IMG/VR virus record: IMGVR_UViG_3300028394_000041
Location: 32,001 to 96,000 of that record
DNA: 64,000 nt
Direction: 5' to 3' (one strand)
Origin: a virus
Below the pieces are notes generated by a model that did no database searches, was not told the DNA's origin, and worked only from the letters and a program-made list of their open reading frames with translations. A program made the position numbers and the translations under genes. Positions within the stretch are counted from its first letter, which is position 1, and each line of letters begins with the position of its first letter. This document shows, in pieces, positions 1 to 64,000 of this stretch.

Positions 1-698
1 GATGTTCTAATGTAGAATACCTTCCATTAGCTTTTGATAAATATAACTTCAATAAAGTAGATAAGAAGTATTTTGATGACGATAGAATCGTATTTAATTT
101 AACTGGAAAATTAGAAAAAAGAAAACACCATTTAAAATTAATAAAAGCTTGGGCTAATAAATTTGGTAACAATAAGAAATATTCACTACAATGTTCCATA
201 TTTAATCCATTTTTAAAACCTGAAGATCAGACAGCTTTACTCTCGAATACTTTAGAAGGAAAGAACTATTTTAATATTTCTTTTTTGGGCTTTATGTCTC
301 AAAATAAGATTTATAATGATTATCTTAATAGCAGCGATATTATAATTGGATTAAGCGGTGGAGAAGGTTGGGGACTACCAGAATTTCATTCTGTAGCATT
401 AGGAAAACATGGAGTAATTATGAATGCTCACGGATATAAGTCTTGGGCAAATGAGGAAAATTCTATTTTAGTAAATCCTAACTGTAAAATAGATGCTTGT
501 GATAATGTATTTTTTCAGAGAAATCAACCATTTAATCAAGGAAATATCTACGACTTTAGCGAAGATGATTTTATCAGTGCTTGTGAAAAAGCTATAGAAA
601 AAGTAAGAATTTCTAAAGTCAATCAAGAAGGGTTAAAACTTCAAACAGAGTTTTCTTCTGAAAAATTCGCAGAGAATATATCTAAACTTGTAATTTAA
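1..698 (+). CDS. GT4-family (GT-B) glycosyltransferase, 5'-truncated by the window edge
   Basis: Frame is open from base 3 (CSNVEYLPLAF...FNLTGKLEKRKHH), upstream of the track start at 285. GT4 motifs GKxExRK and SGGEGWGLPEFHSVALGK. Confidence 0.8.
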   Translation, partial: CSNVEYLPLAFDKYNFNKVDKKYFDDDRIVFNLTGKLEKRKHHLKLIKAWANKFGNNKKYSLQCSIFNPFLKPEDQTALLSNTLEGKNYFNISFLGFMSQNKIYNDYLNSSDIIIGLSGGEGWGLPEFHSVALGKHGVIMNAHGYKSWANEENSILVNPNCKIDACDNVFFQRNQPFNQGNIYDFSEDDFISACEKAIEKVRISKVNQEGLKLQTEFSSEKFAENISKLVI

Positions 699-1045
699 TG
701 CCTTTTTATAGCTATATAAATCCAGAAACCGAAGAAGTAATAGATATTGTTCAATCTATTCATGAAGATCATTTTTATGTTGATAAAAATGGATTAAAAT
801 GGCATAGAGTTTTTACTGCACCAGAAATAAATACTCAAGGCCAGTTAAAAGCTACCTCTTCTCAAAAAGATTTTGTAGAATTTACTAAGAATAAAAAAGA
901 TAGCATGGGCGATTTGTGGGACAGAAGCGAAGAACTTTCAGAGAAAAGAAGAAAAATCTATGGTAAAGACCCAGTAAAAGAAAAGTATTACAAGGATTGG
1001 TCTAAGAAAAGAAAAGGCAAAGTACACCCAAAAAAAACTGATTGA
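698..1045 (+). CDS. FmdB-like small protein lacking the zinc-ribbon cysteines
   Basis: N-terminus MPFYSYINPETEEVIDIVQSI resembles FmdB-type MPxYxYxCxxCG but has no Cys. Start overlaps the upstream stop (TAATG). Confidence 0.5.
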   Translation: MPFYSYINPETEEVIDIVQSIHEDHFYVDKNGLKWHRVFTAPEINTQGQLKATSSQKDFVEFTKNKKDSMGDLWDRSEELSEKRRKIYGKDPVKEKYYKDWSKKRKGKVHPKKTD

Positions 1046-1124
1046 TTTTTCGTTTAACTTTTTTTTATTTTTCTTTATTTATTTTTAAAAACACTGTAAT
1101 ATAGAGCAATCACTACTCTATAAA

Positions 1125-3371
1125 ATGAACGTTAAAAAAAGAAACAACACTACTGAAAAATTTGATATAGAAAAAATTAACAAGGTAATTAATTGGGCTA
1201 TAGATGGATACAGCGGAGTAAGTTTAACAGACATAGAAATTAACGCTAAGATTAATATAACTGATGGAGTTCATACAAAAGAGATTCATAGTTTATTAAT
1301 TGAAAGTGCAGCAAATTTAATCTCCATAGAAAAACCAAACTATCAATATGTTGCAGCTAGGCTTCTTAATTATCAATTAAGAAAAGATGTTTGGAAGGGT
1401 AAACATGCTCCAAGACTTTCTGAATTTATAAATAATGGTTTAAAGAATAAAATCTATGACCCAATTATCTTAGAAAAATACACAGAAGATGAAATAAACA
1501 AACTAGGCGAAATTATAGATCACGAAAGAGACTTTATCTTTACCTATGCTGGTATAAAACAATTATGTGATAAATATTTAATAAAAAATAGAACTACTCA
1601 ACAGATTTATGAAACTCCACAATTTGCATATATATTAATTTCTGCATATGCATTTATTAATTATCCTACTGAAACTAGGTTGTCTTACGTTAGAAAATTT
1701 TACGATGCTATTAGTAAGCATAAGATAAATTTACCAACTCCAATCATGGCAGGAGTAAGAACTTCTAGTAAAAATTATGCAAGTTGTTGTTTAATTGGAG
1801 TAGACGATACAAGAGAAAGTATAACTGCTAGTGCTACTGCGGTTAGTATGGCTACAGCTAATAGATGTGGTATTGGAATTGATGTTAGCAAGATTAGAGC
1901 AATTGGCGCACCAATCAAAAACGGAGAAGTCGTTCATACTGGTTTAATTCCATTCTTAAAAATTTATGAGAGTAGCGTGAAAGCTTGGCAACAAAATGGT
2001 TTAAGAGGTGGAAGTGCTACTTGTAATATACAATGGTGGCATTATGAAATTGAAGATATTATTGTATTGAAAAATAACGCTGGAACAGATGATAATCGTG
2101 TTCGTAAACTTGATTATACAGTTGGGATGAGTAAATTATTTTATGATAGAGTTTTGAAAGACGAAGACGTAGTACTATTTAATACTGTTGAAGTACCAGA
2201 ACTTTATCAAGCTTGGGGAACAAAAGACTTTGATAAGATTTATAAAGAGTGTGAATCTAAAAAATTAAAAATTAAAAAGAAGATATCTGCCAGAAAATTA
2301 TTCTCTTTAATTATTAAAGAAAGAGTCGAAACTGGAAGAATTTATATTTTAAATGTAGATCATGCTAATAATCATGGCGCATGGTCTGATAAAGTCACCA
2401 TGAGTAATCTTTGCACAGAAGTCATCCATCCTACAATCCCACTTAACGATTACCATGATAAAGATGCAGAAATTGGTATGTGTATCCTTTCGGCTGTTAA
2501 TATGCTAGAAATAAAAAATTGGCAAGATTTAGAAAAAGTTTGTGATTTGATCGTAAGATTCCTTGAAGAAATTATAGATATTCAAGACTACTTTAATACT
2601 GCTGCTGAAAATTTTGCTAAAAAACGTAGAAGCCTTGGAGTTGGAATTACCAATCTCGCAGCTTTTCTTGCTAAAAATGAATTAAAATATAATTCAGATA
2701 AATCTCTTCCAGCAATAGATGAATGGATGGAACATTTTCAGTATTATCTTTTGAAAAGCAGTTGCCAGTTAGCTAAAGAAAAAGGCAAATGCGAAAAGTT
2801 TGAAAACACAAAATACTCTAAAGGTATCCTACCAATAGATACATATAAAGATAAAGTAGATGAATTAGTTAAAAGAAAACTGTCACTTGATTGGGAAAAG
2901 CTGAGAAAAGATATCAAAGAATTTGGCTTAAGGCATTCCACATTATCTTCTTGTATGCCTTGCGAGAGTAGTTCTGTAATTCAATCATCCACAAATGGAG
3001 TTGAACCTATTCGTAGTCTTATCACTTATAAAACCAGCAAAATGGGCAAGCTTCCAGTTATGGTTCCAGGAATTGGAAAGTATGATCATAATTATGAATT
3101 AGCTTTTGATTTTAAAGATAATTTAGGTTTATTGAAAATTAACGCAGTGATTCAAAAATATATTGATATGGCTATTTCTACTAATGTATACTATAATTAT
3201 AGTCATTATGATAACCATATATTACCAGATAGCAAAGTTATGAAAGAGATAATGTATGCTTATAGCCTTGGATTAATTAGTTTGTATTATAATAATACAG
3301 ACGATGGTGATAAAGAGCAGTCTATGACACAGAAAGAAGATGACTGCGCTAGTGGAGCTTGCAAATTATGA
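1125..3371 (+). CDS. nrdA: Ribonucleotide reductase class Ia alpha subunit with N-terminal ATP cone
   Basis: ATP cone MNVKKRN..EKFDIEKI, PTPIMAG, SCC, catalytic NLCTE, PCESSS, LYY, C-terminal CASGACKL. Confidence 0.97.
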   Translation: MNVKKRNNTTEKFDIEKINKVINWAIDGYSGVSLTDIEINAKINITDGVHTKEIHSLLIESAANLISIEKPNYQYVAARLLNYQLRKDVWKGKHAPRLSEFINNGLKNKIYDPIILEKYTEDEINKLGEIIDHERDFIFTYAGIKQLCDKYLIKNRTTQQIYETPQFAYILISAYAFINYPTETRLSYVRKFYDAISKHKINLPTPIMAGVRTSSKNYASCCLIGVDDTRESITASATAVSMATANRCGIGIDVSKIRAIGAPIKNGEVVHTGLIPFLKIYESSVKAWQQNGLRGGSATCNIQWWHYEIEDIIVLKNNAGTDDNRVRKLDYTVGMSKLFYDRVLKDEDVVLFNTVEVPELYQAWGTKDFDKIYKECESKKLKIKKKISARKLFSLIIKERVETGRIYILNVDHANNHGAWSDKVTMSNLCTEVIHPTIPLNDYHDKDAEIGMCILSAVNMLEIKNWQDLEKVCDLIVRFLEEIIDIQDYFNTAAENFAKKRRSLGVGITNLAAFLAKNELKYNSDKSLPAIDEWMEHFQYYLLKSSCQLAKEKGKCEKFENTKYSKGILPIDTYKDKVDELVKRKLSLDWEKLRKDIKEFGLRHSTLSSCMPCESSSVIQSSTNGVEPIRSLITYKTSKMGKLPVMVPGIGKYDHNYELAFDFKDNLGLLKINAVIQKYIDMAISTNVYYNYSHYDNHILPDSKVMKEIMYAYSLGLISLYYNNTDDGDKEQSMTQKEDDCASGACKL

Positions 3372-4432
3372 AAAGTGTATTAAATTTTAAAAATATAGAT
3401 TTTACTAAACAGCCATTGTTTCTTGGTGAAGATTTAAATTTACAAAGATACGATAGGTTTAAATATCCAATATTTTTCGAGTTATTCAAAAAACAAAATG
3501 AAAACTTTTGGTGGCCTCACGAAATAGCTTTAGGAAAAGATAGAAGCGATTATAAGAATTTAACTGATACAGAAAGGTTTGTATTTGATAGTAATTTAAG
3601 ATTTCAAACTCTTGGGGACAGTATGCTTTCTAGAAGTATTCATAGCCTTAAAGATTATGTAAGTAATCCAGAGCTTGAAATTTGTATGAATACTTGGGCT
3701 CAATTTGAAGGTATCCATAGTTATTCTTATTCTTATCTTTTGAATAATGTTCATCCAGATCCTACAAAATTTTTTGATAGCATAATGGAAGATAAAGAAA
3801 TAACAAGTCGCGCTCAATTAATTAGAGATAATTTTGATAAAATTCTTGGTAGCGATGATAAGAAAGACCCTAAACAAAAGATTTTTGATGCGATTCTTTC
3901 TATTAATGTAATGGAAGGTCTTGTGTTTTATGTTTCTTTTGCTTGTTCATTCTATTTTGGATATCGTGGTAAAATGGAAGGTAATTCTAAAATTATAAAA
4001 TTCATTCAAAGAGATGAGGCTTTACATTTTGCCGTGTCTCAAAATCTATTAAAGATACTTCGTGATGAAGATAAAGAGGGTTTTACTTCTCTCGTAAAGA
4101 AAAATGAAGATAAGATCTACGCTTTCTATGAGCAGGCAGCAAAGAATGAAAGTGAGTGGTCTAAGTATCTCTTCAGTAATGGCAGTTTACTTGGATTAAA
4201 TGCTGATGTCCTAGATGGCTACTCTAAGTGGCTTTGTGATAGTAGATTAAGAAGTTTAGGATACAAGAAGATATTTAATCAAAAAGATAATCCTATTGCT
4301 GGTTGGCATGATAGTTACTTAGATAGTAGTAAAGTACAAGTTGCACCACAAGAAACAGAGATATCAAGTTATAAAGTAGGAGCAAGGAAAACTGATATTG
4401 AAGACAAAGATTTCTCTGATTTAAAACTATAA
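3368..4432 (+). CDS. nrdB: Ribonucleotide reductase class Ia beta subunit
   Basis: FWWPHEI, QTLGDS, EGIHSYSY (radical Tyr), MEGLVFY.SFA, RDEALH, VAPQETE. ATG at 3368 overlaps the nrdA stop (ATGA). Confidence 0.97.
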   Translation: MKSVLNFKNIDFTKQPLFLGEDLNLQRYDRFKYPIFFELFKKQNENFWWPHEIALGKDRSDYKNLTDTERFVFDSNLRFQTLGDSMLSRSIHSLKDYVSNPELEICMNTWAQFEGIHSYSYSYLLNNVHPDPTKFFDSIMEDKEITSRAQLIRDNFDKILGSDDKKDPKQKIFDAILSINVMEGLVFYVSFACSFYFGYRGKMEGNSKIIKFIQRDEALHFAVSQNLLKILRDEDKEGFTSLVKKNEDKIYAFYEQAAKNESEWSKYLFSNGSLLGLNADVLDGYSKWLCDSRLRSLGYKKIFNQKDNPIAGWHDSYLDSSKVQVAPQETEISSYKVGARKTDIEDKDFSDLKL

Positions 4433-4445
4433 TAGTATATATAAT

Positions 4446-4451
4446 GTGTAA
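4446..4451 (+). promoter_or_regulatory. GTGTAA phage promoter-like element
   Basis: GTGTAA 8 nt before the GTG start at 4460. The same motif recurs before many genes. Confidence 0.6.
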
Positions 4452-4459
4452 TTATCTAT

Positions 4460-4789
4460 GTGAATTTAGATATTACAATTATATTTAATTTGGTCTTAGG
4501 AGCACTTTCTTTTCTAGGAGGATGGCTATTTACTAGAGTATTTTCTCTTTTTGATAAACAAGAGAACTTAATGAAAGATATAAACGATAAGACGTTTAGT
4601 GATTTTATTACTTTAAGAAGAGAATTAGAAGTCGAATCTAGAAAACATCAGCAAGAGTTAGCGGATTTAGCATTAAAAGTTAGCACAACATACATGACCA
4701 AAGAATCTTTTGAAGTCTATTTTGATAGAATTGAAGCTAAGTTAGATCGTAATTTTGATATAGTACAAAGTCATTTAAATAAAAAATAA
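4460..4789 (+). CDS. Small membrane protein (N-terminal TM helix plus coiled coil); holin-like possibility
   Basis: Hydrophobic IIFNLVLGALSFLGGWLF followed by a charged coiled-coil segment. Confidence 0.55.
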   Translation: MNLDITIIFNLVLGALSFLGGWLFTRVFSLFDKQENLMKDINDKTFSDFITLRRELEVESRKHQQELADLALKVSTTYMTKESFEVYFDRIEAKLDRNFDIVQSHLNKK

Positions 4790-4807
4790 ATTCAATATTG
4801 CAATCTT

Positions 4808-5458
4808 TTAACGATTAAAATATTTTTTCATATCATTATAACACCATGAAAGCATTAAGCTTTCTTTTGTTTTTAAATTTTCACTATAAACTTTATGAAG
4901 ATATTCTATTTCATCTATAGTTTTTCTATATAAAGTCGGCCAAATATCAAAAAAGATAGTATCAAATTTTTCTTTTAGCTCTCTATAATATGTAAAAGCA
5001 TCACCATGTACGATTGAGACTTTATTATGGATGTCTCTTTCTTTTATATACGGAGATATTAATTCAATTAACTCTTTATCGAGTTCTACTATTTTTATAG
5101 AATTTACAGTAGGATCATCTAGTAATGGAAATATAACTATACCTAATCCTAAACCAAAATTCAAAATGTCTCCATAAGATTGATCTAAAAAATCTTTACA
5201 TGAAACAATCTCACTAGCATGACTAGACATCATTGTTCCGTACTCTTTATGTACTAAAGCTATATAATCTTTTCCAATATCTTGTTCACTTTCTTTTCTA
5301 TATATCCAATGAAGAGGATATAAATCTTTATCTTTAGGATCTTCTTTTGGTGTCCAATAATCATGGTCTTTTTTTCCCCAAGTAGCTTTTATTAATTTAA
5401 AATTCTTAATTTCAGCATTTGAAGGATATATATTATTTATATCTATTACTTCTCTCAT
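4808..5458 (-). CDS. Class I SAM-dependent methyltransferase (spermidine-synthase-like fold)
   Basis: ILNFGLGLG (motif I), IKIVELDKELI, IVHGDAF, FDTIFFDIW. Confidence 0.75.
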   Translation of the reverse strand: MREVIDINNIYPSNAEIKNFKLIKATWGKKDHDYWTPKEDPKDKDLYPLHWIYRKESEQDIGKDYIALVHKEYGTMMSSHASEIVSCKDFLDQSYGDILNFGLGLGIVIFPLLDDPTVNSIKIVELDKELIELISPYIKERDIHNKVSIVHGDAFTYYRELKEKFDTIFFDIWPTLYRKTIDEIEYLHKVYSENLKTKESLMLSWCYNDMKKYFNR

Positions 5459-5560
5459 AATATTAACTTTTCTTTGATATCCAAAAGGGCTTTACCTCCA
5501 TATGAAATATATTATATGAAGTTTTTATTTATCAATCCAACTTTTCTTTTGACTCCAAAT

Positions 5561-5776
5561 TTTACCGCTATCTCAGCAGTAAACGGGCCATCGCACTTAC
5601 GGATCAGAGGTAGCTTCGATCACTACATTCTGCGATGCCTATAGCTACATTCCCTTTATTAGCCATATAATGTACATATAAAGGTTTTAATAGTTGTCAG
5701 CCCTTATGACATTGCTATCTCAAGGGATTGATAGTTGATTGTTTGACATCAACAAACTGCTCTAATTGGGAACTAT
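5561..5776 (-). ncRNA. Unidentified structured non-coding RNA (~215 nt)
   Basis: GC-enriched ORF-free interval with several helices, a GCAA tetraloop and G-U pairs that favour the minus strand. Sits directly downstream of a sigma70-like promoter. Confidence 0.65.
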
Positions 5777-5784
5777 GTTGATTT

Positions 5785-5813
5785 ATATTACGATATTTTT
5801 GTCATTTTGTCAA
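5785..5813 (-). promoter_or_regulatory. sigma70-type promoter for the structured RNA
   Basis: Minus strand TTGACA (5813-5808), 17-nt spacer, TAATAT (5790-5785). The first RNA helix begins 8 nt downstream. Confidence 0.7.
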
Positions 5814-5835
5814 ATTTTATTGATAATAAATAGAA

Positions 5836-6045
5836 ATGGAAATTATAAAAAATAAAGCCAGATGGATTGTTTACTCAAGTAAATGTGCAAAATATTATAA
5901 TATATATGATGAGAATGTTTATGACCTACCAAATGAATATCCATGCATCGCTATCCCTCAAATAATTTCAGATATTAACGGCAAAAGAATTAAATTTAAT
6001 TTTATTTACAAAAAAGATTGTCAAAAATTATTAAAAAATGTATAA
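5836..6045 (+). CDS. Hypothetical protein
   Basis: 69-aa ATG ORF filling the gap between the two RNA genes. Confidence 0.55.
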   Translation: MEIIKNKARWIVYSSKCAKYYNIYDENVYDLPNEYPCIAIPQIISDINGKRIKFNFIYKKDCQKLLKNV

Positions 6046-6046
6046 T
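6018..6046 (+). promoter_or_regulatory. sigma70-type promoter for tmRNA
   Basis: TTGTCA (6018-6023), N17, TATAAT (6041-6046), about 30 nt upstream of the mature tmRNA 5' end. Confidence 0.65.
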
Positions 6047-6076
6047 ATATTTATCGTAAGATAGTTCTTTCTCATT

Positions 6077-6462
6077 GGGCGCGTAATGGTTTCGATTTTA
6101 AAAAATGGAATTAAAATGCAAGTAGAGGTTAAAACGGGTCTCTTTAAAAAGTTTTAATTATATTAACTGCCAAAACAGCAAAATATAAAGGTCATCTTTC
6201 AGCAAGAGTTTCTCTTGTTGAAGAGGCCGCTTCTGTAGCTTAAGTTACAGCGTGATACCCTTGATGCATCTATTGGGATATTGCGTAATTAGATGTCTTA
6301 TTATTAATAGTTTGTTTATCCTATTTATATTGAGTATTAAAGATAAAATCGCCTTAGCGTACTTGTTGTTTATAGGCATAAGGTTAAAAACAGAAACAAC
6401 TAAACTTGTAGTATTTTGATCGCCTTATTTAAAAGACGAGAGTTCGATTCTCTCCGCGTCCA
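6077..6462 (+). ncRNA. ssrA: tmRNA (transfer-messenger RNA), tag ORF 6169-6243
   Basis: 5' GGGCGCGTAATGGTTTCGA and 3' GACGAGAGTTCGATTCTCTCCGCGTCCA. These form a 7-bp Ala acceptor stem with G3-U70, a T-arm and discriminator A. TTAACT-GCC resume context; tag AKTAKYKGHLSARVSLVEEAASVA*; stop codon in the loop of hairpin CTGTAGC-TTAA-GTTACAG. CCA is not encoded. Confidence 0.95.
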
Positions 6463-6490
6463 ATTTTAAAGATTTTTACTTAATTTTTAT

Positions 6491-6496
6491 GTGTAA
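6491..6496 (+). promoter_or_regulatory. GTGTAA phage promoter-like element
   Basis: GTGTAA 9 nt before ATG 6506, preceded by a T-run. Confidence 0.6.
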
Positions 6497-6505
6497 ACAA
6501 AGAAT

Positions 6506-8437
6506 ATGATAGAAACACTATTTGCTGGAATTAATGGATTTCCTAAAATACCTGGAAAGAAAAATTATTACAACTCAGAAGCCGAAAATAATTGCGAAGT
6601 CAAAATTGGAAAAGGCGATGATTTAGAATTAACCTATGAAAATGGATTTTCTCCCTCTTTTGAAGAGACTAATGTAGCCAAAGCCGATCCAGCATCAGTA
6701 ATTTCTTGTGACGGTTACGGAAGTTGGACATATAATCTATTAATTCCCAAAAATTTTGTTTCTGAGTTTATCTATCAAAGGCAAGGAAGCAACCCAAGGT
6801 CATCAGACATATTGGCCATGATTGAACCACTATATGTTATTTATAAGAATGAAATTAATTCTGACAAATTAGTTAGTTTTCTTCCTTGGATTGTTAAACA
6901 AATTAATGCATACTCTGCAAAAAGTTTTAAAAGTATATATATAAAAAGCTATACCCTTCCAACTATTAGAAAAATTACATACTTAAATCAAGCGCAAACA
7001 ATAACAGCAAACACAGACCAAGGAACTCAATTCGGCATTAGTTCCTCAAAATATGGACTCAGACAAAATTTAAGTTTTGTTGATAAAACTGAAGAATTTT
7101 ACAGATTAGCTATTGATGTAAAAACAGATCCAAACGTTTTTGCAGCAAACAAAAATAGAACAGATTTGACTATAAATAATTTTGATATACATGCAATGAG
7201 AATAGATAATTTTTATGTAGTACATTCAAAAGTAAAAGATGATCATCAACCGAGCTTAACAAAAACTTTAAGTGGTCAAACTATTGCCGCTTCTGATAAA
7301 ATAGTTAAGGCAAATCATTTATTATTTAATAATTCAATAGTTAATTTTTCAAAAATAAGACAAACAAATGGAAATCCTCCTTCAGGATCAGAACCATTAA
7401 AAGAATTAATCAATTATTATGTTGTTAACGCTACAGCAGATGATTTTCAAGTATCTTTAACTCCAAGTGGAACTCCAGTAAATATAGGCTTACAATATAA
7501 TGTTACATTCATAACTGAAGCAAGTCTCCCTTTAACAGTTAGCAACTATTTGACTTTCAAAGTTAATTTTGGAACATCAAAATTATACAAAGTTCCGACC
7601 TTAAGAAATTTCACAAAAAGAGAAGACGTTAATAAAATTGATAGAAGTCTCTCTCTTAAACAATCTTTAAATAAATTTAAAGAACAAAACTCAATTCAAG
7701 TAGCTCAAACTGGTGATATATATTATAGTCAAGGAATGATTCCATTGAGTGTTTCTGGATATGCGTTTACAGGAAACACAATTAATTGGATGCAAAATAA
7801 TATAGTTGACCTTAGACCTCAATATTTAAATAGCGGGCTGTTTGATAGCAGAAAAACAGGAGATGGAAACGTAATTCAAGCAGGAACAGTAAGCACATAT
7901 TTCAGATTAAAAAACGACGCCACTGCCTTTCAAAATGAAACTCTATCTGTAAAATATTACAGTATAACTGGAAATTCTGGAATATTTAAATCTATAAATG
8001 AAACAGGATTTTTCAAGAATAATTCTGGAGATGCAACTTACAAGAGCGGAGTTTATACAAAGTTCTATCAAGATATTCAAGATTATCTTTCTGAGAATTA
8101 TGGCTATTTAACAGATAAAGTTTATGCCTCAACACAAAATCATCCAAACTTCTTTATATATAATGAAGCAGCAAAACAAAGAAATGGATTTTACGGTGGA
8201 ATAAATCACTTTTATTTAGAGAGTGGTTTTACTTTTATATTACCAGCTAATTTTTATTTATTCGCTCACACAGCGCCATTAGATCAAAGCACATATACTG
8301 CTAAAATTACAGGAATATCATTAGTATCATCAGATGCATTCAAACAAAATGTAGGAGATATTCTAAAACTAGGAATAACAACAAATTCAAAGTGGAAACT
8401 AAATCCAGATACAAAAGTATATGATAAATCAAGTTAA
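6506..8437 (+). CDS. Probable virion structural/accessory protein
   Basis: 643 aa, rich in S/T/G/N. Contains NHLL..NSIVNF...YYVVNATADDFQVSLTPSGTPVNI, a beta module common in phage virion proteins. Preceded by GTGTAA. Confidence 0.55.
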   Translation: MIETLFAGINGFPKIPGKKNYYNSEAENNCEVKIGKGDDLELTYENGFSPSFEETNVAKADPASVISCDGYGSWTYNLLIPKNFVSEFIYQRQGSNPRSSDILAMIEPLYVIYKNEINSDKLVSFLPWIVKQINAYSAKSFKSIYIKSYTLPTIRKITYLNQAQTITANTDQGTQFGISSSKYGLRQNLSFVDKTEEFYRLAIDVKTDPNVFAANKNRTDLTINNFDIHAMRIDNFYVVHSKVKDDHQPSLTKTLSGQTIAASDKIVKANHLLFNNSIVNFSKIRQTNGNPPSGSEPLKELINYYVVNATADDFQVSLTPSGTPVNIGLQYNVTFITEASLPLTVSNYLTFKVNFGTSKLYKVPTLRNFTKREDVNKIDRSLSLKQSLNKFKEQNSIQVAQTGDIYYSQGMIPLSVSGYAFTGNTINWMQNNIVDLRPQYLNSGLFDSRKTGDGNVIQAGTVSTYFRLKNDATAFQNETLSVKYYSITGNSGIFKSINETGFFKNNSGDATYKSGVYTKFYQDIQDYLSENYGYLTDKVYASTQNHPNFFIYNEAAKQRNGFYGGINHFYLESGFTFILPANFYLFAHTAPLDQSTYTAKITGISLVSSDAFKQNVGDILKLGITTNSKWKLNPDTKVYDKSS

Positions 8438-8510
8438 CGAACCTCAACCACAATGCCCTAGTCCAGCGCCTAGAGGCGCACCGCAAAATCCAGTAGAGAC
8501 TGGAGTATAA
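8421..8510 (+). CDS. Small Pro-rich ORF (29 aa), not in the track
   Basis: MINQVNEPQPQCPSPAPRGAPQNPVETGV*. It overlaps the upstream gene end, stops 1 nt before ATG 8512 and fills the gap exactly. Confidence 0.45.
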   Translation: MINQVNEPQPQCPSPAPRGAPQNPVETGV

Positions 8511-8511
8511 T

Positions 8512-9159
8512 ATGGGAGACGGAGGATGGGGTCCAGATGGCGAGCTACCTGATGGTCCTGGAAAAGTAGATCCAAGGCCAGAACCAGCATTTCCAACAAA
8601 CAGAGATCCAAAGGAAAACGCCAAAAACGACAGAGACGAAGCAGCTGAAGATGCCATGGATGAAGCTAATGGAAGAAACCAAGATACTGGTCCAAGCCCA
8701 GGAGAAATTATAGGTTATATTGCTATTGCGGGGGCTATTGCAGCACCTTTTATTGGCCCACTCCTGCCAAAAGCACCTGCTTCTCCCCCGACGACTGCTC
8801 CAGATAAAGCTCCAGATAAAGATGCAGAACCAGCAAGTCCTGCACCAAAATCGCCAGGCACAACAACTCCAGCACAACCTGCTCCAGCCACCCCTAAACC
8901 AGATCCAGTTCCTGTTCCATCACCCAAACCAGCTCCAGATCCTGAAACTGGTAAGCCACCACCAAAATGTTGGGTAGCAAGAGAAGTTTACGGTTACAAC
9001 AATCCTTCGTGGTTGCTATTCAGAGACTACTTAGACTTTTCTGCCCCAACATGGTTTAAGAAATTTTACATTTCCTACGGAGAAAAAATTGCAGAGTTCA
9101 TCAAAGACAAACCGTTTCTTAAGAATCTAATCAAAGTTTGGATGGATACAAAAATTTAA
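8512..9159 (+). CDS. Pro-rich membrane protein with C-terminal CWVAREVYG domain (paralog 1)
   Basis: Acidic N-terminus, TM segment IIGYIAIAGAIAAPFIGPLL, P/A/T-rich linker, ~62-aa terminal domain CWVAREVYG...WMDTKI resembling CFI-box-CTERM-like domains. Confidence 0.75.
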   Translation: MGDGGWGPDGELPDGPGKVDPRPEPAFPTNRDPKENAKNDRDEAAEDAMDEANGRNQDTGPSPGEIIGYIAIAGAIAAPFIGPLLPKAPASPPTTAPDKAPDKDAEPASPAPKSPGTTTPAQPAPATPKPDPVPVPSPKPAPDPETGKPPPKCWVAREVYGYNNPSWLLFRDYLDFSAPTWFKKFYISYGEKIAEFIKDKPFLKNLIKVWMDTKI

Positions 9160-9193
9160 GTGTAAATCTCTGGTATGAAAGAGAGACTATAAT

Positions 9194-9805
9194 ATGGCCG
9201 ATGACGGAGGATGGGGTCCAGATGGCGAGTTACCTACAGGTCCTGGAAAAGTAGATCCAAAGCCAGAACCAGCATTTCCAACTAAGCCTAGCGATCCCAA
9301 AGACGATAAAGACGAAAGAGATGAAGATGGTGACGGAGATGACGGTCCTTCTCTTTCAGACATACTTAACGCGTTAGCTATTGCTGCTGCTATTGCTGCT
9401 GCTATTGCTGCAGCCGCAGCAGCAGGACAGCCTTCAACTCCAACTTCTTCTCCAAGTACGCCCCCAACTCCAGGCCCTTCACCAGCGCCAACTCCTCCTG
9501 GAACTCCAACTCCAACTCCTACCCCAACACCAAATCCACCAACTCCAGGTCCAACTCCTACCCCAACACCCGCACCAGCTCCAGGTCCTGGAACTGGTCA
9601 GCCACCAGGAAGATGCTGGGTAGCAAGAGAAGTCTACGGATATAATAATCCTTCGTGGTTGCTGTTCAGAGATTACTTAGATTTTTCTGCTCCAAAATAT
9701 TTCAAAGATTTTTACATTTCTTATGGAGAGAAAATAGCAGAGTTCATCAAAGACAAACCATTCATAAAGAAGTTAATTAAACTCTGGATGGACACAAAAA
9801 TTTAA
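9194..9805 (+). CDS. Pro-rich membrane protein with C-terminal CWVAREVYG domain (paralog 2)
   Basis: Same architecture: hydrophobic ILNALAIAAAIAAAIAAAAAAG, PT-repeat linker, near-identical C-terminal domain. Confidence 0.75.
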   Translation: MADDGGWGPDGELPTGPGKVDPKPEPAFPTKPSDPKDDKDERDEDGDGDDGPSLSDILNALAIAAAIAAAIAAAAAAGQPSTPTSSPSTPPTPGPSPAPTPPGTPTPTPTPTPNPPTPGPTPTPTPAPAPGPGTGQPPGRCWVAREVYGYNNPSWLLFRDYLDFSAPKYFKDFYISYGEKIAEFIKDKPFIKKLIKLWMDTKI

Positions 9806-9815
9806 GTTAATATAA

Positions 9816-9844
9816 TAGACTTTATCTTTAGAAGATACTATTAT
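9816..9844 (+). promoter_or_regulatory. Possible sigma70-type promoter of the glycan island
   Basis: TAGACT-N17-TATTAT ending 5 nt before GTG 9850. Confidence 0.4.
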
Positions 9845-9849
9845 ATTTA

Positions 9850-10653
9850 GTGAAATTTAATTTCCTTGTTTTAGATTATAATAGGCCAAAAGAGAGCGAG
9901 CTATGCTTACAAAGCATAAGAAAATTCGCTAAATTTAATCATAATATAATATATCTGTCTAATGGTGGACAACAAGACTATGTTTATGACTACTATAAAA
10001 ACAATTTAATAGACAAATTAATATTAAGAAAAAACAATAATGGATGTGGATTAGGCACAAGAGAGTTATTTAATGATTTTGATATAGATTGCGAATTTGT
10101 ATTTTATGTACAATGCGATCAATTCATGGTACGCGAATTAAAAGAGAATGAAATTGATTTATATATATCTAAAATAAACGATAAGAATTTATATATTGAT
10201 CTTGCTGGAAACCAAGGAAATGGCAAATACTCAGAAAGGGCCCATTTCATAAATAAAAATACATATAATAAGATACCAAATGCAATTGGTGGACCTGGAC
10301 CATATGCTAATCAAAAATGGACAGAAAGAGCTTTACAAGATTATATTGCTAAAAATGACTTAGAGTTTATAACAATTGACCCACCACTTTTTGGAAATAA
10401 TGGAAAAATATCATATAGACAGTTTCCTTGTGGGGGCGAAACAATGCATTTCACAGATACAAAGCAATTATGGATAATCAAACCATTAAGAGATAGATAT
10501 GATGGATGGCCAAATTTTAATTTGACTGATGAAGAATGGAATAAAATACTAAATAATCAATGGGAAAATGGCGCAATACCAGTAAATCATTCCAAAGATA
10601 CTTTTAAATGTTGGGAAAGACCCTATGATATGAAAGACTTTAATAATGAATAA
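9850..10653 (+). CDS. GT-A (GT2-like) glycosyltransferase
   Basis: FLVLDYNRP..ELCLQSI, LSNGG, NNGCG.G, FYVQCD. Confidence 0.65.
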   Translation: MKFNFLVLDYNRPKESELCLQSIRKFAKFNHNIIYLSNGGQQDYVYDYYKNNLIDKLILRKNNNGCGLGTRELFNDFDIDCEFVFYVQCDQFMVRELKENEIDLYISKINDKNLYIDLAGNQGNGKYSERAHFINKNTYNKIPNAIGGPGPYANQKWTERALQDYIAKNDLEFITIDPPLFGNNGKISYRQFPCGGETMHFTDTKQLWIIKPLRDRYDGWPNFNLTDEEWNKILNNQWENGAIPVNHSKDTFKCWERPYDMKDFNNE

Positions 10654-11497
10654 AATTTATCTTTGCGGAGTTACTCATAATGATCTAGATAATATTAAAG
10701 AGTTAACTTCAATTTACGAGCATTTTGATGGATTGATTTTTGTTGATGGAGGATCAATAGATGGAACAAAAGAACTACTAGAATCAAGAAAAAAAGATGG
10801 TAAAATTATCCATAGGAATTGGACAAATGATCACGACTTTCAAATGAACGAATTCTTAAGACAGGGACCAATGAAGATTGGTGATTGGTTCTTTATTAGA
10901 GACAGCAGAGAAAGATTTAATGAAAATTGGCTTAAAGGATTAAGAGCAATGGTTCAAGACTTTAAAAAGAATAGAATTTCTTCTGTCTTTAATTATGGCA
11001 AAGGTTTTGCTTTCGAATATTATGACGATATGTATTTTGCTGGATCACCACATTGGGGGTTGATGAACTGCAGAGACAACAAAATAGATCTCGTAAATAT
11101 CTTTAGCGAAAAAGATAAAGAGCATACTTGGAGATTAAGAGATGGAGAAGGAAATAGACCAATATGGAATTGTATAGATCACTTCCTAAAATACTATTAT
11201 GTATACCCAAGATCAAATCATTTACTGATGGGTAGAGAAAATGATAGAGAAGGCTTTATTCAAGCTGAAACAAATAGACAAAAATTTCGTTTATATTGCA
11301 ATTTAAAATTAAACTTAGATTTTACAATAGAATCATTAAAAACATACTTATCCAAAGATGAATGGAAAAAAGATCCAGAATTTGTGCAAATGATTAAGCA
11401 AGAAGAAATTTTAAAAACTTTTTATAGATGGCATGTATTGAAGCATGATTTTGAAGCTATTCAAAAAGACAAGAAGACTTGGGAATTGGAAGTTTAA
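10646..11497 (+). CDS. GT2-like glycosyltransferase
   Basis: IFVDGGSIDGTKE, WFFIRDSRE (DxD variant). Confidence 0.7.
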   Translation: MNKIYLCGVTHNDLDNIKELTSIYEHFDGLIFVDGGSIDGTKELLESRKKDGKIIHRNWTNDHDFQMNEFLRQGPMKIGDWFFIRDSRERFNENWLKGLRAMVQDFKKNRISSVFNYGKGFAFEYYDDMYFAGSPHWGLMNCRDNKIDLVNIFSEKDKEHTWRLRDGEGNRPIWNCIDHFLKYYYVYPRSNHLLMGRENDREGFIQAETNRQKFRLYCNLKLNLDFTIESLKTYLSKDEWKKDPEFVQMIKQEEILKTFYRWHVLKHDFEAIQKDKKTWELEV

Positions 11498-11498
11498 A

Positions 11499-12314
11499 AT
11501 GTTTAGTATTTATAGTTCAGCATTTAATGTAATCAAGAATTCTTTTGACTACGAATCAGCAGTTGAAAACTTTTGTAACTTTGCAGAGGAAGTGGTAATA
11601 GCAGTAAATAAATCTGAAGATGATTCTTTTGAAGCATTCAAAAGTCTAGAGAAAAAGTTTAATAATTTAAAAATAGTTTCTGCAGATTTTGATTATTCAG
11701 ATCCTTTACTTGATGGTAAAATTAAGAATGCAGCTCTTCAAAAAACTTCTAATATATATAAAATAGGATTAGACTTAGACGAAAGAATACCAACAAGACA
11801 TAAAGACAGATGGATTCGGGCAGCAAAAATGATGTACGAATACCCAATGATATACGGATTCTTAATTCCAAGCATAGATATATGGAAAAGTTTAGAATAT
11901 ATTCAAGCAGACCCAAATAAAAATAAAAATTTTAAATGGTACTTACATAAAGAAAATTTACACAGAGGAGCAGTTAATTTCGCTAAATTAGAAAATGGTA
12001 AAATTGATAGAGAAAAAAGCGATACATGTGAATTATTAGACCAATTCGGAAATCTAGTAAATACACCTAAGATATATGCAAATTTTGAAAACGATGAAGA
12101 TTACTTTAAATGGCTTGAAGAAGAAGCTATTTTTGTTTTTCATCTTGGGTTTTTAGATTTTGAAAAAAGGATCATTAGGAATAAAAATTTTTGGAATAAG
12201 CACTGGGAAACTGTTTCTGGTAAAAAACATGAAACAGCAATGACATTAGAGCAGTTTGATCAAAGATCCACGAAGCTAAAAAAACACAATTTGAAACTTT
12301 GGGATAAAGCATGA
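11499..12314 (+). CDS. GT2-like glycosyltransferase
   Basis: Likely start ATG 11499 (MFSIYSSAFN). EVVIAVNKSEDDS, KNAALQ, LDLDE, HLGF. Confidence 0.7.
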   Translation: MFSIYSSAFNVIKNSFDYESAVENFCNFAEEVVIAVNKSEDDSFEAFKSLEKKFNNLKIVSADFDYSDPLLDGKIKNAALQKTSNIYKIGLDLDERIPTRHKDRWIRAAKMMYEYPMIYGFLIPSIDIWKSLEYIQADPNKNKNFKWYLHKENLHRGAVNFAKLENGKIDREKSDTCELLDQFGNLVNTPKIYANFENDEDYFKWLEEEAIFVFHLGFLDFEKRIIRNKNFWNKHWETVSGKKHETAMTLEQFDQRSTKLKKHNLKLWDKA

Positions 12315-13192
12315 ATTATATTTGCGGCGAATACTTTGCTGAAAACGCATCTTTTGTTTTTGACGAAGGGTATTTAAAATTTGAAGGTGGAGTATATGTA
12401 CCTAAAGATCAACCAAAGGAATTATTTGAACATAATAAATTTGTAGTTTATAAGAATAATAATAATAACGACTATATTTTTGTTAATCCTCATTTTTTAG
12501 CAGAATTTTTGCATTTTATTGAAAAAAATAATATTAGATGCAATTTGATAACTCATAAAAGTGACTCCCTAATATGCGAAACTTTTATAAATAGGCAAGG
12601 AATATCAATAAATGATGTTTTAAATAGTAAGAATATAGTACATTGGTATGCTCAAAATTGTTTTATAAAACATGAAAAAATATCCTATATACCAATAGGA
12701 ACTGAATGTCCAAGGATAGGCTTACATCCAATACTCAAAAAAGCTAAATATTTAAATAAACAAAGAAACATTAATTTTTTGATAAACTTTCAAGAAAGTA
12801 TACCTTACAATGTTTTTAATGAAAGAAAGCTTTTAGCTAATATATTAAAATTTAAAAATATCTATAATAATACATTTAATTTATTTAAAAGAGAAGAATT
12901 CATCAAAGATCTACAAAATTCTTATTTTTGTTTGTCGCCAACAGGAGCAGGAGTAGATTGTCATAGAACATGGCTTGCGCTATATTGTGGAGCTATTCCA
13001 GTATTGACAAAAAATTACATATCGAGTAAGATTGCTGAGAAGTTTCCAGTCTATCTTATAGACACTTGGGAGTCTTTAGATTTTGCGTCTTTAAATAAAG
13101 ATCTTTATTTAAGTATTAAAAATCAAAAAAATATAGAAATAAATGATTTAAACTTATTGAATTTTACAGAGATAATCAACATATTTAAATGA
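12311..13192 (+). CDS. Exostosin/GT47-like glycosyltransferase
   Basis: HWYAQN, YIPIG, SYFCLSPTGAGVDCHRTWLALYCGAIPV. Confidence 0.7.
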   Translation: MNYICGEYFAENASFVFDEGYLKFEGGVYVPKDQPKELFEHNKFVVYKNNNNNDYIFVNPHFLAEFLHFIEKNNIRCNLITHKSDSLICETFINRQGISINDVLNSKNIVHWYAQNCFIKHEKISYIPIGTECPRIGLHPILKKAKYLNKQRNINFLINFQESIPYNVFNERKLLANILKFKNIYNNTFNLFKREEFIKDLQNSYFCLSPTGAGVDCHRTWLALYCGAIPVLTKNYISSKIAEKFPVYLIDTWESLDFASLNKDLYLSIKNQKNIEINDLNLLNFTEIINIFK

Positions 13193-14067
13193 AAAAAACA
13201 CCTATAGTCTTAATAGCTTTCAATAGACCCAATTACTTTTACGAAACATGTAATAGTATAGCTTCTCAAGTAGATGATAGACCAGTTTATTTGTTTATTG
13301 ATGGACCAAAAACGCAACAAGATCTATTTAATATAAATACTGTAAAGTGGTCATTTAATAATTGTTTTCCTAATGGCGAGATATTTCAAGAAGAAGATAA
13401 TATCGGTATAGCCTTTAATACAAAAAAAGCAAGAGAAGTAGTATTTGAAGAACACTCAAGAGCAATATTTATAGAGGACGATTTAGTTATAGAACCATAT
13501 TACTTATCTATGCTTGATAGATTAATGGACAAGCTGGAAGACGACCAAAACGTTGGAATGATAAACTGCTTCGCTGGAGCAGCCACAAGGAACAATAATC
13601 TAAACACGTTAGATAATCAAGATAAAAATAAATCAAAGTTAATTGCATGCTCTCATACATATGCTATGGGTATGTGGGCTAATAAATACGAAAAAATAAA
13701 ACCTACATTGTACGAATACTATAAACTGCTTCCTTCGATTTATAAAAATAGACCTCATCAACCAATAATAGATTTTTGGAGAAAAAAGGGATTAGGTCAA
13801 GGCATGAATATAACTAGCCAAGATAAAGCTACAGACTCATCAATGCTATTAGTCAATCAATACAAGGTATCTACATATACAAATAATTTAAAATACATAG
13901 GGGAAATTGGAGACAACAGCAATACATTTGCATTTAAAAATTTTAACTGGGAAAATTATCCAATATACGGAAAAGAAGTTTTTGATTTTGATTGGTCAGA
14001 AAAAGACAAAGAAGAAGTAAAAAAAGAATTAGAATACAATTTCTTTGGGGAGGGCGTAGTAGAATGA
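13189..14067 (+). CDS. GT-A glycosyltransferase
   Basis: TPIVLIAFNRP, LFIDGPK, NIGIA, AIFIEDDL. Confidence 0.75.
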   Translation: MKKTPIVLIAFNRPNYFYETCNSIASQVDDRPVYLFIDGPKTQQDLFNINTVKWSFNNCFPNGEIFQEEDNIGIAFNTKKAREVVFEEHSRAIFIEDDLVIEPYYLSMLDRLMDKLEDDQNVGMINCFAGAATRNNNLNTLDNQDKNKSKLIACSHTYAMGMWANKYEKIKPTLYEYYKLLPSIYKNRPHQPIIDFWRKKGLGQGMNITSQDKATDSSMLLVNQYKVSTYTNNLKYIGEIGDNSNTFAFKNFNWENYPIYGKEVFDFDWSEKDKEEVKKELEYNFFGEGVVE

Positions 14068-14759
14068 ACAAGTTGAAACTAGCAATATCTGTTGACGATA
14101 TTAGTCCTAAAAATGTAAACGCATCTTTAGATGATCCTTTCTTATCTAAACTATATAAGATATATAAAGAATACGGAATCAAGAGTACGCTATTTGTTCC
14201 AGCAAATCTATCTGGTATAAGTGATTTAAAATTTTTTCCAGATTGGTGCAAATTTATAGACGAATTAGAATTTATTGAAGTTGCGGGACATGGTTTTTTT
14301 CATGATTTTCAAAACGCAAGCCAAGGCGAAGATTACAAAGAGTTTGCTAGGATGAATTATAATGACGCGATAATGAGATGCAAAGATATAAAAGAGTCTT
14401 TAAAGTTTTTTAAAAAAACTATTCATGGATGGAAAATGCCAGGCTGGGAATTTAATCCAGAGTCTCTTAAGGCTATATCAGAGAATTTCGATTACCTATA
14501 TCCTCATCCCCTACATATAGATATGTATAAAAATATTTCACAGCGAGCGAAGGTTATAGACTCAACCAATACCTATGATATTCAACATCAAATAAATTTT
14601 AATAATTTAACAAATGGAATCCTTATTCTGCACTCTCATGTAGATGGAGAAACTAATCAAAACAAATGGACCGATTTTAATTTTTCTAGACTCCAGATTA
14701 CATTAAGGGATTTGTTTAAATTTTTTGAAGTAGAAACTACGTTTATAAAAGATTTATAA
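14064..14759 (+). CDS. Polysaccharide deacetylase (CE4/NodB-like)
   Basis: Likely start ATG 14064 (ATGA overlap). ISVDD, STLFVP, EVAGHGFFH, WKMPGW, ILHSH. Confidence 0.75.
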   Translation: MNKLKLAISVDDISPKNVNASLDDPFLSKLYKIYKEYGIKSTLFVPANLSGISDLKFFPDWCKFIDELEFIEVAGHGFFHDFQNASQGEDYKEFARMNYNDAIMRCKDIKESLKFFKKTIHGWKMPGWEFNPESLKAISENFDYLYPHPLHIDMYKNISQRAKVIDSTNTYDIQHQINFNNLTNGILILHSHVDGETNQNKWTDFNFSRLQITLRDLFKFFEVETTFIKDL

Positions 14760-14760
14760 T

Positions 14761-15645
14761 ATGATCACAGTGGCAGCGATTTGTAAAAATGAAATAGCAT
14801 TAATATCTCAATGGATAAAAGTACTTCAAGAATCAGAGATTGTTTCAAATATTATCATTGGAGATACTGGCTCCACAGACGGAACAATAGAAGAGATTAA
14901 GAAGCATAATGGTATTGAGCTTTTTGAAATACCATGGAATAGCAACTTTTCAGAAGCTAGAAATTTTCTAATAGAAAAATCAAAAAAGCATAACTCTAAT
15001 TTCTTATGGATGCTAGATATTGATGAGTTTCCATCAGTTAATTTAATAAATAAATTAAGAAACGACTTAAACAGTCTGAAAGAATACGATCTTATCATGT
15101 TTCCGTATATAGAGTTTTGGGACTTTGATAAGCCATGCTTTAAACTACCTCCTAAAAAAACTTGTTTAATTAATGGTTTTATATATTATGAACCGTTCAA
15201 ACCAAACATTTGCTTGATAAACAATAAAATTGATTTTAAATATAAAAATTCATTACATGAAGTATTAGACTTAGACTTCAATAAAATAAATTCATTATTC
15301 TGCTCCAAGTCTGGCAATCAAATTGTTCCTTTGAATTCAATATATGAAGAATACTATATATCACATTTTTCATTTCCAAAATATAAAAAAGCGGCAAAAA
15401 TCAATAATTCTTCATTTGAATATGAACTAGGTAAAAAACGGCTAGAGTACAGGAAAATTAAAACAGCTATAACTAACGGCAAAGAATATAGTACCGATTG
15501 GGCAAAAGAAAATAAAGACTATAAGGAAATAGAGCAGTTAGGCAAAGACCAAATAGAGCAATTCTTAAAGGTCGAAGGGTATACATTTCCAGATTTAAAT
15601 ATAGATAAAATCAAAGAAACTAACTATTATAATACTATTATATGA
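14761..15645 (+). CDS. GT2 glycosyltransferase
   Basis: ICKNE, IGDTGSTDGT, NFSEARN, LDIDE, LHE. Confidence 0.85.
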   Translation: MITVAAICKNEIALISQWIKVLQESEIVSNIIIGDTGSTDGTIEEIKKHNGIELFEIPWNSNFSEARNFLIEKSKKHNSNFLWMLDIDEFPSVNLINKLRNDLNSLKEYDLIMFPYIEFWDFDKPCFKLPPKKTCLINGFIYYEPFKPNICLINNKIDFKYKNSLHEVLDLDFNKINSLFCSKSGNQIVPLNSIYEEYYISHFSFPKYKKAAKINNSSFEYELGKKRLEYRKIKTAITNGKEYSTDWAKENKDYKEIEQLGKDQIEQFLKVEGYTFPDLNIDKIKETNYYNTII

Positions 15646-16379
15646 GTAATTTTAACTTTTATTTTTGGTCTTGCTTTAATGTAAGAGGTAGGAACTCCAT
15701 GTATCCTCATGTTATTGAAAAATCATGGATAGACAATAGGTTTAATATATGGAAGAATTTTACATATAAAAGCGTTTGTAATCAGCTAGATAAAAACTAC
15801 AAGTACATTCTAGAAATTGACGAGATTAACTATGACTATACATCTAGTCTATTCAACGCCCTAAATGATGAAAAATTGATTCTATTAAAAAATACATTAA
15901 TTGAAAATAAGCTTGATACAACAAATAACATTATAGCAAGGATGGATTCAGATGATATGTATAGAAATGATGCAATTATCAAATTCAAAGAAACCTTCAT
16001 CAATAATCCAGATATAGAATATGTAATGATGAGCAAAGGGTATTTTATAAATATTAATACTTTTGAGATAAAAAGATACTACTCTCCATCTGGGCCATTT
16101 TTTGCTGCAAAAATTCCACAAAACTTAAACACTTATATATCTACAATGGATACGCCAATTTTTATTGGTCATGGTCAAGTAAAGCATAAACCATATAGAT
16201 TTATAGATGAAAATATGGCTATGGTAACGTCTCATGATTACAATACAGATCAATGGCAATTTAGACAAACAGCACAGCACACTTCAAATGTTGGAGTAGT
16301 TCGCATGCAAGAGGCAGAGTCTTGTTCAGAAGAAGAGCTCAGTAGGAAAGATTCAATCCTACAAACTTTTGGTTTATAA
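15642..16379 (+). CDS. GT-A glycosyltransferase (putative rhamnosyltransferase-like)
   Basis: WIDNRFNIWKNFTYKSVCNQ, IIARMDSDD. Confidence 0.65.
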   Translation: MSNFNFYFWSCFNVRGRNSMYPHVIEKSWIDNRFNIWKNFTYKSVCNQLDKNYKYILEIDEINYDYTSSLFNALNDEKLILLKNTLIENKLDTTNNIIARMDSDDMYRNDAIIKFKETFINNPDIEYVMMSKGYFININTFEIKRYYSPSGPFFAAKIPQNLNTYISTMDTPIFIGHGQVKHKPYRFIDENMAMVTSHDYNTDQWQFRQTAQHTSNVGVVRMQEAESCSEEELSRKDSILQTFGL

Positions 16380-17386
16380 TGAAGATAGCTTTAATTTCTA
16401 ATGATACAAAAAATATTTTCCCTCATTATGGGAATGGTGGAACTCAATCCTGCGTTGAAAATTTAGCGGTTGGATTGCATGAGGCAAATAAAGATTTTTT
16501 TATTATTTGCCCCAAAAGAAAATACAAAAATGATATTCATTATCCATTTAAAATAATTGAAGCAGATTTCTTTCCAAAAGAAGATGAAATCAAAAATAAT
16601 AAAACTTACGAAGAAGCAATAAATGAAATAGTATCTTCAGAAAAACCAGACTTAGTTTTAACTCAACAACAAGAGCTTCTTAATGATCAAAATCTAGGAA
16701 ACTGTAAATTAATAACAACTAGACATGATAGTGGAGATAAGAATAAAGAGTTAATTTATAATCCCAATATAAAGTATAGATTCATTTCACAAAACCAATA
16801 CAATACTTGGGTAAGATCAGAAGACGATAAAAAATGTTCATTTTGGTGTTATACTGGATTTTCTGATCAAGAATATGATTTAAATTTAAAACCAGAAGAT
16901 TATTATCTATGGGTAGGAAGTTTTGGTTGGGGATGGGAAGCTAAGGGACTTAATATATTTATTGAACTGGCCAACTATTTTAAAGAAAAAAACTTCGTTA
17001 TTTATGGATGTGGAAATCCACCAATAGAAGAACTAGTCTTAAACTCGGTTAAAGATAATAAAAATATATACTACGGAGGTATGCTGAAAAGAGGAGATCA
17101 ACACAAGAAGGTTTTTAAAAATGCAAAATGTCTAGTGCAATTATCAAATATGAATGAAGCATATGGACGAACAACCGTAGAAGCTATGACTAAAGGCACA
17201 CCAGTAATAACTAATTTTAATGGAGCTAATCCAGAAATTGTTGGCACAGGAGGCTTAAGAATAAACTCTGGAGATGAACTATTGAATGCTATAGAAAAAG
17301 TTGGCAGTCTAGACAGAGAGGAAGTTTTTAATTATTCAAAAAAATTTCATGTTAAGCACGAAGTAAGGATTTTAACAAATGTTTAG
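16379..17386 (+). CDS. GT4 glycosyltransferase
   Basis: MKIALI...GNGGTQ, KGL, NEAYGRTTVEAMTKGTPVI. Confidence 0.88.
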   Translation: MKIALISNDTKNIFPHYGNGGTQSCVENLAVGLHEANKDFFIICPKRKYKNDIHYPFKIIEADFFPKEDEIKNNKTYEEAINEIVSSEKPDLVLTQQQELLNDQNLGNCKLITTRHDSGDKNKELIYNPNIKYRFISQNQYNTWVRSEDDKKCSFWCYTGFSDQEYDLNLKPEDYYLWVGSFGWGWEAKGLNIFIELANYFKEKNFVIYGCGNPPIEELVLNSVKDNKNIYYGGMLKRGDQHKKVFKNAKCLVQLSNMNEAYGRTTVEAMTKGTPVITNFNGANPEIVGTGGLRINSGDELLNAIEKVGSLDREEVFNYSKKFHVKHEVRILTNV

Positions 17387-17825
17387 ATTAAGAAAAATGC
17401 AAGAATCCGATGTATCATTCTTCAATCAAACGAGGAATGAATGTAGAGAGTTCCTTCATGATAATTCCTATTATAGTTATGAGCAAAGCTTGGAGTGGTT
17501 CAGATCAAAGAATCCAAATTTTTATATATTAGAATTAAATAATGAAAAAATCGGATATTTTAGAACAAGCATAAATGAAGACAATGAGCTATATATTGGG
17601 GCTGATATAAATACCAAATACAGAGGAAAGGGTCATGCTAAAGAAGCCTACCAAATGTTTATGGATTTAATTAAAATTGAATATGAAGGAAGAGACTTGT
17701 ATCTTGAAGTATTTGAATCGAACACAAGGGCGCATAATCTATATAAAAAGCTTGGCTTTTTTGAAATAAATAGATATAATCTACAAAGAGGAATCAGTAT
17801 TAAAATGAAAAAATCAAATATATGA
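17379..17825 (+). CDS. GNAT N-acetyltransferase (sugar-amine acetyltransferase-like)
   Basis: YRGKGHAK, LEVFESNTRAHNLYKKLGF. Lies among nucleotide-sugar genes. Confidence 0.85.
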   Translation: MFRLRKMQESDVSFFNQTRNECREFLHDNSYYSYEQSLEWFRSKNPNFYILELNNEKIGYFRTSINEDNELYIGADINTKYRGKGHAKEAYQMFMDLIKIEYEGRDLYLEVFESNTRAHNLYKKLGFFEINRYNLQRGISIKMKKSNI

Positions 17826-18865
17826 ATTTAGAATCTGATTTAAAATATATAGTAGATAACTTAGGCAAGAAAGACGTATCTAAATTTAAAAATAAGACAA
17901 TCCTACTTACTGGAAGCGGTGGTTTCTTGGGTAGATGGTTCGTTCAAATCTTTGATTTCTTAAATGAAAAATATTTAAATAATACTCTAAAAGTAATATG
18001 CTTAGAGTCTCATGTAGTAAACGATAACAATATTACGCATAAGTCGATAAAAATAGATATCACAAAACCATTTGAACAAGAATTAAACGACAATAATATT
18101 AAAAATATAGATTATGTATTAAATTGTGCTGGCGTAGCTAGTCCAGAAAAATATCAAAAGCTTCCTATCGAAACTTTAGATGTATCTTATTTAGGAACAA
18201 AAAATATACTAGATTTATCATTCAAATATAAAATAGAAAGCATCATGCTATTTTCTTCTAGCGAAGTTTATGGAACACCAAGGAAAGATGCTATACCTAC
18301 AAAAGAGACATATATAGGCTCTATACCAACCACAAGTAATAGAAGCTGTTATGATATAGGCAAGCAAGTTTTAGAAACGTTAGGGTATGTTTATTTTAAT
18401 AAGTTTAAAACTCCAATTAAAACAGTAAGACCATTTAATATATATGGACCATTTATGGACGTAAACGATAAAAGAGTTCTTCCTAATTTTGTTAAAAGTT
18501 TCATAAAAAATGAACCTATTAAAATCTATGGAGATGGAAAACAAACAAGAACATTTTGCTATATAGCAGATTCTATGGTAATGTTTTTAAAGATTTTATT
18601 AAATGGAAAAAACGGAGAATGTTATAATATAGGCAATCCAAATCCAGAAATTTCAATGATTAAATTAGCTAAACTATTTTATAAGTCTTTGGGAAGCAAC
18701 GATTGCTCTCAATTAATTCCATATCCAAACGCTTACCCATCAGATGAACCTCTCAGAAGATGCCCAGACATATCTAAAACAATTAAAATTACAAAATTTA
18801 AACCTAAAATTAAACTTGAAGATGGAATTAAGAAAATGTTTGATTATATAAAATTATCATCATGA
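17822..18865 (+). CDS. NAD-dependent epimerase/dehydratase, UDP-glucuronate decarboxylase (UXS)-like
   Basis: TGSGGFLG, AGVASP, SSSEVYG, RSCYDIGK, FNIYGP, GDGKQTRTFCY, RRCPDI. Confidence 0.85.
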   Translation: MNLESDLKYIVDNLGKKDVSKFKNKTILLTGSGGFLGRWFVQIFDFLNEKYLNNTLKVICLESHVVNDNNITHKSIKIDITKPFEQELNDNNIKNIDYVLNCAGVASPEKYQKLPIETLDVSYLGTKNILDLSFKYKIESIMLFSSSEVYGTPRKDAIPTKETYIGSIPTTSNRSCYDIGKQVLETLGYVYFNKFKTPIKTVRPFNIYGPFMDVNDKRVLPNFVKSFIKNEPIKIYGDGKQTRTFCYIADSMVMFLKILLNGKNGECYNIGNPNPEISMIKLAKLFYKSLGSNDCSQLIPYPNAYPSDEPLRRCPDISKTIKITKFKPKIKLEDGIKKMFDYIKLSS

Positions 18866-19509
18866 TGGATCTTCCTCTCGAAGAATTTATTAATAATTCA
18901 AGTCCTCATACAGAAAAGAATAGCGCACCACCATATTCACATGCAGATAGACATAGATGGGAAAGTATGATACTGTATTCTGTAAAAGACAAATTAAAGA
19001 ATGATGTAAAATTAATTGATAATGGATGTGGAAATCCTGGAACTTTGGCCATATCTCTTAATAATAGATATCCAGAATCTAAGTATTACGGTTTAGATGT
19101 TATGCATAGTGTTGAAAATAAAGATTTTGATACGCAAAAATACATTGGGCATATTTCTAATTTAGATTATATTATAGATAAAGTTGATTGTATGGTTGCT
19201 GGAAGCGTATTAACTCATTTAGTTTGGGAAGATACGCTTGAATTACTAAATAAATGCAAACCATTATTTGAGAATGGTGGAGAATTTGGTTTTTCTATAT
19301 TTAAAGGGGATAGTTATAATTTATATTCTAAAGACCCAAACGGATTGTATTATCATGTTGTTGAGCTTCCAATTGAATATTTAGAAAATTACTGCAAGGA
19401 CAATAATTTAAAATTAAAATTATTAGATTTTTACTTTGAAATGGACCATCATATTGAATATGACAATAAGACATTTAAAATACAGAACTTCTGTAATATA
19501 AGCAAATGA
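18862..19509 (+). CDS. Class I SAM-dependent methyltransferase
   Basis: LIDNGCGNPG, YYGLDV, AGSVLTHL. Confidence 0.75.
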   Translation: MMDLPLEEFINNSSPHTEKNSAPPYSHADRHRWESMILYSVKDKLKNDVKLIDNGCGNPGTLAISLNNRYPESKYYGLDVMHSVENKDFDTQKYIGHISNLDYIIDKVDCMVAGSVLTHLVWEDTLELLNKCKPLFENGGEFGFSIFKGDSYNLYSKDPNGLYYHVVELPIEYLENYCKDNNLKLKLLDFYFEMDHHIEYDNKTFKIQNFCNISK

Positions 19510-20591
19510 TACCATTATTTAAACTACATAAACCTAAAAACATTGGTCAAGTACTAGAGCAAGTTTTTGACTCAGGCTTCTTAACAGAAGGAGAATATTC
19601 AGACAGATTTGAATTGGAATTTGGCAAATTCATTGGAAATGAAAATATGTGTCTTGTTAATAGCTGTACATCAGCTATAGCTTTGGCTGCGCATATTATA
19701 GGCATAAAACCTGGAGACGAAGTAATCACAACTGCTATGACTTGCATGGCTACAAATGAACCATTTTTTAATTTAGGCGCAAGGCTAGTTTTCGCAGACG
19801 TTAACAAAGAAAATGGGAATATTGATGTAAAAGATATTGAAAGAAAAATTACCTCAAAAACAAAAGCAATTGTAGTTGTGCATTGGGCTGGGCTTCCAGT
19901 AGAATTAGATGAGATACATGAAATTGCGAAAAAACATTCAATAAAAGTAGTAGAAGATGGTGCACACGCTTTAAGAGCAGAATACAAGGGTAAAAGAATC
20001 GGCAATCATAGCGATTTCGTTTGCTTTTCTTTTCAAGCCATCAAGCATTTAACTACAGCAGATGGCGGAGCAATTGCATGTAAATCAAAAGATGATGCAA
20101 TTAGGATTAGAAAATTAAGATGGTTTGGCCTAGATAGAGGCATTAAAGGCATGCAAAGATGGACACAAGATATTCCAGAAAGTGGATTCAAGTATCACAT
20201 GAATAATTTAAATGCAGCAATTGGCTTAGAACAATTAAAATATATTGATGAATTGATTAACAAGCATATAGAAAATGGTATCTACTATAATCAAAATATA
20301 AATAATCCAAAAGTACAAAAAATCCCTCAAAATGAATATTCTCAATCAGCATATTGGATGTACTCTCTTCTCGTTGAAGACAGAACTCATTTTCAAAAAT
20401 ATTTATCTGAAAATGGAATAGGATCAGATTATGTTCATATAAGAAATGATCAATATAGCGTGTTCAAAGACTTCAAAATTGAATTACCAGGGATGGACTA
20501 TTTTGAATCAAGGTTAATGAATATACCAGTTGGATGGTGGTTAAGTAAAGAGGATAGAGATAAAATAGTTTCAACAATTAATCAATACTAA
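19506..20591 (+). CDS. DegT/DnrJ/EryC1/StrS PLP sugar aminotransferase (perosamine-synthase-like)
   Basis: NSCTSA, PGDEVIT, VEDGAHA, FSFQAIKHLTTADGG (PLP Lys), GFKYHM. Confidence 0.92.
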   Translation: MIPLFKLHKPKNIGQVLEQVFDSGFLTEGEYSDRFELEFGKFIGNENMCLVNSCTSAIALAAHIIGIKPGDEVITTAMTCMATNEPFFNLGARLVFADVNKENGNIDVKDIERKITSKTKAIVVVHWAGLPVELDEIHEIAKKHSIKVVEDGAHALRAEYKGKRIGNHSDFVCFSFQAIKHLTTADGGAIACKSKDDAIRIRKLRWFGLDRGIKGMQRWTQDIPESGFKYHMNNLNAAIGLEQLKYIDELINKHIENGIYYNQNINNPKVQKIPQNEYSQSAYWMYSLLVEDRTHFQKYLSENGIGSDYVHIRNDQYSVFKDFKIELPGMDYFESRLMNIPVGWWLSKEDRDKIVSTINQY

Positions 20592-20592
20592 A

Positions 20593-21606
20593 ATGATTCA
20601 TTCTTTGGCAGAGCTTAAAGATAAAGTTAAATGCACTTCTTCAGATGAAGCGGAAAAATTAGCAAGCGTTGCTGGTTTTGTAGCCGCAAGAGGAACGGAT
20701 GATTCGGATTTTAGTTACTTAACTGGTAAAGAAATATTTCAACCAGACACAGGACATATACTTAGATATTTAGAAGTTAGTCCAGAAAAATATCACTGGA
20801 TTGGACATTCAGAATTTTCTTGGTTCGTGGGAGAAGCCTTGCCAGTAATTTACGGACTGTTCTTAAAAAAACATTTGGAGTATTTAGTTTCTTTTGAAGG
20901 CTCTGAGCCGTATCTATTTTTCTTGCCAAAGGATAAATACTTAATCTCTTCTGGATGCGAAGTAGGTACTTTAGGTGGATCGCCACCTTATTTAGGAAAT
21001 CCTATTTACGAAAAAGAGTACAAATCTATAAGTCCGTATTGGACACCGCCACCATTAAAAGACTTTTATAAAGACAAAATTAAATTTAATTTTACCAAAC
21101 CTCTATTAATTATAAATAATAAATTAACAGATGAATGGTCAGGCAGACCAATAAACTGCTTTCACAGCAATGAATTAGAAAAATTATTGCAAATTCTTGA
21201 TAACAAATACGCAATAGGTTACATTAGAGCATTAGGAAACGAAAACGGATTTTGTAACGATGGAAGCGTTATGGAAAAAAGCAATGATTTTGAAATTGTA
21301 CGAAATAATTGTTCTGAATCTGTTCTTATTCAAGATTTAATGCATGATTTAAGAATAAATTTTAATTTGGCTCAATGCTTGATGCATGCTCAAAGTGATT
21401 TACATATATCTTCTGCTGGAGGAAATGCCATCCTCGCTAGTTATTTTGGAGGAAAAAATATAATGATAGGCAGAGGACAATATTTTAATGATAGAAAAGT
21501 GTGGGGAGAAGACTCCTGGCTTAAAAATTTATCTGGGTCCCAAATGCTACATCTAGATTTGGAGCCAAACAGTAACTGGGAAGAAAAAATAAAAGATCTA
21601 CTCTAA
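20593..21606 (+). CDS. Hypothetical protein, possible GT-B glycosyltransferase
   Basis: C-terminal PLLIINNK...SDLHISSAGGNAILASYFG resembles a GT9-type nucleotide-binding domain. Lies within the glycan island. Confidence 0.45.
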   Translation: MIHSLAELKDKVKCTSSDEAEKLASVAGFVAARGTDDSDFSYLTGKEIFQPDTGHILRYLEVSPEKYHWIGHSEFSWFVGEALPVIYGLFLKKHLEYLVSFEGSEPYLFFLPKDKYLISSGCEVGTLGGSPPYLGNPIYEKEYKSISPYWTPPPLKDFYKDKIKFNFTKPLLIINNKLTDEWSGRPINCFHSNELEKLLQILDNKYAIGYIRALGNENGFCNDGSVMEKSNDFEIVRNNCSESVLIQDLMHDLRINFNLAQCLMHAQSDLHISSAGGNAILASYFGGKNIMIGRGQYFNDRKVWGEDSWLKNLSGSQMLHLDLEPNSNWEEKIKDLL

Positions 21607-21607
21607 T

Positions 21608-22753
21608 ATGAGCAGTAACTTTCAAGAAACTTATTACGGCAAGAAAATAGATACAGCTAATATTTTGAATATTGAAGATGCTAGTAAAATTATAAAAGGA
21701 AGAAAAACTGTAGTTGTAACTGGAGTAACTGGGCAAGATGGAAGCCACATGGTAGACTTTCTTTTAAAAAATACAGATTTACTAATTTTCGGAGGAGTTA
21801 GAAGACTCAGTGTATACAATCACGAAAATGTTAAACATATTCAATCGGACAGATTTCATTTGATTAATTTTGATCTTACTGATTCTCATGCTATAGCTCG
21901 AACAGTTGAAAAACTCCAACCAGATTATTTTATAAATTTCGCAGCTCAAAGTTTTGTTGCTAGTAGCTGGGATTTTGCGAAACAAACTTGGGCAACAAAT
22001 TCAACCAGTGTTCTAGACATACTCGAAGCTATTAGACTTTACAAACCATCTTGTAGATTATATCAAGCTGGCTCTAGTGAAGAGTTTGGAAACGTATTAT
22101 ATAGCCCACAAGATGAAAAGCACCCATTAAGACCAAGAAGTCCATATGGAGCAAGCAAAGCCGCCTCTAGACAATTAATTAAAGTATATAGAGACTCTTA
22201 TAATCTTTATGCTATTCAAGGGTGGTTATTTAATCACGAAGGAACTCGTAGGGGCGAAGAATTTGTAACAAGAAAAATAACTAAAAACATAGCAAGGATT
22301 TTTAATGCTTTAAAAAACAATCAAGAATTTAAACCTCTTGAGCTAGGCAATATGGACGCTAAAAGAGATTGGAGCGATGCTGAAGATTTTATCGAAGGCG
22401 TATGGATGATGTTGAACCAAGATAGCTATAATCATAACTATGATGGAATAGCTCAAGACTACGTCTTTTCGTCCGATGAAACTCATACTATTAAGGAGTT
22501 TGTGGAAAAAGCTTTTGCTGTAGCTGGGGTTCATGGTAATTGGTTAGGTGAAAATGAACATGCTATGTACATATCAAATGAAAATAAGATATTAGTACAA
22601 GTTAATCCTAAATTCTATAGGCCTGCAGAAGTAGAATTATTACTAGGCAACTCTAATAAAGCCAGAGAAGAACTAGGTTGGAAGCCAAAAATTTCATTTG
22701 ACAAATTAATAGAAAAGATGGTATTATGGGACATTGAAAATTACAAGCCATAA
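21608..22753 (+). CDS. gmd: GDP-mannose 4,6-dehydratase
   Basis: TGVTGQDGS, AAQSFV, YQAGSSEEFG, PRSPYGASK, FNHEG.RRGEEFVTRKI, LGNMDAKRDW, YRPAEVELLLG. Confidence 0.95.
   Translation: MSSNFQETYYGKKIDTANILNIEDASKIIKGRKTVVVTGVTGQDGSHMVDFLLKNTDLLIFGGVRRLSVYNHENVKHIQSDRFHLINFDLTDSHAIARTVEKLQPDYFINFAAQSFVASSWDFAKQTWATNSTSVLDILEAIRLYKPSCRLYQAGSSEEFGNVLYSPQDEKHPLRPRSPYGASKAASRQLIKVYRDSYNLYAIQGWLFNHEGTRRGEEFVTRKITKNIARIFNALKNNQEFKPLELGNMDAKRDWSDAEDFIEGVWMMLNQDSYNHNYDGIAQDYVFSSDETHTIKEFVEKAFAVAGVHGNWLGENEHAMYISNENKILVQVNPKFYRPAEVELLLGNSNKAREELGWKPKISFDKLIEKMVLWDIENYKP
22698..22727 (+). promoter_or_regulatory. sigma70-type promoter of the recA-like operon
   Basis: TTGACA-N18-TATTAT, 6 nt before TTG 22734. 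Confidence 0.5.
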
Positions 22754-23075
22754 ACTCTGTCAATTTATAATTAAAAAATACATTAATCAAAAAATAGATT
22801 GGCCAAGAGAAATTAAAATAGCTCAAAAATTAATCAAAACCTATAAAGGTTATTCATTTTGGAATGGCCTCAAGCCTGCCAACTTACCTAGTTTAGCTTT
22901 TTTTTTGACAGAGGATGGCAAGAAGTTTATAGCTATGGAAAAAATGAAAGATAATCTAGAGCTAGATAAACCAATTAAATTTGAAATAGAAGAAATAAAA
23001 GTTGGTGAAGATAAAAAAGTTTGCAAAAAACCTAAAAGTCTGTTAGACTTTATAAACTATGGGAAGAAAACCTAA
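22734..23075 (+). CDS. Hypothetical protein
   Basis: 113-aa ORF with a TTG start, overlapping both neighbours. Confidence 0.6.
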   Translation: MKITSHKLCQFIIKKYINQKIDWPREIKIAQKLIKTYKGYSFWNGLKPANLPSLAFFLTEDGKKFIAMEKMKDNLELDKPIKFEIEEIKVGEDKKVCKKPKSLLDFINYGKKT

Positions 23076-24204
23076 AGAACAAGAGCCAGTACAAGATACT
23101 GGGCCAAGCGCAAAGAGTAGACTGTCTTCATTTTTAAAAGAAAATAAAGATGATCATTATAATTACGAAGAAGAAGTTTATTATAAGGTATCTACTGGAA
23201 GCTTAAATCTAGATATTGCAACAAGCGGAGGACTATGTCCAGGATTACATAGATTTATTGGAATGAATGAAGGCGGAAAAACTTCAGAGGCGTTAGAGGT
23301 CATGAAGAATTTCCTTAAGACGGTAAAAGATTCCAAAGCTCTTTTATTTAAAGCGGAAGGAAGATTAAGTAAAGAAATCAAAGAAAGATCTGGAATAAAG
23401 TTCGTAACCTCTGCGGAAGAATGGGAAGATGGAACATGTTTCGTTTTTGAATGCAATATTTTTGAAACAGTTTCTGAGCTTATGAAAGACCTAATTCAAA
23501 ATAATGATGAAGGCAAAAGATATATGTTCGTCCTAGATTCTGTTGACGGTTTGATGACAAAAGGTGATAGTCTTAAAAATATGACAGAAGCCACAAAAGT
23601 TGCAGGAGGAGCAGTAATATCTTCAATGCTTATGAAAAGAATATCATTAGCTCTTTCTAAGCGTGGACACATGGCTATATTTATTAGCCAAGTTCGTTCA
23701 GACATTAAACTCGATCCATATGCTGCAAATAAAGATATTAGACAGACTACCGCAACTGGTGGAAACGCATTACTACATTTTGCAAATTGGATTCTTGAAT
23801 TTGAACCAAAGTTTGGCAAAGACCTTATCCTCGAAAAACCAAACGAAAGATACGATCAAGTCAAGAATAAGATCATTGGGCATAATGTTAAAATCATTAT
23901 TAAAAAGTCAACTAATGAGACTACTAATTCAAAAGTTCAATACCCTATCAAATATGGTAGAAAAGATGGATCTTCAGTGTGGAGAGAATATGAAATCATC
24001 GATCAAATTCTTTCTTGGGAATTTGCGGTTGCTAAAGGTGCATGGGTTACTTTTTCAGATCAAACGATAGAAGAACTTAAAAAAGTAAATCTAGACTTAA
24101 AAAAGCAACACCAAGGGATAGATAATCTTAGATCTTATTTGGAAGAAAATAAACCTTTGGTAGATTTCTTTTATAGTAAATTCATTAATACTCTAGCTCT
24201 ATGA
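23059..24204 (+). CDS. RecA/UvsX-like recombinase
   Basis: VSTGSLNLDIA.SGGL, Walker A GMNEGGKT, Walker B FVLDSV, FISQVR, TGGNALLHFA. Confidence 0.9.
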   Translation: MGRKPKEQEPVQDTGPSAKSRLSSFLKENKDDHYNYEEEVYYKVSTGSLNLDIATSGGLCPGLHRFIGMNEGGKTSEALEVMKNFLKTVKDSKALLFKAEGRLSKEIKERSGIKFVTSAEEWEDGTCFVFECNIFETVSELMKDLIQNNDEGKRYMFVLDSVDGLMTKGDSLKNMTEATKVAGGAVISSMLMKRISLALSKRGHMAIFISQVRSDIKLDPYAANKDIRQTTATGGNALLHFANWILEFEPKFGKDLILEKPNERYDQVKNKIIGHNVKIIIKKSTNETTNSKVQYPIKYGRKDGSSVWREYEIIDQILSWEFAVAKGAWVTFSDQTIEELKKVNLDLKKQHQGIDNLRSYLEENKPLVDFFYSKFINTLAL

Positions 24205-24620
24205 GGCTTTTAAATGTTAACGGAAAACTCGTTAACAAGAACGTTAGAAGGTACTTGATTAATTGGGAAGCAAAAAGTAGGAGTAAGCTTCAATATAACT
24301 TTAAATCATTCTTTTATCCTTATTGGAAAAATCATATAGTTTACGAAGAATTCCCAGTCTATGGAAGTATGCTTAAAATAGATTTATTAAATGCTACAAA
24401 AAAGATAGCCGTGGAGATACAAGGAGCACAACATGAATCATTTAATAAATTCTTTCATGATAATTCAAGGTTAAAATACCTTGAAAGTATTAAAAGGGAT
24501 GTAAAAAAAGAAAAATGGATCGATTCAAATCAATTTAAATTCTTAGAGCTTTATGAAGATGACCTTCAAAAAATATCACCACAATATATAGAAGAAAAGT
24601 GTGGAGTGCTTATTGTTTAA
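24201..24620 (+). CDS. PD-(D/E)XK endonuclease (DUF559/Vsr-like)
   Basis: SKLQ...EEFPV...IDLL....IAVEIQGAQH...RD..K. Confidence 0.7.
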   Translation: MRLLNVNGKLVNKNVRRYLINWEAKSRSKLQYNFKSFFYPYWKNHIVYEEFPVYGSMLKIDLLNATKKIAVEIQGAQHESFNKFFHDNSRLKYLESIKRDVKKEKWIDSNQFKFLELYEDDLQKISPQYIEEKCGVLIV

Positions 24621-24635
24621 GTGTAAAACTTTATA

Positions 24636-24908
24636 GTGACTAATAAGAAGAAATTTAATTTCCCAGAATCTTTATTAAAACAGATTGATGAGTGCAGTTA
24701 CGGTGGATATATCTTATTCAATTTCTCTGCAAAAGGTGAACCACAAGTATATACAAAATTCGATAATCAAATAAATGCTATGGCTCTTTTATATTATTTA
24801 AATACATGGGGTCAAAGTGTAGATCAGTTAAACTTTGAAGCAACCACAGATTTAATTAATAGAAATAACGAAAAAGAAGATAAAGAAGATAACGACGAGG
24901 ATAGTTAA
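24636..24908 (+). CDS. Hypothetical protein with acidic tail
   Basis: 90-aa ORF; GTG start 9 nt after GTGTAA (24621-24626). Confidence 0.65.
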   Translation: MTNKKKFNFPESLLKQIDECSYGGYILFNFSAKGEPQVYTKFDNQINAMALLYYLNTWGQSVDQLNFEATTDLINRNNEKEDKEDNDEDS

Positions 24909-24911
24909 AAC

Positions 24912-24940
24912 TTGACTTTTAATTTTTAGTTTGGTATCAT
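24912..24940 (+). promoter_or_regulatory. sigma70-type promoter (dnaB operon)
   Basis: TTGACT-N17-TATCAT with TG extended -10; 9 nt to ATG 24950. Confidence 0.75.
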
Positions 24941-24949
24941 GTATATTGA

Positions 24950-26434
24950 ATGATTTACTCCTTACAAGTTGAACGACATGTCCTTAGCGGTTTATTAAAA
25001 TATCAAGATCTATTCGCTGATATTGATGTATTCTTATCAGAAAACGACTTCTTTAACGATGTCCACTCTACGATTTATTCAGTATTTAAGAATATTAAAT
25101 ATAAAGGCGAAAACGTAGATAAAGTCTTATTAGCAGAAAAGATAAAGAATTTAGGAATATCTTTTAAAGATGAAATTAATATTTTTGACTATATAGACAA
25201 TTTGACCTTTTCTCAGATCACAGAAGAAGCTACTATGACGGCTTGCAAGGAATTAATTAAATTTAGGGTTCGAAGAGAGCTCTGTCAAACAGCAGACAAT
25301 CTTAAAGAATATGTTACTAAAAATGCAGAAGATTCTTTAGATGATATCATTGGCAAGATAGACGGCATATATAATAAAAAGATATCCTCTTATTCAGAAA
25401 ATGATATACCAATTAATATCTTTGAAGGAGTAGAAGACCTTATCGAAGAAAGAGGAAATTCTCCTAAAGATGAAACTGGACTTGTTACTCCATATTCAGA
25501 ATTTAATAGAATGTATGGTGGCTTAAAAAATGGTAATATTTACGCTATCGCTAGCAGACCTGGCCAAGGAAAATCTACTTGGCTAAATGATATTTGCTTT
25601 AAAACTGCCATCAATCCAAAGAACAAAACAAAAACTTTAATTCTAGATACTGAAATGCAAACCGTAGACATTCAATTAAGAATGGTTGCATCTTTGAGCG
25701 GAGTACCAGTTTGGTATCTTGAAACTGGCAACTGGCGTAAAAATGAAGAGATGACAAAAAAAGTAAGAGAAGCTTGGAGCAAAGTAAAGAAGTATGAATA
25801 TTTTCATTATCATGTTGGCAATAAAAATATAGATCAAATTTGTTCTATAATCCGTAGATGGTATCTTTCAAAAGTCGGTAGAGGAAATCAAGCTATGATA
25901 GCTTATGATTATATAAAATTAACTGGAGAGAAGGTTGGTCAAAATTGGGCAGAGCATCAAGCAATTGGAGATAAAATTGATAAACTTAAAAGAATATCAG
26001 AAGAGATTCAATGTCCAGTTATTACTGCTATGCAGTTGAATAGAACTGGAGAAAGCTTCAATAGAAAAGGAGCAGAGGTAGTTGATGATAGCTCAGTAAT
26101 TTCTTTGTCAGATAGGCTTCAATGGTTCGCCTCTTTCGTAGCAATCTTTAGAAGAAAAACTTTAGATGAGCTTGCTCTAGATGGTCAAGCATTTGGTACG
26201 CATAAATTAATACCAACAAAAACTAGATTTCAAGGCAAAGACGCTGCTGGTCACCAAGACCTAGTTAGAAGATTAGATTGCACGGGCAAGGAAACATGGG
26301 CTCAAAATTACTTGAATTATCAAGTAGAAAATTTTAATATTGAAGAGCGCGGGTCTTTGAATGACGTTTCTTCTGCTCAAAGAGAACGATATGAACTTAA
26401 TGATTCTAATCAAAATGATGGAGAAATACTATGA
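24950..26434 (+). CDS. dnaB: Replicative DNA helicase DnaB family
   Basis: N-terminal ERHVLSGLL...DFF..H..IY, ASRPGQGKS, LDTEM, YDYIKL, AMQLNR, KTRF. Confidence 0.93.
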   Translation: MIYSLQVERHVLSGLLKYQDLFADIDVFLSENDFFNDVHSTIYSVFKNIKYKGENVDKVLLAEKIKNLGISFKDEINIFDYIDNLTFSQITEEATMTACKELIKFRVRRELCQTADNLKEYVTKNAEDSLDDIIGKIDGIYNKKISSYSENDIPINIFEGVEDLIEERGNSPKDETGLVTPYSEFNRMYGGLKNGNIYAIASRPGQGKSTWLNDICFKTAINPKNKTKTLILDTEMQTVDIQLRMVASLSGVPVWYLETGNWRKNEEMTKKVREAWSKVKKYEYFHYHVGNKNIDQICSIIRRWYLSKVGRGNQAMIAYDYIKLTGEKVGQNWAEHQAIGDKIDKLKRISEEIQCPVITAMQLNRTGESFNRKGAEVVDDSSVISLSDRLQWFASFVAIFRRKTLDELALDGQAFGTHKLIPTKTRFQGKDAAGHQDLVRRLDCTGKETWAQNYLNYQVENFNIEERGSLNDVSSAQRERYELNDSNQNDGEIL

Positions 26435-27087
26435 GCGTAAAATTAATATCTACTACAAATCCAGAAATAACAGGAATAGAAAAAGCAGAGCATCTAGTAG
26501 CTTATTATGCTAGGGTTAGCAATCCTTCAAATCAATTTAATAAAGAAACTGCACCCAAATTACTGGCGTTTCTTATTAAACATAAACACTGGAGTCCATT
26601 TGAGATGGTAGATATGTCTATTGAAATTAAAACTAGTAGAGCTATTGCAGCTCAGATCTTAAGGCATAGATCATTTAATTTTCAAGAGTTCTCTCAACGG
26701 TATAGCGAAGCAACTGATTACGAAGACGTAGAGTTAAGGCTTCAAGGAAGTAAAAATAGACAAGTTGGAGAAGATCTTTTATCTAAAAATCATCCAGAGT
26801 ATAATAATCTAAATGGACTTATAGCTGAAACGCTTTCGCTGTCAGATCATTGTTATCGGACTATGATCGACAATGGCATAGCTAAAGAAGTAGCAAGAAT
26901 GGTTTTGCCTTTGACAACTCAAACAACTATGTATATGAAAGGGTCTCTAAGAAGTTGGATTCACTATATCGAATTGAGGACTCAGGAAAATACGCAAAAG
27001 GAGCATAGATTAATTGCTGATGAATGCAAAAAAATATTCATAAACAACTTTCCAGTAATCTCGGAGGCATTAGAATGGAAGAATTAA
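26431..27087 (+). CDS. thyX: FAD-dependent thymidylate synthase
   Basis: ARVS, HWSPFE, QILRHRSFNFQEFSQRY, EVARMVLP, TQKEHR. Confidence 0.96.
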   Translation: MSVKLISTTNPEITGIEKAEHLVAYYARVSNPSNQFNKETAPKLLAFLIKHKHWSPFEMVDMSIEIKTSRAIAAQILRHRSFNFQEFSQRYSEATDYEDVELRLQGSKNRQVGEDLLSKNHPEYNNLNGLIAETLSLSDHCYRTMIDNGIAKEVARMVLPLTTQTTMYMKGSLRSWIHYIELRTQENTQKEHRLIADECKKIFINNFPVISEALEWKN

Positions 27088-27977
27088 ACGTATTTCAAGT
27101 CCTTACAGATTTAGGATATAAATTAAAAGATCATGGTAAAGAATACCGAACAAGACCATTGTATAGAGATAGTGACAACGATACAGTATTAAAAATAGAA
27201 AAAAATAGTGGCAACTGGTTTGACTTTAAGCAAAATATAAGTGGCGATCTAAACTCTTTAGTTAAAATGACTTTAAAATTAGATGGAGTTGACGAAGCAA
27301 AGCAATGGCTTAAAAATAAGAATTTTATATCTCAAGTTGTTACAAACGTAGAAAAACCTTTAATTAAAACTTCAAAAAATTTTGATATATCTATTCTAGA
27401 TAGGCTAGAGAATCGACATGATTATTGGATCAATAGAAACATATCTGAAGAAACTATATCTCAATTTAAAGGTGGCGTTGCTCACGCTGGTAAAATGAAG
27501 AATAGATATGTCTTTCCTATTTTCAATTTAAAAAATAATATCATAGGATTTTCTGGTAGAGATGTTACAAACATATCTAAGATAAAATGGAAACATCTTG
27601 GAGAAAAAAGCGATTTTCTTTATCCGTTGTTTCTAAATGACATGTATATAAAAACTAAAAAAGAGATCATTTTAGTGGAGAGCATAGGAGACATGTTGAA
27701 CCTCTGGCAAAACGGAGTAAAGAATGTATTAGTCACCTTTGGAACAAGTTTAAGTTTATCAATATTAAACTATTGCCTTAAAATAGATGTGCAGAAAATT
27801 TATATAAGCTTAAACGATGACTCTAACAATAATAGCGCAGGTAATATTGGTGCGAACAAAACAAAAGCAAGATTAAAAAGATATTTTGATGAAAAACAAT
27901 TAATTATAAAATTCCCACTTAAAAAAGATTTTGGAGAAATGTCGTCCCAAGAGATTCAAGAATGGATTAATTTATGA
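27075..27977 (+). CDS. DnaG-type TOPRIM DNA primase
   Basis: Likely start ATG 27075. NRYVFPI....IIGFSGR, KWKH, ILVESIGD, TFGT, LNDD...AG, KDFGEM. Confidence 0.85.
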   Translation: MEELNVFQVLTDLGYKLKDHGKEYRTRPLYRDSDNDTVLKIEKNSGNWFDFKQNISGDLNSLVKMTLKLDGVDEAKQWLKNKNFISQVVTNVEKPLIKTSKNFDISILDRLENRHDYWINRNISEETISQFKGGVAHAGKMKNRYVFPIFNLKNNIIGFSGRDVTNISKIKWKHLGEKSDFLYPLFLNDMYIKTKKEIILVESIGDMLNLWQNGVKNVLVTFGTSLSLSILNYCLKIDVQKIYISLNDDSNNNSAGNIGANKTKARLKRYFDEKQLIIKFPLKKDFGEMSSQEIQEWINL

Positions 27978-28990
27978 ATATTTATCAAGCCCAACCGAAT
28001 AGAGCATTTCCATCAATTTTAGCATTTGCTAATTCAGATCGAGAACCAATAGCCTACGAATTTTCTACTCAATTCTCATTCAATAATGAAGAAGATCATA
28101 ATTATTTATCCTCAAATAACTATATACAATATAAATCGCTACAATCTCCACCAAGAAAATTAGATGAAGACTCACTCAATCCAATTCTAGTTAGATTAAA
28201 AAACCAAAATCAACTTGATAATTTGACTTTAAATGAAGATATAGATTATCTGCATGGTCTTTATGAAACTAAATATTTCAAAAAAGACGATAAAGATTTT
28301 TCCTTTACAATAATCGATCATCCAGTTAATCAAATTATTAATATATTCACTTATATCAAGCATCAGATTAATTCAAAAGAAGAGATGGAAGCCTATAGTT
28401 ATTTGTTAAATAAGTCTGACGATGAGCTGCTTGAAGAAATCAAGAAATATAATTTGGATTTGAATACCTTCGAATTTCCTGAATTAGATCCAGACGCGTT
28501 TAATTTTAAATATACAAAAAACTTTTTTCTCAAATACAATCTCCTAAAAAATAAAAAAGAAGAAGATGTTGTGCAAGACTTCAAACATTTTTATGCAAAA
28601 TATTATGTATATATGTTGATAAACTCTAGCTGCATGAAAGATATAAATTCAAAAGAAGAATGGGTCGATTACTTCTTATCTAACCCAACATTAAAAGATC
28701 TTATATCTTATAGAGATATGAAATTCACCTACCCAAGTATGTTTATACATGCAAAAGATTTAGATAGAAGCCATAATTTTTATGGAATAATGGACACTAG
28801 AAAAAATTTAATTAAATCACTTCATTGTATATCCAGCCTATCAAAAAATATGTTTTTCGCTTTAAATCCTCAATTTTCTATAAAGTCTCCAATGGATGAT
28901 TTTGATTACAGAAAAAAGGAGATAGCAGATATCCTTGCCGAAGATATAGAATTCTTCGAAGAGAAAAAGAGAATTTTAAATGAGCATTGA
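27974..28990 (+). CDS. Hypothetical protein, degenerate sulfotransferase-like
   Basis: YLHG, FSFTIIDHPVNQIINIFTY (cf. FTFLRDPV.R..S.Y.Y), C-terminal AEDIEFFE. Confidence 0.4.
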   Translation: MNIYQAQPNRAFPSILAFANSDREPIAYEFSTQFSFNNEEDHNYLSSNNYIQYKSLQSPPRKLDEDSLNPILVRLKNQNQLDNLTLNEDIDYLHGLYETKYFKKDDKDFSFTIIDHPVNQIINIFTYIKHQINSKEEMEAYSYLLNKSDDELLEEIKKYNLDLNTFEFPELDPDAFNFKYTKNFFLKYNLLKNKKEEDVVQDFKHFYAKYYVYMLINSSCMKDINSKEEWVDYFLSNPTLKDLISYRDMKFTYPSMFIHAKDLDRSHNFYGIMDTRKNLIKSLHCISSLSKNMFFALNPQFSIKSPMDDFDYRKKEIADILAEDIEFFEEKKRILNEH

Positions 28991-29924
28991 AAAAATATTA
29001 TCAGCTTCGAAGATCAAAACTCTTGAGACTTGTTCTTGGGTCTATTGGAATAATTACCATGATAAAGTTCCTCAAACTCAAAATGAAGGAGCCTTGAGGG
29101 GTACTATTTGCCATACGGTTTTTGAATTACTGCTAAAAGCAAGACATAAGAAGCACTACGATATTATAATTAAAAATAATTCCATTAATAATAGCAAAGG
29201 TATATCTAAACTAGTTAAAAAATTATCATTAAAAGTAAACCTTGCTGAATCTAATTATGAGCTATTAGATCAAATGATATTGGTTGGCCTCAAAGAAGAT
29301 TTTTTTGGAGAAAATGGAAAGATAGTTAAACCAGAATACGCCTTTAATATTAAAAATGATAGTCCTAAATATCATATTCGTGGTTTTATGGATAAGCCAA
29401 TTAAAATCAAAAAAGAAATGCATATAATCGACTACAAGAGCTCCAAATATAAATTCAGAGGAGATGAGTTAGAGGCTAATATTCAAGCCATGATGTATAG
29501 TCTAGCGAGTAAAAAGATTTGGCCTAAATTAAAACCTATAGTGAAATTCCTTTTTCTTAGATTTCCTAAAAAGCCTACTCAAGAACTTTCATTTAATGAA
29601 GAACAAATCAAAGGTTTTGAACATTACTTAGAGCATATTAACGAATATATAAATAGTTTTGATGAGAACAGCGCAAAAGCTAATTTCGCAGTAGATAGCC
29701 AAAAGAATAAATGGATGTGCGGTATAGGTTCTTGGGTTTGTCCATATAAAAGTCCTTATGATTATTATGTTAAAATAAATGCTTGTGGAGAAATAGTAGA
29801 AACAAGCCTAAAGAATGATTTTAAAAATATTGATGGATTTAAAATAGAAACCAGAAGCTATAATGGATGCCCAAAATTCAATAACAAACAAGGCGAAGTA
29901 AAGAAAGATAGTTTTTTAGATTGA
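28980..29924 (+). CDS. RecB/AddB/Cas4-like PD-(D/E)XK exonuclease
   Basis: LSASKIKT...C.W, GTICH..FE, RGFMDK, IIDYKS, Q..MY, C-terminal Cys cluster (CG....CPY...GCP). Confidence 0.85.
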   Translation: MSIEKILSASKIKTLETCSWVYWNNYHDKVPQTQNEGALRGTICHTVFELLLKARHKKHYDIIIKNNSINNSKGISKLVKKLSLKVNLAESNYELLDQMILVGLKEDFFGENGKIVKPEYAFNIKNDSPKYHIRGFMDKPIKIKKEMHIIDYKSSKYKFRGDELEANIQAMMYSLASKKIWPKLKPIVKFLFLRFPKKPTQELSFNEEQIKGFEHYLEHINEYINSFDENSAKANFAVDSQKNKWMCGIGSWVCPYKSPYDYYVKINACGEIVETSLKNDFKNIDGFKIETRSYNGCPKFNNKQGEVKKDSFLD

Positions 29925-29949
29925 TTTTTTAGAGAATTCTTGTTAATCT
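29921..29949 (+). promoter_or_regulatory. sigma70-type promoter (polymerase operon)
   Basis: TTGATT-N17-TAATCT, 7 nt before ATG 29957. Confidence 0.45.
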
Positions 29950-29956
29950 AGTATAA

Positions 29957-30703
29957 ATGATACCGTTATTTAAATCTCACTATTCTTTAGGCAGATCCAT
30001 CTTGACCCTTGAAGATAAGGATGAAAAGGATGATTATCCAGATTCTATTATCCAAATTTGTAAAGAAAACAAAATGAAAGAGCTTTATCTAGTAGAAGAT
30101 AATATGTCTTCGTTTCTTGAAGCATATTCTAATTGCCGTAAAAATAATATCAAATTAAATTATGGATTAAGGATATCAATTACAGAATCAATGAGCGATA
30201 AATCTGAAGAGTCTAAGGCCAAGTCCTCAAAGATAATTTTATTCTTTAAAAATAAAAAAGGATACCAGCAATTAACGAAACTTTATAGTATTGCAGCGAA
30301 AGAAGGCTTCTATTACGAACCAAGATTAGATTATGAAACGATTTCTAAAAATTGGACAGATGATTTAATTCTATGCATACCTTTTTATGACTCCTTCATA
30401 TTTAATAATACTCTTAAAAATAGTCTTTGCATTCCTCAGTTTGATTTTACAAAACCTATATTCTTTATAGAAGATAATGACCTACCATTTGATTCATTAG
30501 TAAAACAAAAAGCTTTATCTTTTGCAGAAAAGAATGATCTAAAAATATATAAAGTACAAAGCGTGTTTTATAAAGAACGAAAAGACTTTAAAGCTTACTT
30601 AACTTTTAGGTGCATTAACAATAGAAGCGTTTTAAATAAACCTAATTTAGATCATATGTCAAGTAACGAATTTTGCTTTGAAAGCATTCGTCAAAGGAAT
30701 TAA
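29957..30703 (+). CDS. Stand-alone PHP domain of DNA polymerase III alpha (metal ligands degenerate)
   Basis: FKSHYSL, ILFFKNKKGYQQL.KLYS.A..EGFYYEPRLD match the DnaE PHP domain; HxH, TDH, GxE and NDxH ligands are replaced. Confidence 0.85.
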   Translation: MIPLFKSHYSLGRSILTLEDKDEKDDYPDSIIQICKENKMKELYLVEDNMSSFLEAYSNCRKNNIKLNYGLRISITESMSDKSEESKAKSSKIILFFKNKKGYQQLTKLYSIAAKEGFYYEPRLDYETISKNWTDDLILCIPFYDSFIFNNTLKNSLCIPQFDFTKPIFFIEDNDLPFDSLVKQKALSFAEKNDLKIYKVQSVFYKERKDFKAYLTFRCINNRSVLNKPNLDHMSSNEFCFESIRQRN

Positions 30704-31341
30704 TGGACGAACATCTTTTAAGATACGACAAAGACAAGACTATCGTTTTTATAGATTGCGAGACTTTTAATCTTTGCCTTAATTTTTGCCATAATATTCC
30801 TTGGCAAATAGCAATGATAAAAGTTAAAGGAGACAAGAAAGTAGATCAGAAGAACTTTTATTTAAAATGGGATACAGACTTAAAGATAAGTGAAGACGCA
30901 GCGAGAATCACAAGATACGATCATAGAAAAGTCCAAAGAGAAGGCTTTGATCCAAAAGAGGTATTTCCTACTATAAAAGATTGGCTCAATAATGCGGATT
31001 ATATAATTGGACATAATATTTTAGGATTTGACATTTATCTTATAAAGGAATATTATAAAACTATGGAATCTAATTGGAAAGGTCTAATGAATAAAATTAT
31101 AGATACTAATGCTGTGGCGAGAGGCATAAAGTATAATTCTATTTATACTCCCAAAGATAATTTACTTGAATATCAATATAAAATTCTTAATACCAGAAAG
31201 AAAAATGTTAAAAGCTCTTTAACTTTCTTGGGTAAAGAGAACGGCATAGAGCATGATTATGAAAGTCTTCATGATGCTATAAACGATCTTGACTTGAATT
31301 TAAAAGTATGGAACAAATTAAAGTGGCAGATAGAGGTATAA
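30703..31341 (+). CDS. DEDDh 3'-5' exonuclease (DnaQ/epsilon-like)
   Basis: VFIDCET, WQIA, IGHNILGFD, IIDT, LHDAIND. Confidence 0.88.
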   Translation: MDEHLLRYDKDKTIVFIDCETFNLCLNFCHNIPWQIAMIKVKGDKKVDQKNFYLKWDTDLKISEDAARITRYDHRKVQREGFDPKEVFPTIKDWLNNADYIIGHNILGFDIYLIKEYYKTMESNWKGLMNKIIDTNAVARGIKYNSIYTPKDNLLEYQYKILNTRKKNVKSSLTFLGKENGIEHDYESLHDAINDLDLNLKVWNKLKWQIEV

Positions 31342-31342
31342 A

Positions 31343-31570
31343 ATGGCTTCACTAGATAATGTTTATGATATGATACAGAAGCTAGAAGATTATGGTATAG
31401 AGTATCTTCTTATAACTATAGAAAAGGGTAAGAAGAAAGGCAAGGCTGATGTATTTTATAGCTTAAAAGATAGAGCTTCTATGAAAATCTTAGCAAGAGG
31501 GTTACATGTTTTTAACGAAGAGATAGATAAAATTGAAAAAGAGCAACAAGAAGATGAAAACGAAGACTAA
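31343..31570 (+). CDS. Hypothetical protein
   Basis: 75-aa ORF with SD-like GAGGT, between the exonuclease and the polymerase core. Confidence 0.65.
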   Translation: MASLDNVYDMIQKLEDYGIEYLLITIEKGKKKGKADVFYSLKDRASMKILARGLHVFNEEIDKIEKEQQEDENED

Positions 31571-34148
31571 TAATTATTCTGATACCAAAGAGTTTTCTGA
31601 TAGCTTTGAAACAATAGAACTAGATATTCATGGAGTTAGATTACCTGAGTTTGAAATTGATTTAGCCTCTAAAAGGCATTTAGGAATAAGTGAAGATTCA
31701 TCAAATTATGAATTTTTAAGAGGTTTAGCATTAAATGGATTTAAAACTTTAAATATAAATAAAACCGATAAGGATTATAAGAAATATGTTGATAGAGCAA
31801 AGCATGAATTAGATACGCTAAAAGAACTAGGGTTCATTGATTACATATTATTAGTATGGGACGTTATCCATTTCTGTAAAACTAGTGATATTCCAGTAGG
31901 TTTAGGTAGAGGTTCAGCTGCTGGATCTTTGATATTATACTTGGTGGGAGTTACTAGAATTGATCCAGTCAAATATGACCTCTATTTCGAAAGATTTATA
32001 TCCAAGATTCGTGCTAAAAAGCAGGTTATTGATGGGGTAACGTATCTAGATGGTAGTTTGATGTGTGACGTAGATTTAGATATTTGTTATTATAATCGTC
32101 AAAAAGTACTCCAATATCTAGAGAATAAATTCAAAGGTAAGACTAGTAAGATATTAACCTTTAATAGCTTAAGTGGAAAATTACTTATTAAAGAGTGCGG
32201 TAAAATCATCGCTGAAAAACCAGAGCAAGAGATGACCATGATATCGTCTTTAATTCCTAAGACCTATGGCCAAGTTAAAGATATTTCAGAAGCCTACAAA
32301 GAAGTTGAGCAGTTTAAAGATTGGTGCGATCAAAACAAAGAAGCATATCAAATTGCTCTTAAGTTAAGAGATTTAATTAAGAATAAAGGAGTTCATCCTT
32401 CTGGCGTATTACTTTCTTATTATGATCTAGAAACTATATGTCCAACAGAATTTTCTTCAGATAAAGAAGTAGTATCTAGTTTTGATATGAACTGGGCAAG
32501 CGTTTTTAATATAAAATTAGATATCCTTGGTCTAAGAAGCGTTTCTGTAGTCGATAATGTCTGTAAGAGTATTAATATAAAAATAGAAGATATTGATTTA
32601 AATCATGAATCTATTTATAGAAATTTGCAAGAATTGAAATCCCCACATGGTTTATTCCAAATTGAAGCAGAAACTAATTTTAGAGTATGCCAAAAAGTTA
32701 AGCCAAAGAATCTAGAAGAGCTTAGTGGTGTGCTTGCTTTAGCTAGACCTGGCGCACTTCAATTCGTAGATAAATATGCTGCTCATACAAATTATCAACA
32801 ATCAGAAAGTATTCATCCGTTCTTTGATGAAATTTTAAAAGAAACTGGCGGAGTTGCTTTATATCAAGAGCAATTAATGAAAATGGCTCATAAGATTGGC
32901 TTTACTTTAGATGAAGCAGAAATCTTAAGAAGAATCGTAGGCAAAAAGAAAACTGAAGAGATCAAAGCTTGGCAACAAAAGATCGAACAAAAATGCAAAG
33001 AAAATAAAATTCCAAAAGAAGTCAGCGAAATTCTATGGAAGATTCTTGAAGATTCTGCGAACTACTCTTTTAATAAATCACATTCTATAGCTTACGCAGG
33101 ATTAGCAGCGATTACAATTTATCTTAAATTTAATTATCCTCAACAATTCTTTTTATCATTATTGAAAATGAGTAGGAATGAGCCAGACCCAATTGGAGAG
33201 ATATCTAAGATTCAAAAAGAAATGCATAATTTCGGAATCAAACTTCTTCCACCACATATTATCAAATCAGAAATGGATTTCTCAATCGAAGATAAGGATA
33301 TTAGGTTTGGTTTATTATCAATCAAGGGAATTAGTGACAAATCAATAGAAAAATTAAATAGCTTCAGAAATAAATACTCTAATAAATTTGAAATATTTGA
33401 AGCTGCGGAAGAAGCTGGTTTAAATATTGGAGCATTATCTGCATTAATTCAAGCTGGAGCACTTAGCGGTTTTAATCAATCAAGAAGCAAAATAGTACTA
33501 GAAGTTCAGCTATGGAACATGTTAACCTCTAAGGAGAAAAAGTATGCCATATCATTTGCAGATAAACTCGACTATGATCTAATTAAAATCATTAAACATC
33601 TTAATAAATTCACAGATGAGAAAAATAAAGTAGTTATTAAAGATAATAGACTGGACACTATTAAAGAAAAATATGCGCCATATTTAAGTATATATGAACA
33701 AAACAATAAAAGCGAAAGCTTCGCTAATTGGTATTACGAAAAGAAACTTCTAGGATATACTTATAATAAAAATCTAAAAGATATCTTTGCTGAAAAAAGA
33801 GAAAACCTTAAATATATATCTGATGTATTAGATGAACCAGTAAACTCTAAAGTAGCTTTAGTTGGTCAGATAGACGAAGTATTCTCTGGTATATCTAAAA
33901 ATGCAAAAAAGACAAGATATGTCAGGTTAAAGATATCAGATGAAACAAGCACGATTAGCGTATTAATATTCAATGATAACATTGAAACAAATAAGCTACT
34001 GAACGATAGGAATTTTGAAGAAGGAAATATTGTTATAGTCAAAGGCTCCAAAAGAGATGATTGTATATTTGGCGATTTAATAGCTATCCAAGATCATGAG
34101 ATTTATATGAAATTAAATGATTTAAAAAAGATAGATAAAAATAGTTGA
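31554..34148 (+). CDS. dnaE: DNA polymerase III alpha catalytic subunit lacking PHP
   Basis: GLGRGSAAGSL, FERF, CDVDLD, GVHPSG, KLDILGL, GLFQIE, ALARPG, YQEQLM, YSFNKSH, IRFGL..IKG, C-terminal OB fold. Likely ATG 31554. Confidence 0.93.
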   Translation: MKTKTNNYSDTKEFSDSFETIELDIHGVRLPEFEIDLASKRHLGISEDSSNYEFLRGLALNGFKTLNINKTDKDYKKYVDRAKHELDTLKELGFIDYILLVWDVIHFCKTSDIPVGLGRGSAAGSLILYLVGVTRIDPVKYDLYFERFISKIRAKKQVIDGVTYLDGSLMCDVDLDICYYNRQKVLQYLENKFKGKTSKILTFNSLSGKLLIKECGKIIAEKPEQEMTMISSLIPKTYGQVKDISEAYKEVEQFKDWCDQNKEAYQIALKLRDLIKNKGVHPSGVLLSYYDLETICPTEFSSDKEVVSSFDMNWASVFNIKLDILGLRSVSVVDNVCKSINIKIEDIDLNHESIYRNLQELKSPHGLFQIEAETNFRVCQKVKPKNLEELSGVLALARPGALQFVDKYAAHTNYQQSESIHPFFDEILKETGGVALYQEQLMKMAHKIGFTLDEAEILRRIVGKKKTEEIKAWQQKIEQKCKENKIPKEVSEILWKILEDSANYSFNKSHSIAYAGLAAITIYLKFNYPQQFFLSLLKMSRNEPDPIGEISKIQKEMHNFGIKLLPPHIIKSEMDFSIEDKDIRFGLLSIKGISDKSIEKLNSFRNKYSNKFEIFEAAEEAGLNIGALSALIQAGALSGFNQSRSKIVLEVQLWNMLTSKEKKYAISFADKLDYDLIKIIKHLNKFTDEKNKVVIKDNRLDTIKEKYAPYLSIYEQNNKSESFANWYYEKKLLGYTYNKNLKDIFAEKRENLKYISDVLDEPVNSKVALVGQIDEVFSGISKNAKKTRYVRLKISDETSTISVLIFNDNIETNKLLNDRNFEEGNIVIVKGSKRDDCIFGDLIAIQDHEIYMKLNDLKKIDKNS

Positions 34149-34173
34149 CTTTTAAGTATATTCTAGTTATCAT
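34145..34173 (+). promoter_or_regulatory. sigma70-type promoter
   Basis: TTGACT-N17-TATCAT, 8 nt before ATG 34182. Confidence 0.75.
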
Positions 34174-34181
34174 TATCTAAT

Positions 34182-34724
34182 ATGATATCATTTTACAAAC
34201 CAAATAGTAAAAACACAGGCACAGCTTGTAGTTTTAGCGTAAATTCAAAAGAAGGCTCGATTTGGAGCTCTTTGATTAAACAAAGCTCATGGAATGAAGG
34301 AACAAAAACTGGTTCATTTTCCGCAAACAAAGATAACCCACAAAAGAGTGCTAAAATTAAGTTCTCAATAACAGAAGCGGCGGGTTTGTTGGAAACCTTA
34401 GATAAAAATGTAGAATTTTCTGCATACCATTCTTCTGATAAACAGATAACAAAAATTAAACTTTCTCCTTATATCAAGGACGATAAACAGGTAGGATTTT
34501 CCTATAGCGTTAATAAAGAAAGCAAAGAAAACATAGAGAATAAGCAGTCGTTTCTCCTTGGTTTTTATTTTAGTGAAGCTAGGCTCTTAAGAGAGTTTTT
34601 ATCTCATTCCTTACAGTCTGTATTTAGGACTCAAGAGGTGGAAGCAATTAAAAAATTTAAAAATTCAAAACCTAATCAAGAACCAACTAAAAATCTCCCA
34701 GAAGAAGACAGTGAGCTTTGGTAA
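34182..34724 (+). CDS. Putative ssDNA-binding protein, Whirly/PC4-like fold
   Basis: Two predicted beta4-alpha repeats, FYK start, KFSITEAAGLL, AYH, GFSYSV, SEARLL, acidic-aromatic tail EEDSELW. Follows dnaE. Confidence 0.55.
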   Translation: MISFYKPNSKNTGTACSFSVNSKEGSIWSSLIKQSSWNEGTKTGSFSANKDNPQKSAKIKFSITEAAGLLETLDKNVEFSAYHSSDKQITKIKLSPYIKDDKQVGFSYSVNKESKENIENKQSFLLGFYFSEARLLREFLSHSLQSVFRTQEVEAIKKFKNSKPNQEPTKNLPEEDSELW

Positions 34725-34726
34725 TT

Positions 34727-36664
34727 GTGAGCAAAAAGAAAGTCTTATTACAAACTGACTTTTCTCTAGCCAAAACTGGTTTCGGCAGAAATGCTAGGGC
34801 GCTTTTACAAAGTCTTTACGAATCTAATAAATATGAAGTAGTTCATTACTGCTGTGGCATTCCAGTTGGTCATCCAGAGTTGTCAAAGACTCCTTGGAAA
34901 TCAGTCGGAGCCTTACCAAGCAATCCACAAGAAGCAGAGCAAATAAATAAAGATCCAAATTTAGCGAGAGCAGCGAGTTATGGAGCATATCTACTTGATC
35001 AAACTATAGAGAACGAAAAGCCAGATGTTTATATAGCTATACAAGACATTTGGGGAGTAGATTTTGCTATAGATAAGTATTGGTTTAATAAAATTAACTC
35101 TATTATCTGGACTACCTTAGACTCTTTGCCAATCTTAGATTCTGCAATTAAATGTGCACCAAAAGTTAAAAATTATTGGATATGGAGCGATTTTGCTACG
35201 AAAGCACTACATAAGCTTGGACATAAACACGTTAAAACAGTTCATGGATGTTTAGAAGATAAAAATTTCCATAGATTATCTGATTTTGACCGTAATCAAC
35301 TTAGGAAAAAATATAATATTCCACAAGACGCTTTTATTATAGGGTTTGTATTCAGAAATCAATTAAGAAAAAGCGTACCTAATCTTTTGCAAGGATACGC
35401 GCTTTGGAAAAAGAATAACCCAAATGTAAAAAATACATTTCTTCTTCTGCATACCCACTGGTCAGAAGGTTGGAATATTTATAAATTAGCAGATGAATTT
35501 GGAGTTGATAAAAAAGAAATTCTTACAACGTATATTTGCAAGAACTGTGGCGAATATGAAATTAAAAATTTTAATGGACAAGACATAGATTGTAGATTCT
35601 GTGGCTCAAGCAAATCCCAAATTACAACAAATGTAGGATTAGGAATAACAGAAAAAGAATTAAATGAAGTCTATAATTTTATGGACGTATATTGTCATCC
35701 ATTTACTAGTGGTGGTCAAGAGATACCGATTCAAGAAGCTAAACTCACAGAGCTTGTTACATTAGTTACGAATTACTCTTGTGGAGAGGAAATGTGCGTT
35801 AAAGAAGCGGCATCTCTCCCATTAGAATGGTCAGAATATAGAGAGCATGGAACAGAATTTATTAAAGCTTCAACCTCTCCAGAGTCAATAGCTACGCAAT
35901 TAAATGCTGTATATAAAATGTCAACGGCACAAAAAAAGGAATTAGGTAAAAGAGCGAGAGAATGGACTTTAGAAAACTTTAGTGTCTCAAAAATTTCTCA
36001 AAAAATTCAAGATTTTATTGATAATTCTGATTTAGTAGATTGGAATAAAATTTCAAATAAAAACAAAGTTGTCAAAGACGCACTCGCTGAAATTCCACAA
36101 ATTGAAAATAATTCCGATTGGATTTCGTACTTATATCACAATATCTTAAAGATGGAAAAAGTTGATGAAAAAGACGAAGGCCATAAATATTGGATGGATC
36201 AAATATCTAAAGGCGCGAAAAGAGAAGATATAGAAAAATATTTCAGACAAGTAGCAGCTCAAGAAAACCAAAAGAATAAAGACTTTAATTTTGAAGATGC
36301 TCTAGACAAAAATGATCAAGGCAAAAGAATACTTTATGTAATGCCAGAAAGCATTGGAGATATTTATATGTCTACAGCTTTATTTAAAAATATTAAAAAG
36401 CAATACCCAGACTATAATTTATATGTGGCAGTAAAACCAGAGTATTTTGAGATCCTAGAGGCAGACCCACATATACATAAATTAATTCAATACTTACCTC
36501 AAATGGATCAAATTTTATGGTTAGAAGGACAAGGAGATCATAAAGGATATTTTGAATTGGCATTTTTACCACATGCAGGAACTCAAAGATTTTTAGATTA
36601 TCTACATAATGGTAAAACCAACATACAATTTGATATAAAGGAGAACTCTTATGCATCTACTTGA
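34727..36664 (+). CDS. Fusion of GT4 glycosyltransferase (with CxxC-CxxC insert), DUF4214-like domain and GT9 N-terminal domain
   Basis: TGFGR, RNQLRK, SGGQEIPIQEA, CKNC/CRFC, LYHNIL...DEGHKYW..QI..G..RE, RILYVMPESIGDIYMSTALFKNIKKQYPD. Start is GTG 34727 or TTG 34718. Confidence 0.75.
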   Translation: MSKKKVLLQTDFSLAKTGFGRNARALLQSLYESNKYEVVHYCCGIPVGHPELSKTPWKSVGALPSNPQEAEQINKDPNLARAASYGAYLLDQTIENEKPDVYIAIQDIWGVDFAIDKYWFNKINSIIWTTLDSLPILDSAIKCAPKVKNYWIWSDFATKALHKLGHKHVKTVHGCLEDKNFHRLSDFDRNQLRKKYNIPQDAFIIGFVFRNQLRKSVPNLLQGYALWKKNNPNVKNTFLLLHTHWSEGWNIYKLADEFGVDKKEILTTYICKNCGEYEIKNFNGQDIDCRFCGSSKSQITTNVGLGITEKELNEVYNFMDVYCHPFTSGGQEIPIQEAKLTELVTLVTNYSCGEEMCVKEAASLPLEWSEYREHGTEFIKASTSPESIATQLNAVYKMSTAQKKELGKRAREWTLENFSVSKISQKIQDFIDNSDLVDWNKISNKNKVVKDALAEIPQIENNSDWISYLYHNILKMEKVDEKDEGHKYWMDQISKGAKREDIEKYFRQVAAQENQKNKDFNFEDALDKNDQGKRILYVMPESIGDIYMSTALFKNIKKQYPDYNLYVAVKPEYFEILEADPHIHKLIQYLPQMDQILWLEGQGDHKGYFELAFLPHAGTQRFLDYLHNGKTNIQFDIKENSYAST

Positions 36665-37793
36665 AAGATACGCAACATCCTGTGGGGTTAAAATAGATCG
36701 ACCATATATTTATGATAAATTTTTTCCGCTACCTTTTGATAAATATATAACTTTTCAACCATATAGTAAATATGAAGCAAAAAATTATGATTACTGGGGA
36801 GAAGTCTTAATACTATTAACACCATTTTTGGAAAAACATAACATCCGTGTAGTTCAAATTGGTGGAGAAAAAGACAAACAAGTTCAAGGATGCCATGTTC
36901 TTTGTGGGCAAACAAAAATACAACAAGCGGCATACATCATTAAAAATAGCTTATTGCATTTAGGAACTGATAGTTTCGCGGCTCATATTGCCTCTGGATT
37001 TAATAAAAAAATAGTAGCAATATATTCTAACAATAATATAGAAAACGTTAAACCTTATTGGTCTGATCAAAAAGATTTAACTCTAATAAGGGCAGAGTCC
37101 AATAAAAAACCATCTTATTCTGCAAATGAATTTCCTAAACAGATAAATGATATCAAGCCAGAGCTAATCGCTCAGTCAGTACTAGATGCTTTAGATATTA
37201 AAGAAATTATCAATATTAAAACTTTATTTATAGGCAAAAATTTTCAAAATAAAACTTTTGAACTTATTCCTGATATTAGTTTAAACATACAAGCTATACC
37301 AATTAAAAATCCTATTGTAAGAATGGACTATGTTTTTAATGAAGCTTTCCTAGAAAACGTTTTAAAATTAAAAGAAAATGTTATCATTTTTACTAATAAA
37401 AAAATCAATAGCAATTTGATAAGTAAATATAAACAAAAGATTTCTCAAATCATTTACATAATAGATGAAGATAATGATCCAAGTTTTGCTTTAGTTTTGA
37501 AAAAGAATCTTATTAATTATGTATTACTCAGCTTTTTACCGCAAAACATACTTCAAAAATATAAATTGAATTACATGGATTACAATCTAATCGTAAGCAA
37601 AGACCTTCCAACGAAATTAGAAAATATAAGTTTGTCTGAAAATACAAGATATAGATCATCAAAAATTCTTTTGTCTTCTGAAGGCGAATTTTCTTCTAAA
37701 TATGAATGGCAGAATAAAACGAAAGATATGGTAATTGATGATCCAGAATTCTGGAAAGAGGTTGATAATTTTCATATTTTTCAATTGACTTAA
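36651..37793 (+). CDS. GT9 (heptosyltransferase-fold) C-terminal domain protein with an extra C-terminal region
   Basis: HLLERY, YITFQP...KNY..W, VVQIGG, LCGQT.IQQAAYII, HLGTDSFAAHIASGFNKKIVAIY. Confidence 0.75.
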   Translation: MHLLERYATSCGVKIDRPYIYDKFFPLPFDKYITFQPYSKYEAKNYDYWGEVLILLTPFLEKHNIRVVQIGGEKDKQVQGCHVLCGQTKIQQAAYIIKNSLLHLGTDSFAAHIASGFNKKIVAIYSNNNIENVKPYWSDQKDLTLIRAESNKKPSYSANEFPKQINDIKPELIAQSVLDALDIKEIINIKTLFIGKNFQNKTFELIPDISLNIQAIPIKNPIVRMDYVFNEAFLENVLKLKENVIIFTNKKINSNLISKYKQKISQIIYIIDEDNDPSFALVLKKNLINYVLLSFLPQNILQKYKLNYMDYNLIVSKDLPTKLENISLSENTRYRSSKILLSSEGEFSSKYEWQNKTKDMVIDDPEFWKEVDNFHIFQLT

Positions 37794-37813
37794 AGTATAA
37801 TACATAGTATCAT
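37785..37813 (+). promoter_or_regulatory. sigma70-type promoter
   Basis: TTGACT-N17-TATCAT, 6 nt before ATG 37820. Confidence 0.75.
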
Positions 37814-37819
37814 TCTTAA

Positions 37820-38626
37820 ATGAGCCCAAAGATAAAACTAGAAGAAAATACTACCTCAATAGGCAGTTCGGAATTATTTAAAAATGTATCAATTATTAAC
37901 CCCATTGAGGAGCTAAAAGCTAAGGTGGTTCCACCAAATTTAATAACTAGAAACCAATACGGGCTGGTAGAAGATAGTAACCTCAATTACATCTTCAATG
38001 AAGATGGAACAATAAATTGGCGAAAAATGGTTAAAGTTGAGCATCTTGTACCTAATCGTCAAAAGACTCAAGAAACAGACGTATCAAAACTTCAAGACAG
38101 AGATTTGCTTATCCTATTAGGAGGTATCAAAGAATTAGCTCAAATCCGAGGCTATACTAGCGTTGAATATAAAGTCGTTGCTGCTTCTGAAACTTATTTC
38201 GCAACAAGCTGTAGAATTACATGGCTTCCAAATTATGAAACGGGTGGAAAAGAAGTTATTTTCGAATCATTAGCAGATGCTAGCACAAATAATACAAAAA
38301 GCTTTGCAAGATTTTTCCTCGCAGCAATAGCCGAGAATAGGGCTTTTGTTCGTTGTGTGCGTAACTTCTTGAAGATTAATATTGTTTCTCAAGAAGAATT
38401 AGGAGACGCAAAACTAATTGATGAATCCCCAAGCGTAGAAAACCCTACTTCTCCTCAGAATCTTTTAGAAAAAACAATGAAAGACAAAAATATTTCATTT
38501 GAAATCCTAAAGAAAAAATTGATAAAAGAAAACTTTGAAGGCGCAGATAGTTTAACTTGCATACAAGATATAGCAAAGGTTAAGATTTTTGAATTAATTG
38601 AAAGACTGAAAAAAGTCGAAAAATAA
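37820..38626 (+). CDS. Putative single-strand annealing protein (Rad52/Sak/ERF-like)
   Basis: GGIKELA..RG, three beta strands, ADAS..N, AIAENRAFVRCVR, EEL, then a linker and a small C-terminal helical domain. Confidence 0.6.
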   Translation: MSPKIKLEENTTSIGSSELFKNVSIINPIEELKAKVVPPNLITRNQYGLVEDSNLNYIFNEDGTINWRKMVKVEHLVPNRQKTQETDVSKLQDRDLLILLGGIKELAQIRGYTSVEYKVVAASETYFATSCRITWLPNYETGGKEVIFESLADASTNNTKSFARFFLAAIAENRAFVRCVRNFLKINIVSQEELGDAKLIDESPSVENPTSPQNLLEKTMKDKNISFEILKKKLIKENFEGADSLTCIQDIAKVKIFELIERLKKVEK

Positions 38627-38627
38627 A

Positions 38628-39425
38628 TTAATATAAAGTAAAATAATTTAAATTGAGTTGGCCTTCGCTTGTAGATGAGAAAGAAGCAGATTCTTCTTTC
38701 TTAGTCAAATTATTAAAAGAGAATTGCTGGGCAGATGTCAAATCTGAATATTTTTTAAATTTTAAAGTCAAATTATCTAATTTTGGAGCATTATATATAT
38801 TTGAAATACCGCTAAAATTATATTCATTTAAATTAGCGTTTATATTGAAACTAATTTTTAATGGTAAATTAGGCATAAAATTATCTGGTATATATTTACC
38901 TATTGTATAATTTGGATTTTTTGTACAGTCTATATTTAAGTTGAAACTATTTATAAGAGGCTTATCAACGACCTGGCTATCAAAATAAATATCAACGTAG
39001 TTATAATCATAAGGATCAATATCAAAACCTGTTATACTTAAAATCTCTAATCCTGTTTGGGAAAAAACTTCAGCAAATACTTTAATATTAGCTTTTGCAT
39101 TTATTAACGAGTCTAATTGATAGTTTAAACTGTAATTATTTAATAATCCAGTATTAAAAATAAAATATTTATCATTATAATTGAATTTTCCACTAAAAGG
39201 TGCATTACCAGTGAAATTTAATAAAATATCATTTGCTTCTGGTATGTACTCAATATCTAGATCGGCCTCAATAAATTTAGAATTAATAAAATTAAGATCT
39301 TGATTATTAATGGTTAAAGAGGTTTCTACCTCTGTAGGATATCTTAAATTTAAAGATTGAATACCTTTTATTTGAGTAGTATTTAAAACAAACTTTTGAT
39401 TTTCTTTAGAAGAATAATAGGCCAT
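38628..39425 (-). CDS. Tail tube-like minor protein (paralog of 58431-59576)
   Basis: QIKGIQSLNL vs QLQRIQTVNY; FNLNIDCTKNPNYTIG....NLPLKISFNINA vs YTMSFDLGRTPIEKLG....NFPLTVTLKVDA. Confidence 0.6.
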   Translation of the reverse strand: MAYYSSKENQKFVLNTTQIKGIQSLNLRYPTEVETSLTINNQDLNFINSKFIEADLDIEYIPEANDILLNFTGNAPFSGKFNYNDKYFIFNTGLLNNYSLNYQLDSLINAKANIKVFAEVFSQTGLEILSITGFDIDPYDYNYVDIYFDSQVVDKPLINSFNLNIDCTKNPNYTIGKYIPDNFMPNLPLKISFNINANLNEYNFSGISNIYNAPKLDNLTLKFKKYSDLTSAQQFSFNNLTKKEESASFSSTSEGQLNLNYFTLY

Positions 39426-39434
39426 TTCATATAA

Positions 39435-39456
39435 TTACACGGTTTTTTAAGTGTAA
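39435..39456. promoter_or_regulatory. Back-to-back GTGTAA elements (divergent promoter)
   Basis: TTACAC 39435-39440 and GTGTAA 39451-39456 in the 52-bp gap between divergent tail genes. Confidence 0.7.
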
Positions 39457-39477
39457 ATTACATGAGGTAAAAGGTAT

Positions 39478-40014
39478 ATGGCTAGTATTTACGATACAGT
39501 TTCAAGCTGGGGCTCGGGGCCTACTTATAATAAGTATGATATAGTGAAGGGTAGTGACAATAAATACTATTATTCGATTATAGATTTAAATAACAATCAA
39601 AACCCAACTACAGTAGGAAATCTTCAAGTTGAATGGGATGGATATAAATCAATCAATTCTGTTCTTGTGCCTAACTTTTTTTGGCAACCGTCTTATTCTT
39701 CTTCTATTAAACAAGAGCCTAGAGTCAAAAGAATTAAATTTGGTAATGGATACGAGCAAAGAATTTCTGATTCTATTAATTATAATTTAGTAACTTTTGA
39801 TGTTCAATTCCAACTTAGAACCGAAAAAGAAACTGTAAGTATTTTGCATTTCTTAAATGAAAGAGATACGAAAGAAGCGTTCACTTATAATATGCCTACG
39901 GTTTTATCTAAATCAGTATTTTCTACTAGATTTATTTGTCCTAATTGGAGTTTTGATTATGTTTCATACAATAACTATTCAATAAAATGTTCATTTGAAG
40001 AGGTATCAGCTTAA
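39478..40014 (+). CDS. Distal tail protein, lambda gpM-like, with N-terminal CBM-like module
   Basis: FFWQP.Y.S....PRV..IKFGNGYEQR, AFTY, CSFEEV. Confidence 0.85.
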   Translation: MASIYDTVSSWGSGPTYNKYDIVKGSDNKYYYSIIDLNNNQNPTTVGNLQVEWDGYKSINSVLVPNFFWQPSYSSSIKQEPRVKRIKFGNGYEQRISDSINYNLVTFDVQFQLRTEKETVSILHFLNERDTKEAFTYNMPTVLSKSVFSTRFICPNWSFDYVSYNNYSIKCSFEEVSA

Positions 40015-41957
40015 TGCCTACTAAATCAGAAGTATACTCTCAGATAACTGGCAGTTACTATTCTATAAACTCAGAAATTAGTAGTCTAGAGCCATCTTCT
40101 CTTATTAATTTGTATGAGGTAGATTTAAATTCTGTTTATCCTGTTACGTCTTCAATAACTCAAGATGGTCAACCTCTTAAGAATGGAATATTAAGAATAT
40201 ACAATGACTATAATCTATTTAATCTAATTAGCGATGCTAACGGAAGAGTTTTATGGAAAAATGAATATTACTATCCATTTCCAATATCTGCAGAAGGTTT
40301 TGATTTAACAACTTTAGGCACTAGACCTACGCCTAAAATTTACTTATCTAATAACAATCCAGATAAGTCATCAAATTCTTTTTATAAATACTTAAGAATG
40401 CAAATACAAGATTTAGGTGATTTGGCTGGATGTAAATTTACAAGAATTAAAACATTTTTAAAATATTTAAATGGAAATAATTTTGCAGGAGCATCTAACC
40501 CCTATACAAATGACGTTTCAATATACGAAGTCGAACTGCCAAAAGATATTTACTATATAGATCGAAAAAGCTCAGAAAATCCCATGGTAATAGAATTCTC
40601 TTTAGTTTCCGCATTAGATGTAGAAAATTTAAGTTTACCTAATAGAACAATTTTAGCCAAGAGATGTCCCTATTCATACAGAGGAGAAGGTTGTTTATAT
40701 GAGTATAATAAAAGAACTACTAATATCCATAGTGGAGTTTATGGACAAGTAATTAATTCTCCGATTCAAATAACTTTACCGCTTGAGGCTCCACCTGTTT
40801 CTACAGAAAATGATGAAATGTTTTTAGGAGAAATTTTTACAGGAAATTCTGCAGCACAACAAAGATTTAGTGGAATTTCATATTTTGCGACTGGTACAAC
40901 TAATAACTATTCAGAATGGAGTTTTAGTAATTATACACTTGGAGGCGCAGGTACAGCAGCTGCAGCAGCAGCTATACTTAATGATAATACTCACGCTACA
41001 GTCGGAGCAACATCTCAATCAAATACGATTCCTATAGTCACCCTATCATTACAAAGACCAGCAGAAATAACAAGAGTTAAAATTAGTTCAAACGGAGTAT
41101 TTAGACATAAATATGCATTCGAATATTCTCAAGATAATTCAAATTGGTATGCTGTTCCAGATATTAGTGGATTAGATTCAAACTGGAATCTATCTGGAGT
41201 AGCCGCAGGAACATATGCCATGGATTTTCCTTCTAAAGGATTTAATAAATACTGGAGATTAAAAGGCACGACTCAGACGACTACTAACACTACAGCTCTC
41301 ACAGAATTGAATTTTAGTGGGCAATATAGAATTGGCGACAGCGGAGCTTGGGCTACAGGTTACTCTTATCAAGCTGGGAGTTATACATTTTTTCAAAATA
41401 ATGGAGTTAAATATTATTATGTATGCATACAAGATAACACTGGAAGTATTCAAACATCTTTATACAATCCAAATTACTGGAGATCAGATTCTTGTAGCAA
41501 AAGCATAACTGCTTGTAGGAATAGATGGTTTAAAAATCCAGCGCTAAGACCTGTTATATGGCCAATTCCCAGGAATGGATGGACTTGGGATAGAGCAGTA
41601 TATCATTACGATGTTTTTTGGGGAGAATATGGGGCGACCGTAAAAAGAGGAAAACCAACTACTTCATTTACTGGTTTAAAAAATGAAATATCTATATTTA
41701 ATCAATCTGGATACCATAGAGATGCATATGGACCATCGTACAGAATAGGTAAAATTGCAATTGATCCAGATACTCTTCGCAATATACCTTATTTTCCAGA
41801 AGCTGCAGCGAATAGATTAGATTGCTGGCCAAGAAGACCAGACGCATTAGATCCATTAGCTTCTTTTGCTTGTGGAATTCCAAAAGATTCAAGCGGAAAT
41901 TATTTAAATGGATTTTTACCATTTGGAGGTTTTCCAGGAACAAATCCAAAGGCTTAA
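40014..41957 (+). CDS. Tail tip protein, lambda gpL-like, with inserted discoidin/CBM-like domains
   Basis: INLYEVDL, YPFPISAEGF, YYIDRKSSEN, CPYSYRGEGC, CSKSITAC..RW, LPFGGFPG. Confidence 0.88.
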   Translation: MPTKSEVYSQITGSYYSINSEISSLEPSSLINLYEVDLNSVYPVTSSITQDGQPLKNGILRIYNDYNLFNLISDANGRVLWKNEYYYPFPISAEGFDLTTLGTRPTPKIYLSNNNPDKSSNSFYKYLRMQIQDLGDLAGCKFTRIKTFLKYLNGNNFAGASNPYTNDVSIYEVELPKDIYYIDRKSSENPMVIEFSLVSALDVENLSLPNRTILAKRCPYSYRGEGCLYEYNKRTTNIHSGVYGQVINSPIQITLPLEAPPVSTENDEMFLGEIFTGNSAAQQRFSGISYFATGTTNNYSEWSFSNYTLGGAGTAAAAAAILNDNTHATVGATSQSNTIPIVTLSLQRPAEITRVKISSNGVFRHKYAFEYSQDNSNWYAVPDISGLDSNWNLSGVAAGTYAMDFPSKGFNKYWRLKGTTQTTTNTTALTELNFSGQYRIGDSGAWATGYSYQAGSYTFFQNNGVKYYYVCIQDNTGSIQTSLYNPNYWRSDSCSKSITACRNRWFKNPALRPVIWPIPRNGWTWDRAVYHYDVFWGEYGATVKRGKPTTSFTGLKNEISIFNQSGYHRDAYGPSYRIGKIAIDPDTLRNIPYFPEAAANRLDCWPRRPDALDPLASFACGIPKDSSGNYLNGFLPFGGFPGTNPKA

Positions 41958-41958
41958 A

Positions 41959-42690
41959 ATGATAACAAATAAAATTAAAAAAATTATTAAGCAGGAATCA
42001 TTATCTGCATATCCAAATGAATGCTGTGGGTTTGTAGTAGAAAAAGATAATGAAATCCTAGTCGTTCCTTGTGAAAATATTGCAAAAAATAAATCTAACG
42101 ATTTTATGATTTCAGCAAAAAATTTTTTAGATATTAAAGAGAAATATAATATCTTATGGTTGTATCATAATCATACTAACGTAGAAGACTTTAGCCTATT
42201 AGACAAAAAAACAGCAGATAATCTATCTATAAATTTGCTTTTATATATTAATGAATTAGATGAATTTAAAGTTTTTTATCATAAAGATTTTAAAAGTCTT
42301 AATTACCTATTTGAACCCCATGATGATTATAAAAATAATTGTTTTAATTTAGTAAAAAATTACTTTAAAAATGAATTAAATTTAAATTTGGAAATTGATA
42401 ATGATTTAATTAATAATAAAAATCTTGAGGATCTAAACGTAGAAGAGATAACTTTCAATAATTACGAAGCGAATAATTTATTTATTTTAAGTAATAAAAC
42501 CTCTATTAAAAAGAATGATATTATTTTATTAAAAAATAAAATTAGTGAACATTTGGCTGTATATCTAGGTAGTAATAAAATACTTCATCAGCCCATTCAT
42601 AAAGTATCAATTATTGAAGACTATACGGAGAGATATAAAAAAGAAACAAAAGCTGTATTTAGGAGTAATCTATTATATGACAATTGTTAA
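41959..42690 (+). CDS. Tail assembly protein, lambda gpK-like (JAB/MPN + NlpC/P60)
   Basis: Likely ATG 41959. PNECCGF, YHNHT...S..D, NCFNLV..YF, HLAVYLG..KILH. Confidence 0.88.
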   Translation: MITNKIKKIIKQESLSAYPNECCGFVVEKDNEILVVPCENIAKNKSNDFMISAKNFLDIKEKYNILWLYHNHTNVEDFSLLDKKTADNLSINLLLYINELDEFKVFYHKDFKSLNYLFEPHDDYKNNCFNLVKNYFKNELNLNLEIDNDLINNKNLEDLNVEEITFNNYEANNLFILSNKTSIKKNDIILLKNKISEHLAVYLGSNKILHQPIHKVSIIEDYTERYKKETKAVFRSNLLYDNC

Positions 42691-43423
42691 ATTACATGGC
42701 AAGCTAGCGGAAGAATTTGGTGAAAACTGGAAGTTAGAAGTCAAGAGCGTATCTGAAATTTTAAGAGCAATTGAAGCTAATACAGGTAAATTTAGAAAAT
42801 TTATATTAGAAAATCAATATGAATTTAATTATGAAGTTATGATAAATCATAAGTCTATGTCGTATAATGATGGACCAATAACCTTAGAAAATTACGCGCA
42901 AAGCGATTTATATGTCGAATTTGGCGATGAATTAAAAACTGTTGACATTATACCTATTATCGTAGGTTCAAAACAAGCTATAACTTGGATTGGAGCTGGA
43001 GCAATGTTTGTTGGTGCGTTTATATTTCCTCCAGCAGCTCCATTTTTAATTGCTGGAGGTTTAGCTCTTGCAGCAGCTGGAGTTACTATGATGTTATCTA
43101 AGCCACCGCCTTTGATACCTTATCAAGATCAACAGGCCACAGTAAATAAACAAAGCGCGATTGGTGGTGGTGGAGGTGGAGTAATTTCTTATTTATTTAA
43201 TGGCCCAACTAATACAGTTGGCGAAGGCGGACCAGTTCAAGTAGGATATGGAGAACTTTTAATTGGTTCTCATAACATCTCAACAAATTACGATATTATA
43301 TATTCTGCTAATTATAGAGATATAGAAACTGGAAATTTACTTGAAACAAGCAAAGGATTTCAATATTTATTCAACGAGCATGCAATGTTAATTAACCAAA
43401 GCTCTGTGACAAGCAATTTCTAA
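42677..43423 (+). CDS. Tail assembly protein, lambda gpI-like
   Basis: Likely ATG 42677. VKLHGKLAEEFG, DIIPIIVG, hydrophobic segment, SYLFNGP.NT...G.PV.VGYGE.LIGS. Confidence 0.88.
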   Translation: MTIVKLHGKLAEEFGENWKLEVKSVSEILRAIEANTGKFRKFILENQYEFNYEVMINHKSMSYNDGPITLENYAQSDLYVEFGDELKTVDIIPIIVGSKQAITWIGAGAMFVGAFIFPPAAPFLIAGGLALAAAGVTMMLSKPPPLIPYQDQQATVNKQSAIGGGGGGVISYLFNGPTNTVGEGGPVQVGYGELLIGSHNISTNYDIIYSANYRDIETGNLLETSKGFQYLFNEHAMLINQSSVTSNF

Positions 43424-43424
43424 T

Positions 43425-46400
43425 ATGGCAAATCCAAATAAAATCGTAGAAGGTTTAGAATTTTTAGAATACTCCTCAAATATGAGTTGCAGTTGGGGTG
43501 GTTTAAAATTCCCAGAAAGTACAGCTGCAGATTACATGGGTGGGAGTCATGCTTTATTTTTTAGTGGAAAAGACTACGATGGAAGAGATTTAGATACATA
43601 TAATTTTGGTGGAGGAGGTTTTGGTCCAAGAGGAGTAAGCGGTGCTTACGAGGCTGTAAGTCCAATTTTTGGACTAAACCCCAACTCTTTTCCTGGAGAT
43701 GCTCCAGCAAATCATATTTATACTAATTATGATGGTATGAGTTATGTAAGTGGCGCATGGGACGCTTCAACTCCTGGTGGAGGAGCAGAAAACGCTTGGG
43801 AAAGTGGATTTCAAAGAGTTAGAGGCTTTGATTATATTTGTCTTGGGCATGATAGAAATACTCCAAAATTACATTCAAAATTTGGAATGGGTCTAGACTT
43901 CGCTTCTTTAAATCCATATGTAGCTAGCGCAGGAGGAGCGAGCAGAACTGACGTAGGAATCACTTCGATTACAACAATAAGTACATTAGATATAATTGGA
44001 GAAGGACCAATTGAAGGTCTAGTTACTGGTACATATATATATAATTTAAGTGGAAAGAGGGCGGGAGATATAGGTTATAATAGTGTTAAAGTTCAATCAT
44101 ATTTTACAGGAGATAATGATTTAGCAACGAATCCTATGGTAGGTACGAATAATCCAGAAGCAAGATCTATTTTTTGGAATCAAACGCCATTAGCTAATGA
44201 AAGGGGTTATCTTAACTTTCAATATATTAATTATAGATTCAATAATGGAGAGCCAAGTATTCACACAGTTTCAAACCCTAAAGTATTACTGTACGAAGAT
44301 AGGTTTCATTACGACGGATATCAAGTAGATAAGTTTAAATATCCTATACCAGTTCAAGTTTCTAAACAAATTAATGAAAAATTAAGAGGGGCAAGTGCAT
44401 ATGATGGAGCTAGTTCTGGCGTATATTTTCCAAATAGATATTATATATATAATACAGATGTAGAAGCTTTAAGAATTAATTTCAAAGTTGAAGCTTTGTA
44501 TTGGCAACCAATTACTGGATCAAATGCATCAGAAACTTCTCCACGCACGGTAATGATTCAAATGTATTTATATAGATTATTTAAAGATGGCACAACTGCT
44601 TTCGCTTCAATGGAGAAACTTTCTAATACTGATCCATATTTATTTTCTTCAGATGCATTTCGTATACAAGGCAAAATAAATAATCCAACAATTTTGCATT
44701 ATACATGGTATATCAGATCTCATGCAGATAACGGATTCTTTTTCGAAATCCTACCAAATCAAATTGGGTGGATGATTAGAATTGATAAAGCTGCATACGA
44801 AGATTATAGTACATATGTTAAAAATACAACAGTAATAGAGAGCATCACAGAAGTTTACCACGATAGATTTACTTTTCCAAACACAGCATGCGTATGGACA
44901 AAATATGACGCAAGATATTTTTCGGATGTTCCAGAAAGAAGTTATAGAGCAAAGCTATTAAAAGTCAAGGTGCCAAATAATTATGACCCTATAGCAAAAA
45001 ATTATAATGGGAATTGGGATGGAAGGTTTAAATTAGCATGGACAGATAATCCAGCGTGGTGTTATTATGATCTAATCACTAGCAATAGATATGGACTTGG
45101 AAAGTATCTAGACTCTTCATTAGTAGATAAATGGACATTATATGAAATTTCTAAATATTGCGACACACTTGTTCCAGACGGAAATGGAGGCTTAGAGCCA
45201 AGATTTACATGTAATGTTCTTTTAACCTCTAAAGAAGAAGCTTATAAAGTTCTTGATGATATGGCATCAATTTTCAATGGACTAACTTATTACTCTGCTG
45301 GGCAAATATTCTTGACCCAAGATTCACCTAAAGATCCAATTTATCTATTCAATAATTCGAATGTTATAAATGGAGATTTTACTTATTCAGATAGTTCAAA
45401 AAGATTAAGAAGATCTGTAGCGTTAATAAGATATAACGATTCAACAAATAATTTCAAACCAGCAATTGAATATGTTGAAGATAGACAAAGTTTACAAAAA
45501 TATGGAATCAGAGAAGCAGAAGTTACTGCATTTGGATGCACAAGACCAAATCAAGCAAGAAGATTAGGTAAATGGTTTTTGAAAAGCGAAAATTTAGAAA
45601 CAGAAACAGTAGAATTTAAAGCTGGCCTAGAAGGGCATTTTTTAAAACCAGGAGACGTAATTAATGTTTTTGATCAAAATAGAAAAAATAATATTTACGC
45701 TGGTCGCACTTTAAGTTTAACAACTGGTAGAGCTACGCTGGATTTATCTTCTGATTATTTAAATATTTTAACTGGTCAACAAGCGGGTAATAGAATTAAA
45801 TTATCATTCTTAACTCCATCTTATACTTTAGAAAGAGGCACAGATATAGGAAATTTATATATCACTGGTTTTGACGCTAATTCTTCTGGAATATCTGGCT
45901 TAAATTCTACATTTTTTAGAAATTCTCAAATTCAAACGGTAACTATACAAAATCCAAATAACTATTTTTCTGGAAATAAAAATAGCAATGGATATTCAGG
46001 ATTTATTGATGTTATTCTACCTACCGCATTAAATACTAGTGGTCAATATTTACCTCAAAATACTCCATGGACAATAGAAGTAACTGGATATAATTCGATT
46101 ATAAATGCAAAATCTCAAATTAATAATCCAAGCAGTCTGGTATATCCAGGATATTACTTGGAAGCAACACTAGATAAACCAAAGCCATATAGAATTGTAA
46201 ATATTCAAGAAATTGAAAATAAAATATTTTCAGTAACAGCCTTAGAATATGTATTAGATAAATATAACGATATTGAAACTGGGTCAGCATTAGCTTCTGT
46301 TAATAATAAAAGAGATATTCCATCTACTCCATTTTTAGAAGCTAATATAATATATAGAAATTCTAAGGGAGGGTATGCAGATTCGTCTAATAACATCTTT

Positions 46401-46793
46401 ACGACTTACCAAACAAATGGTATTAATTCTATAAGTTACTTTATAACAGGTGGACCAAACTCTGGATTAGTTTCTAGATATTTAATATATAAGAGTAGCG
46501 GAGCTTTTATAAATGATCCGCCATCTCAATCTCAACTTTTAGCAATTAAAACTAACGATAGTTTAAATAGATCTGGTGTTGCATACAGTGCATTTGGTGG
46601 AGTTGGAACACTAACAACTGGAGCAGTTGATTTACCAGATTTCTTTACTCCTTTAGGAAAAGGAACTTTCTATTTGAGATGTTATGCTGAAAACGCCCTT
46701 GGAGAAACAGCTCCATATGCAGAAAAACTTATAACATTAACGCAGCAAGCTACATTAGCCCAGGAACAATTAGAGGATTATAACGTACAATGA
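43425..46793 (+). CDS. Central tail tip / host-specificity protein, lambda gpJ-like
   Basis: GEGPIEGL, KVKVPNNYDP, WDG.FK.AWTDNPAW..YDL...RYGLG, DG.GGLEPRFTCN, FGCT..QA.R.G.W, PGDVI. Confidence 0.92.
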   Translation: MANPNKIVEGLEFLEYSSNMSCSWGGLKFPESTAADYMGGSHALFFSGKDYDGRDLDTYNFGGGGFGPRGVSGAYEAVSPIFGLNPNSFPGDAPANHIYTNYDGMSYVSGAWDASTPGGGAENAWESGFQRVRGFDYICLGHDRNTPKLHSKFGMGLDFASLNPYVASAGGASRTDVGITSITTISTLDIIGEGPIEGLVTGTYIYNLSGKRAGDIGYNSVKVQSYFTGDNDLATNPMVGTNNPEARSIFWNQTPLANERGYLNFQYINYRFNNGEPSIHTVSNPKVLLYEDRFHYDGYQVDKFKYPIPVQVSKQINEKLRGASAYDGASSGVYFPNRYYIYNTDVEALRINFKVEALYWQPITGSNASETSPRTVMIQMYLYRLFKDGTTAFASMEKLSNTDPYLFSSDAFRIQGKINNPTILHYTWYIRSHADNGFFFEILPNQIGWMIRIDKAAYEDYSTYVKNTTVIESITEVYHDRFTFPNTACVWTKYDARYFSDVPERSYRAKLLKVKVPNNYDPIAKNYNGNWDGRFKLAWTDNPAWCYYDLITSNRYGLGKYLDSSLVDKWTLYEISKYCDTLVPDGNGGLEPRFTCNVLLTSKEEAYKVLDDMASIFNGLTYYSAGQIFLTQDSPKDPIYLFNNSNVINGDFTYSDSSKRLRRSVALIRYNDSTNNFKPAIEYVEDRQSLQKYGIREAEVTAFGCTRPNQARRLGKWFLKSENLETETVEFKAGLEGHFLKPGDVINVFDQNRKNNIYAGRTLSLTTGRATLDLSSDYLNILTGQQAGNRIKLSFLTPSYTLERGTDIGNLYITGFDANSSGISGLNSTFFRNSQIQTVTIQNPNNYFSGNKNSNGYSGFIDVILPTALNTSGQYLPQNTPWTIEVTGYNSIINAKSQINNPSSLVYPGYYLEATLDKPKPYRIVNIQEIENKIFSVTALEYVLDKYNDIETGSALASVNNKRDIPSTPFLEANIIYRNSKGGYADSSNNIFTTYQTNGINSISYFITGGPNSGLVSRYLIYKSSGAFINDPPSQSQLLAIKTNDSLNRSGVAYSAFGGVGTLTTGAVDLPDFFTPLGKGTFYLRCYAENALGETAPYAEKLITLTQQATLAQEQLEDYNVQ

Positions 46794-48262
46794 ACACTTT
46801 AGATCAAATTTCCTCCGCAGAAAATATAAAATTAACTTGGACTAATTCAATTAAAATTTCTCAATTTTTAAAACTAGAAGATGATGTAGATTATGATTCG
46901 CTTATTAAGCCTTACACTATACAAATTTTAAATGAAAATGAAGAAATTCTTAGAGAATATAATAATTTTAAAGATGGAAGAAAAAACACTTCTCTGATTC
47001 ATATAGCAATTCAAAAACCTGCAATTTTAAGAAGAGCTTATATGTTTGCTAATACAAGAAAACAATATAATAAGGTATTAAATACGATGACTTATTCTTT
47101 TGAATTTCCTTTTGAAGAGAATATTAAAAGTTATATTGAAAAAAATAATAAATTAGGATATTATAAAAATTTAAAAATTAAAGTCATATCTGAAGATAAT
47201 GATGACTCAAATGACGTATTAATAAATGTTACTTATAGAGATGTTAACGTAAACGATATAAATGATATTTTTATTAAAATTTTTAGAAATATAGAAAATA
47301 CAGGAATCAAATTAAAATTCAATAAAGAAAAATTTCTTAATAGTAATATTGAAAGTATACTAATCCAACCTTTAGACGACAATTCAAAAGAAAAATTTAA
47401 ATGCATATTCATTGATCAAATAAAAGAAAAATGGCTATCCATAATAGAAAATGAGTCTTCTATTAGTATTCCATTCCCAAATAATTATATCATAAAAAAT
47501 GATTCTCAATTTGATATAAAAGTATACTATTTTAACAAAGCTCAAACGAACATGTTGAATTCATTTAAAAATTTTAACAACAACGAAGAGATAATATTGG
47601 ATATCGCTTTAGAAAACTTTAACCAGCAAATGTTTGATGTGATCGATGTACCCAGCGAAGAAGAAGAATATAAAGTTTATTATCAAAATTTTATATATTT
47701 ATTTAATAGTGAAAGTTACAATAATATAGCTTGGCCTAATGAGTTTACATCAATTAACGGCATAGAATATAAAAAATATTTTCCATTAGCTAAAGATACT
47801 TCAAATAATGAAACATACTTAATTAACAGAGTAATTGTACCAGAGTCTTCTGCCTTAAGCTTAATTCATGACGAAAATTTATCAACAGATTTGATTGGTT
47901 ATAAATTTAAAGATTTAAACGGAAATATCAATTATAATGATATTTCTTCAGATTTAACATATCAGAAGAATACGAATATTAAAAGCATTGAAATTAAGAC
48001 TGTAATAGAAGAAAATGGTCAAACCTCTATATATCTTGAAGCGATCACAGACTTTATGGATACTTCTAATTTCAAAATAATAAATGTAAGCAATAATCTA
48101 TCGTTTATTGAAAGATATTTTACTAGTATTTCTGACCAAAATTATGTTACTCTATTATTTAAATTAAATTATAATTACGCAAATGATACATTTATGGACA
48201 CGCCTAAAAACCAATTATTATTCAATAAAGAGTTTATCTCTTTTGATTTGGATGTTGGATAA
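46790..48262 (+). CDS. Hypothetical protein (N/I/K-rich)
   Basis: 490-aa ORF coupled to gpJ by ATGA overlap; no recognised motif. Confidence 0.65.
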   Translation: MNTLDQISSAENIKLTWTNSIKISQFLKLEDDVDYDSLIKPYTIQILNENEEILREYNNFKDGRKNTSLIHIAIQKPAILRRAYMFANTRKQYNKVLNTMTYSFEFPFEENIKSYIEKNNKLGYYKNLKIKVISEDNDDSNDVLINVTYRDVNVNDINDIFIKIFRNIENTGIKLKFNKEKFLNSNIESILIQPLDDNSKEKFKCIFIDQIKEKWLSIIENESSISIPFPNNYIIKNDSQFDIKVYYFNKAQTNMLNSFKNFNNNEEIILDIALENFNQQMFDVIDVPSEEEEYKVYYQNFIYLFNSESYNNIAWPNEFTSINGIEYKKYFPLAKDTSNNETYLINRVIVPESSALSLIHDENLSTDLIGYKFKDLNGNINYNDISSDLTYQKNTNIKSIEIKTVIEENGQTSIYLEAITDFMDTSNFKIINVSNNLSFIERYFTSISDQNYVTLLFKLNYNYANDTFMDTPKNQLLFNKEFISFDLDVG

Positions 48263-51200
48263 TTATCTAACCTTCTTGTAAACAGAACTACTTAACATTC
48301 CGCCTGGTCTTTGTTGATCTGTAATAACTTTAACAACCTCAGTTTTGATTTTATCTGATAATTCTTTAGCTTGTTTCTCGGACGCTAATCTATTAGATCT
48401 TAATTGATTACCTGAGTTTGAATTACCCGCGTCCTCCGATACATTTCCAGATTGGTCAATACTAATAGATATGTTAATATTATTTGAAATTTCCCCAGCG
48501 GTTGTAGCTTCGGATTTTTTAGATCCTAAAATTCCAAGATCATTACCATCATCTGGAGAAACCATTCCACCAGATGCAAACTTTTTCATTCTTCCAGAAT
48601 TTATATTATCAAAGAATTTTTTCCCATAATGGTTGACTGAATCTTTTCTAATAACGTATTCTCCACCCATTAATAAAGCTGGAACATCATCTTTGCCAGT
48701 ATTTCCGCCTTTAGCAAAACCAATCATTCCTCCATTTGCTCTATTATAGACTGAATATGGACTCGTCCCTCCTCCTCCGATTTGACCCAGCCCAGCTCCA
48801 TATACTTTAGCTTGATTATACTGAGACATAGTAGGAGGCGGAGCACTTAATCTTCCAGAATTTCCTAAATTCAAGGCAGAGGTTCCGTAAGAAGATGGAG
48901 ATGCCATTGGAGCAGTAGCTGATAATCTAGAATTAGAAGCAGATGGAAGATTTAATTTTTGATTAGCGGCTTGGGTAGGAGATAGTCTTCCAGAGTTTCC
49001 TAAGTTTAAACCTGATGTCCCTGAGTCTCTTGGGCTACTTGGAGAGAATAATCCATTCCCAGCAAGAGCTTGTCCCAATAATCCTCCACCAACTGCCATA
49101 CCAGCAGAAAGTAATCCTCCCCAAAATATATTGTCTTGTTGTTTTTTATAATTATCTTGAGCCTCTTTGTTCATTTGATCTACTCGAGATCTATTTTCTA
49201 AATTATTTCTAATAGTATCTATAGCAGCATCTCTATTATTATAATATATGCCAATTCCTTCAGCAAGATAATCAATCAAACGACTTTTTTTATCTTGAAT
49301 TATTTTATTTTGAGGATTGTTTGGATCTTCCCTAGCGAGATCTGATAATCTTGGATCTAAAATATTTGTACCGCTACTTGCAAAGTCTGAATCATAATTA
49401 TAAACATTTCCTAATTCAAATCTTGCTCCTCCCCCAAATGCACTTGATAAATCTTCTGTTAATGAATTTCTATCAGAAAAAGATATATCATTTCCAGCAA
49501 GCATATCATTAATTGTATTTTGAAAAGCTTTAGCCATTTCTTTAGTAATGATTCTACCTTGTGCTTCTTTTCCTGCAATTATTAACGGATCTACTTTAGC
49601 GTTTGTGAGCATGTTCTGTATGCTTGATTCTGGAGGATTATAATTCGCATATCCTCCGCCAGCCATTTGAACAACTCCACCTTCATTTAATTTTTGTAAG
49701 AATCTATCTCCATATTTATTTACAGAAGATTTTTTAATAACATATTCTCCCTTTCCTAATGCAGCTGGAACATCGTCTTTTGTTCCAGATCCGCCCATTA
49801 CTTTTCCTCCATTAGAAAATCTTTGTATTCCACTAGACGTAACCATTCCACCATTAGCTCCGCCAAGTGGATTTTTAAATGCAGAAGGTATTCCGCCAAT
49901 GCTACTAAATAAAGAATTAAATATAGAATTCGTCGCCATTTGTAAAGCTAATTGTTGAATTTTATTAGCTATATTTAAAGCCATAGTTCTAAATGCATCA
50001 TCCACGGTCTTAGTTCCATCAATTACAGATTGAAAAGCGTTATTAAATTCAGATTTCATTGTTCGAGCTGTATCAACAAAAGTTGAATTAACGTCTCTAG
50101 CCATGTCTTGAGTACCATAAGTCATTTCTTCTGAAAAAGCAGCAAATGGATCACTTGGTTTAAATTTTTTCTCTCTAATTCTTGCAGTTCTTTCTGCTTC
50201 TCCAGCAGATTGAAGTTCATCCGCAAATACACTACCTTCTTTTGCGCCAGCTATTGCGGCTAATTTGTTTGCTAATAATGGAGCTACTCTATTTAAAGCT
50301 TCAAGATTGCCTTTGTATTCTTCTTCTAATTTCCTTAATTGCTCTGCTAAGGCTGACTTTGCATCTTCTCTTGCGGAGGCTGTATAGACGCTTTGATTTA
50401 ATCTATCGAAACCATTTTGCAATAACGCAGAAGAATTTTGAATTTCTTGATTTTTATTTTTATAATCTGAGATATCTCTTGTTGTAACGCTACCCTCATT
50501 AATTTTTGAAATCATTCTTTCTTGTTGAAGAATTGCTTGATCAATTAATTTCCTCTTTGTCTCTGGATCAAAAATCCCTTCATTAATAGCGTTTATTGTT
50601 TGGGCTCCAGTATTTTTAACTATCTCTTGAAAATCAATTTTATTTGTTTTGCCCATTTGTCTTAAATCTAAACCTTGGAAAGCCCCTGCACCCATATCAG
50701 CTTGAGCCTTTGATAAAGCTATTGAATTTAAATCTTTTCTAGAAGTCCTTCCTTCTGCCGCTTGAGCTACCCCTAATAATCCAAGTTTTGCAGCTTCAGC
50801 AGCTTTTGCTAATCCAGCTGTGTCATCTCCATATTGTTTTCTTAAGCCTATTTCTATTTCCCTATATCTATTAAGAGTCTCTTCTCTCAAAGATGCGCTT
50901 GAAATATTTTTGGCAAGATCACCCAGATTTGTACTAGAAATTGAAGAAGATAAGGCTGTTCTTTCTGCTGCAGCACTTATTTTAGCTAGTGCAATTTCGT
51001 AAGGAACACCAGCGTTAGTCATTGCTTCTAATTCTTTAACAAATTCTTCTTGGAATTTTTTTGCTTCGTTTTTTCGTTTTTCTTCATCAACAGTGCCACT
51101 GGCTATTTTACCCAAAGTTTCTTGAACTGTTTTCCCTAAGATTGAATTTATTTGAGTATCTTTAAATGAAGTATCCTTAAACAAATCTTGAAAATTACCA

Positions 51201-54200
51201 TTTTTTAAATTACTTAAAGCGGCTTGTCTTTTTTCAGAAGCAAGTGTATCTCCAGCACCATTTCCAGGAGTAAATAATTGATTTAAATTCTGAGATAATT
51301 GAGAAAAATTAAATAATTTATCTCTTATATTTTGTAATGTTTGAGCAACTAGCTCTCCTTGTGATCCAAGGTTTTTAAATTCTTCTATAATCTTTTGTAT
51401 TTTATCTTTTGGATCTCCATCTCCCTCTAAAATCATTTTAAATGTATCTTTAATATCTGCGCCATTTTTCTTGGTAACATCTTTAGATTCTACTAATCCA
51501 TCAACAAAAACATTTAATTCTTCATTAAAATTTTGTAAATTCTTAGCTGCAAGTTCCGAAGCTAATACTTGAGAAGCAATTTGTTTTTTTGTTTCTTCAG
51601 ATTTTGTGGCAAAATCTCTTCCTACTCCTTTAGGTAAAGCTTTAACTGGATCAAGAAGGCTATTAAGTTCATTGCCTAAAGAAGCTTCAGTGCTAACATA
51701 TTTTGCTGATCTTTCTAGCTCTTTAACTCTTTTACTTATATCTTCTTGACTAAAAGGAAGAGCTCCAGTTGACATAACACTTTTAGGTCCATTTTCAATT
51801 TTTGAAACATTAAATCCAAAATTATCTTGAAAGCCTTTGGAAGAGTCCTCTAAATCTTTTAATCCTTTTGATGTCGTAAATGAAACTAATTCAACGGCAT
51901 TCGCATATCCAGTTAAAGATTGCATTAATTTTTCATTATTGATTACTAATTCAGCAAATGTGTCGCCAGATCTAGTACGAAGTCTAGAAAATGCAGATAT
52001 ATTTTCATCAAATGTATCTTTTAATTTTCCTTCTTCTTTGAGCCTAACCACAGAGCTTGTAAAATCATCTATACTTTTTGCTGATTCTTTTGCTACCGTT
52101 GCTCTTCCTAAAGCTTCTCTAAGCGTTTCTTCATTTCCACTCTCTAATGCATCTTTAATTTGATTTGTTATTTCTGGTCCAGCGCTATTAAATATTTTTG
52201 CTAAAGAATTTGCTTGATTTTTTTCAACTCTTTGCAATTCAGCGCCCGTTCCTTTTATTTCTCCGCTTCTTAATCCTTCTGCTTGACCTTTAGAAATTAA
52301 AAATCCTTGTACATCTTCACTAAATCTAGCTAAATCATTTCCTGATTTTTCAGCTTGTTTTAAAAATTCATTAGCTCTACTATTTATAATATCAAGAGCT
52401 TTTTTAAAACCTATAATACTTCCAACTAAACCTCCAATTACAATTCCAGGAGTACCAAATAAAGCACCTAAACCAGCAAAACTTGCAGCCGTACCAATTC
52501 CTTCTGCTGCTCCAGCGGCAACCTTACTCTGAGGATTAAATTGAGCAAATGTTTGAGCAGCGATTGGTGCGCCTATACTCAATCCAATTCCAACGTTTTG
52601 TAATCTACCTAAAGCTTGACTTCTTGCATTTTGAGCTCTTTCAAGACCTCCTCTTGCAATCTCACCTCTAGTTCCTCCTGCAGCAGCTCTTGCTTCTAAT
52701 TCTGTGAGCGCTCTTCTTCCTCTTAATAAACTTGATGATTGAACTACTAATGCTTCAGTTTCAATATTTAATTTTTGATTTAATTGAGAAGCTCTACTTA
52801 ATTGAGTTTCTACTTTTCCTCCTGCAGCATCAATTAAACGATATTGATTTGTTAATTTAACTAATTCTTTATTTGCATCATCTAAGGATATTTTACCAGT
52901 AAAAACACTTCGAATTAATTGTTGAATTGCTACGACTGCTTCTTTTTCTGCGGGTTCAATTATACTGATTGGCATGCCGTTAGGCGCAGAACCAATATTA
53001 GTAATTTTTTGTAAAGCGAAATTTGGTATAAATCCAGAACTAAAAGCGCCAGATGTTTTTGCTTGGTCTATATTTTTTTTACTTGCAATTCCCTGCTGTA
53101 ATCCAAAAGGTTCATCTTGAGTATTATAAACTCCTAATCCAAGTGGATTATTAGAACCTATTAATTTATTACTTCGGTCAACTCTTATTTTAGACTTTGG
53201 TACTCCAGCAGATACTTCCCTAGAGACTGCCTCTTGTAGTGCTGAAAAATTAGGTACAAATCCTCCAGCAGCCAATCTTGGTTTTGGTAGTTTTGGATCA
53301 CTTTTAACAATAGCGTCTCTATAAGCTTTATCAATTATTTCTCGGGCTTGCGTAGTTGTTATTGTCCTCTTTGCGTCTGCACGTAAAACCGCTGGCTTAA
53401 ATTGAAATTTATCATTAAACGCGGTAGCTGGAGGAGAAGATTCCTCAAAATCAAACGGTTTTTGAGCCGTATTTTGATCAAAAGCTTTTTCTAAACCTCC
53501 TCCTTTTTTTGTACCTAAATTTACCGCTGCTTCAAAAATTGATCCTTCGGTGCCTCCTGGGAAAAGATTAATTCCAGGTTTTCTAGTATTAGAAGCAAGT
53601 GTAGCTCTAAATTTTGGATCTGGACTTAAAGGCCCAAAAATCTCATCGGCCAGTTTAGCAAGCGGATCAATAAATAATTTATTGATTTCTGTAGAAAAAG
53701 TACCTTGATTTTTAATTTTTTGACTATTTTTTAAATCTTCAAGCGTTCTAGCTTGCATTCCTTCGAATCTTACGGATCTTGGGTCTTTTGGATAACCTAA
53801 TGTTTTAAATGAAGTTTCAGGATTTACAGTACCTCTTATTCCGCCTACCCCAACTATACCTAATTTACTTGCATCATAAACAACAGTTTCTCCTTTTGCT
53901 CCTGTGGTTTTTTTAGAAGGATTAATTTTAATAGCATTTATTTCTTTTTGAATTTCTGGTGTTATTGTATAATTTCTTTTTTTAATTAAATCTTCAACAT
54001 CTATTTTTTCTTTTTGAGCTTCACTAAATAAACTTTGTGCGGATTGTAAACTATTTTTAGCAAAATTAGGTATAAACCCACTACTAGCATATGGATTAAA
54101 TCCATGAGTGCTTTCAAAACTATTTTCGTAATTTTTTCCAGCTGCACTTGCTTGAGGAGGCATAATTGCTGGTTGTGCCATCCCTGGAAATTTTTTAATT

Positions 54201-55942
54201 GTTTCTGCTGAATTATAAATTATTCTTCCTGAGCCTGGCATATTCATTTCTTTTACTTGTCCAGGTTTATATCCTCCCGCTAAAGCTCCATAAATTTCTG
54301 ATAATGCAAAATTAGGTATAAATCCAGAACTTTTTGTTGTTATTTGGCCTTTGCTAACACCTACTCCTTTTCCTAAAAGACCAGTTGTAACAGAATTAGA
54401 TAATGTTGTGGCTTGAGCTCTTAAAGCATTTTGTTCTTGTAAAATTCTTAATATTTTAGTTTCAACATCTAATACGGTAATTTGCTTGCTATTAATTGCA
54501 GCTAAAAGTTCTGGTTCTCTTAATAAAACGTCATTAATTTTAGATTGAAGTTGAGCACGAATTGCTGTTTGATCATTAATTCCCAATAAAGCTTTTACTC
54601 CAGAGCCAGCAAATTTAGCCAAATCTAAAGATAATTTTCCTATAACAGCAGTAATTAAAACTATGCCTGGCCCAGATATAAAAGTAGATAATCCCTTAAG
54701 TATTCCTCCTCCAAGTTTTGCGCCAACGCCTTCAGAATCTTGATTATTAATAGCTTCTAATAATTTATTAACATTTTTTAATGTGCCTTCTATAGCTGGT
54801 TGAAGCGCTCCAGATCCAACTGTTGATCCAATTTGAGTAACATTTTGTAATGTAGCGTTAAATAACGAAGATAAAGTTTGATTTAATGCTTCGTTTCTTT
54901 TTATGGCTTCATTTGTTGAGCTAGCAGAAGTTTGTAAAGCTCTATCATATACAGAATATTCTTTTCCTAAATCTCCTAAAGCAGCTTTTAATACGTTTAT
55001 TTGAAACACGCCACCGACAAGTTCTCCAGTTTGAGATTTTTGAGAATCACTTAATCCGTCAAATGTTGTAGCTAACTCTTTTAATATTGAAATAGCAGGC
55101 AAAGTATTTCCTTCTAAATCTCTAACGTTTAATCCCAAAGACTGTAATTGATCTAACACTTCTGTTCTTTGAATTCTTGTAAAAATTGTTTTTAAAGAGT
55201 TTCCAATAACTGCTCCACCTCGCGCTGTTGTTTGTTGCACACTAGTTACAATACCAATTAATTCATCAAATCCAACGCCAGCATCTTGAGCAGAACTTCC
55301 TACTCGCTGCAACGCGTTAACTAAATCGCCAGAACTTACAGCAAACGCGGCATCAACATTAGCCAATTTATTAACAATACCTGTAGAGTCTAACGCTGTT
55401 TTATTAAAACTGTTTATTGTGGCGGTAAGAGCTTCAACTGCACTATTTGCATCTAAACCGCTTAAGCGAGTCAAAATTAAAGCATCGCTTGTTCTTTTTA
55501 ATGTTTCTTCTACTCCAAGACCTTGACGAGCTAATTCTGTTGCTGCTACTGCAACGGTTTGAAATGATTGTCCTGTATTTTTAGCTATATCAAATAAAGT
55601 AGCTCCGAATTTGCTTAATCCTTCTGTGCTTGTATTTAATATAACATTTATATCTGCTAAAGACTTTTGCACATCAATTGAGCTTTTAATTAGGTCTATA
55701 AAAGCCTTTTCTACAGTATATATCAATCCTGCACTAGCTCCGAACGCAATAACGCGAGCATTGGAAGCATCTAATGATTTTTGAAATTCATTTGCTGCAC
55801 CAGTGATTCTACCTAAAGGTTGGGTAAAGGCTTTTTCATTCAATCCCTTCAATTTAAAGTCTTTAGATAAAGCGCTTTGAATATCTCTTTCAAGTTGCCT
55901 TGTATCCGCACCTATTGAAATTATGCCACCTGTTCTAGCCAT
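48263..55942 (-). CDS. Tape measure protein (TP901-like N-terminal domain) with internal cargo modules
   Basis: ELARQGL, LTATINSF, KLANVDA.FAVS..DL, GNSLKTIF.R, long Ala/Gln-rich helical body, two C-terminal DDVPA.L..GEYVI modules. SD GAAGGAG upstream. Confidence 0.93.
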   Translation of the reverse strand: MARTGGIISIGADTRQLERDIQSALSKDFKLKGLNEKAFTQPLGRITGAANEFQKSLDASNARVIAFGASAGLIYTVEKAFIDLIKSSIDVQKSLADINVILNTSTEGLSKFGATLFDIAKNTGQSFQTVAVAATELARQGLGVEETLKRTSDALILTRLSGLDANSAVEALTATINSFNKTALDSTGIVNKLANVDAAFAVSSGDLVNALQRVGSSAQDAGVGFDELIGIVTSVQQTTARGGAVIGNSLKTIFTRIQRTEVLDQLQSLGLNVRDLEGNTLPAISILKELATTFDGLSDSQKSQTGELVGGVFQINVLKAALGDLGKEYSVYDRALQTSASSTNEAIKRNEALNQTLSSLFNATLQNVTQIGSTVGSGALQPAIEGTLKNVNKLLEAINNQDSEGVGAKLGGGILKGLSTFISGPGIVLITAVIGKLSLDLAKFAGSGVKALLGINDQTAIRAQLQSKINDVLLREPELLAAINSKQITVLDVETKILRILQEQNALRAQATTLSNSVTTGLLGKGVGVSKGQITTKSSGFIPNFALSEIYGALAGGYKPGQVKEMNMPGSGRIIYNSAETIKKFPGMAQPAIMPPQASAAGKNYENSFESTHGFNPYASSGFIPNFAKNSLQSAQSLFSEAQKEKIDVEDLIKKRNYTITPEIQKEINAIKINPSKKTTGAKGETVVYDASKLGIVGVGGIRGTVNPETSFKTLGYPKDPRSVRFEGMQARTLEDLKNSQKIKNQGTFSTEINKLFIDPLAKLADEIFGPLSPDPKFRATLASNTRKPGINLFPGGTEGSIFEAAVNLGTKKGGGLEKAFDQNTAQKPFDFEESSPPATAFNDKFQFKPAVLRADAKRTITTTQAREIIDKAYRDAIVKSDPKLPKPRLAAGGFVPNFSALQEAVSREVSAGVPKSKIRVDRSNKLIGSNNPLGLGVYNTQDEPFGLQQGIASKKNIDQAKTSGAFSSGFIPNFALQKITNIGSAPNGMPISIIEPAEKEAVVAIQQLIRSVFTGKISLDDANKELVKLTNQYRLIDAAGGKVETQLSRASQLNQKLNIETEALVVQSSSLLRGRRALTELEARAAAGGTRGEIARGGLERAQNARSQALGRLQNVGIGLSIGAPIAAQTFAQFNPQSKVAAGAAEGIGTAASFAGLGALFGTPGIVIGGLVGSIIGFKKALDIINSRANEFLKQAEKSGNDLARFSEDVQGFLISKGQAEGLRSGEIKGTGAELQRVEKNQANSLAKIFNSAGPEITNQIKDALESGNEETLREALGRATVAKESAKSIDDFTSSVVRLKEEGKLKDTFDENISAFSRLRTRSGDTFAELVINNEKLMQSLTGYANAVELVSFTTSKGLKDLEDSSKGFQDNFGFNVSKIENGPKSVMSTGALPFSQEDISKRVKELERSAKYVSTEASLGNELNSLLDPVKALPKGVGRDFATKSEETKKQIASQVLASELAAKNLQNFNEELNVFVDGLVESKDVTKKNGADIKDTFKMILEGDGDPKDKIQKIIEEFKNLGSQGELVAQTLQNIRDKLFNFSQLSQNLNQLFTPGNGAGDTLASEKRQAALSNLKNGNFQDLFKDTSFKDTQINSILGKTVQETLGKIASGTVDEEKRKNEAKKFQEEFVKELEAMTNAGVPYEIALAKISAAAERTALSSSISSTNLGDLAKNISSASLREETLNRYREIEIGLRKQYGDDTAGLAKAAEAAKLGLLGVAQAAEGRTSRKDLNSIALSKAQADMGAGAFQGLDLRQMGKTNKIDFQEIVKNTGAQTINAINEGIFDPETKRKLIDQAILQQERMISKINEGSVTTRDISDYKNKNQEIQNSSALLQNGFDRLNQSVYTASAREDAKSALAEQLRKLEEEYKGNLEALNRVAPLLANKLAAIAGAKEGSVFADELQSAGEAERTARIREKKFKPSDPFAAFSEEMTYGTQDMARDVNSTFVDTARTMKSEFNNAFQSVIDGTKTVDDAFRTMALNIANKIQQLALQMATNSIFNSLFSSIGGIPSAFKNPLGGANGGMVTSSGIQRFSNGGKVMGGSGTKDDVPAALGKGEYVIKKSSVNKYGDRFLQKLNEGGVVQMAGGGYANYNPPESSIQNMLTNAKVDPLIIAGKEAQGRIITKEMAKAFQNTINDMLAGNDISFSDRNSLTEDLSSAFGGGARFELGNVYNYDSDFASSGTNILDPRLSDLAREDPNNPQNKIIQDKKSRLIDYLAEGIGIYYNNRDAAIDTIRNNLENRSRVDQMNKEAQDNYKKQQDNIFWGGLLSAGMAVGGGLLGQALAGNGLFSPSSPRDSGTSGLNLGNSGRLSPTQAANQKLNLPSASNSRLSATAPMASPSSYGTSALNLGNSGRLSAPPPTMSQYNQAKVYGAGLGQIGGGGTSPYSVYNRANGGMIGFAKGGNTGKDDVPALLMGGEYVIRKDSVNHYGKKFFDNINSGRMKKFASGGMVSPDDGNDLGILGSKKSEATTAGEISNNINISISIDQSGNVSEDAGNSNSGNQLRSNRLASEKQAKELSDKIKTEVVKVITDQQRPGGMLSSSVYKKVR

Positions 55943-55962
55943 TCCTTGCTCCTTCTACAATA

Positions 55963-55968
55963 TTACAC
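55963..55968 (-). promoter_or_regulatory. GTGTAA element upstream of the tape measure gene
   Basis: TTACAC on the + strand; the 20-nt leader contains GAAGGAGCAAGGA. Confidence 0.6.
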
Positions 55969-56012
55969 AGTATTTAATATTTATGATAGCTTTAACCTAT
56001 CTTATTACAGTT

Positions 56013-57014
56013 TTACTCCCCATGTAGCTTCATAAGATCTTGCATAGTTAATACTCCACCTTTTTTCTCTGCAACGTCATGTAACGAGATAACATTTTTA
56101 TCTGCACCAATTTTAGCTAAATCTTCTTTTTTAGCACCAATAATCGAAGTAGATACTGTTCCATCAGTTTTTTGAGTATCATTCTTTTCTATCATTTCAT
56201 CTGCATTTTTACCAGTTTCTAGCCATTCTATAAGCTTATCTGGATCATTATAATAATCTTCTGGTGGAGTATGTTTAGAATTAGATACTATATTTTTAAA
56301 GTACCTAGCAAAACTAAATATTTCCATTTGATAAAAGGTTAAATCTATAATAGGTTTTCCATATAGATAATACGGATTTTCTGGGCTTAAATTAAATAAA
56401 TTAAGATAAAAAGAAGATAATGCAATTTTCTTTAAATTTTGTTCTGAAAACCTTATATTAACTTTATTGTAAATGAACACTAATTTTGTTATATCAAAAT
56501 TCTCAAGCTCTTCGAACTCTTCTTGAGAAAAAAACTTTTCATTTAAATTTATGTCTTTATATACAGATATAAACATAAAATATTCATTTATTTTTTTATT
56601 TGCATAGTCTTCTACTGTAAAGCCCAATAACTCAGTAAATTCGTGCAACAAGGCTTTTAAATCTTTTTCTTCTTGTTCGATAGACTTATTTATATATTTG
56701 ATATCTTCAATTTTAAATACTTTATTTTTGGTTTGTTTAAGGGAGGATATACTTTTTTTGATCTTATCTATCTTTTCGTTCTTCTCTAAAGACCAAAGAT
56801 TTTCTTTAATCAAATACTTTTCTTTTTCTTTTTTGGTCGGCAAACCGCTGTGTATTGCTCTTTTTTCAAAATCTTGCTTTTTATAATCTATATCGCCCGA
56901 ATTGATTGTAGTATTATGCTTTATATATAGGTCATGTTTTTCATAATTAGTTTTAGAAAAACCCTTTAATATATCTATAAAAGTAAGCTTTAAATTACTT
57001 TCACTATTTTCCAA
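56013..57014 (-). CDS. Hypothetical protein, possible tail assembly chaperone
   Basis: Position immediately upstream of the tape measure gene; coiled coil; TTG start. Confidence 0.5.
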   Translation of the reverse strand: MENSESNLKLTFIDILKGFSKTNYEKHDLYIKHNTTINSGDIDYKKQDFEKRAIHSGLPTKKEKEKYLIKENLWSLEKNEKIDKIKKSISSLKQTKNKVFKIEDIKYINKSIEQEEKDLKALLHEFTELLGFTVEDYANKKINEYFMFISVYKDINLNEKFFSQEEFEELENFDITKLVFIYNKVNIRFSEQNLKKIALSSFYLNLFNLSPENPYYLYGKPIIDLTFYQMEIFSFARYFKNIVSNSKHTPPEDYYNDPDKLIEWLETGKNADEMIEKNDTQKTDGTVSTSIIGAKKEDLAKIGADKNVISLHDVAEKKGGVLTMQDLMKLHGE

Positions 57015-57050
57015 TTAAATTACCCCACTTTCTTTATTGGGTTTTTTAAC

Positions 57051-57833
57051 TTATGGTTTAACTTCTTCTGGATTAGGAACGGTTTTAGGGTCTGTCGCAA
57101 TCATATTCAGAAGCTTCTCAAACTCTTCTTGGCTTGAGGCCCGACCAGTATACCAAAAACTTATAAGATAGATTAATTTAGCTAACGCTTGTTTTTCCCA
57201 AGAATTTTCTGGACCGTCTTCTATAGAGTCGTAAGCCGAAAGTTTTTCTTCAAAAGAAGCGCCGCTAAATAAATTTTCATATGTCTTATCTTTATTTTCT
57301 AATAAACTAAGCTGAAGAACCCACCACATTATAGTTTTATTTCTTGCTCTATTTTCTGCGGTTTGATCAAATAGGCTCGCTTGAGCGAATTCATAGTCTT
57401 GAAGCTTTTCTTTATTTTTTGATATTTCCCTTAATAAATTTTTATAGTCACTACGCTCTTCTTCTGTTCTTGAGGCTTCTTCTTTTAATGAAAGTTTTTG
57501 GAATTGGGTTTGTGTATCAAATAAAGACACATACAATTTAGTATATTCTTCTTTATCTAATTCACTGAAAATGCCGCCATCGTTACTAAACCTTTTGGCT
57601 AGTAAAGCTCTTGTAAGTAATCCAGCCTTTATACCTTCTGATAATTTTACTCCATAAAATAACTCAGCTTCATCAAATAAACTTCTGGTGGGCTTTTTTA
57701 TAGCTAATTTAGCAGGTACATTCTTCTTTACTTTTTTAGTAATCTTGACCTCTTCGTTTTTTTCATTTTTTGATATTTCTACTTCGTCAACTTCTTCTTC
57801 TTTATTTATTTCAAATCCAAACATTATTTTCAT
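57051..57833 (-). CDS. Hypothetical protein, possible tail assembly chaperone
   Basis: Position between tail tube and tape measure genes; LAIKKPTR...EAE motif; coiled coil. Confidence 0.5.
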   Translation of the reverse strand: MKIMFGFEINKEEEVDEVEISKNEKNEEVKITKKVKKNVPAKLAIKKPTRSLFDEAELFYGVKLSEGIKAGLLTRALLAKRFSNDGGIFSELDKEEYTKLYVSLFDTQTQFQKLSLKEEASRTEEERSDYKNLLREISKNKEKLQDYEFAQASLFDQTAENRARNKTIMWWVLQLSLLENKDKTYENLFSGASFEEKLSAYDSIEDGPENSWEKQALAKLIYLISFWYTGRASSQEEFEKLLNMIATDPKTVPNPEEVKP

Positions 57834-58105
57834 ATTTTTTCTCCATTATTTTCAATTAAATTATTTAAATAGTCTTTTATTTTACCGTAGTAAACAACGC
57901 CACCAATTGTTTTGATGAACTTATGCTTCTTTTCATTATCCCAATTTTTATAATTTTTGATAAAGTTAAGTTTCTTTAACGCGATTAGATTTGGCTTTAA
58001 AATTCCAAAGTCGTCCTTTAGACTTTTTTGGATGCTTTGCACAGAAAGATTGCCTTCGATTATTTCATCTATAGAAAAATTATAATTTAGTCTCTTGGTT
58101 TTCAT
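57830..58105 (-). CDS. Hypothetical protein
   Basis: 91-aa ORF with ATGA overlaps at both ends. Confidence 0.65.
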   Translation of the reverse strand: MKTKRLNYNFSIDEIIEGNLSVQSIQKSLKDDFGILKPNLIALKKLNFIKNYKNWDNEKKHKFIKTIGGVVYYGKIKDYLNNLIENNGEKI

Positions 58106-58326
58106 TTGAGTGTTATATTAATCTTACTAAAGCTTTCTTCTATTTCTCTTACTGCGTCATTGGCGTTATCAAGAACTCTTTTGCGTATTTTTTGATAGGT
58201 TTCACTATTTATATTATAACCAGAATCACTTAAATCTTCAAGAATAAAAAAGAAACTTTTATATATACTTGTAATCTTTCTCTTTATCTGAAAAAGAGTC
58301 ATATCTTTTATAGGATCATTTTCCAT
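58102..58326 (-). CDS. Hypothetical protein
   Basis: 74-aa ORF with KIRKRVLD.AND motif, downstream of GTGTAA (58369-58374). Confidence 0.65.
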   Translation of the reverse strand: MENDPIKDMTLFQIKRKITSIYKSFFFILEDLSDSGYNINSETYQKIRKRVLDNANDAVREIEESFSKINITLK

Positions 58327-58375
58327 AATCTTTTACCTTTTGACCTTAAACCTTTAACCTAACATGTATTACACC

Positions 58376-58409
58376 AAAAAATAACCCCCGCTTACGCGAG
58401 GGTTATTTT
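58376..58409 (-). terminator. Rho-independent terminator after the major tail protein
   Basis: Minus strand AAAATAACCCTCGC-GTAA-GCGGGGGTTATTTTTT: GC stem, GNRA loop, U-tract. Confidence 0.85.
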
Positions 58410-58430
58410 AATTTAACTTAGTTTAACTTA

Positions 58431-59576
58431 TTAGGCTTGACCGCTAATAAATATTCCGTTAGTCAAGTCTTGAGGACCACCAACTTGAGTGCTAAATGTC
58501 ATACTAACGGTCTTATTCTTGCCGATATCAGAGCTAAACTCTTGACTATCTAGTTTTGCGCCTTTAAGTTTGAATGAAGCAACTGTTGTGGCAGAATCTG
58601 TTGGACTCTTGATTGTAATTGTTGGTGTAAATGTTCCTCCATCTGCAGCAACAGTTTGAGCTAGAGCACCTGTTTGTAGGTCTGTCATTTGAGCATCGAC
58701 TTTAAGAGTTACAGTAAGTGGAAAGTTAATTTCGCGACTAAATGCAAATCTACTTCCTAATTTTTCAATTGGAGTACGTCCTAAATCAAAACTCATGGTA
58801 TAATTCTGTACATTCATTGTAGTGGTATCTGCTCCACCAGCGTTTGTATTAGCTATGGATAAACTAATATCTCCTGGTCGAAGAGCACTGATTCCACTAA
58901 TATTTGTTGTAGCGCTAGAATTTTGTACAGCTTTTGGTAATTGATAAAAATTAGTTAATGCTGCTCCATTTGTTGGATTAATTGCTGGGGTATAATTTCC
59001 ACTTGTGCCTTTTTGGAAATTCATGTTCAATCCTTCAATATTAACTGTGGCTGTTGGGAAATTGCCAACTGAAGCTTCTGTAGAATAAGAAGTTAAAAAT
59101 GCATTACCAATACCAATAACGCCGTTGTTAGCTGTACCAGTCTCAGAATACTCGACAGCATCAGAACCTTCTGAAACAGTTCTGATAAAGTAGTTTCTTT
59201 CGTCTTGTATTTTGTTTAAAATTCCAGAAATAGCAGAGACTTCGTTTGCAGTATTAGAAATTGAGAACCCTAATCCACTTTCGTTAGAAAGATTTGCTAG
59301 TAAATAACTAAAATCAAGTGAAACGGTTGGACTACTCAAGATAACACGGTCAATTGCAGCTAGTTGGCCAAATTGATTTACGTCAGTGCGATCAACTTTG
59401 AAACTGTAATTTACAGTTTGAATTCTTTGAAGTTGTTTAACTAAGTTAGAGTTTTCATTTGCTACATTGGTGCTTCCACCTTGTCCAGCTGTGAATGTTC
59501 CATAATGAAAACCTGATGCGGGTGAGGGCCCAGCGTAAAGGGCTTCTGATTGATAAATTATTCTATTTCTAGGCAT
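58431..59576 (-). CDS. Major tail tube protein with an internally duplicated tube domain
   Basis: Position upstream of the chaperone/TMP genes, GGAG SD, own terminator, two similar beta-rich halves. Confidence 0.75.
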   Translation of the reverse strand: MPRNRIIYQSEALYAGPSPASGFHYGTFTAGQGGSTNVANENSNLVKQLQRIQTVNYSFKVDRTDVNQFGQLAAIDRVILSSPTVSLDFSYLLANLSNESGLGFSISNTANEVSAISGILNKIQDERNYFIRTVSEGSDAVEYSETGTANNGVIGIGNAFLTSYSTEASVGNFPTATVNIEGLNMNFQKGTSGNYTPAINPTNGAALTNFYQLPKAVQNSSATTNISGISALRPGDISLSIANTNAGGADTTTMNVQNYTMSFDLGRTPIEKLGSRFAFSREINFPLTVTLKVDAQMTDLQTGALAQTVAADGGTFTPTITIKSPTDSATTVASFKLKGAKLDSQEFSSDIGKNKTVSMTFSTQVGGPQDLTNGIFISGQA

Positions 59577-59601
59577 ATTATTTGTTCTCCATTTGTAGTT
59601 A

Positions 59602-59607
59602 TTACAC
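59602..59607 (-). promoter_or_regulatory. GTGTAA element upstream of the major tail gene
   Basis: TTACAC on the + strand; the 25-nt leader contains GGAG. Confidence 0.6.
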
Positions 59608-59632
59608 CGATTTTTAGTAGATTTTTATTTTT

Positions 59633-60502
59633 TTATTGTCTTGGGTATCTATTTTTTATTATCTCAAAATCAACAAAAGCAGAATATACATTTCTATTTA
59701 AACTGTTTGTAGTATTTAATAATCTAGTATCAGTTTTAGACACAGTAACATCATTAATATATACATAATCTGAATCTGCTATTTTATTTTTAGTATAACC
59801 AGTATAATCAAAACATTTATTTGCAGTAGATATAGAGCCTAGAGAATTAAATGGCATTTCATTAGGGTATATTAATGGTATTAATTGCCTAGAGGTATCT
59901 CTCATTATGCTTGTTACAGCATCCAAATTATATACATTATCAGCTAATATTATAGCCCTAATATTACCCACTGTTTGATCTAAACCACCAAAAGCCAAGG
60001 GTTTATTTCTGCCGCCTTGATATTTTAAATATATAACAGGATAAGTTTCAGCATTTATAGGTAGACCAGTTGGGTTTTGATATGTTCTAGGATTAATTTG
60101 ATAAGAGGTTTCAAATAATACATTTTCTTCACTTTTGCTAGTCAAAAACATATTAAAATCTTTAACAGCATAATTGGCACTTAAAGAAGCGCTAGGATTA
60201 GGTATGCTTTGGCTAAAATATAATTGACCTTCTTGAGCGTTAATCCCACTTAATCCACTTTGACCAACAGTTATAAAATTTCCATTTAAATATACGCCAC
60301 TTATAATATCAGCCCCACTTATAGAGCAATCAATAACCATTTGTTTAAATGGTGCTCCATAAGTATAATATCCATGATACATATTGCTGATTTCATAAAA
60401 TGCACTAGAATGATTTGTAAAAGCTTCGCCTTTAGTTAGTACTTTATTATCTAACCAAAGCAACATATTCGTCATTAAGATATTGTCAAATTGCGGTATC
60501 AT
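59633..60502 (-). CDS. Putative tail terminator / neck protein
   Basis: Position in the head-tail gene order; YPVIYL....GRNKPLAFGG motif. Confidence 0.5.
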   Translation of the reverse strand: MIPQFDNILMTNMLLWLDNKVLTKGEAFTNHSSAFYEISNMYHGYYTYGAPFKQMVIDCSISGADIISGVYLNGNFITVGQSGLSGINAQEGQLYFSQSIPNPSASLSANYAVKDFNMFLTSKSEENVLFETSYQINPRTYQNPTGLPINAETYPVIYLKYQGGRNKPLAFGGLDQTVGNIRAIILADNVYNLDAVTSIMRDTSRQLIPLIYPNEMPFNSLGSISTANKCFDYTGYTKNKIADSDYVYINDVTVSKTDTRLLNTTNSLNRNVYSAFVDFEIIKNRYPRQ

Positions 60503-61089
60503 TTTAATCCTTTTACAAAGTTACGATAAAGTTCAGACATATATGATATTGATTTGTAAGCGGTGCTTCTAATTTTATTTTTAGATTGAATTCCTCTGCC
60601 AGATCTGCTATTTTTAAATATTACGCCATAAACGTAATAACCAAATCCAGAAATTCCATCTTCTACTCCCTTTACCCAACTTCTTCCTCTTTCAAAAGGA
60701 AGAGGCGTTTCTGATCTTATTTCTTCTAAAGAAGGAGTATATACATCATATTTTAATTCAAAAGTTTTTTTATCAAATTTTGGATTCTTGCCTAAAAATG
60801 TATTTTGTTTGATTAGTTTTTTTAAATCTTCAACTGGTTTATCTGCTTCATCAAACCCAATAAAAGCAAAAAGATTCTCTTGTCCATTTAATGTATTACT
60901 TACATTTTCTCCGTCTGGTCCAGCGCTTAACTCTTTTGAAATTGGATGATTTTCTATCTCTTGAATGTAAAAATTTAAATTTTCATCTAAAACTTCTTTA
61001 GCGTATTCAATAGATTTTTGCTTAAACGCTTCTTCAAAAGCTGGAGATATTTCGTCTCGAATCTTTTTTATATCTATCTTGCTAGCCAT
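60499..61089 (-). CDS. Putative tail completion / neck protein
   Basis: Position; NLFAFIGF and SWVKGVEDGISG motifs; basic C-terminus. Confidence 0.45.
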   Translation of the reverse strand: MASKIDIKKIRDEISPAFEEAFKQKSIEYAKEVLDENLNFYIQEIENHPISKELSAGPDGENVSNTLNGQENLFAFIGFDEADKPVEDLKKLIKQNTFLGKNPKFDKKTFELKYDVYTPSLEEIRSETPLPFERGRSWVKGVEDGISGFGYYVYGVIFKNSRSGRGIQSKNKIRSTAYKSISYMSELYRNFVKGLK

Positions 61090-61529
61090 TATTTTGTTTG
61101 CTCCAATCCATATACATAATAAGAATTATTCAAATACTTTTTTATAGTATCTTCTGTTATAACATTCCAAGTTTTTCCATCAAATTCTAATTTAATTGTT
61201 TTACCATTAGCAATAAAATCTCTAGCATTTTGTTTAACTTTTAAAGTAACGTCTCCACGAGCAAATACTAATTTTAAATCACTATTGACCGCATCTGTGT
61301 CTCTAGCATTATTATAATATATTCTTCCATTAAAAATTCCAGTAACAGGTAGATATGTATAATTTACTGAATCTGAACTAGATCCATATCCATAAAGTGG
61401 AGTGCTTTGTAATTCTTGAATTACTTTAATTGGCTCTTTATGAACTATAAAACTTCTAGAAAAATAATCAAAAAATTCATCGTATGCGTTAGAAAACTCT
61501 GCTGCTGTATTTGAATTTATAAAGCTCAT
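61089..61529 (-). CDS. Putative head-closure protein
   Basis: 146-aa beta-rich ORF (KLEFDGKTWNV) in the head-tail position. Confidence 0.5.
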   Translation of the reverse strand: MSFINSNTAAEFSNAYDEFFDYFSRSFIVHKEPIKVIQELQSTPLYGYGSSSDSVNYTYLPVTGIFNGRIYYNNARDTDAVNSDLKLVFARGDVTLKVKQNARDFIANGKTIKLEFDGKTWNVITEDTIKKYLNNSYYVYGLEQTK

Positions 61530-61531
61530 GA

Positions 61532-62041
61532 TTACGCATTATATATGCTTCTTATTTTATATAATGAATTTTTATAATTAACATCGTATGAGCCTTCAAT
61601 AAAATCATCTCCTGAGACTTGCAGTGGCCCAGAATTATTGTTTTGGTATTGAGATGCTAAAGTTTTTAATTCATTATATTCTTCTTTTCTTATAGCAATA
61701 TAATTTTTAAGAACTTCATTTTTATTAACTTTTTGAACAGTACCAATATCATCTTTAATAGAAACAAAATCAGAAGATGCTGAACTAGCAGTACTTTTTA
61801 TTTTAAGATCAAAATAGTATATAGAATACATTTTTTTGAATATATATTTCTCAATATCAGATAAATTTGGAGATATTTCAAAAGTTGAGCTATCTATTGA
61901 AAAACTAGCATTAATAATGTTATTTAAACCGCCAATATTTCGTCTTACCCATGCAGCTATAGCTGCTATGCTAAAATCATCTGGTTCGCCCATTTCTTCA
62001 TAAATCTCTTGGGCAATAGAGGTTACGGTATTTAATATCAT
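61532..62041 (-). CDS. Putative head-tail adaptor protein
   Basis: Helical 169-aa ORF at the start of the neck operon; GTGTAA (62050-62055) 8 nt upstream. Confidence 0.45.
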   Translation of the reverse strand: MILNTVTSIAQEIYEEMGEPDDFSIAAIAAWVRRNIGGLNNIINASFSIDSSTFEISPNLSDIEKYIFKKMYSIYYFDLKIKSTASSASSDFVSIKDDIGTVQKVNKNEVLKNYIAIRKEEYNELKTLASQYQNNNSGPLQVSGDDFIEGSYDVNYKNSLYKIRSIYNA

Positions 62042-62092
62042 ACAGTAAATTACACTTTAAATTATTTAAATTTTAAAGTAAGATTATCAAGT

Positions 62093-62332
62093 TTAATACA
62101 ATTTATTTTTGATATATTCAACGCAATTTATAAAATCATCTATACGAAGTTCACTAATTCCGTTTTCTTCTATTTTATTAACAAGAGTAACATTGCCGAC
62201 TGGTCTTAAGTAAAAACTAAAGTGATAAGCATTTTCTGCGTATATTACGCTAACGTCTTGTTTAACATAAGAAGTTGGACCATTTTCAGTAAACCCAAGA
62301 GATATTAGATAATTTTTAATGTGTTCAAACAT
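62093..62332 (-). CDS. Hypothetical protein
   Basis: 79-aa ORF; GTGTAA (62341-62346) 8 nt upstream. Confidence 0.6.
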   Translation of the reverse strand: MFEHIKNYLISLGFTENGPTSYVKQDVSVIYAENAYHFSFYLRPVGNVTLVNKIEENGISELRIDDFINCVEYIKNKLY

Positions 62333-62347
62333 ATATTTATTTACACG

Positions 62348-64000
62348 CTATATAGAAAACAATTTAAAGTCTTTTTTTAGTTTGCCATCTATGCCCATGC
62401 TACCGATACTGATTCTTTCTTCTGGATATGTATCTAAAAATTCACCATAAAAATATACATTATCTCCAGAATAATTTATTCCCCTAATATGTTGTCTCAG
62501 CCATTGAGTCTCTCCTCCAAATCCTCTTCCATAAAAACCTTCAGTATTTGTATTAAGAGTGAAATTTTTATTCATTATTGGGTCGCCATTAGTTTTATTT
62601 GTGATAGTCAAAAAAGCATTTTTATTAGTTAATCTGTTCATCGTTTCATAACTATAGTCTCTGCTTTGACGATTAACAACATATAATTTATTATTATCAA
62701 CCATAAACTCTTCACCAGCTCTCCCCTGCACAGTTTGTCCTCCGCCAACAGTATCATACGATTCCCAAACAGAATCTGCGTATCCCCCAAAAGTTTTTAA
62801 CAAAGCTCCACCAGTACTATTAACAAAATGAACTCCTCTATTACCAGAGTTTTGATATAATTCAAAATGATATCCACAAAATCCTACACCTGTGCCTGGA
62901 ATAACTTTTACATCCTCGACATAATCATATCCATTAGCTAAATATCCAACGGCAGTATAAGAACTTGGATCAGAATAATATATTGTATTTGTATCAAAAG
63001 TTGGTATAGGAGTAAAATTATTATAAATGATTCCATCGTTAGGATTTACTGCGCATAATTTTCTTTTTGTAGTCACTCCTACTGTTGTGAAATTACCACC
63101 AGCATATAAATAATTTCCACTTATATCTATCGCTCTAATGGCGCCGTTAAAATTAGGATTAAAATTGGTATCTAATGCTCCATCTGATAGTCTAACTTTT
63201 GCACATCTATTTCTTGTCACACCGCCAACAAGAGTAAAATCACCACCAATATACATATGGTCTCCACTTATTTTCATAAAAAGAACTGAATTATTTCCAA
63301 TATTAGGATTAAAAGATGCGTCTAATGTATTCGTATCTAAATTCCATGCAGCTAGACGATTTCTTGTTACTCCACCTACCGTTGTGAAACTTCCTCCCAT
63401 ATATAGCATATTTCCCGTATATGTTAAGGTTGAGCATGTGCTATTTAAATTTGGATCAAAAGATGTTAAAAATGTATGAGGATTAGTTTTAATATCCCAT
63501 GCCGCTATACGATTTCTTGTTACTGTTGTGGTTGATGCTGGAACATCGCTCCTAACACTTGTAAAATTCCCTCCTATGTATATGGCGCCACTATCTTGAT
63601 GTATTTTCATAGCTGTAATTGTACTGCTAGGATTTGGCGCCCAACCAGTATACAATCTTCCATTATTTAATTCATACGCAATACATGACCTATCAAGGGC
63701 TAAAGTATCATTTTGCGATAAATTTGATCCACCTATATAAAGTTTTCCACTATAAATATCCATGCAATACAAATCAGTCGTTGAAGTTGATCTTGGGTAT
63801 CTTTGCATTTCTGTTGTATTAAAATCAAAAGCTGTTAATGTATGAGCTTTACCAGTTCCCAAATCTGCAAAAGTTCCAGCCACTATAATTCCAGAAGGAT
63901 GAACTTTAACATCAAGAGGATGTCTACTAAATGATGGGCTCCAATTAGTGACTCCAGAGGTAGTTAGATCTATTGCTGCGCCTCGTGGTCTAGGCAAACC
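62348..64000 (-). CDS. Beta-propeller repeat protein (delta-60/DUF5122-like), probably virion-associated; 5'-truncated
   Basis: Repeats of G..LY.GG.FT.VGGVTRNR.A......LD..FNPN. The frame stays open to the window edge. Confidence 0.8.
   Translation of the reverse strand, partial: GLPRPRGAAIDLTTSGVTNWSPSFSRHPLDVKVHPSGIIVAGTFADLGTGKAHTLTAFDFNTTEMQRYPRSTSTTDLYCMDIYSGKLYIGGSNLSQNDTLALDRSCIAYELNNGRLYTGWAPNPSSTITAMKIHQDSGAIYIGGNFTSVRSDVPASTTTVTRNRIAAWDIKTNPHTFLTSFDPNLNSTCSTLTYTGNMLYMGGSFTTVGGVTRNRLAAWNLDTNTLDASFNPNIGNNSVLFMKISGDHMYIGGDFTLVGGVTRNRCAKVRLSDGALDTNFNPNFNGAIRAIDISGNYLYAGGNFTTVGVTTKRKLCAVNPNDGIIYNNFTPIPTFDTNTIYYSDPSSYTAVGYLANGYDYVEDVKVIPGTGVGFCGYHFELYQNSGNRGVHFVNSTGGALLKTFGGYADSVWESYDTVGGGQTVQGRAGEEFMVDNNKLYVVNRQSRDYSYETMNRLTNKNAFLTITNKTNGDPIMNKNFTLNTNTEGFYGRGFGGETQWLRQHIRGINYSGDNVYFYGEFLDTYPEERISIGSMGIDGKLKKDFKLFSI

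Follow-up and report, generated by a model that had tools for sequence, protein, structure and literature searches.

A conserved structured RNA gene with two concordant purine-rich tracts in uncultured phages

A promoter-driven RNA gene divergent from the tmRNA gene

The sequence examined here, which we refer to as the window, comprises 64,000 nucleotides of a viral genome record (IMG/VR IMGVR_UViG_3300028394_000041, positions 32,001 to 96,000). A one-piece tmRNA gene is located at positions 6077-6463 on the plus strand (112 bits), and is transcribed divergently from a conserved noncoding RNA gene located at positions 5778-5464 on the minus strand. An initial annotation, made from the window alone, had placed an RNA of about 215 nt, ending at position 5561, beside the tmRNA gene. 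The neighbor was correctly identified, but alignment of homologous loci showed that the conserved block extends about 100 nt further, to position 5464, yielding an RNA of about 315 nt that starts with ACAUAG and ends with AAGUUA. The block is sharply bounded at both edges in the 33 distinct copies of sequence group A (see below), which have a mean identity of 94% within the block, whereas the flanks diverge. Both the 5' and the 3' end were placed from this conservation and are thus predicted ends. No ORF of note covers positions 5464-5813.

The RNA gene is preceded by a sigma70-type promoter sequence on the same strand (5785..5813), consisting of TTGACA at positions 5813-5808, a 17-nt spacer and TAATAT at positions 5790-5785, which scored 10 out of 12 as a promoter-like site. 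The conserved RNA starts 7 nt past the -10 box. This promoter had been pointed out in the initial annotation, and it was recovered at every homologous locus: in each of the four sequence groups (A, B1, B2 and C), all copies are preceded by TTGACA-N17-TAnnAT, which is retained even at loci with an unrelated upstream flank. Since the RNA gene has its own conserved promoter of the sigma70 type, it is probably transcribed by the host RNA polymerase. No intrinsic terminator was predicted 3' of the RNA in the window or in the group B1 and C loci.

Homologs in viral and metagenome contigs

More than 150 copies of the RNA gene were identified in viral and metagenome contigs, and these were divided into the 4 sequence groups A, B1, B2, and C. 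A central 31-mer matched 35 viral contigs in IMG/VR exactly, and further loci were gathered with the aid of other k-mers, a neighboring protein of 109 amino acids, and degenerate patterns. With a covariance model built from the first 251 nt of the RNA, the copy in the window scored 313 bits, and the scores were 120 to 139 bits for group B1, 90 to 116 bits for group B2, and 43 to 58 bits for group C. The RNA is 280 to 320 nt long across the groups, with group C at 280 to 290 nt.

Exactly one copy was present in each of 4 phage records, one of which was judged to be 100% complete at 172 kb. The phage of the window contains siphovirus-type tail genes and has a family-level link only to uncultured relatives, and its NrdA protein shares 52% identity with the NrdA of Pelagibacter phage HTVC008M. 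BLAST searches of isolated phages in GenBank with the RNA region and a neighboring protein of 643 amino acids gave no match. The 109-amino acid protein, encoded at positions 4460-4789 on the plus strand, has a hydrophobic N-terminus and no Pfam match. Its gene follows nrdB in all related phages and was found at 63 loci with 70% to 91% identity, making it a useful marker of this phage lineage.

Genomic context of the RNA gene

In groups A and B2, the RNA gene adjoins the tmRNA gene, sometimes with a small ORF between them, and in groups B1 and C it is located elsewhere. No link between the RNA and the tmRNA other than this adjacency was found. The small ORF of the window, located between the RNA promoter and the tmRNA gene (5836-6045, plus strand), encodes 69 amino acids without a Pfam match; it is kept in most group A loci and missing where the RNA and tmRNA genes abut (L014, L015, and L021). 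It was also noted that the tag encoded by the phage tmRNA consists of 24 residues and ends with SVA (AKTAKYKGHLSARVSLVEEAASVA), and that the tag of the B2 relatives differs and ends with LIAA. No gene for SmpB was found in the 4 related phage records, so the phage tmRNA must use the SmpB protein of the host. Furthermore, related phages contain a gene for tRNA-Ser with the anticodon ACT, i.e. with A at position 34 (L003 11504-11592 and L015 8391-8479), which is accompanied by genes for tRNA-Asn and tRNA-Thr.

The next gene downstream of the RNA varies by locus in most of group A and B2, and is mostly encoded on the opposite strand, in convergent orientation. A gene of variable identity that usually converges on the RNA argues that the RNA is not a leader, and a cis-regulatory leader or riboswitch class was rejected on this ground for most group A loci, since only the RNAs of groups B1 and C precede nrdA. 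In these 2 groups, nrdA lies in the same orientation as the RNA, which precedes it by about 130 nt, and no terminator was predicted in the intervening sequence. The motif AAAAAYACUGUAAYAU is kept upstream of nrdA with or without the RNA nearby, and because it is present in the window, where the RNA is located elsewhere, we assume that nrdA has a start signal of its own. The motif AAAAAYACTGTAAYAT, located about 20 to 40 nt before the start of nrdA (1090-1110, plus strand, in the window; 2610-2630, plus strand, in L059), could serve the nrdAB operon as a phage-specific promoter or operator. Between the RNA and nrdA in groups B1 and C, there is a conserved AGTACAC motif and then a T-rich run (2540-2560 in L059; about 25 to 35 nt past the RNA in L095, L096, L107, and L055), a candidate for a 3' end signal or for a part of the nrdA leader.

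In the window, an ORF of 216 amino acids (4808-5458, minus strand) begins 6 nt past the RNA. The encoded protein gave a weak match of the spermidine synthase type (SAM methyltransferase fold), and the ORF was found in this position only in the window, L016, and L100.

Secondary structure

The initial annotation had proposed a secondary structure from the single sequence. In our hands, folding of the single sequence was only marginally more stable than that of shuffled sequences (z = -2.14 for the minus strand and -1.46 for the plus strand), so the evidence for structure is comparative. Covariation among homologs is strong, both within group A and across groups. The model was started from strictly covarying column pairs within group A, and the comparison shows 10 predicted nested helices and 2 predicted pseudoknots that are supported by compensatory changes.

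In the alignment of 33 group A sequences, 99.7% of the cells were paired, as compared with 30% to 53% for partners slid by 1 to 3 columns, and double-sided changes were observed in 15 pairs, as compared with 6.2 in shuffled alignments, none of which (0 of 500) reached 15; the helices were partly assigned from the same alignments as used for these counts. Across groups, double changes were seen in 43 of 52 pairs and 93.9% of the cells were paired (68.7% in shuffled and 31% to 49% in slid alignments), with the qualification that the alignment used here, A3, was fitted to the model and leans towards it. When strands were extracted with anchors and without optimization, cognate strands were 91% to 100% paired, as compared with 47% to 79% when strands were swapped between groups, and this included both pseudoknots.

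All helices are given here for the minus strand of the window, in the 5' to 3' direction of the RNA. The P2 hairpin GUUC/GAGC (5773-5770 / 5762-5759) has a conserved CCAAUUA loop and is 100% paired, with the variants GCUU/AAGC, GCCU/AGGC, and CCGC/GCGG in other groups. The H1 hairpin GUUGAU/AUCAAC (5753-5748 / 5739-5734) varies in length between groups; a G-C pair is replaced by A-U in L008, and all 6 pairs show double changes across groups. The long-range helix H2 consists of 9 base pairs between UAUCAAUCC (5733-5725) and GGAUUGAUA (5538-5530), with compensatory changes from A-U to G-C in L015 and L021 and from C-G to U-A in L003, and corresponds to UAUAGUCCC/GGGACUAUA and UAUUAGUUC/GAACUAAUA in other groups. 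The H3 hairpin is composed of GAUAG/CUAUU (5719-5715 / 5693-5689) and UGUC/GACA (5711-5708 / 5698-5695), separated by an internal loop (CAA/A). At 5711:5695, a UA pair is present in 19 sequences and a CG pair in 14, and the helix is AUGG/CCAU or UGGG/CCCA in other groups. The H4 hairpin CCUUU/AAAGG (5684-5680 / 5657-5653) has an inner closing pair that is CG, UA, or AU, and a variable insert that is missing in group C.

The central domain (5587..5639) is closed by H5, GGCAUCGCA/UGCGAUGGC (5639-5631 / 5595-5587), which is invariant in group A and covaries between groups (UACGGCA/UGCCGUA and GCUAACA/UGUUAG). It encloses H6, GAUCG/UGAUC (5621-5617 / 5606-5602), in which an A-U pair is replaced by G-C within group A. 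The H7 hairpin UACUGC/GCGGUA (5581-5576 / 5568-5563) contains double changes at all 6 pairs within group A, and has GNRA loops in group B2 (GCAA) and group C (GAAA). Finally, the H8 hairpin CUUCAUAU/AUAUGGAG (5521-5514 / 5503-5496), with a change from C-G to U-A in L007 and loop indels of 1, 2, and 3 nt, can be drawn in 2 registers.

Two pseudoknots connect these elements. In PK1, the strand AAGGGCU in the 9-nt loop of H3 (5705-5699) pairs with AGCCCUU (5491-5485), which is preceded by a conserved G(G/U)AAAG motif, and this pairing brings the 3' region back to the 5' domain. The forms of PK1 observed in the groups are AAGGGCU/AGCCCUU, AUAGGCU/AGCCUAU, GAAGGCU/AGCCUUC, GAAGACU/AGUCUUC, and CGGAGCU/AGCUCCG, and cognate strands were 98% paired, as compared with 74% for strands swapped between groups. 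In PK2, GUAGCU (5648-5643) pairs with AGCUAC in the loop of H6 (5615-5610), with covariation across groups (GUGGCU/AGCCAC, GUGGAU/AUCCAC, and GUAGGU/ACCUAC).

About half of the previously drawn structure had to be revised, and 4 helices were kept. The stems now called H1, H5, and H6 are supported by covariation, and so is the pairing of H7, although its proposed role as the terminal hairpin is not, since the RNA continues to position 5464. The helix AUAGUUCCC/GGGAAUGUAGCUAU, which had been suggested to close a multibranch domain, is replaced by the local P2 hairpin on one side and by PK2 on the other. A GNRA hairpin drawn as CCCUU..GAUA-GCAA-UGUC..AAGGG is contradicted by the covariation of U5711 with A5695, and its outer strands pair elsewhere, with CC pairing to GG at 5538-5537 in H2 and AAGGGCU being the loop strand of PK1. 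A local GUAG/CUAC stem and a pseudoknot between a loop and UGACA likewise gave way to covarying pairings. A further helix, P1 (ACAU/AUGU, 5778-5775 / 5650-5647), could form, but would share 2 bases with PK2 and hardly varies, and was left out of the model.

The sequence is nearly perfectly conserved, equally so at all codon positions, and the loops of H7 and H8 contain indels of 1 and 2 nt among close relatives, which excludes a protein-coding gene or small ORF. We also considered a non-stop mini-ORF following the GGAGG sequence and tagged by the adjacent tmRNA, and rejected it because neither frame nor start is kept in groups B2 and C. With a conserved promoter, variable flanking genes, a mostly convergent downstream gene, and indels that exclude coding, the RNA matches its original description as a stand-alone phage noncoding RNA.

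Two tracts that change in concert

Two unpaired, purine-rich tracts are located outside all helices on the minus strand: R1, CAAAAGAAAAGU, at positions 5551-5540, and R2, CAAAGAAAAGU, at the 3' end of the RNA at positions 5476-5466. The tracts are about 75 nt apart, and the roughly 60 nt between them consist of unique sequence. In all 58 distinct sequences tabulated, R1 has the letters of R2 plus one extra base at the second or third position. The first letter of the tracts is C in both tracts at 63 of 88 loci and U in both at the other 25, with no discordant locus, and the metagenome copies follow the same pattern. Both tracts are preceded by a triplet of the NUH type (GUC, AUC, GUU, AUU, or CUC).

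The tracts have changed in concert at least 4 times and never discordantly. The switch between C and U arose separately in L008/L025 of group A and in L152 of group B2, with the intervening sequence keeping the type of its group. Both tracts changed from U to C in L096 and from G to U in L174/L180, and in group C 4 letters have been replaced in both tracts, giving AUUGGGAAG instead of AAAGAAAAG. Part of this concordance could be explained by shared descent or by short-patch gene conversion, the tracts being only about 75 nt apart, but the constant difference of one base between R1 and R2 argues against simple homogenization.

A partner for the tracts was sought at several levels. No alignment column within the RNA covaries with the tracts, and no column of the tmRNA tracks their state. 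In the 4 phage genomes, complementary 12-mers were confined to the RNA gene itself, apart from 2 isolated matches, and in the window neither complementary motifs nor mirror motifs, as expected for triplex formation, were enriched. A pairing of R2 with positions 5756-5745 predicted by RNAalifold was rejected, as it is lost in group C and competes with H1, for which there is compensatory support. A motif resembling the tracts at positions 975-987 on the plus strand is located inside a lysine-rich ORF and was taken to be a chance occurrence. When representative genomes of bacteria and archaea were searched for the A/B type of the two-tract pattern, 4 matches were obtained, in Clostridia and an archaeal metagenome-assembled genome, none of which fitted the covariance model, and these were also attributed to chance.

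Comparison with known RNA families

The initial annotation had not recognized the RNA as RNase P RNA, SRP RNA, 6S RNA, tRNA, or a known riboswitch, and had suggested that it might represent a new class. Our searches agree with this. Among the 4,227 models of Rfam 15, which include RNase P, SRP, 6S, tmRNA, group I and II introns, GOLLD, ROOL, OLE, raiA, riboswitches, and small ribozymes, only tmRNA passed the gathering score in the window. At E<=10, only sub-threshold snoRNA and miRNA noise of 15 to 17 bits was obtained over positions 5300-6100, and groups B1, B2, and C gave no match at E<=5. Literature searches returned general catalogs of viral structured RNAs, in one case (PMC10690425) without its supplement, and cryo-EM work on ornate RNA-only assemblies of the ROOL/GOLLD kind (10.1101/2024.12.08.627333), but no description of this RNA. 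It is new relative to this literature and to Rfam, whereas the general category of large phage RNAs of unknown function has precedents.

The closest precedents are ROOL (about 580 nt) and GOLLD (about 800 nt), which are likewise promoter-driven, noncoding, intricately folded, carried by phages and prophages, often located beside tRNA-type genes, and of unknown function when they were found. Our RNA is only 280 to 320 nt long and matches neither of them in sequence or structure, and we know of no counterpart in them of 2 long-range pseudoknots combined with twin identical single-stranded tracts. The tmRNA is also rich in pseudoknots, of similar length, and equipped with a strong promoter, and the two genes show tight linkage in groups A and B2, but the RNA lacks a tRNA-like domain and a tag frame, and neither the one-piece nor the permuted tmRNA models matched it.

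A resemblance to RNase P RNA, of a local kind only, was noted in the region P3-J3/4-P4. The bacterial P4 helix is formed between a 5'-proximal strand, GAGGAAAGUCC, and a 3'-proximal ACAGAA..GGCUUA strand, within a core that includes P1-P3, P5, and P15. Our RNA is of comparable size and has a hairpin followed by an A-rich joiner of the GGAAAG type and a long-range pseudoknot strand, and the neighboring tmRNA gene needs RNase P for its processing. However, the motif is 3'-terminal (5497-5485), its partner is a hairpin loop (5705-5699), and the other conserved regions could not be placed. RNase P RNA was rejected, since no model matched and both order and partner are wrong for P4 as judged from its consensus. 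Group I introns have a P3/P7 pseudoknot core and are flanked by exons in a host gene, and this class was rejected on the basis of the promoter 7 nt upstream, the variable flanks, the lack of an interrupted gene, and the lack of a model match.

Systems with repeated elements were also compared. Antitoxin RNAs of type III toxin-antitoxin systems, such as ToxI, consist of tandem repeats of a whole unit of 30 to 45 nt beside the gene for an endoribonuclease toxin; in our RNA only tracts of 11 to 12 nt are repeated, the neighbors vary, and no toxin was recognized among them in a search of general scope. Template RNAs of the DRT2 or retron type were rejected, as regards an enzyme encoded by the phage, because no RVT_1 match was obtained in the 4 phage records with the RNA, including the 100% complete one; a host enzyme could still serve such a template. 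By analogy, the RNA may resemble CsrB/RsmZ and 6S RNA, in which a structured body that acts in trans displays repeated identical binding sites. It differs from these in having only 2 sites, which are 11 to 12 nt long, located outside hairpin loops, and distinct from the GGA motif of CsrA sites. Nor do the group C tracts fit the ARN pattern of Hfq sites.

Discussion

We conclude that positions 5778-5464 on the minus strand almost certainly represent a real and new structured RNA gene. The best explanation for the data as a whole is that of a stand-alone gene for a pseudoknotted noncoding RNA that also serves as a scaffold with 2 sites, an account to which we would give slightly less than an even chance. 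According to this proposal, the folded body would present 2 identical single-stranded sites to 2 copies of the same partner, conceivably an RNA-binding protein that is dimeric or repeated, or else a single sequence in a host RNA. Its action would thus be in trans, as a decoy, a sponge, or the core of a ribonucleoprotein, rather than as a leader or messenger. The scaffold mechanism is in itself tentative, and we regard it as possible but doubtful. We consider it unlikely that the RNA belongs to a new class of phage RNAs, catalytic or ribonucleoprotein in nature, with a pseudoknotted core acting on or through both tracts. It might for example capture a host factor for translation or RNA quality control alongside the phage tmRNA, or cut itself at both tracts, and if so, the mechanism would be one without a described counterpart.

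Processing at the tracts, by a single nuclease or by a catalytic core of the RNA, would account for identical single-stranded sites that flank a defined segment and whose identity has been kept through independent double changes, as well as for the NUH-type triplet before each tract and for a compact pseudoknotted body of the size of a large ribozyme. It would release a piece of about 75 to 85 nt, containing the 3' strand of H2, H8, and the PK1 strand, or make the RNA an inhibitor of a host RNase, either as a decoy substrate or in the manner of an antitoxin. Yet no known family of self-cleaving ribozymes matches, the tracts do not covary with any internal guide sequence, and the RNA has no linked gene for a nuclease. 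Since the segment between the tracts is held by H2 and PK1, its release would dismantle the structure. We judge processing to be improbable. More doubtful still is that the RNA might assemble into an RNA-only multimer, by analogy with ROOL and GOLLD, with which it shares a phage-borne, promoter-driven, and ornate character and a place beside tRNA or tmRNA genes. The conserved hairpin loops (CCAAUUA in P2, GNRA in H7 of groups B2 and C) could then, with the tracts, form contacts between copies, but the RNA is smaller than ROOL and GOLLD, no self-complementary kissing loop was found, and pairing between identical purine tracts is not possible.

It is very unlikely that the RNA is a riboswitch-like cis leader of nrdA in groups B1 and C and of the gene with the methyltransferase fold in the window. 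The spacing and strand relative to nrdA would suit such a role, as would the ORF that starts 6 nt after the RNA in the window and L016 and the GGAGG sequence within the 3' strand of H8, but the next gene is convergent and variable at most loci of groups A and B2, the motif upstream of nrdA is kept irrespective of the RNA, and no riboswitch family matches. The observation that identity itself is conserved rather than any particular sequence, so that 2 coordinated changes suffice and no third partner is needed, fits a template on which a polymerase jumps between the tracts, as in rolling-circle reverse transcription of the DRT2 kind, and polypurine tracts might also serve as nuclease-resistant primers. 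We give this little credence: no reverse transcriptase domain was detected in the 4 phage records, the unit length varies by 1 to 3 nt, the intervening segment forms part of the base-paired fold, and the constant offset of one base means that a jump would land out of register. Least probable of all, and barely credible, is the possibility that the models failed to detect a known family because of divergence or rearrangement, for example RNase P RNA, a group I intron, or part of a tmRNA. The hairpin, the G(G/U)AAAG motif, and the pseudoknot strand (GAGGGAAAGUCUUC in group B2) do resemble the P3-J3/4-P4 region, the tmRNA gene is adjacent, and group I introns are frequent in phage nrd genes. Against this stand the absence of matches in any of the 4 groups to the Rfam models at E<=10 or E<=5, the order and context of the RNase P-like motif, which is at the 3' end and has its partner near the 5' end, and a promoter of its own without exons.

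To our knowledge, large, conserved, and pseudoknotted RNAs are rare, and almost all of those known, among them RNase P, tmRNA, introns, and riboswitches, act as central machines or as sensors. The remaining large structured RNAs, such as OLE, GOLLD, and ROOL, are unsolved puzzles. The RNA described here is abundant in uncultured phages, and its covariation is unusually clean for a family found only in metagenomes. It also offers a testable clue, namely 2 single-stranded tracts that are forced to remain identical. Once known, the partner of these tracts would indicate how a large phage benefits from having such an RNA in its early region, together with genes for tmRNA and ribonucleotide reductase.

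Follow-up and report, generated by a model that had tools for sequence, protein, structure and literature searches.

A six-residue peptide, GF(I/V)PNF, occurs four times in a 2559-aa tape measure protein, and we show that it is a junction peptide at which members of this phage family exchange entire modules or take up additional ones. The gene lies in a window of 64,000 nt, which is the whole stretch of DNA analysed here, and all features of the protein are given on its minus strand. The four copies begin at aa 540, 622, 894 and 970, with spacings of 82, 272 and 76 aa, exactly as the earlier note had described them. According to a motif search of the translation, motif 1 (GFIPNF, aa 540-545) is located at 54308..54325 and motif 4 (GFIPNF, aa 970-975) at 53018..53035. 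According to a DNA comparison with a relative, L004, motif 2 (GFIPNF, aa 622-627; 54062..54079) is the left breakpoint of a module swap and motif 3 (GFVPNF, aa 894-899; 53246..53263) is the right breakpoint. The peptide is absent from the rest of all six reading frames of the window, and the tripeptide F[IV]P is limited to these four sites within the tape measure protein, P0001. Across the family, GF(I/V)PNF is kept at the same spacing; conservation of a six-residue peptide in four copies, together with its spacing, is far beyond chance.

The module swap is defined by comparing P0001 with P0041, the tape measure protein of L004, which is near-identical and carries a different central allele. 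The two proteins share 99% identity over aa 1-527, 89% in the first short module (module A), 16% in the central core and 92% in the second short module (module B). Beyond the cassette, their identity is 84-96% over aa 976-2000 and 65% in the C-terminal 560 aa. Within the gene, DNA similarity to L004 (96.2%) ends at nucleotide 1881, where codon 627 closes, and is back (93.2%) at nucleotide 2679, which immediately precedes codon 894; the stretch separating motif 2 from motif 3 has no DNA similarity to L004, whose swapped-in allele is L004:3295-4092. The earlier note had suggested that GFIPNF could mark module-exchange sites, and this part of its proposal is supported, both by the L004 breakpoints at the motif edges and by the extra modules of distant relatives, which are bounded by the motif. 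Because the two alleles are only 16% identical and yet keep the same invariant residues, replacement of the central domain suggests selection by a host partner, an inhibitor or a defence.

The full logo of the junction peptide is (A/K)-(A/S)-x-G-(F/Y)-(I/V)-P-N-F-(A/S), and about 40 nt around motif 1 cross-match those around motif 4 at 85-88% (DNA). In a structural model of the cassette all four motifs have a pLDDT below 50, and the junction peptide is predicted to be disordered. A literature search for the motif returned nothing relevant. Several familiar peptide functions were also considered: self-cleavage by Asn cyclisation is improbable, given that some copies have Ser in place of Asn, while a prepilin-type G↓F site and a beta-clamp or SSB-tail motif, each judged by eye only, were poor fits.

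The tape measure gene (48263..55942) is a single open reading frame whose product is, by sequence similarity, a TP901-family tape measure protein. PhageMin_Tail (PF10145) matches aa 120-305 in Pfam with an E-value of 1.3e-29 and a score of 103.9 bits (cut-off 33.2), 14 PHROG tape-measure families match P0001 and its C-terminus bears the lambda gpH-like motif GG...PA...GE.V. Homologues of the lambda-like tip genes gpM, L, K, I and J are found at 39478-46793 on the plus strand, opposite the tape measure gene and converging on it; among them, a gpK-like JAB/NlpC protein is encoded at 41908-42690. Chaperone genes occupy 56013-58105. The source is an uncultured large aquatic phage. The cassette is positioned in the N-terminal third of the protein, with hydrophobic segments on both flanks. 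Upstream of it is a Gly-rich segment (segment 1, aa 412-447; 54602..54709), with a maximum of 1.76 in a 19-residue Kyte-Doolittle window. Downstream are two Gly-zipper-like segments (segments 2 and 3, aa 1117-1187; 52382..52594), also from the Kyte-Doolittle profile, with a weak Pfam match to the C19orf12 glycine zipper at aa 1151-1182. No peptidase domain was found in P0001 using Pfam.

The cassette's two short modules are paralogues, judging by profile comparison. Module A (aa 546-621; 54080..54307) is a small alpha/beta module in which about 27 positions are invariant among 36 sequences; no other segment of the cassette, or of the protein as a whole, is as well conserved. It is modeled by AF2 as a helix, four strands and a helix, with a pLDDT of 65-82 in the cassette model. 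Module B (aa 900-969; 53036..53245) contains a conserved NPLGLGVYNTxDEP. The likeness between the two that had been noticed by eye is borne out by hhalign (92% probability, E = 6e-7, with the terminal motifs included in both profiles); when single sequences of the modules are compared using BLASTP, the motifs themselves are the only match. Neither module has a match in Pfam or PHROGs, and an ESM Atlas search with module A gave no usable match.

The cassette region matches more than 1300 tape measures, all from uncultured phages, and a tblastn search against cultured phages did not find it. The layout of module A, central module and module B is present in 164 of 281 sequences examined in detail. 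The earlier note had proposed looking for varied cargo between the motifs. Most relatives carry neither different cargo families nor a diverse collection of toxins, as 149 of 152 unique central segments between motifs belong to one homologous family; distant relatives, in contrast, have gained as many as six further modules that are unrelated and motif-bounded (the variants are P0184, P0189, P0186, P0173, P0192, L068 and L067/L071/L085). Overall, the relatives have three to nine motif-bounded modules, none with an assigned effector function. None of the extra modules matched a known fold or family, and one relative's extra module has a weak ParB_N-like match (E = 0.068, below threshold). No peptidase or LPD families were found in P0001, P0184, P0189, P0186, P0173, P0192 or P0167. 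The central domain itself is found solely within tape-measure-like giants; the short matches that we checked as candidate stand-alone proteins were fragments of longer genes.

The central module (aa 628-893; 53264..54061) has a variable helical N-terminal part followed by a conserved core (aa 683-893). Over 46 diverse copies that are 11-20% identical, the succession G-x-x-F-E, D, (D/E)-x-K and K is invariant. The motifs pointed out in the earlier note are present, as GSIFE, PFDFEE and ADAKRT, and their E...D...(D/E)xK pattern holds at the sequence level. Within G800-S-I-F-E804, a predicted helix (53531..53545), the G and E are invariant and the F is at least 90% conserved. P-F-D831-F-E-E (aa 829-834; 53441..53458) is predicted coil with an invariant D831, and in short alleles this Asp is about 9 residues past the Glu helix. 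A-D856-A-K858-R-T (aa 855-860; 53363..53380) is a predicted strand that reads (D/E)-x-K throughout the family, with an invariant K858; the copies displayed, which are half of the 46 rows, all have D or E at position 856. The helix that follows this strand contains K872-A-Y (53321..53329), with an invariant K872. Such a constellation, maintained across 46 divergent copies, makes an active site of some kind in the central domain plausible. Searches with the domain in Pfam and PHROGs gave no match, and searching Pfam with the 46 aligned domains at E-values up to 10 gave scattered single matches only. Phmmer and profile searches against PDB sequences yielded nothing relevant (low-complexity or lectin matches with E-values of at least 0.03), and an ESM Atlas search with the core gave no usable match.

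These residues had led to the claim that the central domain has a restriction-endonuclease fold. In its full form, this explanation holds that the tape measure is a polyprotein cut at GFIPNF, which frees a PD-(D/E)XK nuclease that is injected to attack host DNA, and we consider it unlikely. The sequence pattern is in its favor: the order of helix-Glu, Asp and (D/E)-x-K is invariant, the last motif can open with either D or E, and a helix comes after the predicted strand that bears it, an arrangement shared with the canonical core. The weak ParB_N-like module of one relative suggests a DNA-related theme, and phage T5 provides a precedent for an enzyme domain cut off a tape measure. However, the predicted structure does not bear out the fold. 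The AF2 model of the core is confident (pLDDT 88.7, pTM 0.81), with the (D/E)xK strand at model residues 172-179 and a helix after it, but it has no hairpin between the Glu helix and this strand, and instead has extra N-terminal strands and two long helices. The PD-(D/E)XK core is alpha-beta-beta-beta-alpha-beta with the Asp starting beta2 and the (D/E)xK carried by beta3; here, D831 is in predicted coil, in a region without a strand and with a pLDDT of 69-81. Searching with the core model (Foldseek on the PDB and BFVD, and wide and second-look VIA searches) matched no nuclease and returned only helix hairpins, the best having a Z of 4.3 over about 45 residues among 48,161 chains, with Foldseek E-values above 0.3 on the PDB and BFVD. 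A fold search with the whole-cassette model (pLDDT 70.8) found no match. None of the 46 members has a Pfam match and no PDB profile matches. An hhalign comparison with YraN/UPF0102, the sole PD-(D/E)XK family compared at the profile-profile level, gave a probability of 0.07%, using a YraN/UPF0102 alignment built from 30 genomes and left uncleaned, with at least one row (L091) from the wrong strand. A nuclease carried beside the phage's own DNA would also need explaining. The resemblance to the PD-(D/E)XK superfamily is one of residue order, conservation and the strand-then-helix setting of the last motif, whereas these searches gave no fold or profile match and the model shows no beta hairpin carrying the Asp. 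We infer that the central domain is globular and specific to this family, with a fold that is not recognised.

The junction peptide thus fences separately folding modules, A, central and B, that have been inserted into a giant TP901-type tape measure. The acidic and lysine constellation of the central domain most likely marks a metal-dependent enzyme or a ligand-binding site. At infection, the domain would exit the tail together with the tape measure and then act either at the inner membrane of the host or immediately inside it. Against this account, three copies of a folded domain of 30 kDa would not fit into the lumen of a siphovirus tail. The junction peptide is most likely a processing or docking site, by analogy to the cut at S-F-V-P-R↓A in T5 pb2. 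Taken as a whole, this account, with its swappable fenced modules, its enzyme or ligand-site domain leaving with the tape measure and its processed or docked junction, is one towards which we lean, if only slightly. In T5 pb2 the cut falls after R1127 (PMC10038345) and detaches an enzyme domain from the ruler. The cut site NSFVPR↓AEGG contains pb2's sole F[IV]P, and the corresponding position here would be GF(I/V)PNF↓(A/S); the likeness consists of F-V-P and the following Ala only, and was noticed after the fact. SFVPR↓A is the only mapped tape-measure cut, and its tripeptide is similar to that of the junction motif. Modules A and B were also compared with T5 pb2C as possible homologues and rejected, with no BLASTP alignment and hhalign probabilities of 0.06-0.14%.

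An alternative that we find similarly doubtful to the nuclease is that the central domain is not an enzyme, and is instead a host-contact module, meeting an inner-membrane or periplasmic DNA-entry factor or presenting a surface seen by defence, so that swapping the allele changes host range or escapes defence. The clean allele swap in a tape measure that is otherwise 93-99% identical is consistent with this explanation, as are the membrane-type hydrophobic segments that flank the cassette. There is also precedent: in lambda, gpH makes contact with ManYZ, and escape from the SNIPE defence has been mapped to regions of the tape measure; more generally, tape measures interact with inner-membrane proteins of the host and with defence nucleases, and they vary to evade them (PMC13190303). 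On the other side, the G, E, D, K and K remain invariant down to 11-15% identity, which is more typical of a catalytic, metal or ligand site than of an interface that evolves fast, and modules A and B are far more conserved than arms-race surfaces would be expected to be. A bolder extension of our preferred account is a programmable delivery polyprotein, in which a protease, from either host or phage, cuts the junctions at assembly or at ejection, releasing a new class of metal-dependent enzyme and, in relatives, a changeable array of other effectors into the host at DNA entry, with swapping driven by inhibitors and defences; we regard it as quite improbable. Finally, a purely assembly-related cassette, whose junction peptides dock to the tail tube, a chaperone or the terminator and whose modules provide length or stops with no role after ejection, is very hard to sustain: the predicted disorder, repetition and extreme conservation of the motifs do resemble short docking peptides and module A surpasses every other segment of the protein in conservation, but the invariant acidic and lysine constellation, the many unrelated modules gained in relatives and the very distant alleles that replace the central module would all be left unexplained.

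Tape measures are usually viewed as rulers that sometimes bear a cell-wall enzyme. Here, throughout a very large and wholly uncultured family, one short peptide acts as a standard joint through which folded modules are inserted, added or exchanged within the ruler. If the modules are delivered, siphovirus tails would carry a changeable protein payload, a plug-in system like those of polymorphic toxins and polyvalent proteins. The central domain, with a confident predicted fold, no structural match and a candidate active site, is well suited to structural and enzymological work.

Compared with known systems, P0001 resembles TP901-1 and lambda-type tape measures in its PF10145 core, its hydrophobic segments, its gpH-like C-terminal motif and its embedding of a non-ruler domain. 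In T5 pb2, the SFVPR↓A cut lies between a hydrophobic stretch and a muralytic C-terminal domain, and the tape measure of mycobacteriophage TM4 contains a peptidoglycan-hydrolase motif (PMC1796659). P0001 differs from both in having a repeated peptide that fences several modules, located in the N-terminal third rather than at the C-terminus, and in that these modules have no known fold, peptidoglycan-hydrolase signature or pb2C homology. The polyvalent proteins (Iyer et al. 2017, PMC5512222) are alike in stringing unrelated domains along a giant polypeptide, with contents that vary among relatives, and in probably entering the host with the DNA; one relative here may carry a ParB-like module. 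In contrast, they are not tape measures, a term absent from that paper, and they typically possess a zincin-like self-processing peptidase and LPD domains, neither of which was found in P0001 and the relatives searched. Nor has a conserved junction peptide been described in polyvalent proteins, unlike the GF(I/V)PNF family. Polymorphic toxins have demarcation motifs, for example VENN in CdiA and PxxxxDPxGL in Rhs. As in those toxins, a short conserved peptide here is the exchange point of a variable module between near-identical proteins; unlike their C-terminal toxin domain, which is paired with a cognate immunity gene, the variable module of the tape measure is internal, fenced on both sides and drawn from one domain family in most relatives.

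The tape measure gene occupies 48263-55942 on the minus strand. Its 2559-aa product (TMP) has a Pfam PhageMin_Tail core (PF10145) at aa 120-305 (E 1.3e-29), and fourteen PHROG tape-measure families also match the protein. Homologues of lambda gpM, gpL, gpK, gpI and gpJ lie on the opposite strand (39478-46793, +), and these tail tip genes, whose gpK carries JAB and NlpC/P60 domains, converge on the TMP gene; in lambda they belong to the same operon, downstream of the tape measure. The gpL homologue (40014-41957, +; 647 aa), which includes an F5/8 type C (discoidin) domain, is much larger than lambda gpL. After gpJ, a 490-aa ORF (46790-48262, +) abuts the TMP stop codon and has a weak match, below the cut-off (E 0.0058), to LPD24, a domain linked to large polyvalent proteins. 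Upstream of the TMP gene, eight ORFs (56013-62041, −) have no Pfam or PHROG match and presumably encode the tail tube, chaperones and head-tail connectors. Elsewhere in the window there are genes for ribonucleotide reductase, DnaB and a split DnaE, together with a glycan operon; the phage is therefore a large one whose tail tip is lambda-like.

Four copies of a junction peptide, GFIPNF, GFIPNF, GFVPNF and GFIPNF, begin at TMP aa 540, 622, 894 and 970 (spacings of 82, 272 and 76 aa), exactly where the earlier note had placed them. They delimit module A (aa 546-621), a central module (aa 628-893) and module B (aa 900-969). No further GF(I/V)PNF occurs in any frame of the window, and F[IV]P is absent from TMP outside the four copies. 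Across the family, 483 unique instances yield the logo (A/K)-(A/S)-x-G-(F/Y)-(I/V)-P-N-F-(A/S), of which we found no mention in the literature. When aa 528-989 were modeled with AF2, each of the four motifs fell in a stretch of pLDDT <50, while the intervening segments were folded.

We compared TMP with P0041 (locus L004), a near-identical tape measure protein that has a different central module. Identity is 99% over aa 1-527, 89% in module A and 92% in module B, but only 30% and 16% in the two parts of the central module; beyond module B it runs at 84-96% across aa 976-2000, then drops to 65% for the final 560 aa. The corresponding DNA is 96.2% identical over TMP nt 1-1881 and 93.2% identical over nt 2679-5948, with no similarity found between nt 1881 and 2679. 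The first breakpoint is the last base of motif 2 and the second lies one base ahead of motif 3; the replaced piece (window 53265-54061) therefore coincides exactly with the central module. The incoming allele is nearest (35-41%) to P0086/P0103-type alleles, from another tape-measure lineage. In distant relatives there are additional modules that are unrelated to one another, each with the motif at its boundaries: six in P0184 (4831 aa), between the central domain and module B, and one to three in P0189, P0186, P0173, P0192, P0167 and L072/L074, while other modules follow module A in L067/L071/L085. In L068:2066-2380, an extra 105-aa insert between two junction peptides has a sub-threshold ParB_N match (E 0.068) and a DGNHR...IP element. 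Pfam identified no family in any of the extra modules examined. Because of the P0041 swap and these motif-bounded modules, the proposal that the motif marks module-exchange sites is well supported.

Separately, about 40 nt around motif 1 (54291-54331, −) and motif 4 (53003-53041, −) cross-match at 85-88% between the TMP gene and L004; junction DNA is therefore alike enough to offer short recombination substrates. The very large members P0184 and P0174 (4350 aa) hold up to nine motif-bounded modules, to none of which Pfam assigns a family, and P0184 has a weak HIGH_NTase1 match at aa 478-559.

A query of aa 520-1000 matched 1389 proteins, each with E <=1e-3, among 8000 candidates scored; all 120 matches listed are giants of 1538-2669 aa, nearly all with PF10145, and most family members space their four motifs at 82, 250-294 and 73-76 aa. 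The cassette has no match among ~50,000 cultured phage records, and within species genomes it appears in only four MAG contigs. The motifs served as cut points for 281 sequences (193 proteins, 88 loci), whose pieces we then clustered: the A-central-B layout holds for 164 of the 281, and another 34 show A-central followed by a degenerate third motif. Judged by profile comparison, modules A and B are paralogues (hhalign probability 92%, E 6e-7, terminal motifs included), each modeled as a helix and a few strands together with a YN(S/T)xxE element. Conservation in TMP peaks in module A, where ~27 residues are invariant over 36 sequences.

A second repeat, GG..G.KDDVPA.L..GEYVI.K.SVN.YG, occurs twice in TMP (aa 2041-2095 and 2403-2457; 49658-49822 and 48572-48736, −). 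Between the copies lie a hydrophobic segment (aa 2271-2296) and a low-complexity stretch rich in Ser and Pro; the repeat resembles the GG...PAGIVHRGEFVF region at the C terminus of lambda gpH. An alternative first module in P0130 and P0175 ('cluster 3') reads ...NT(G/S)EY(I/M)VPN(F/Y).GGG.AIFN..., where the junction peptide comes after a GEY element similar to the one in the C-terminal GEYV motif, hinting that the two motif families may be related.

Of 152 unique central segments, 149 belong to a single homologous family. The central domain occurs only within tape-measure-like giants at about aa 640-920 and not as a separate protein. In an alignment of 46 copies, down to 11-15% identity with TMP, five residues (G800, E804, D831, K858, K872) are invariant, and F803 and F846 are near-invariant. 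Every copy displayed has D or E at position 856 (ADAK, GDFK, IESK, AEVK), which with K858 forms a true (D/E)-x-K. From this conservation, the domain quite probably has some kind of active or ligand site. The AF2 core model (aa 683-893; 45-sequence alignment, pLDDT 88.7, pTM 0.81) runs through six strands, two long helices, the E804 helix, ~40 mostly coil residues containing D831 (pLDDT 69-81), the D856/K858 strand and the K872 helix.

The earlier note had read this domain as a PD-(D/E)XK nuclease-like cargo. The residue pattern looks like such a site and the (D/E)xK strand-helix unit fits, but the hairpin expected to carry the Asp is not predicted and fold searches retrieved no nuclease. Foldseek matches in PDB and BFVD had E 0.38 at best; VIA-align over 48,161 representative chains peaked at Z 4.3 on ~45 residues of helix hairpin, and a second look on the core model gave Z <=3.2. 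No Pfam, PDB-sequence or ESM Atlas links were found, and hhalign against YraN/UPF0102 gave 0.07% probability. Membership in the superfamily appears unlikely. A rival, non-enzymatic account attributes the central-module swap to host-protein contact or defence escape: tape measures contact inner-membrane proteins of the host as well as defence nucleases, and escape them through variation (PMC13190303).

The cassette is flanked by hydrophobic, Gly-rich segments at aa 412-447 and 1117-1187, and the segment at aa 2271-2296 is a third of this kind. If these segments insert in the membrane after ejection, as has been proposed for T5 pb2, the cassette would form a loop on one membrane side. The cut in T5 pb2 follows R1127 and lies between the muralytic domain and a hydrophobic stretch (PMC10038345); in the T5 record this site reads N-S-F-V-P-R↓A-E-G-G, the sole F[IV]P in the 1219-aa protein. 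Its resemblance to G-F-V-P-N-F↓(A/S) covers few residues and was spotted after the fact, modules A and B have no homology to pb2C, and lambda gpH has no such junction peptide. Cleavage at the junction peptide, the processing role suggested earlier, is thus a reasonable idea that we hold tentatively; a docking role is just as plausible.

The earlier observation stands, and its interpretation does so in part, through module exchange. TMP is a tape measure with embedded domains, organized here by a standard junction peptide. Polymorphic toxins with demarcation motifs are one of the closest known kinds to the cassette. Tape measures with embedded enzyme domains, such as those of T5 (pb2) and TM4 (PMC1796659), are also among the closest, as are polyvalent proteins. 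Polyvalent proteins (PMC5512222) typically carry a processing peptidase, which Pfam did not find in TMP, and they are not tape measures; they share with TMP the logic of a multi-domain protein delivered with the DNA.
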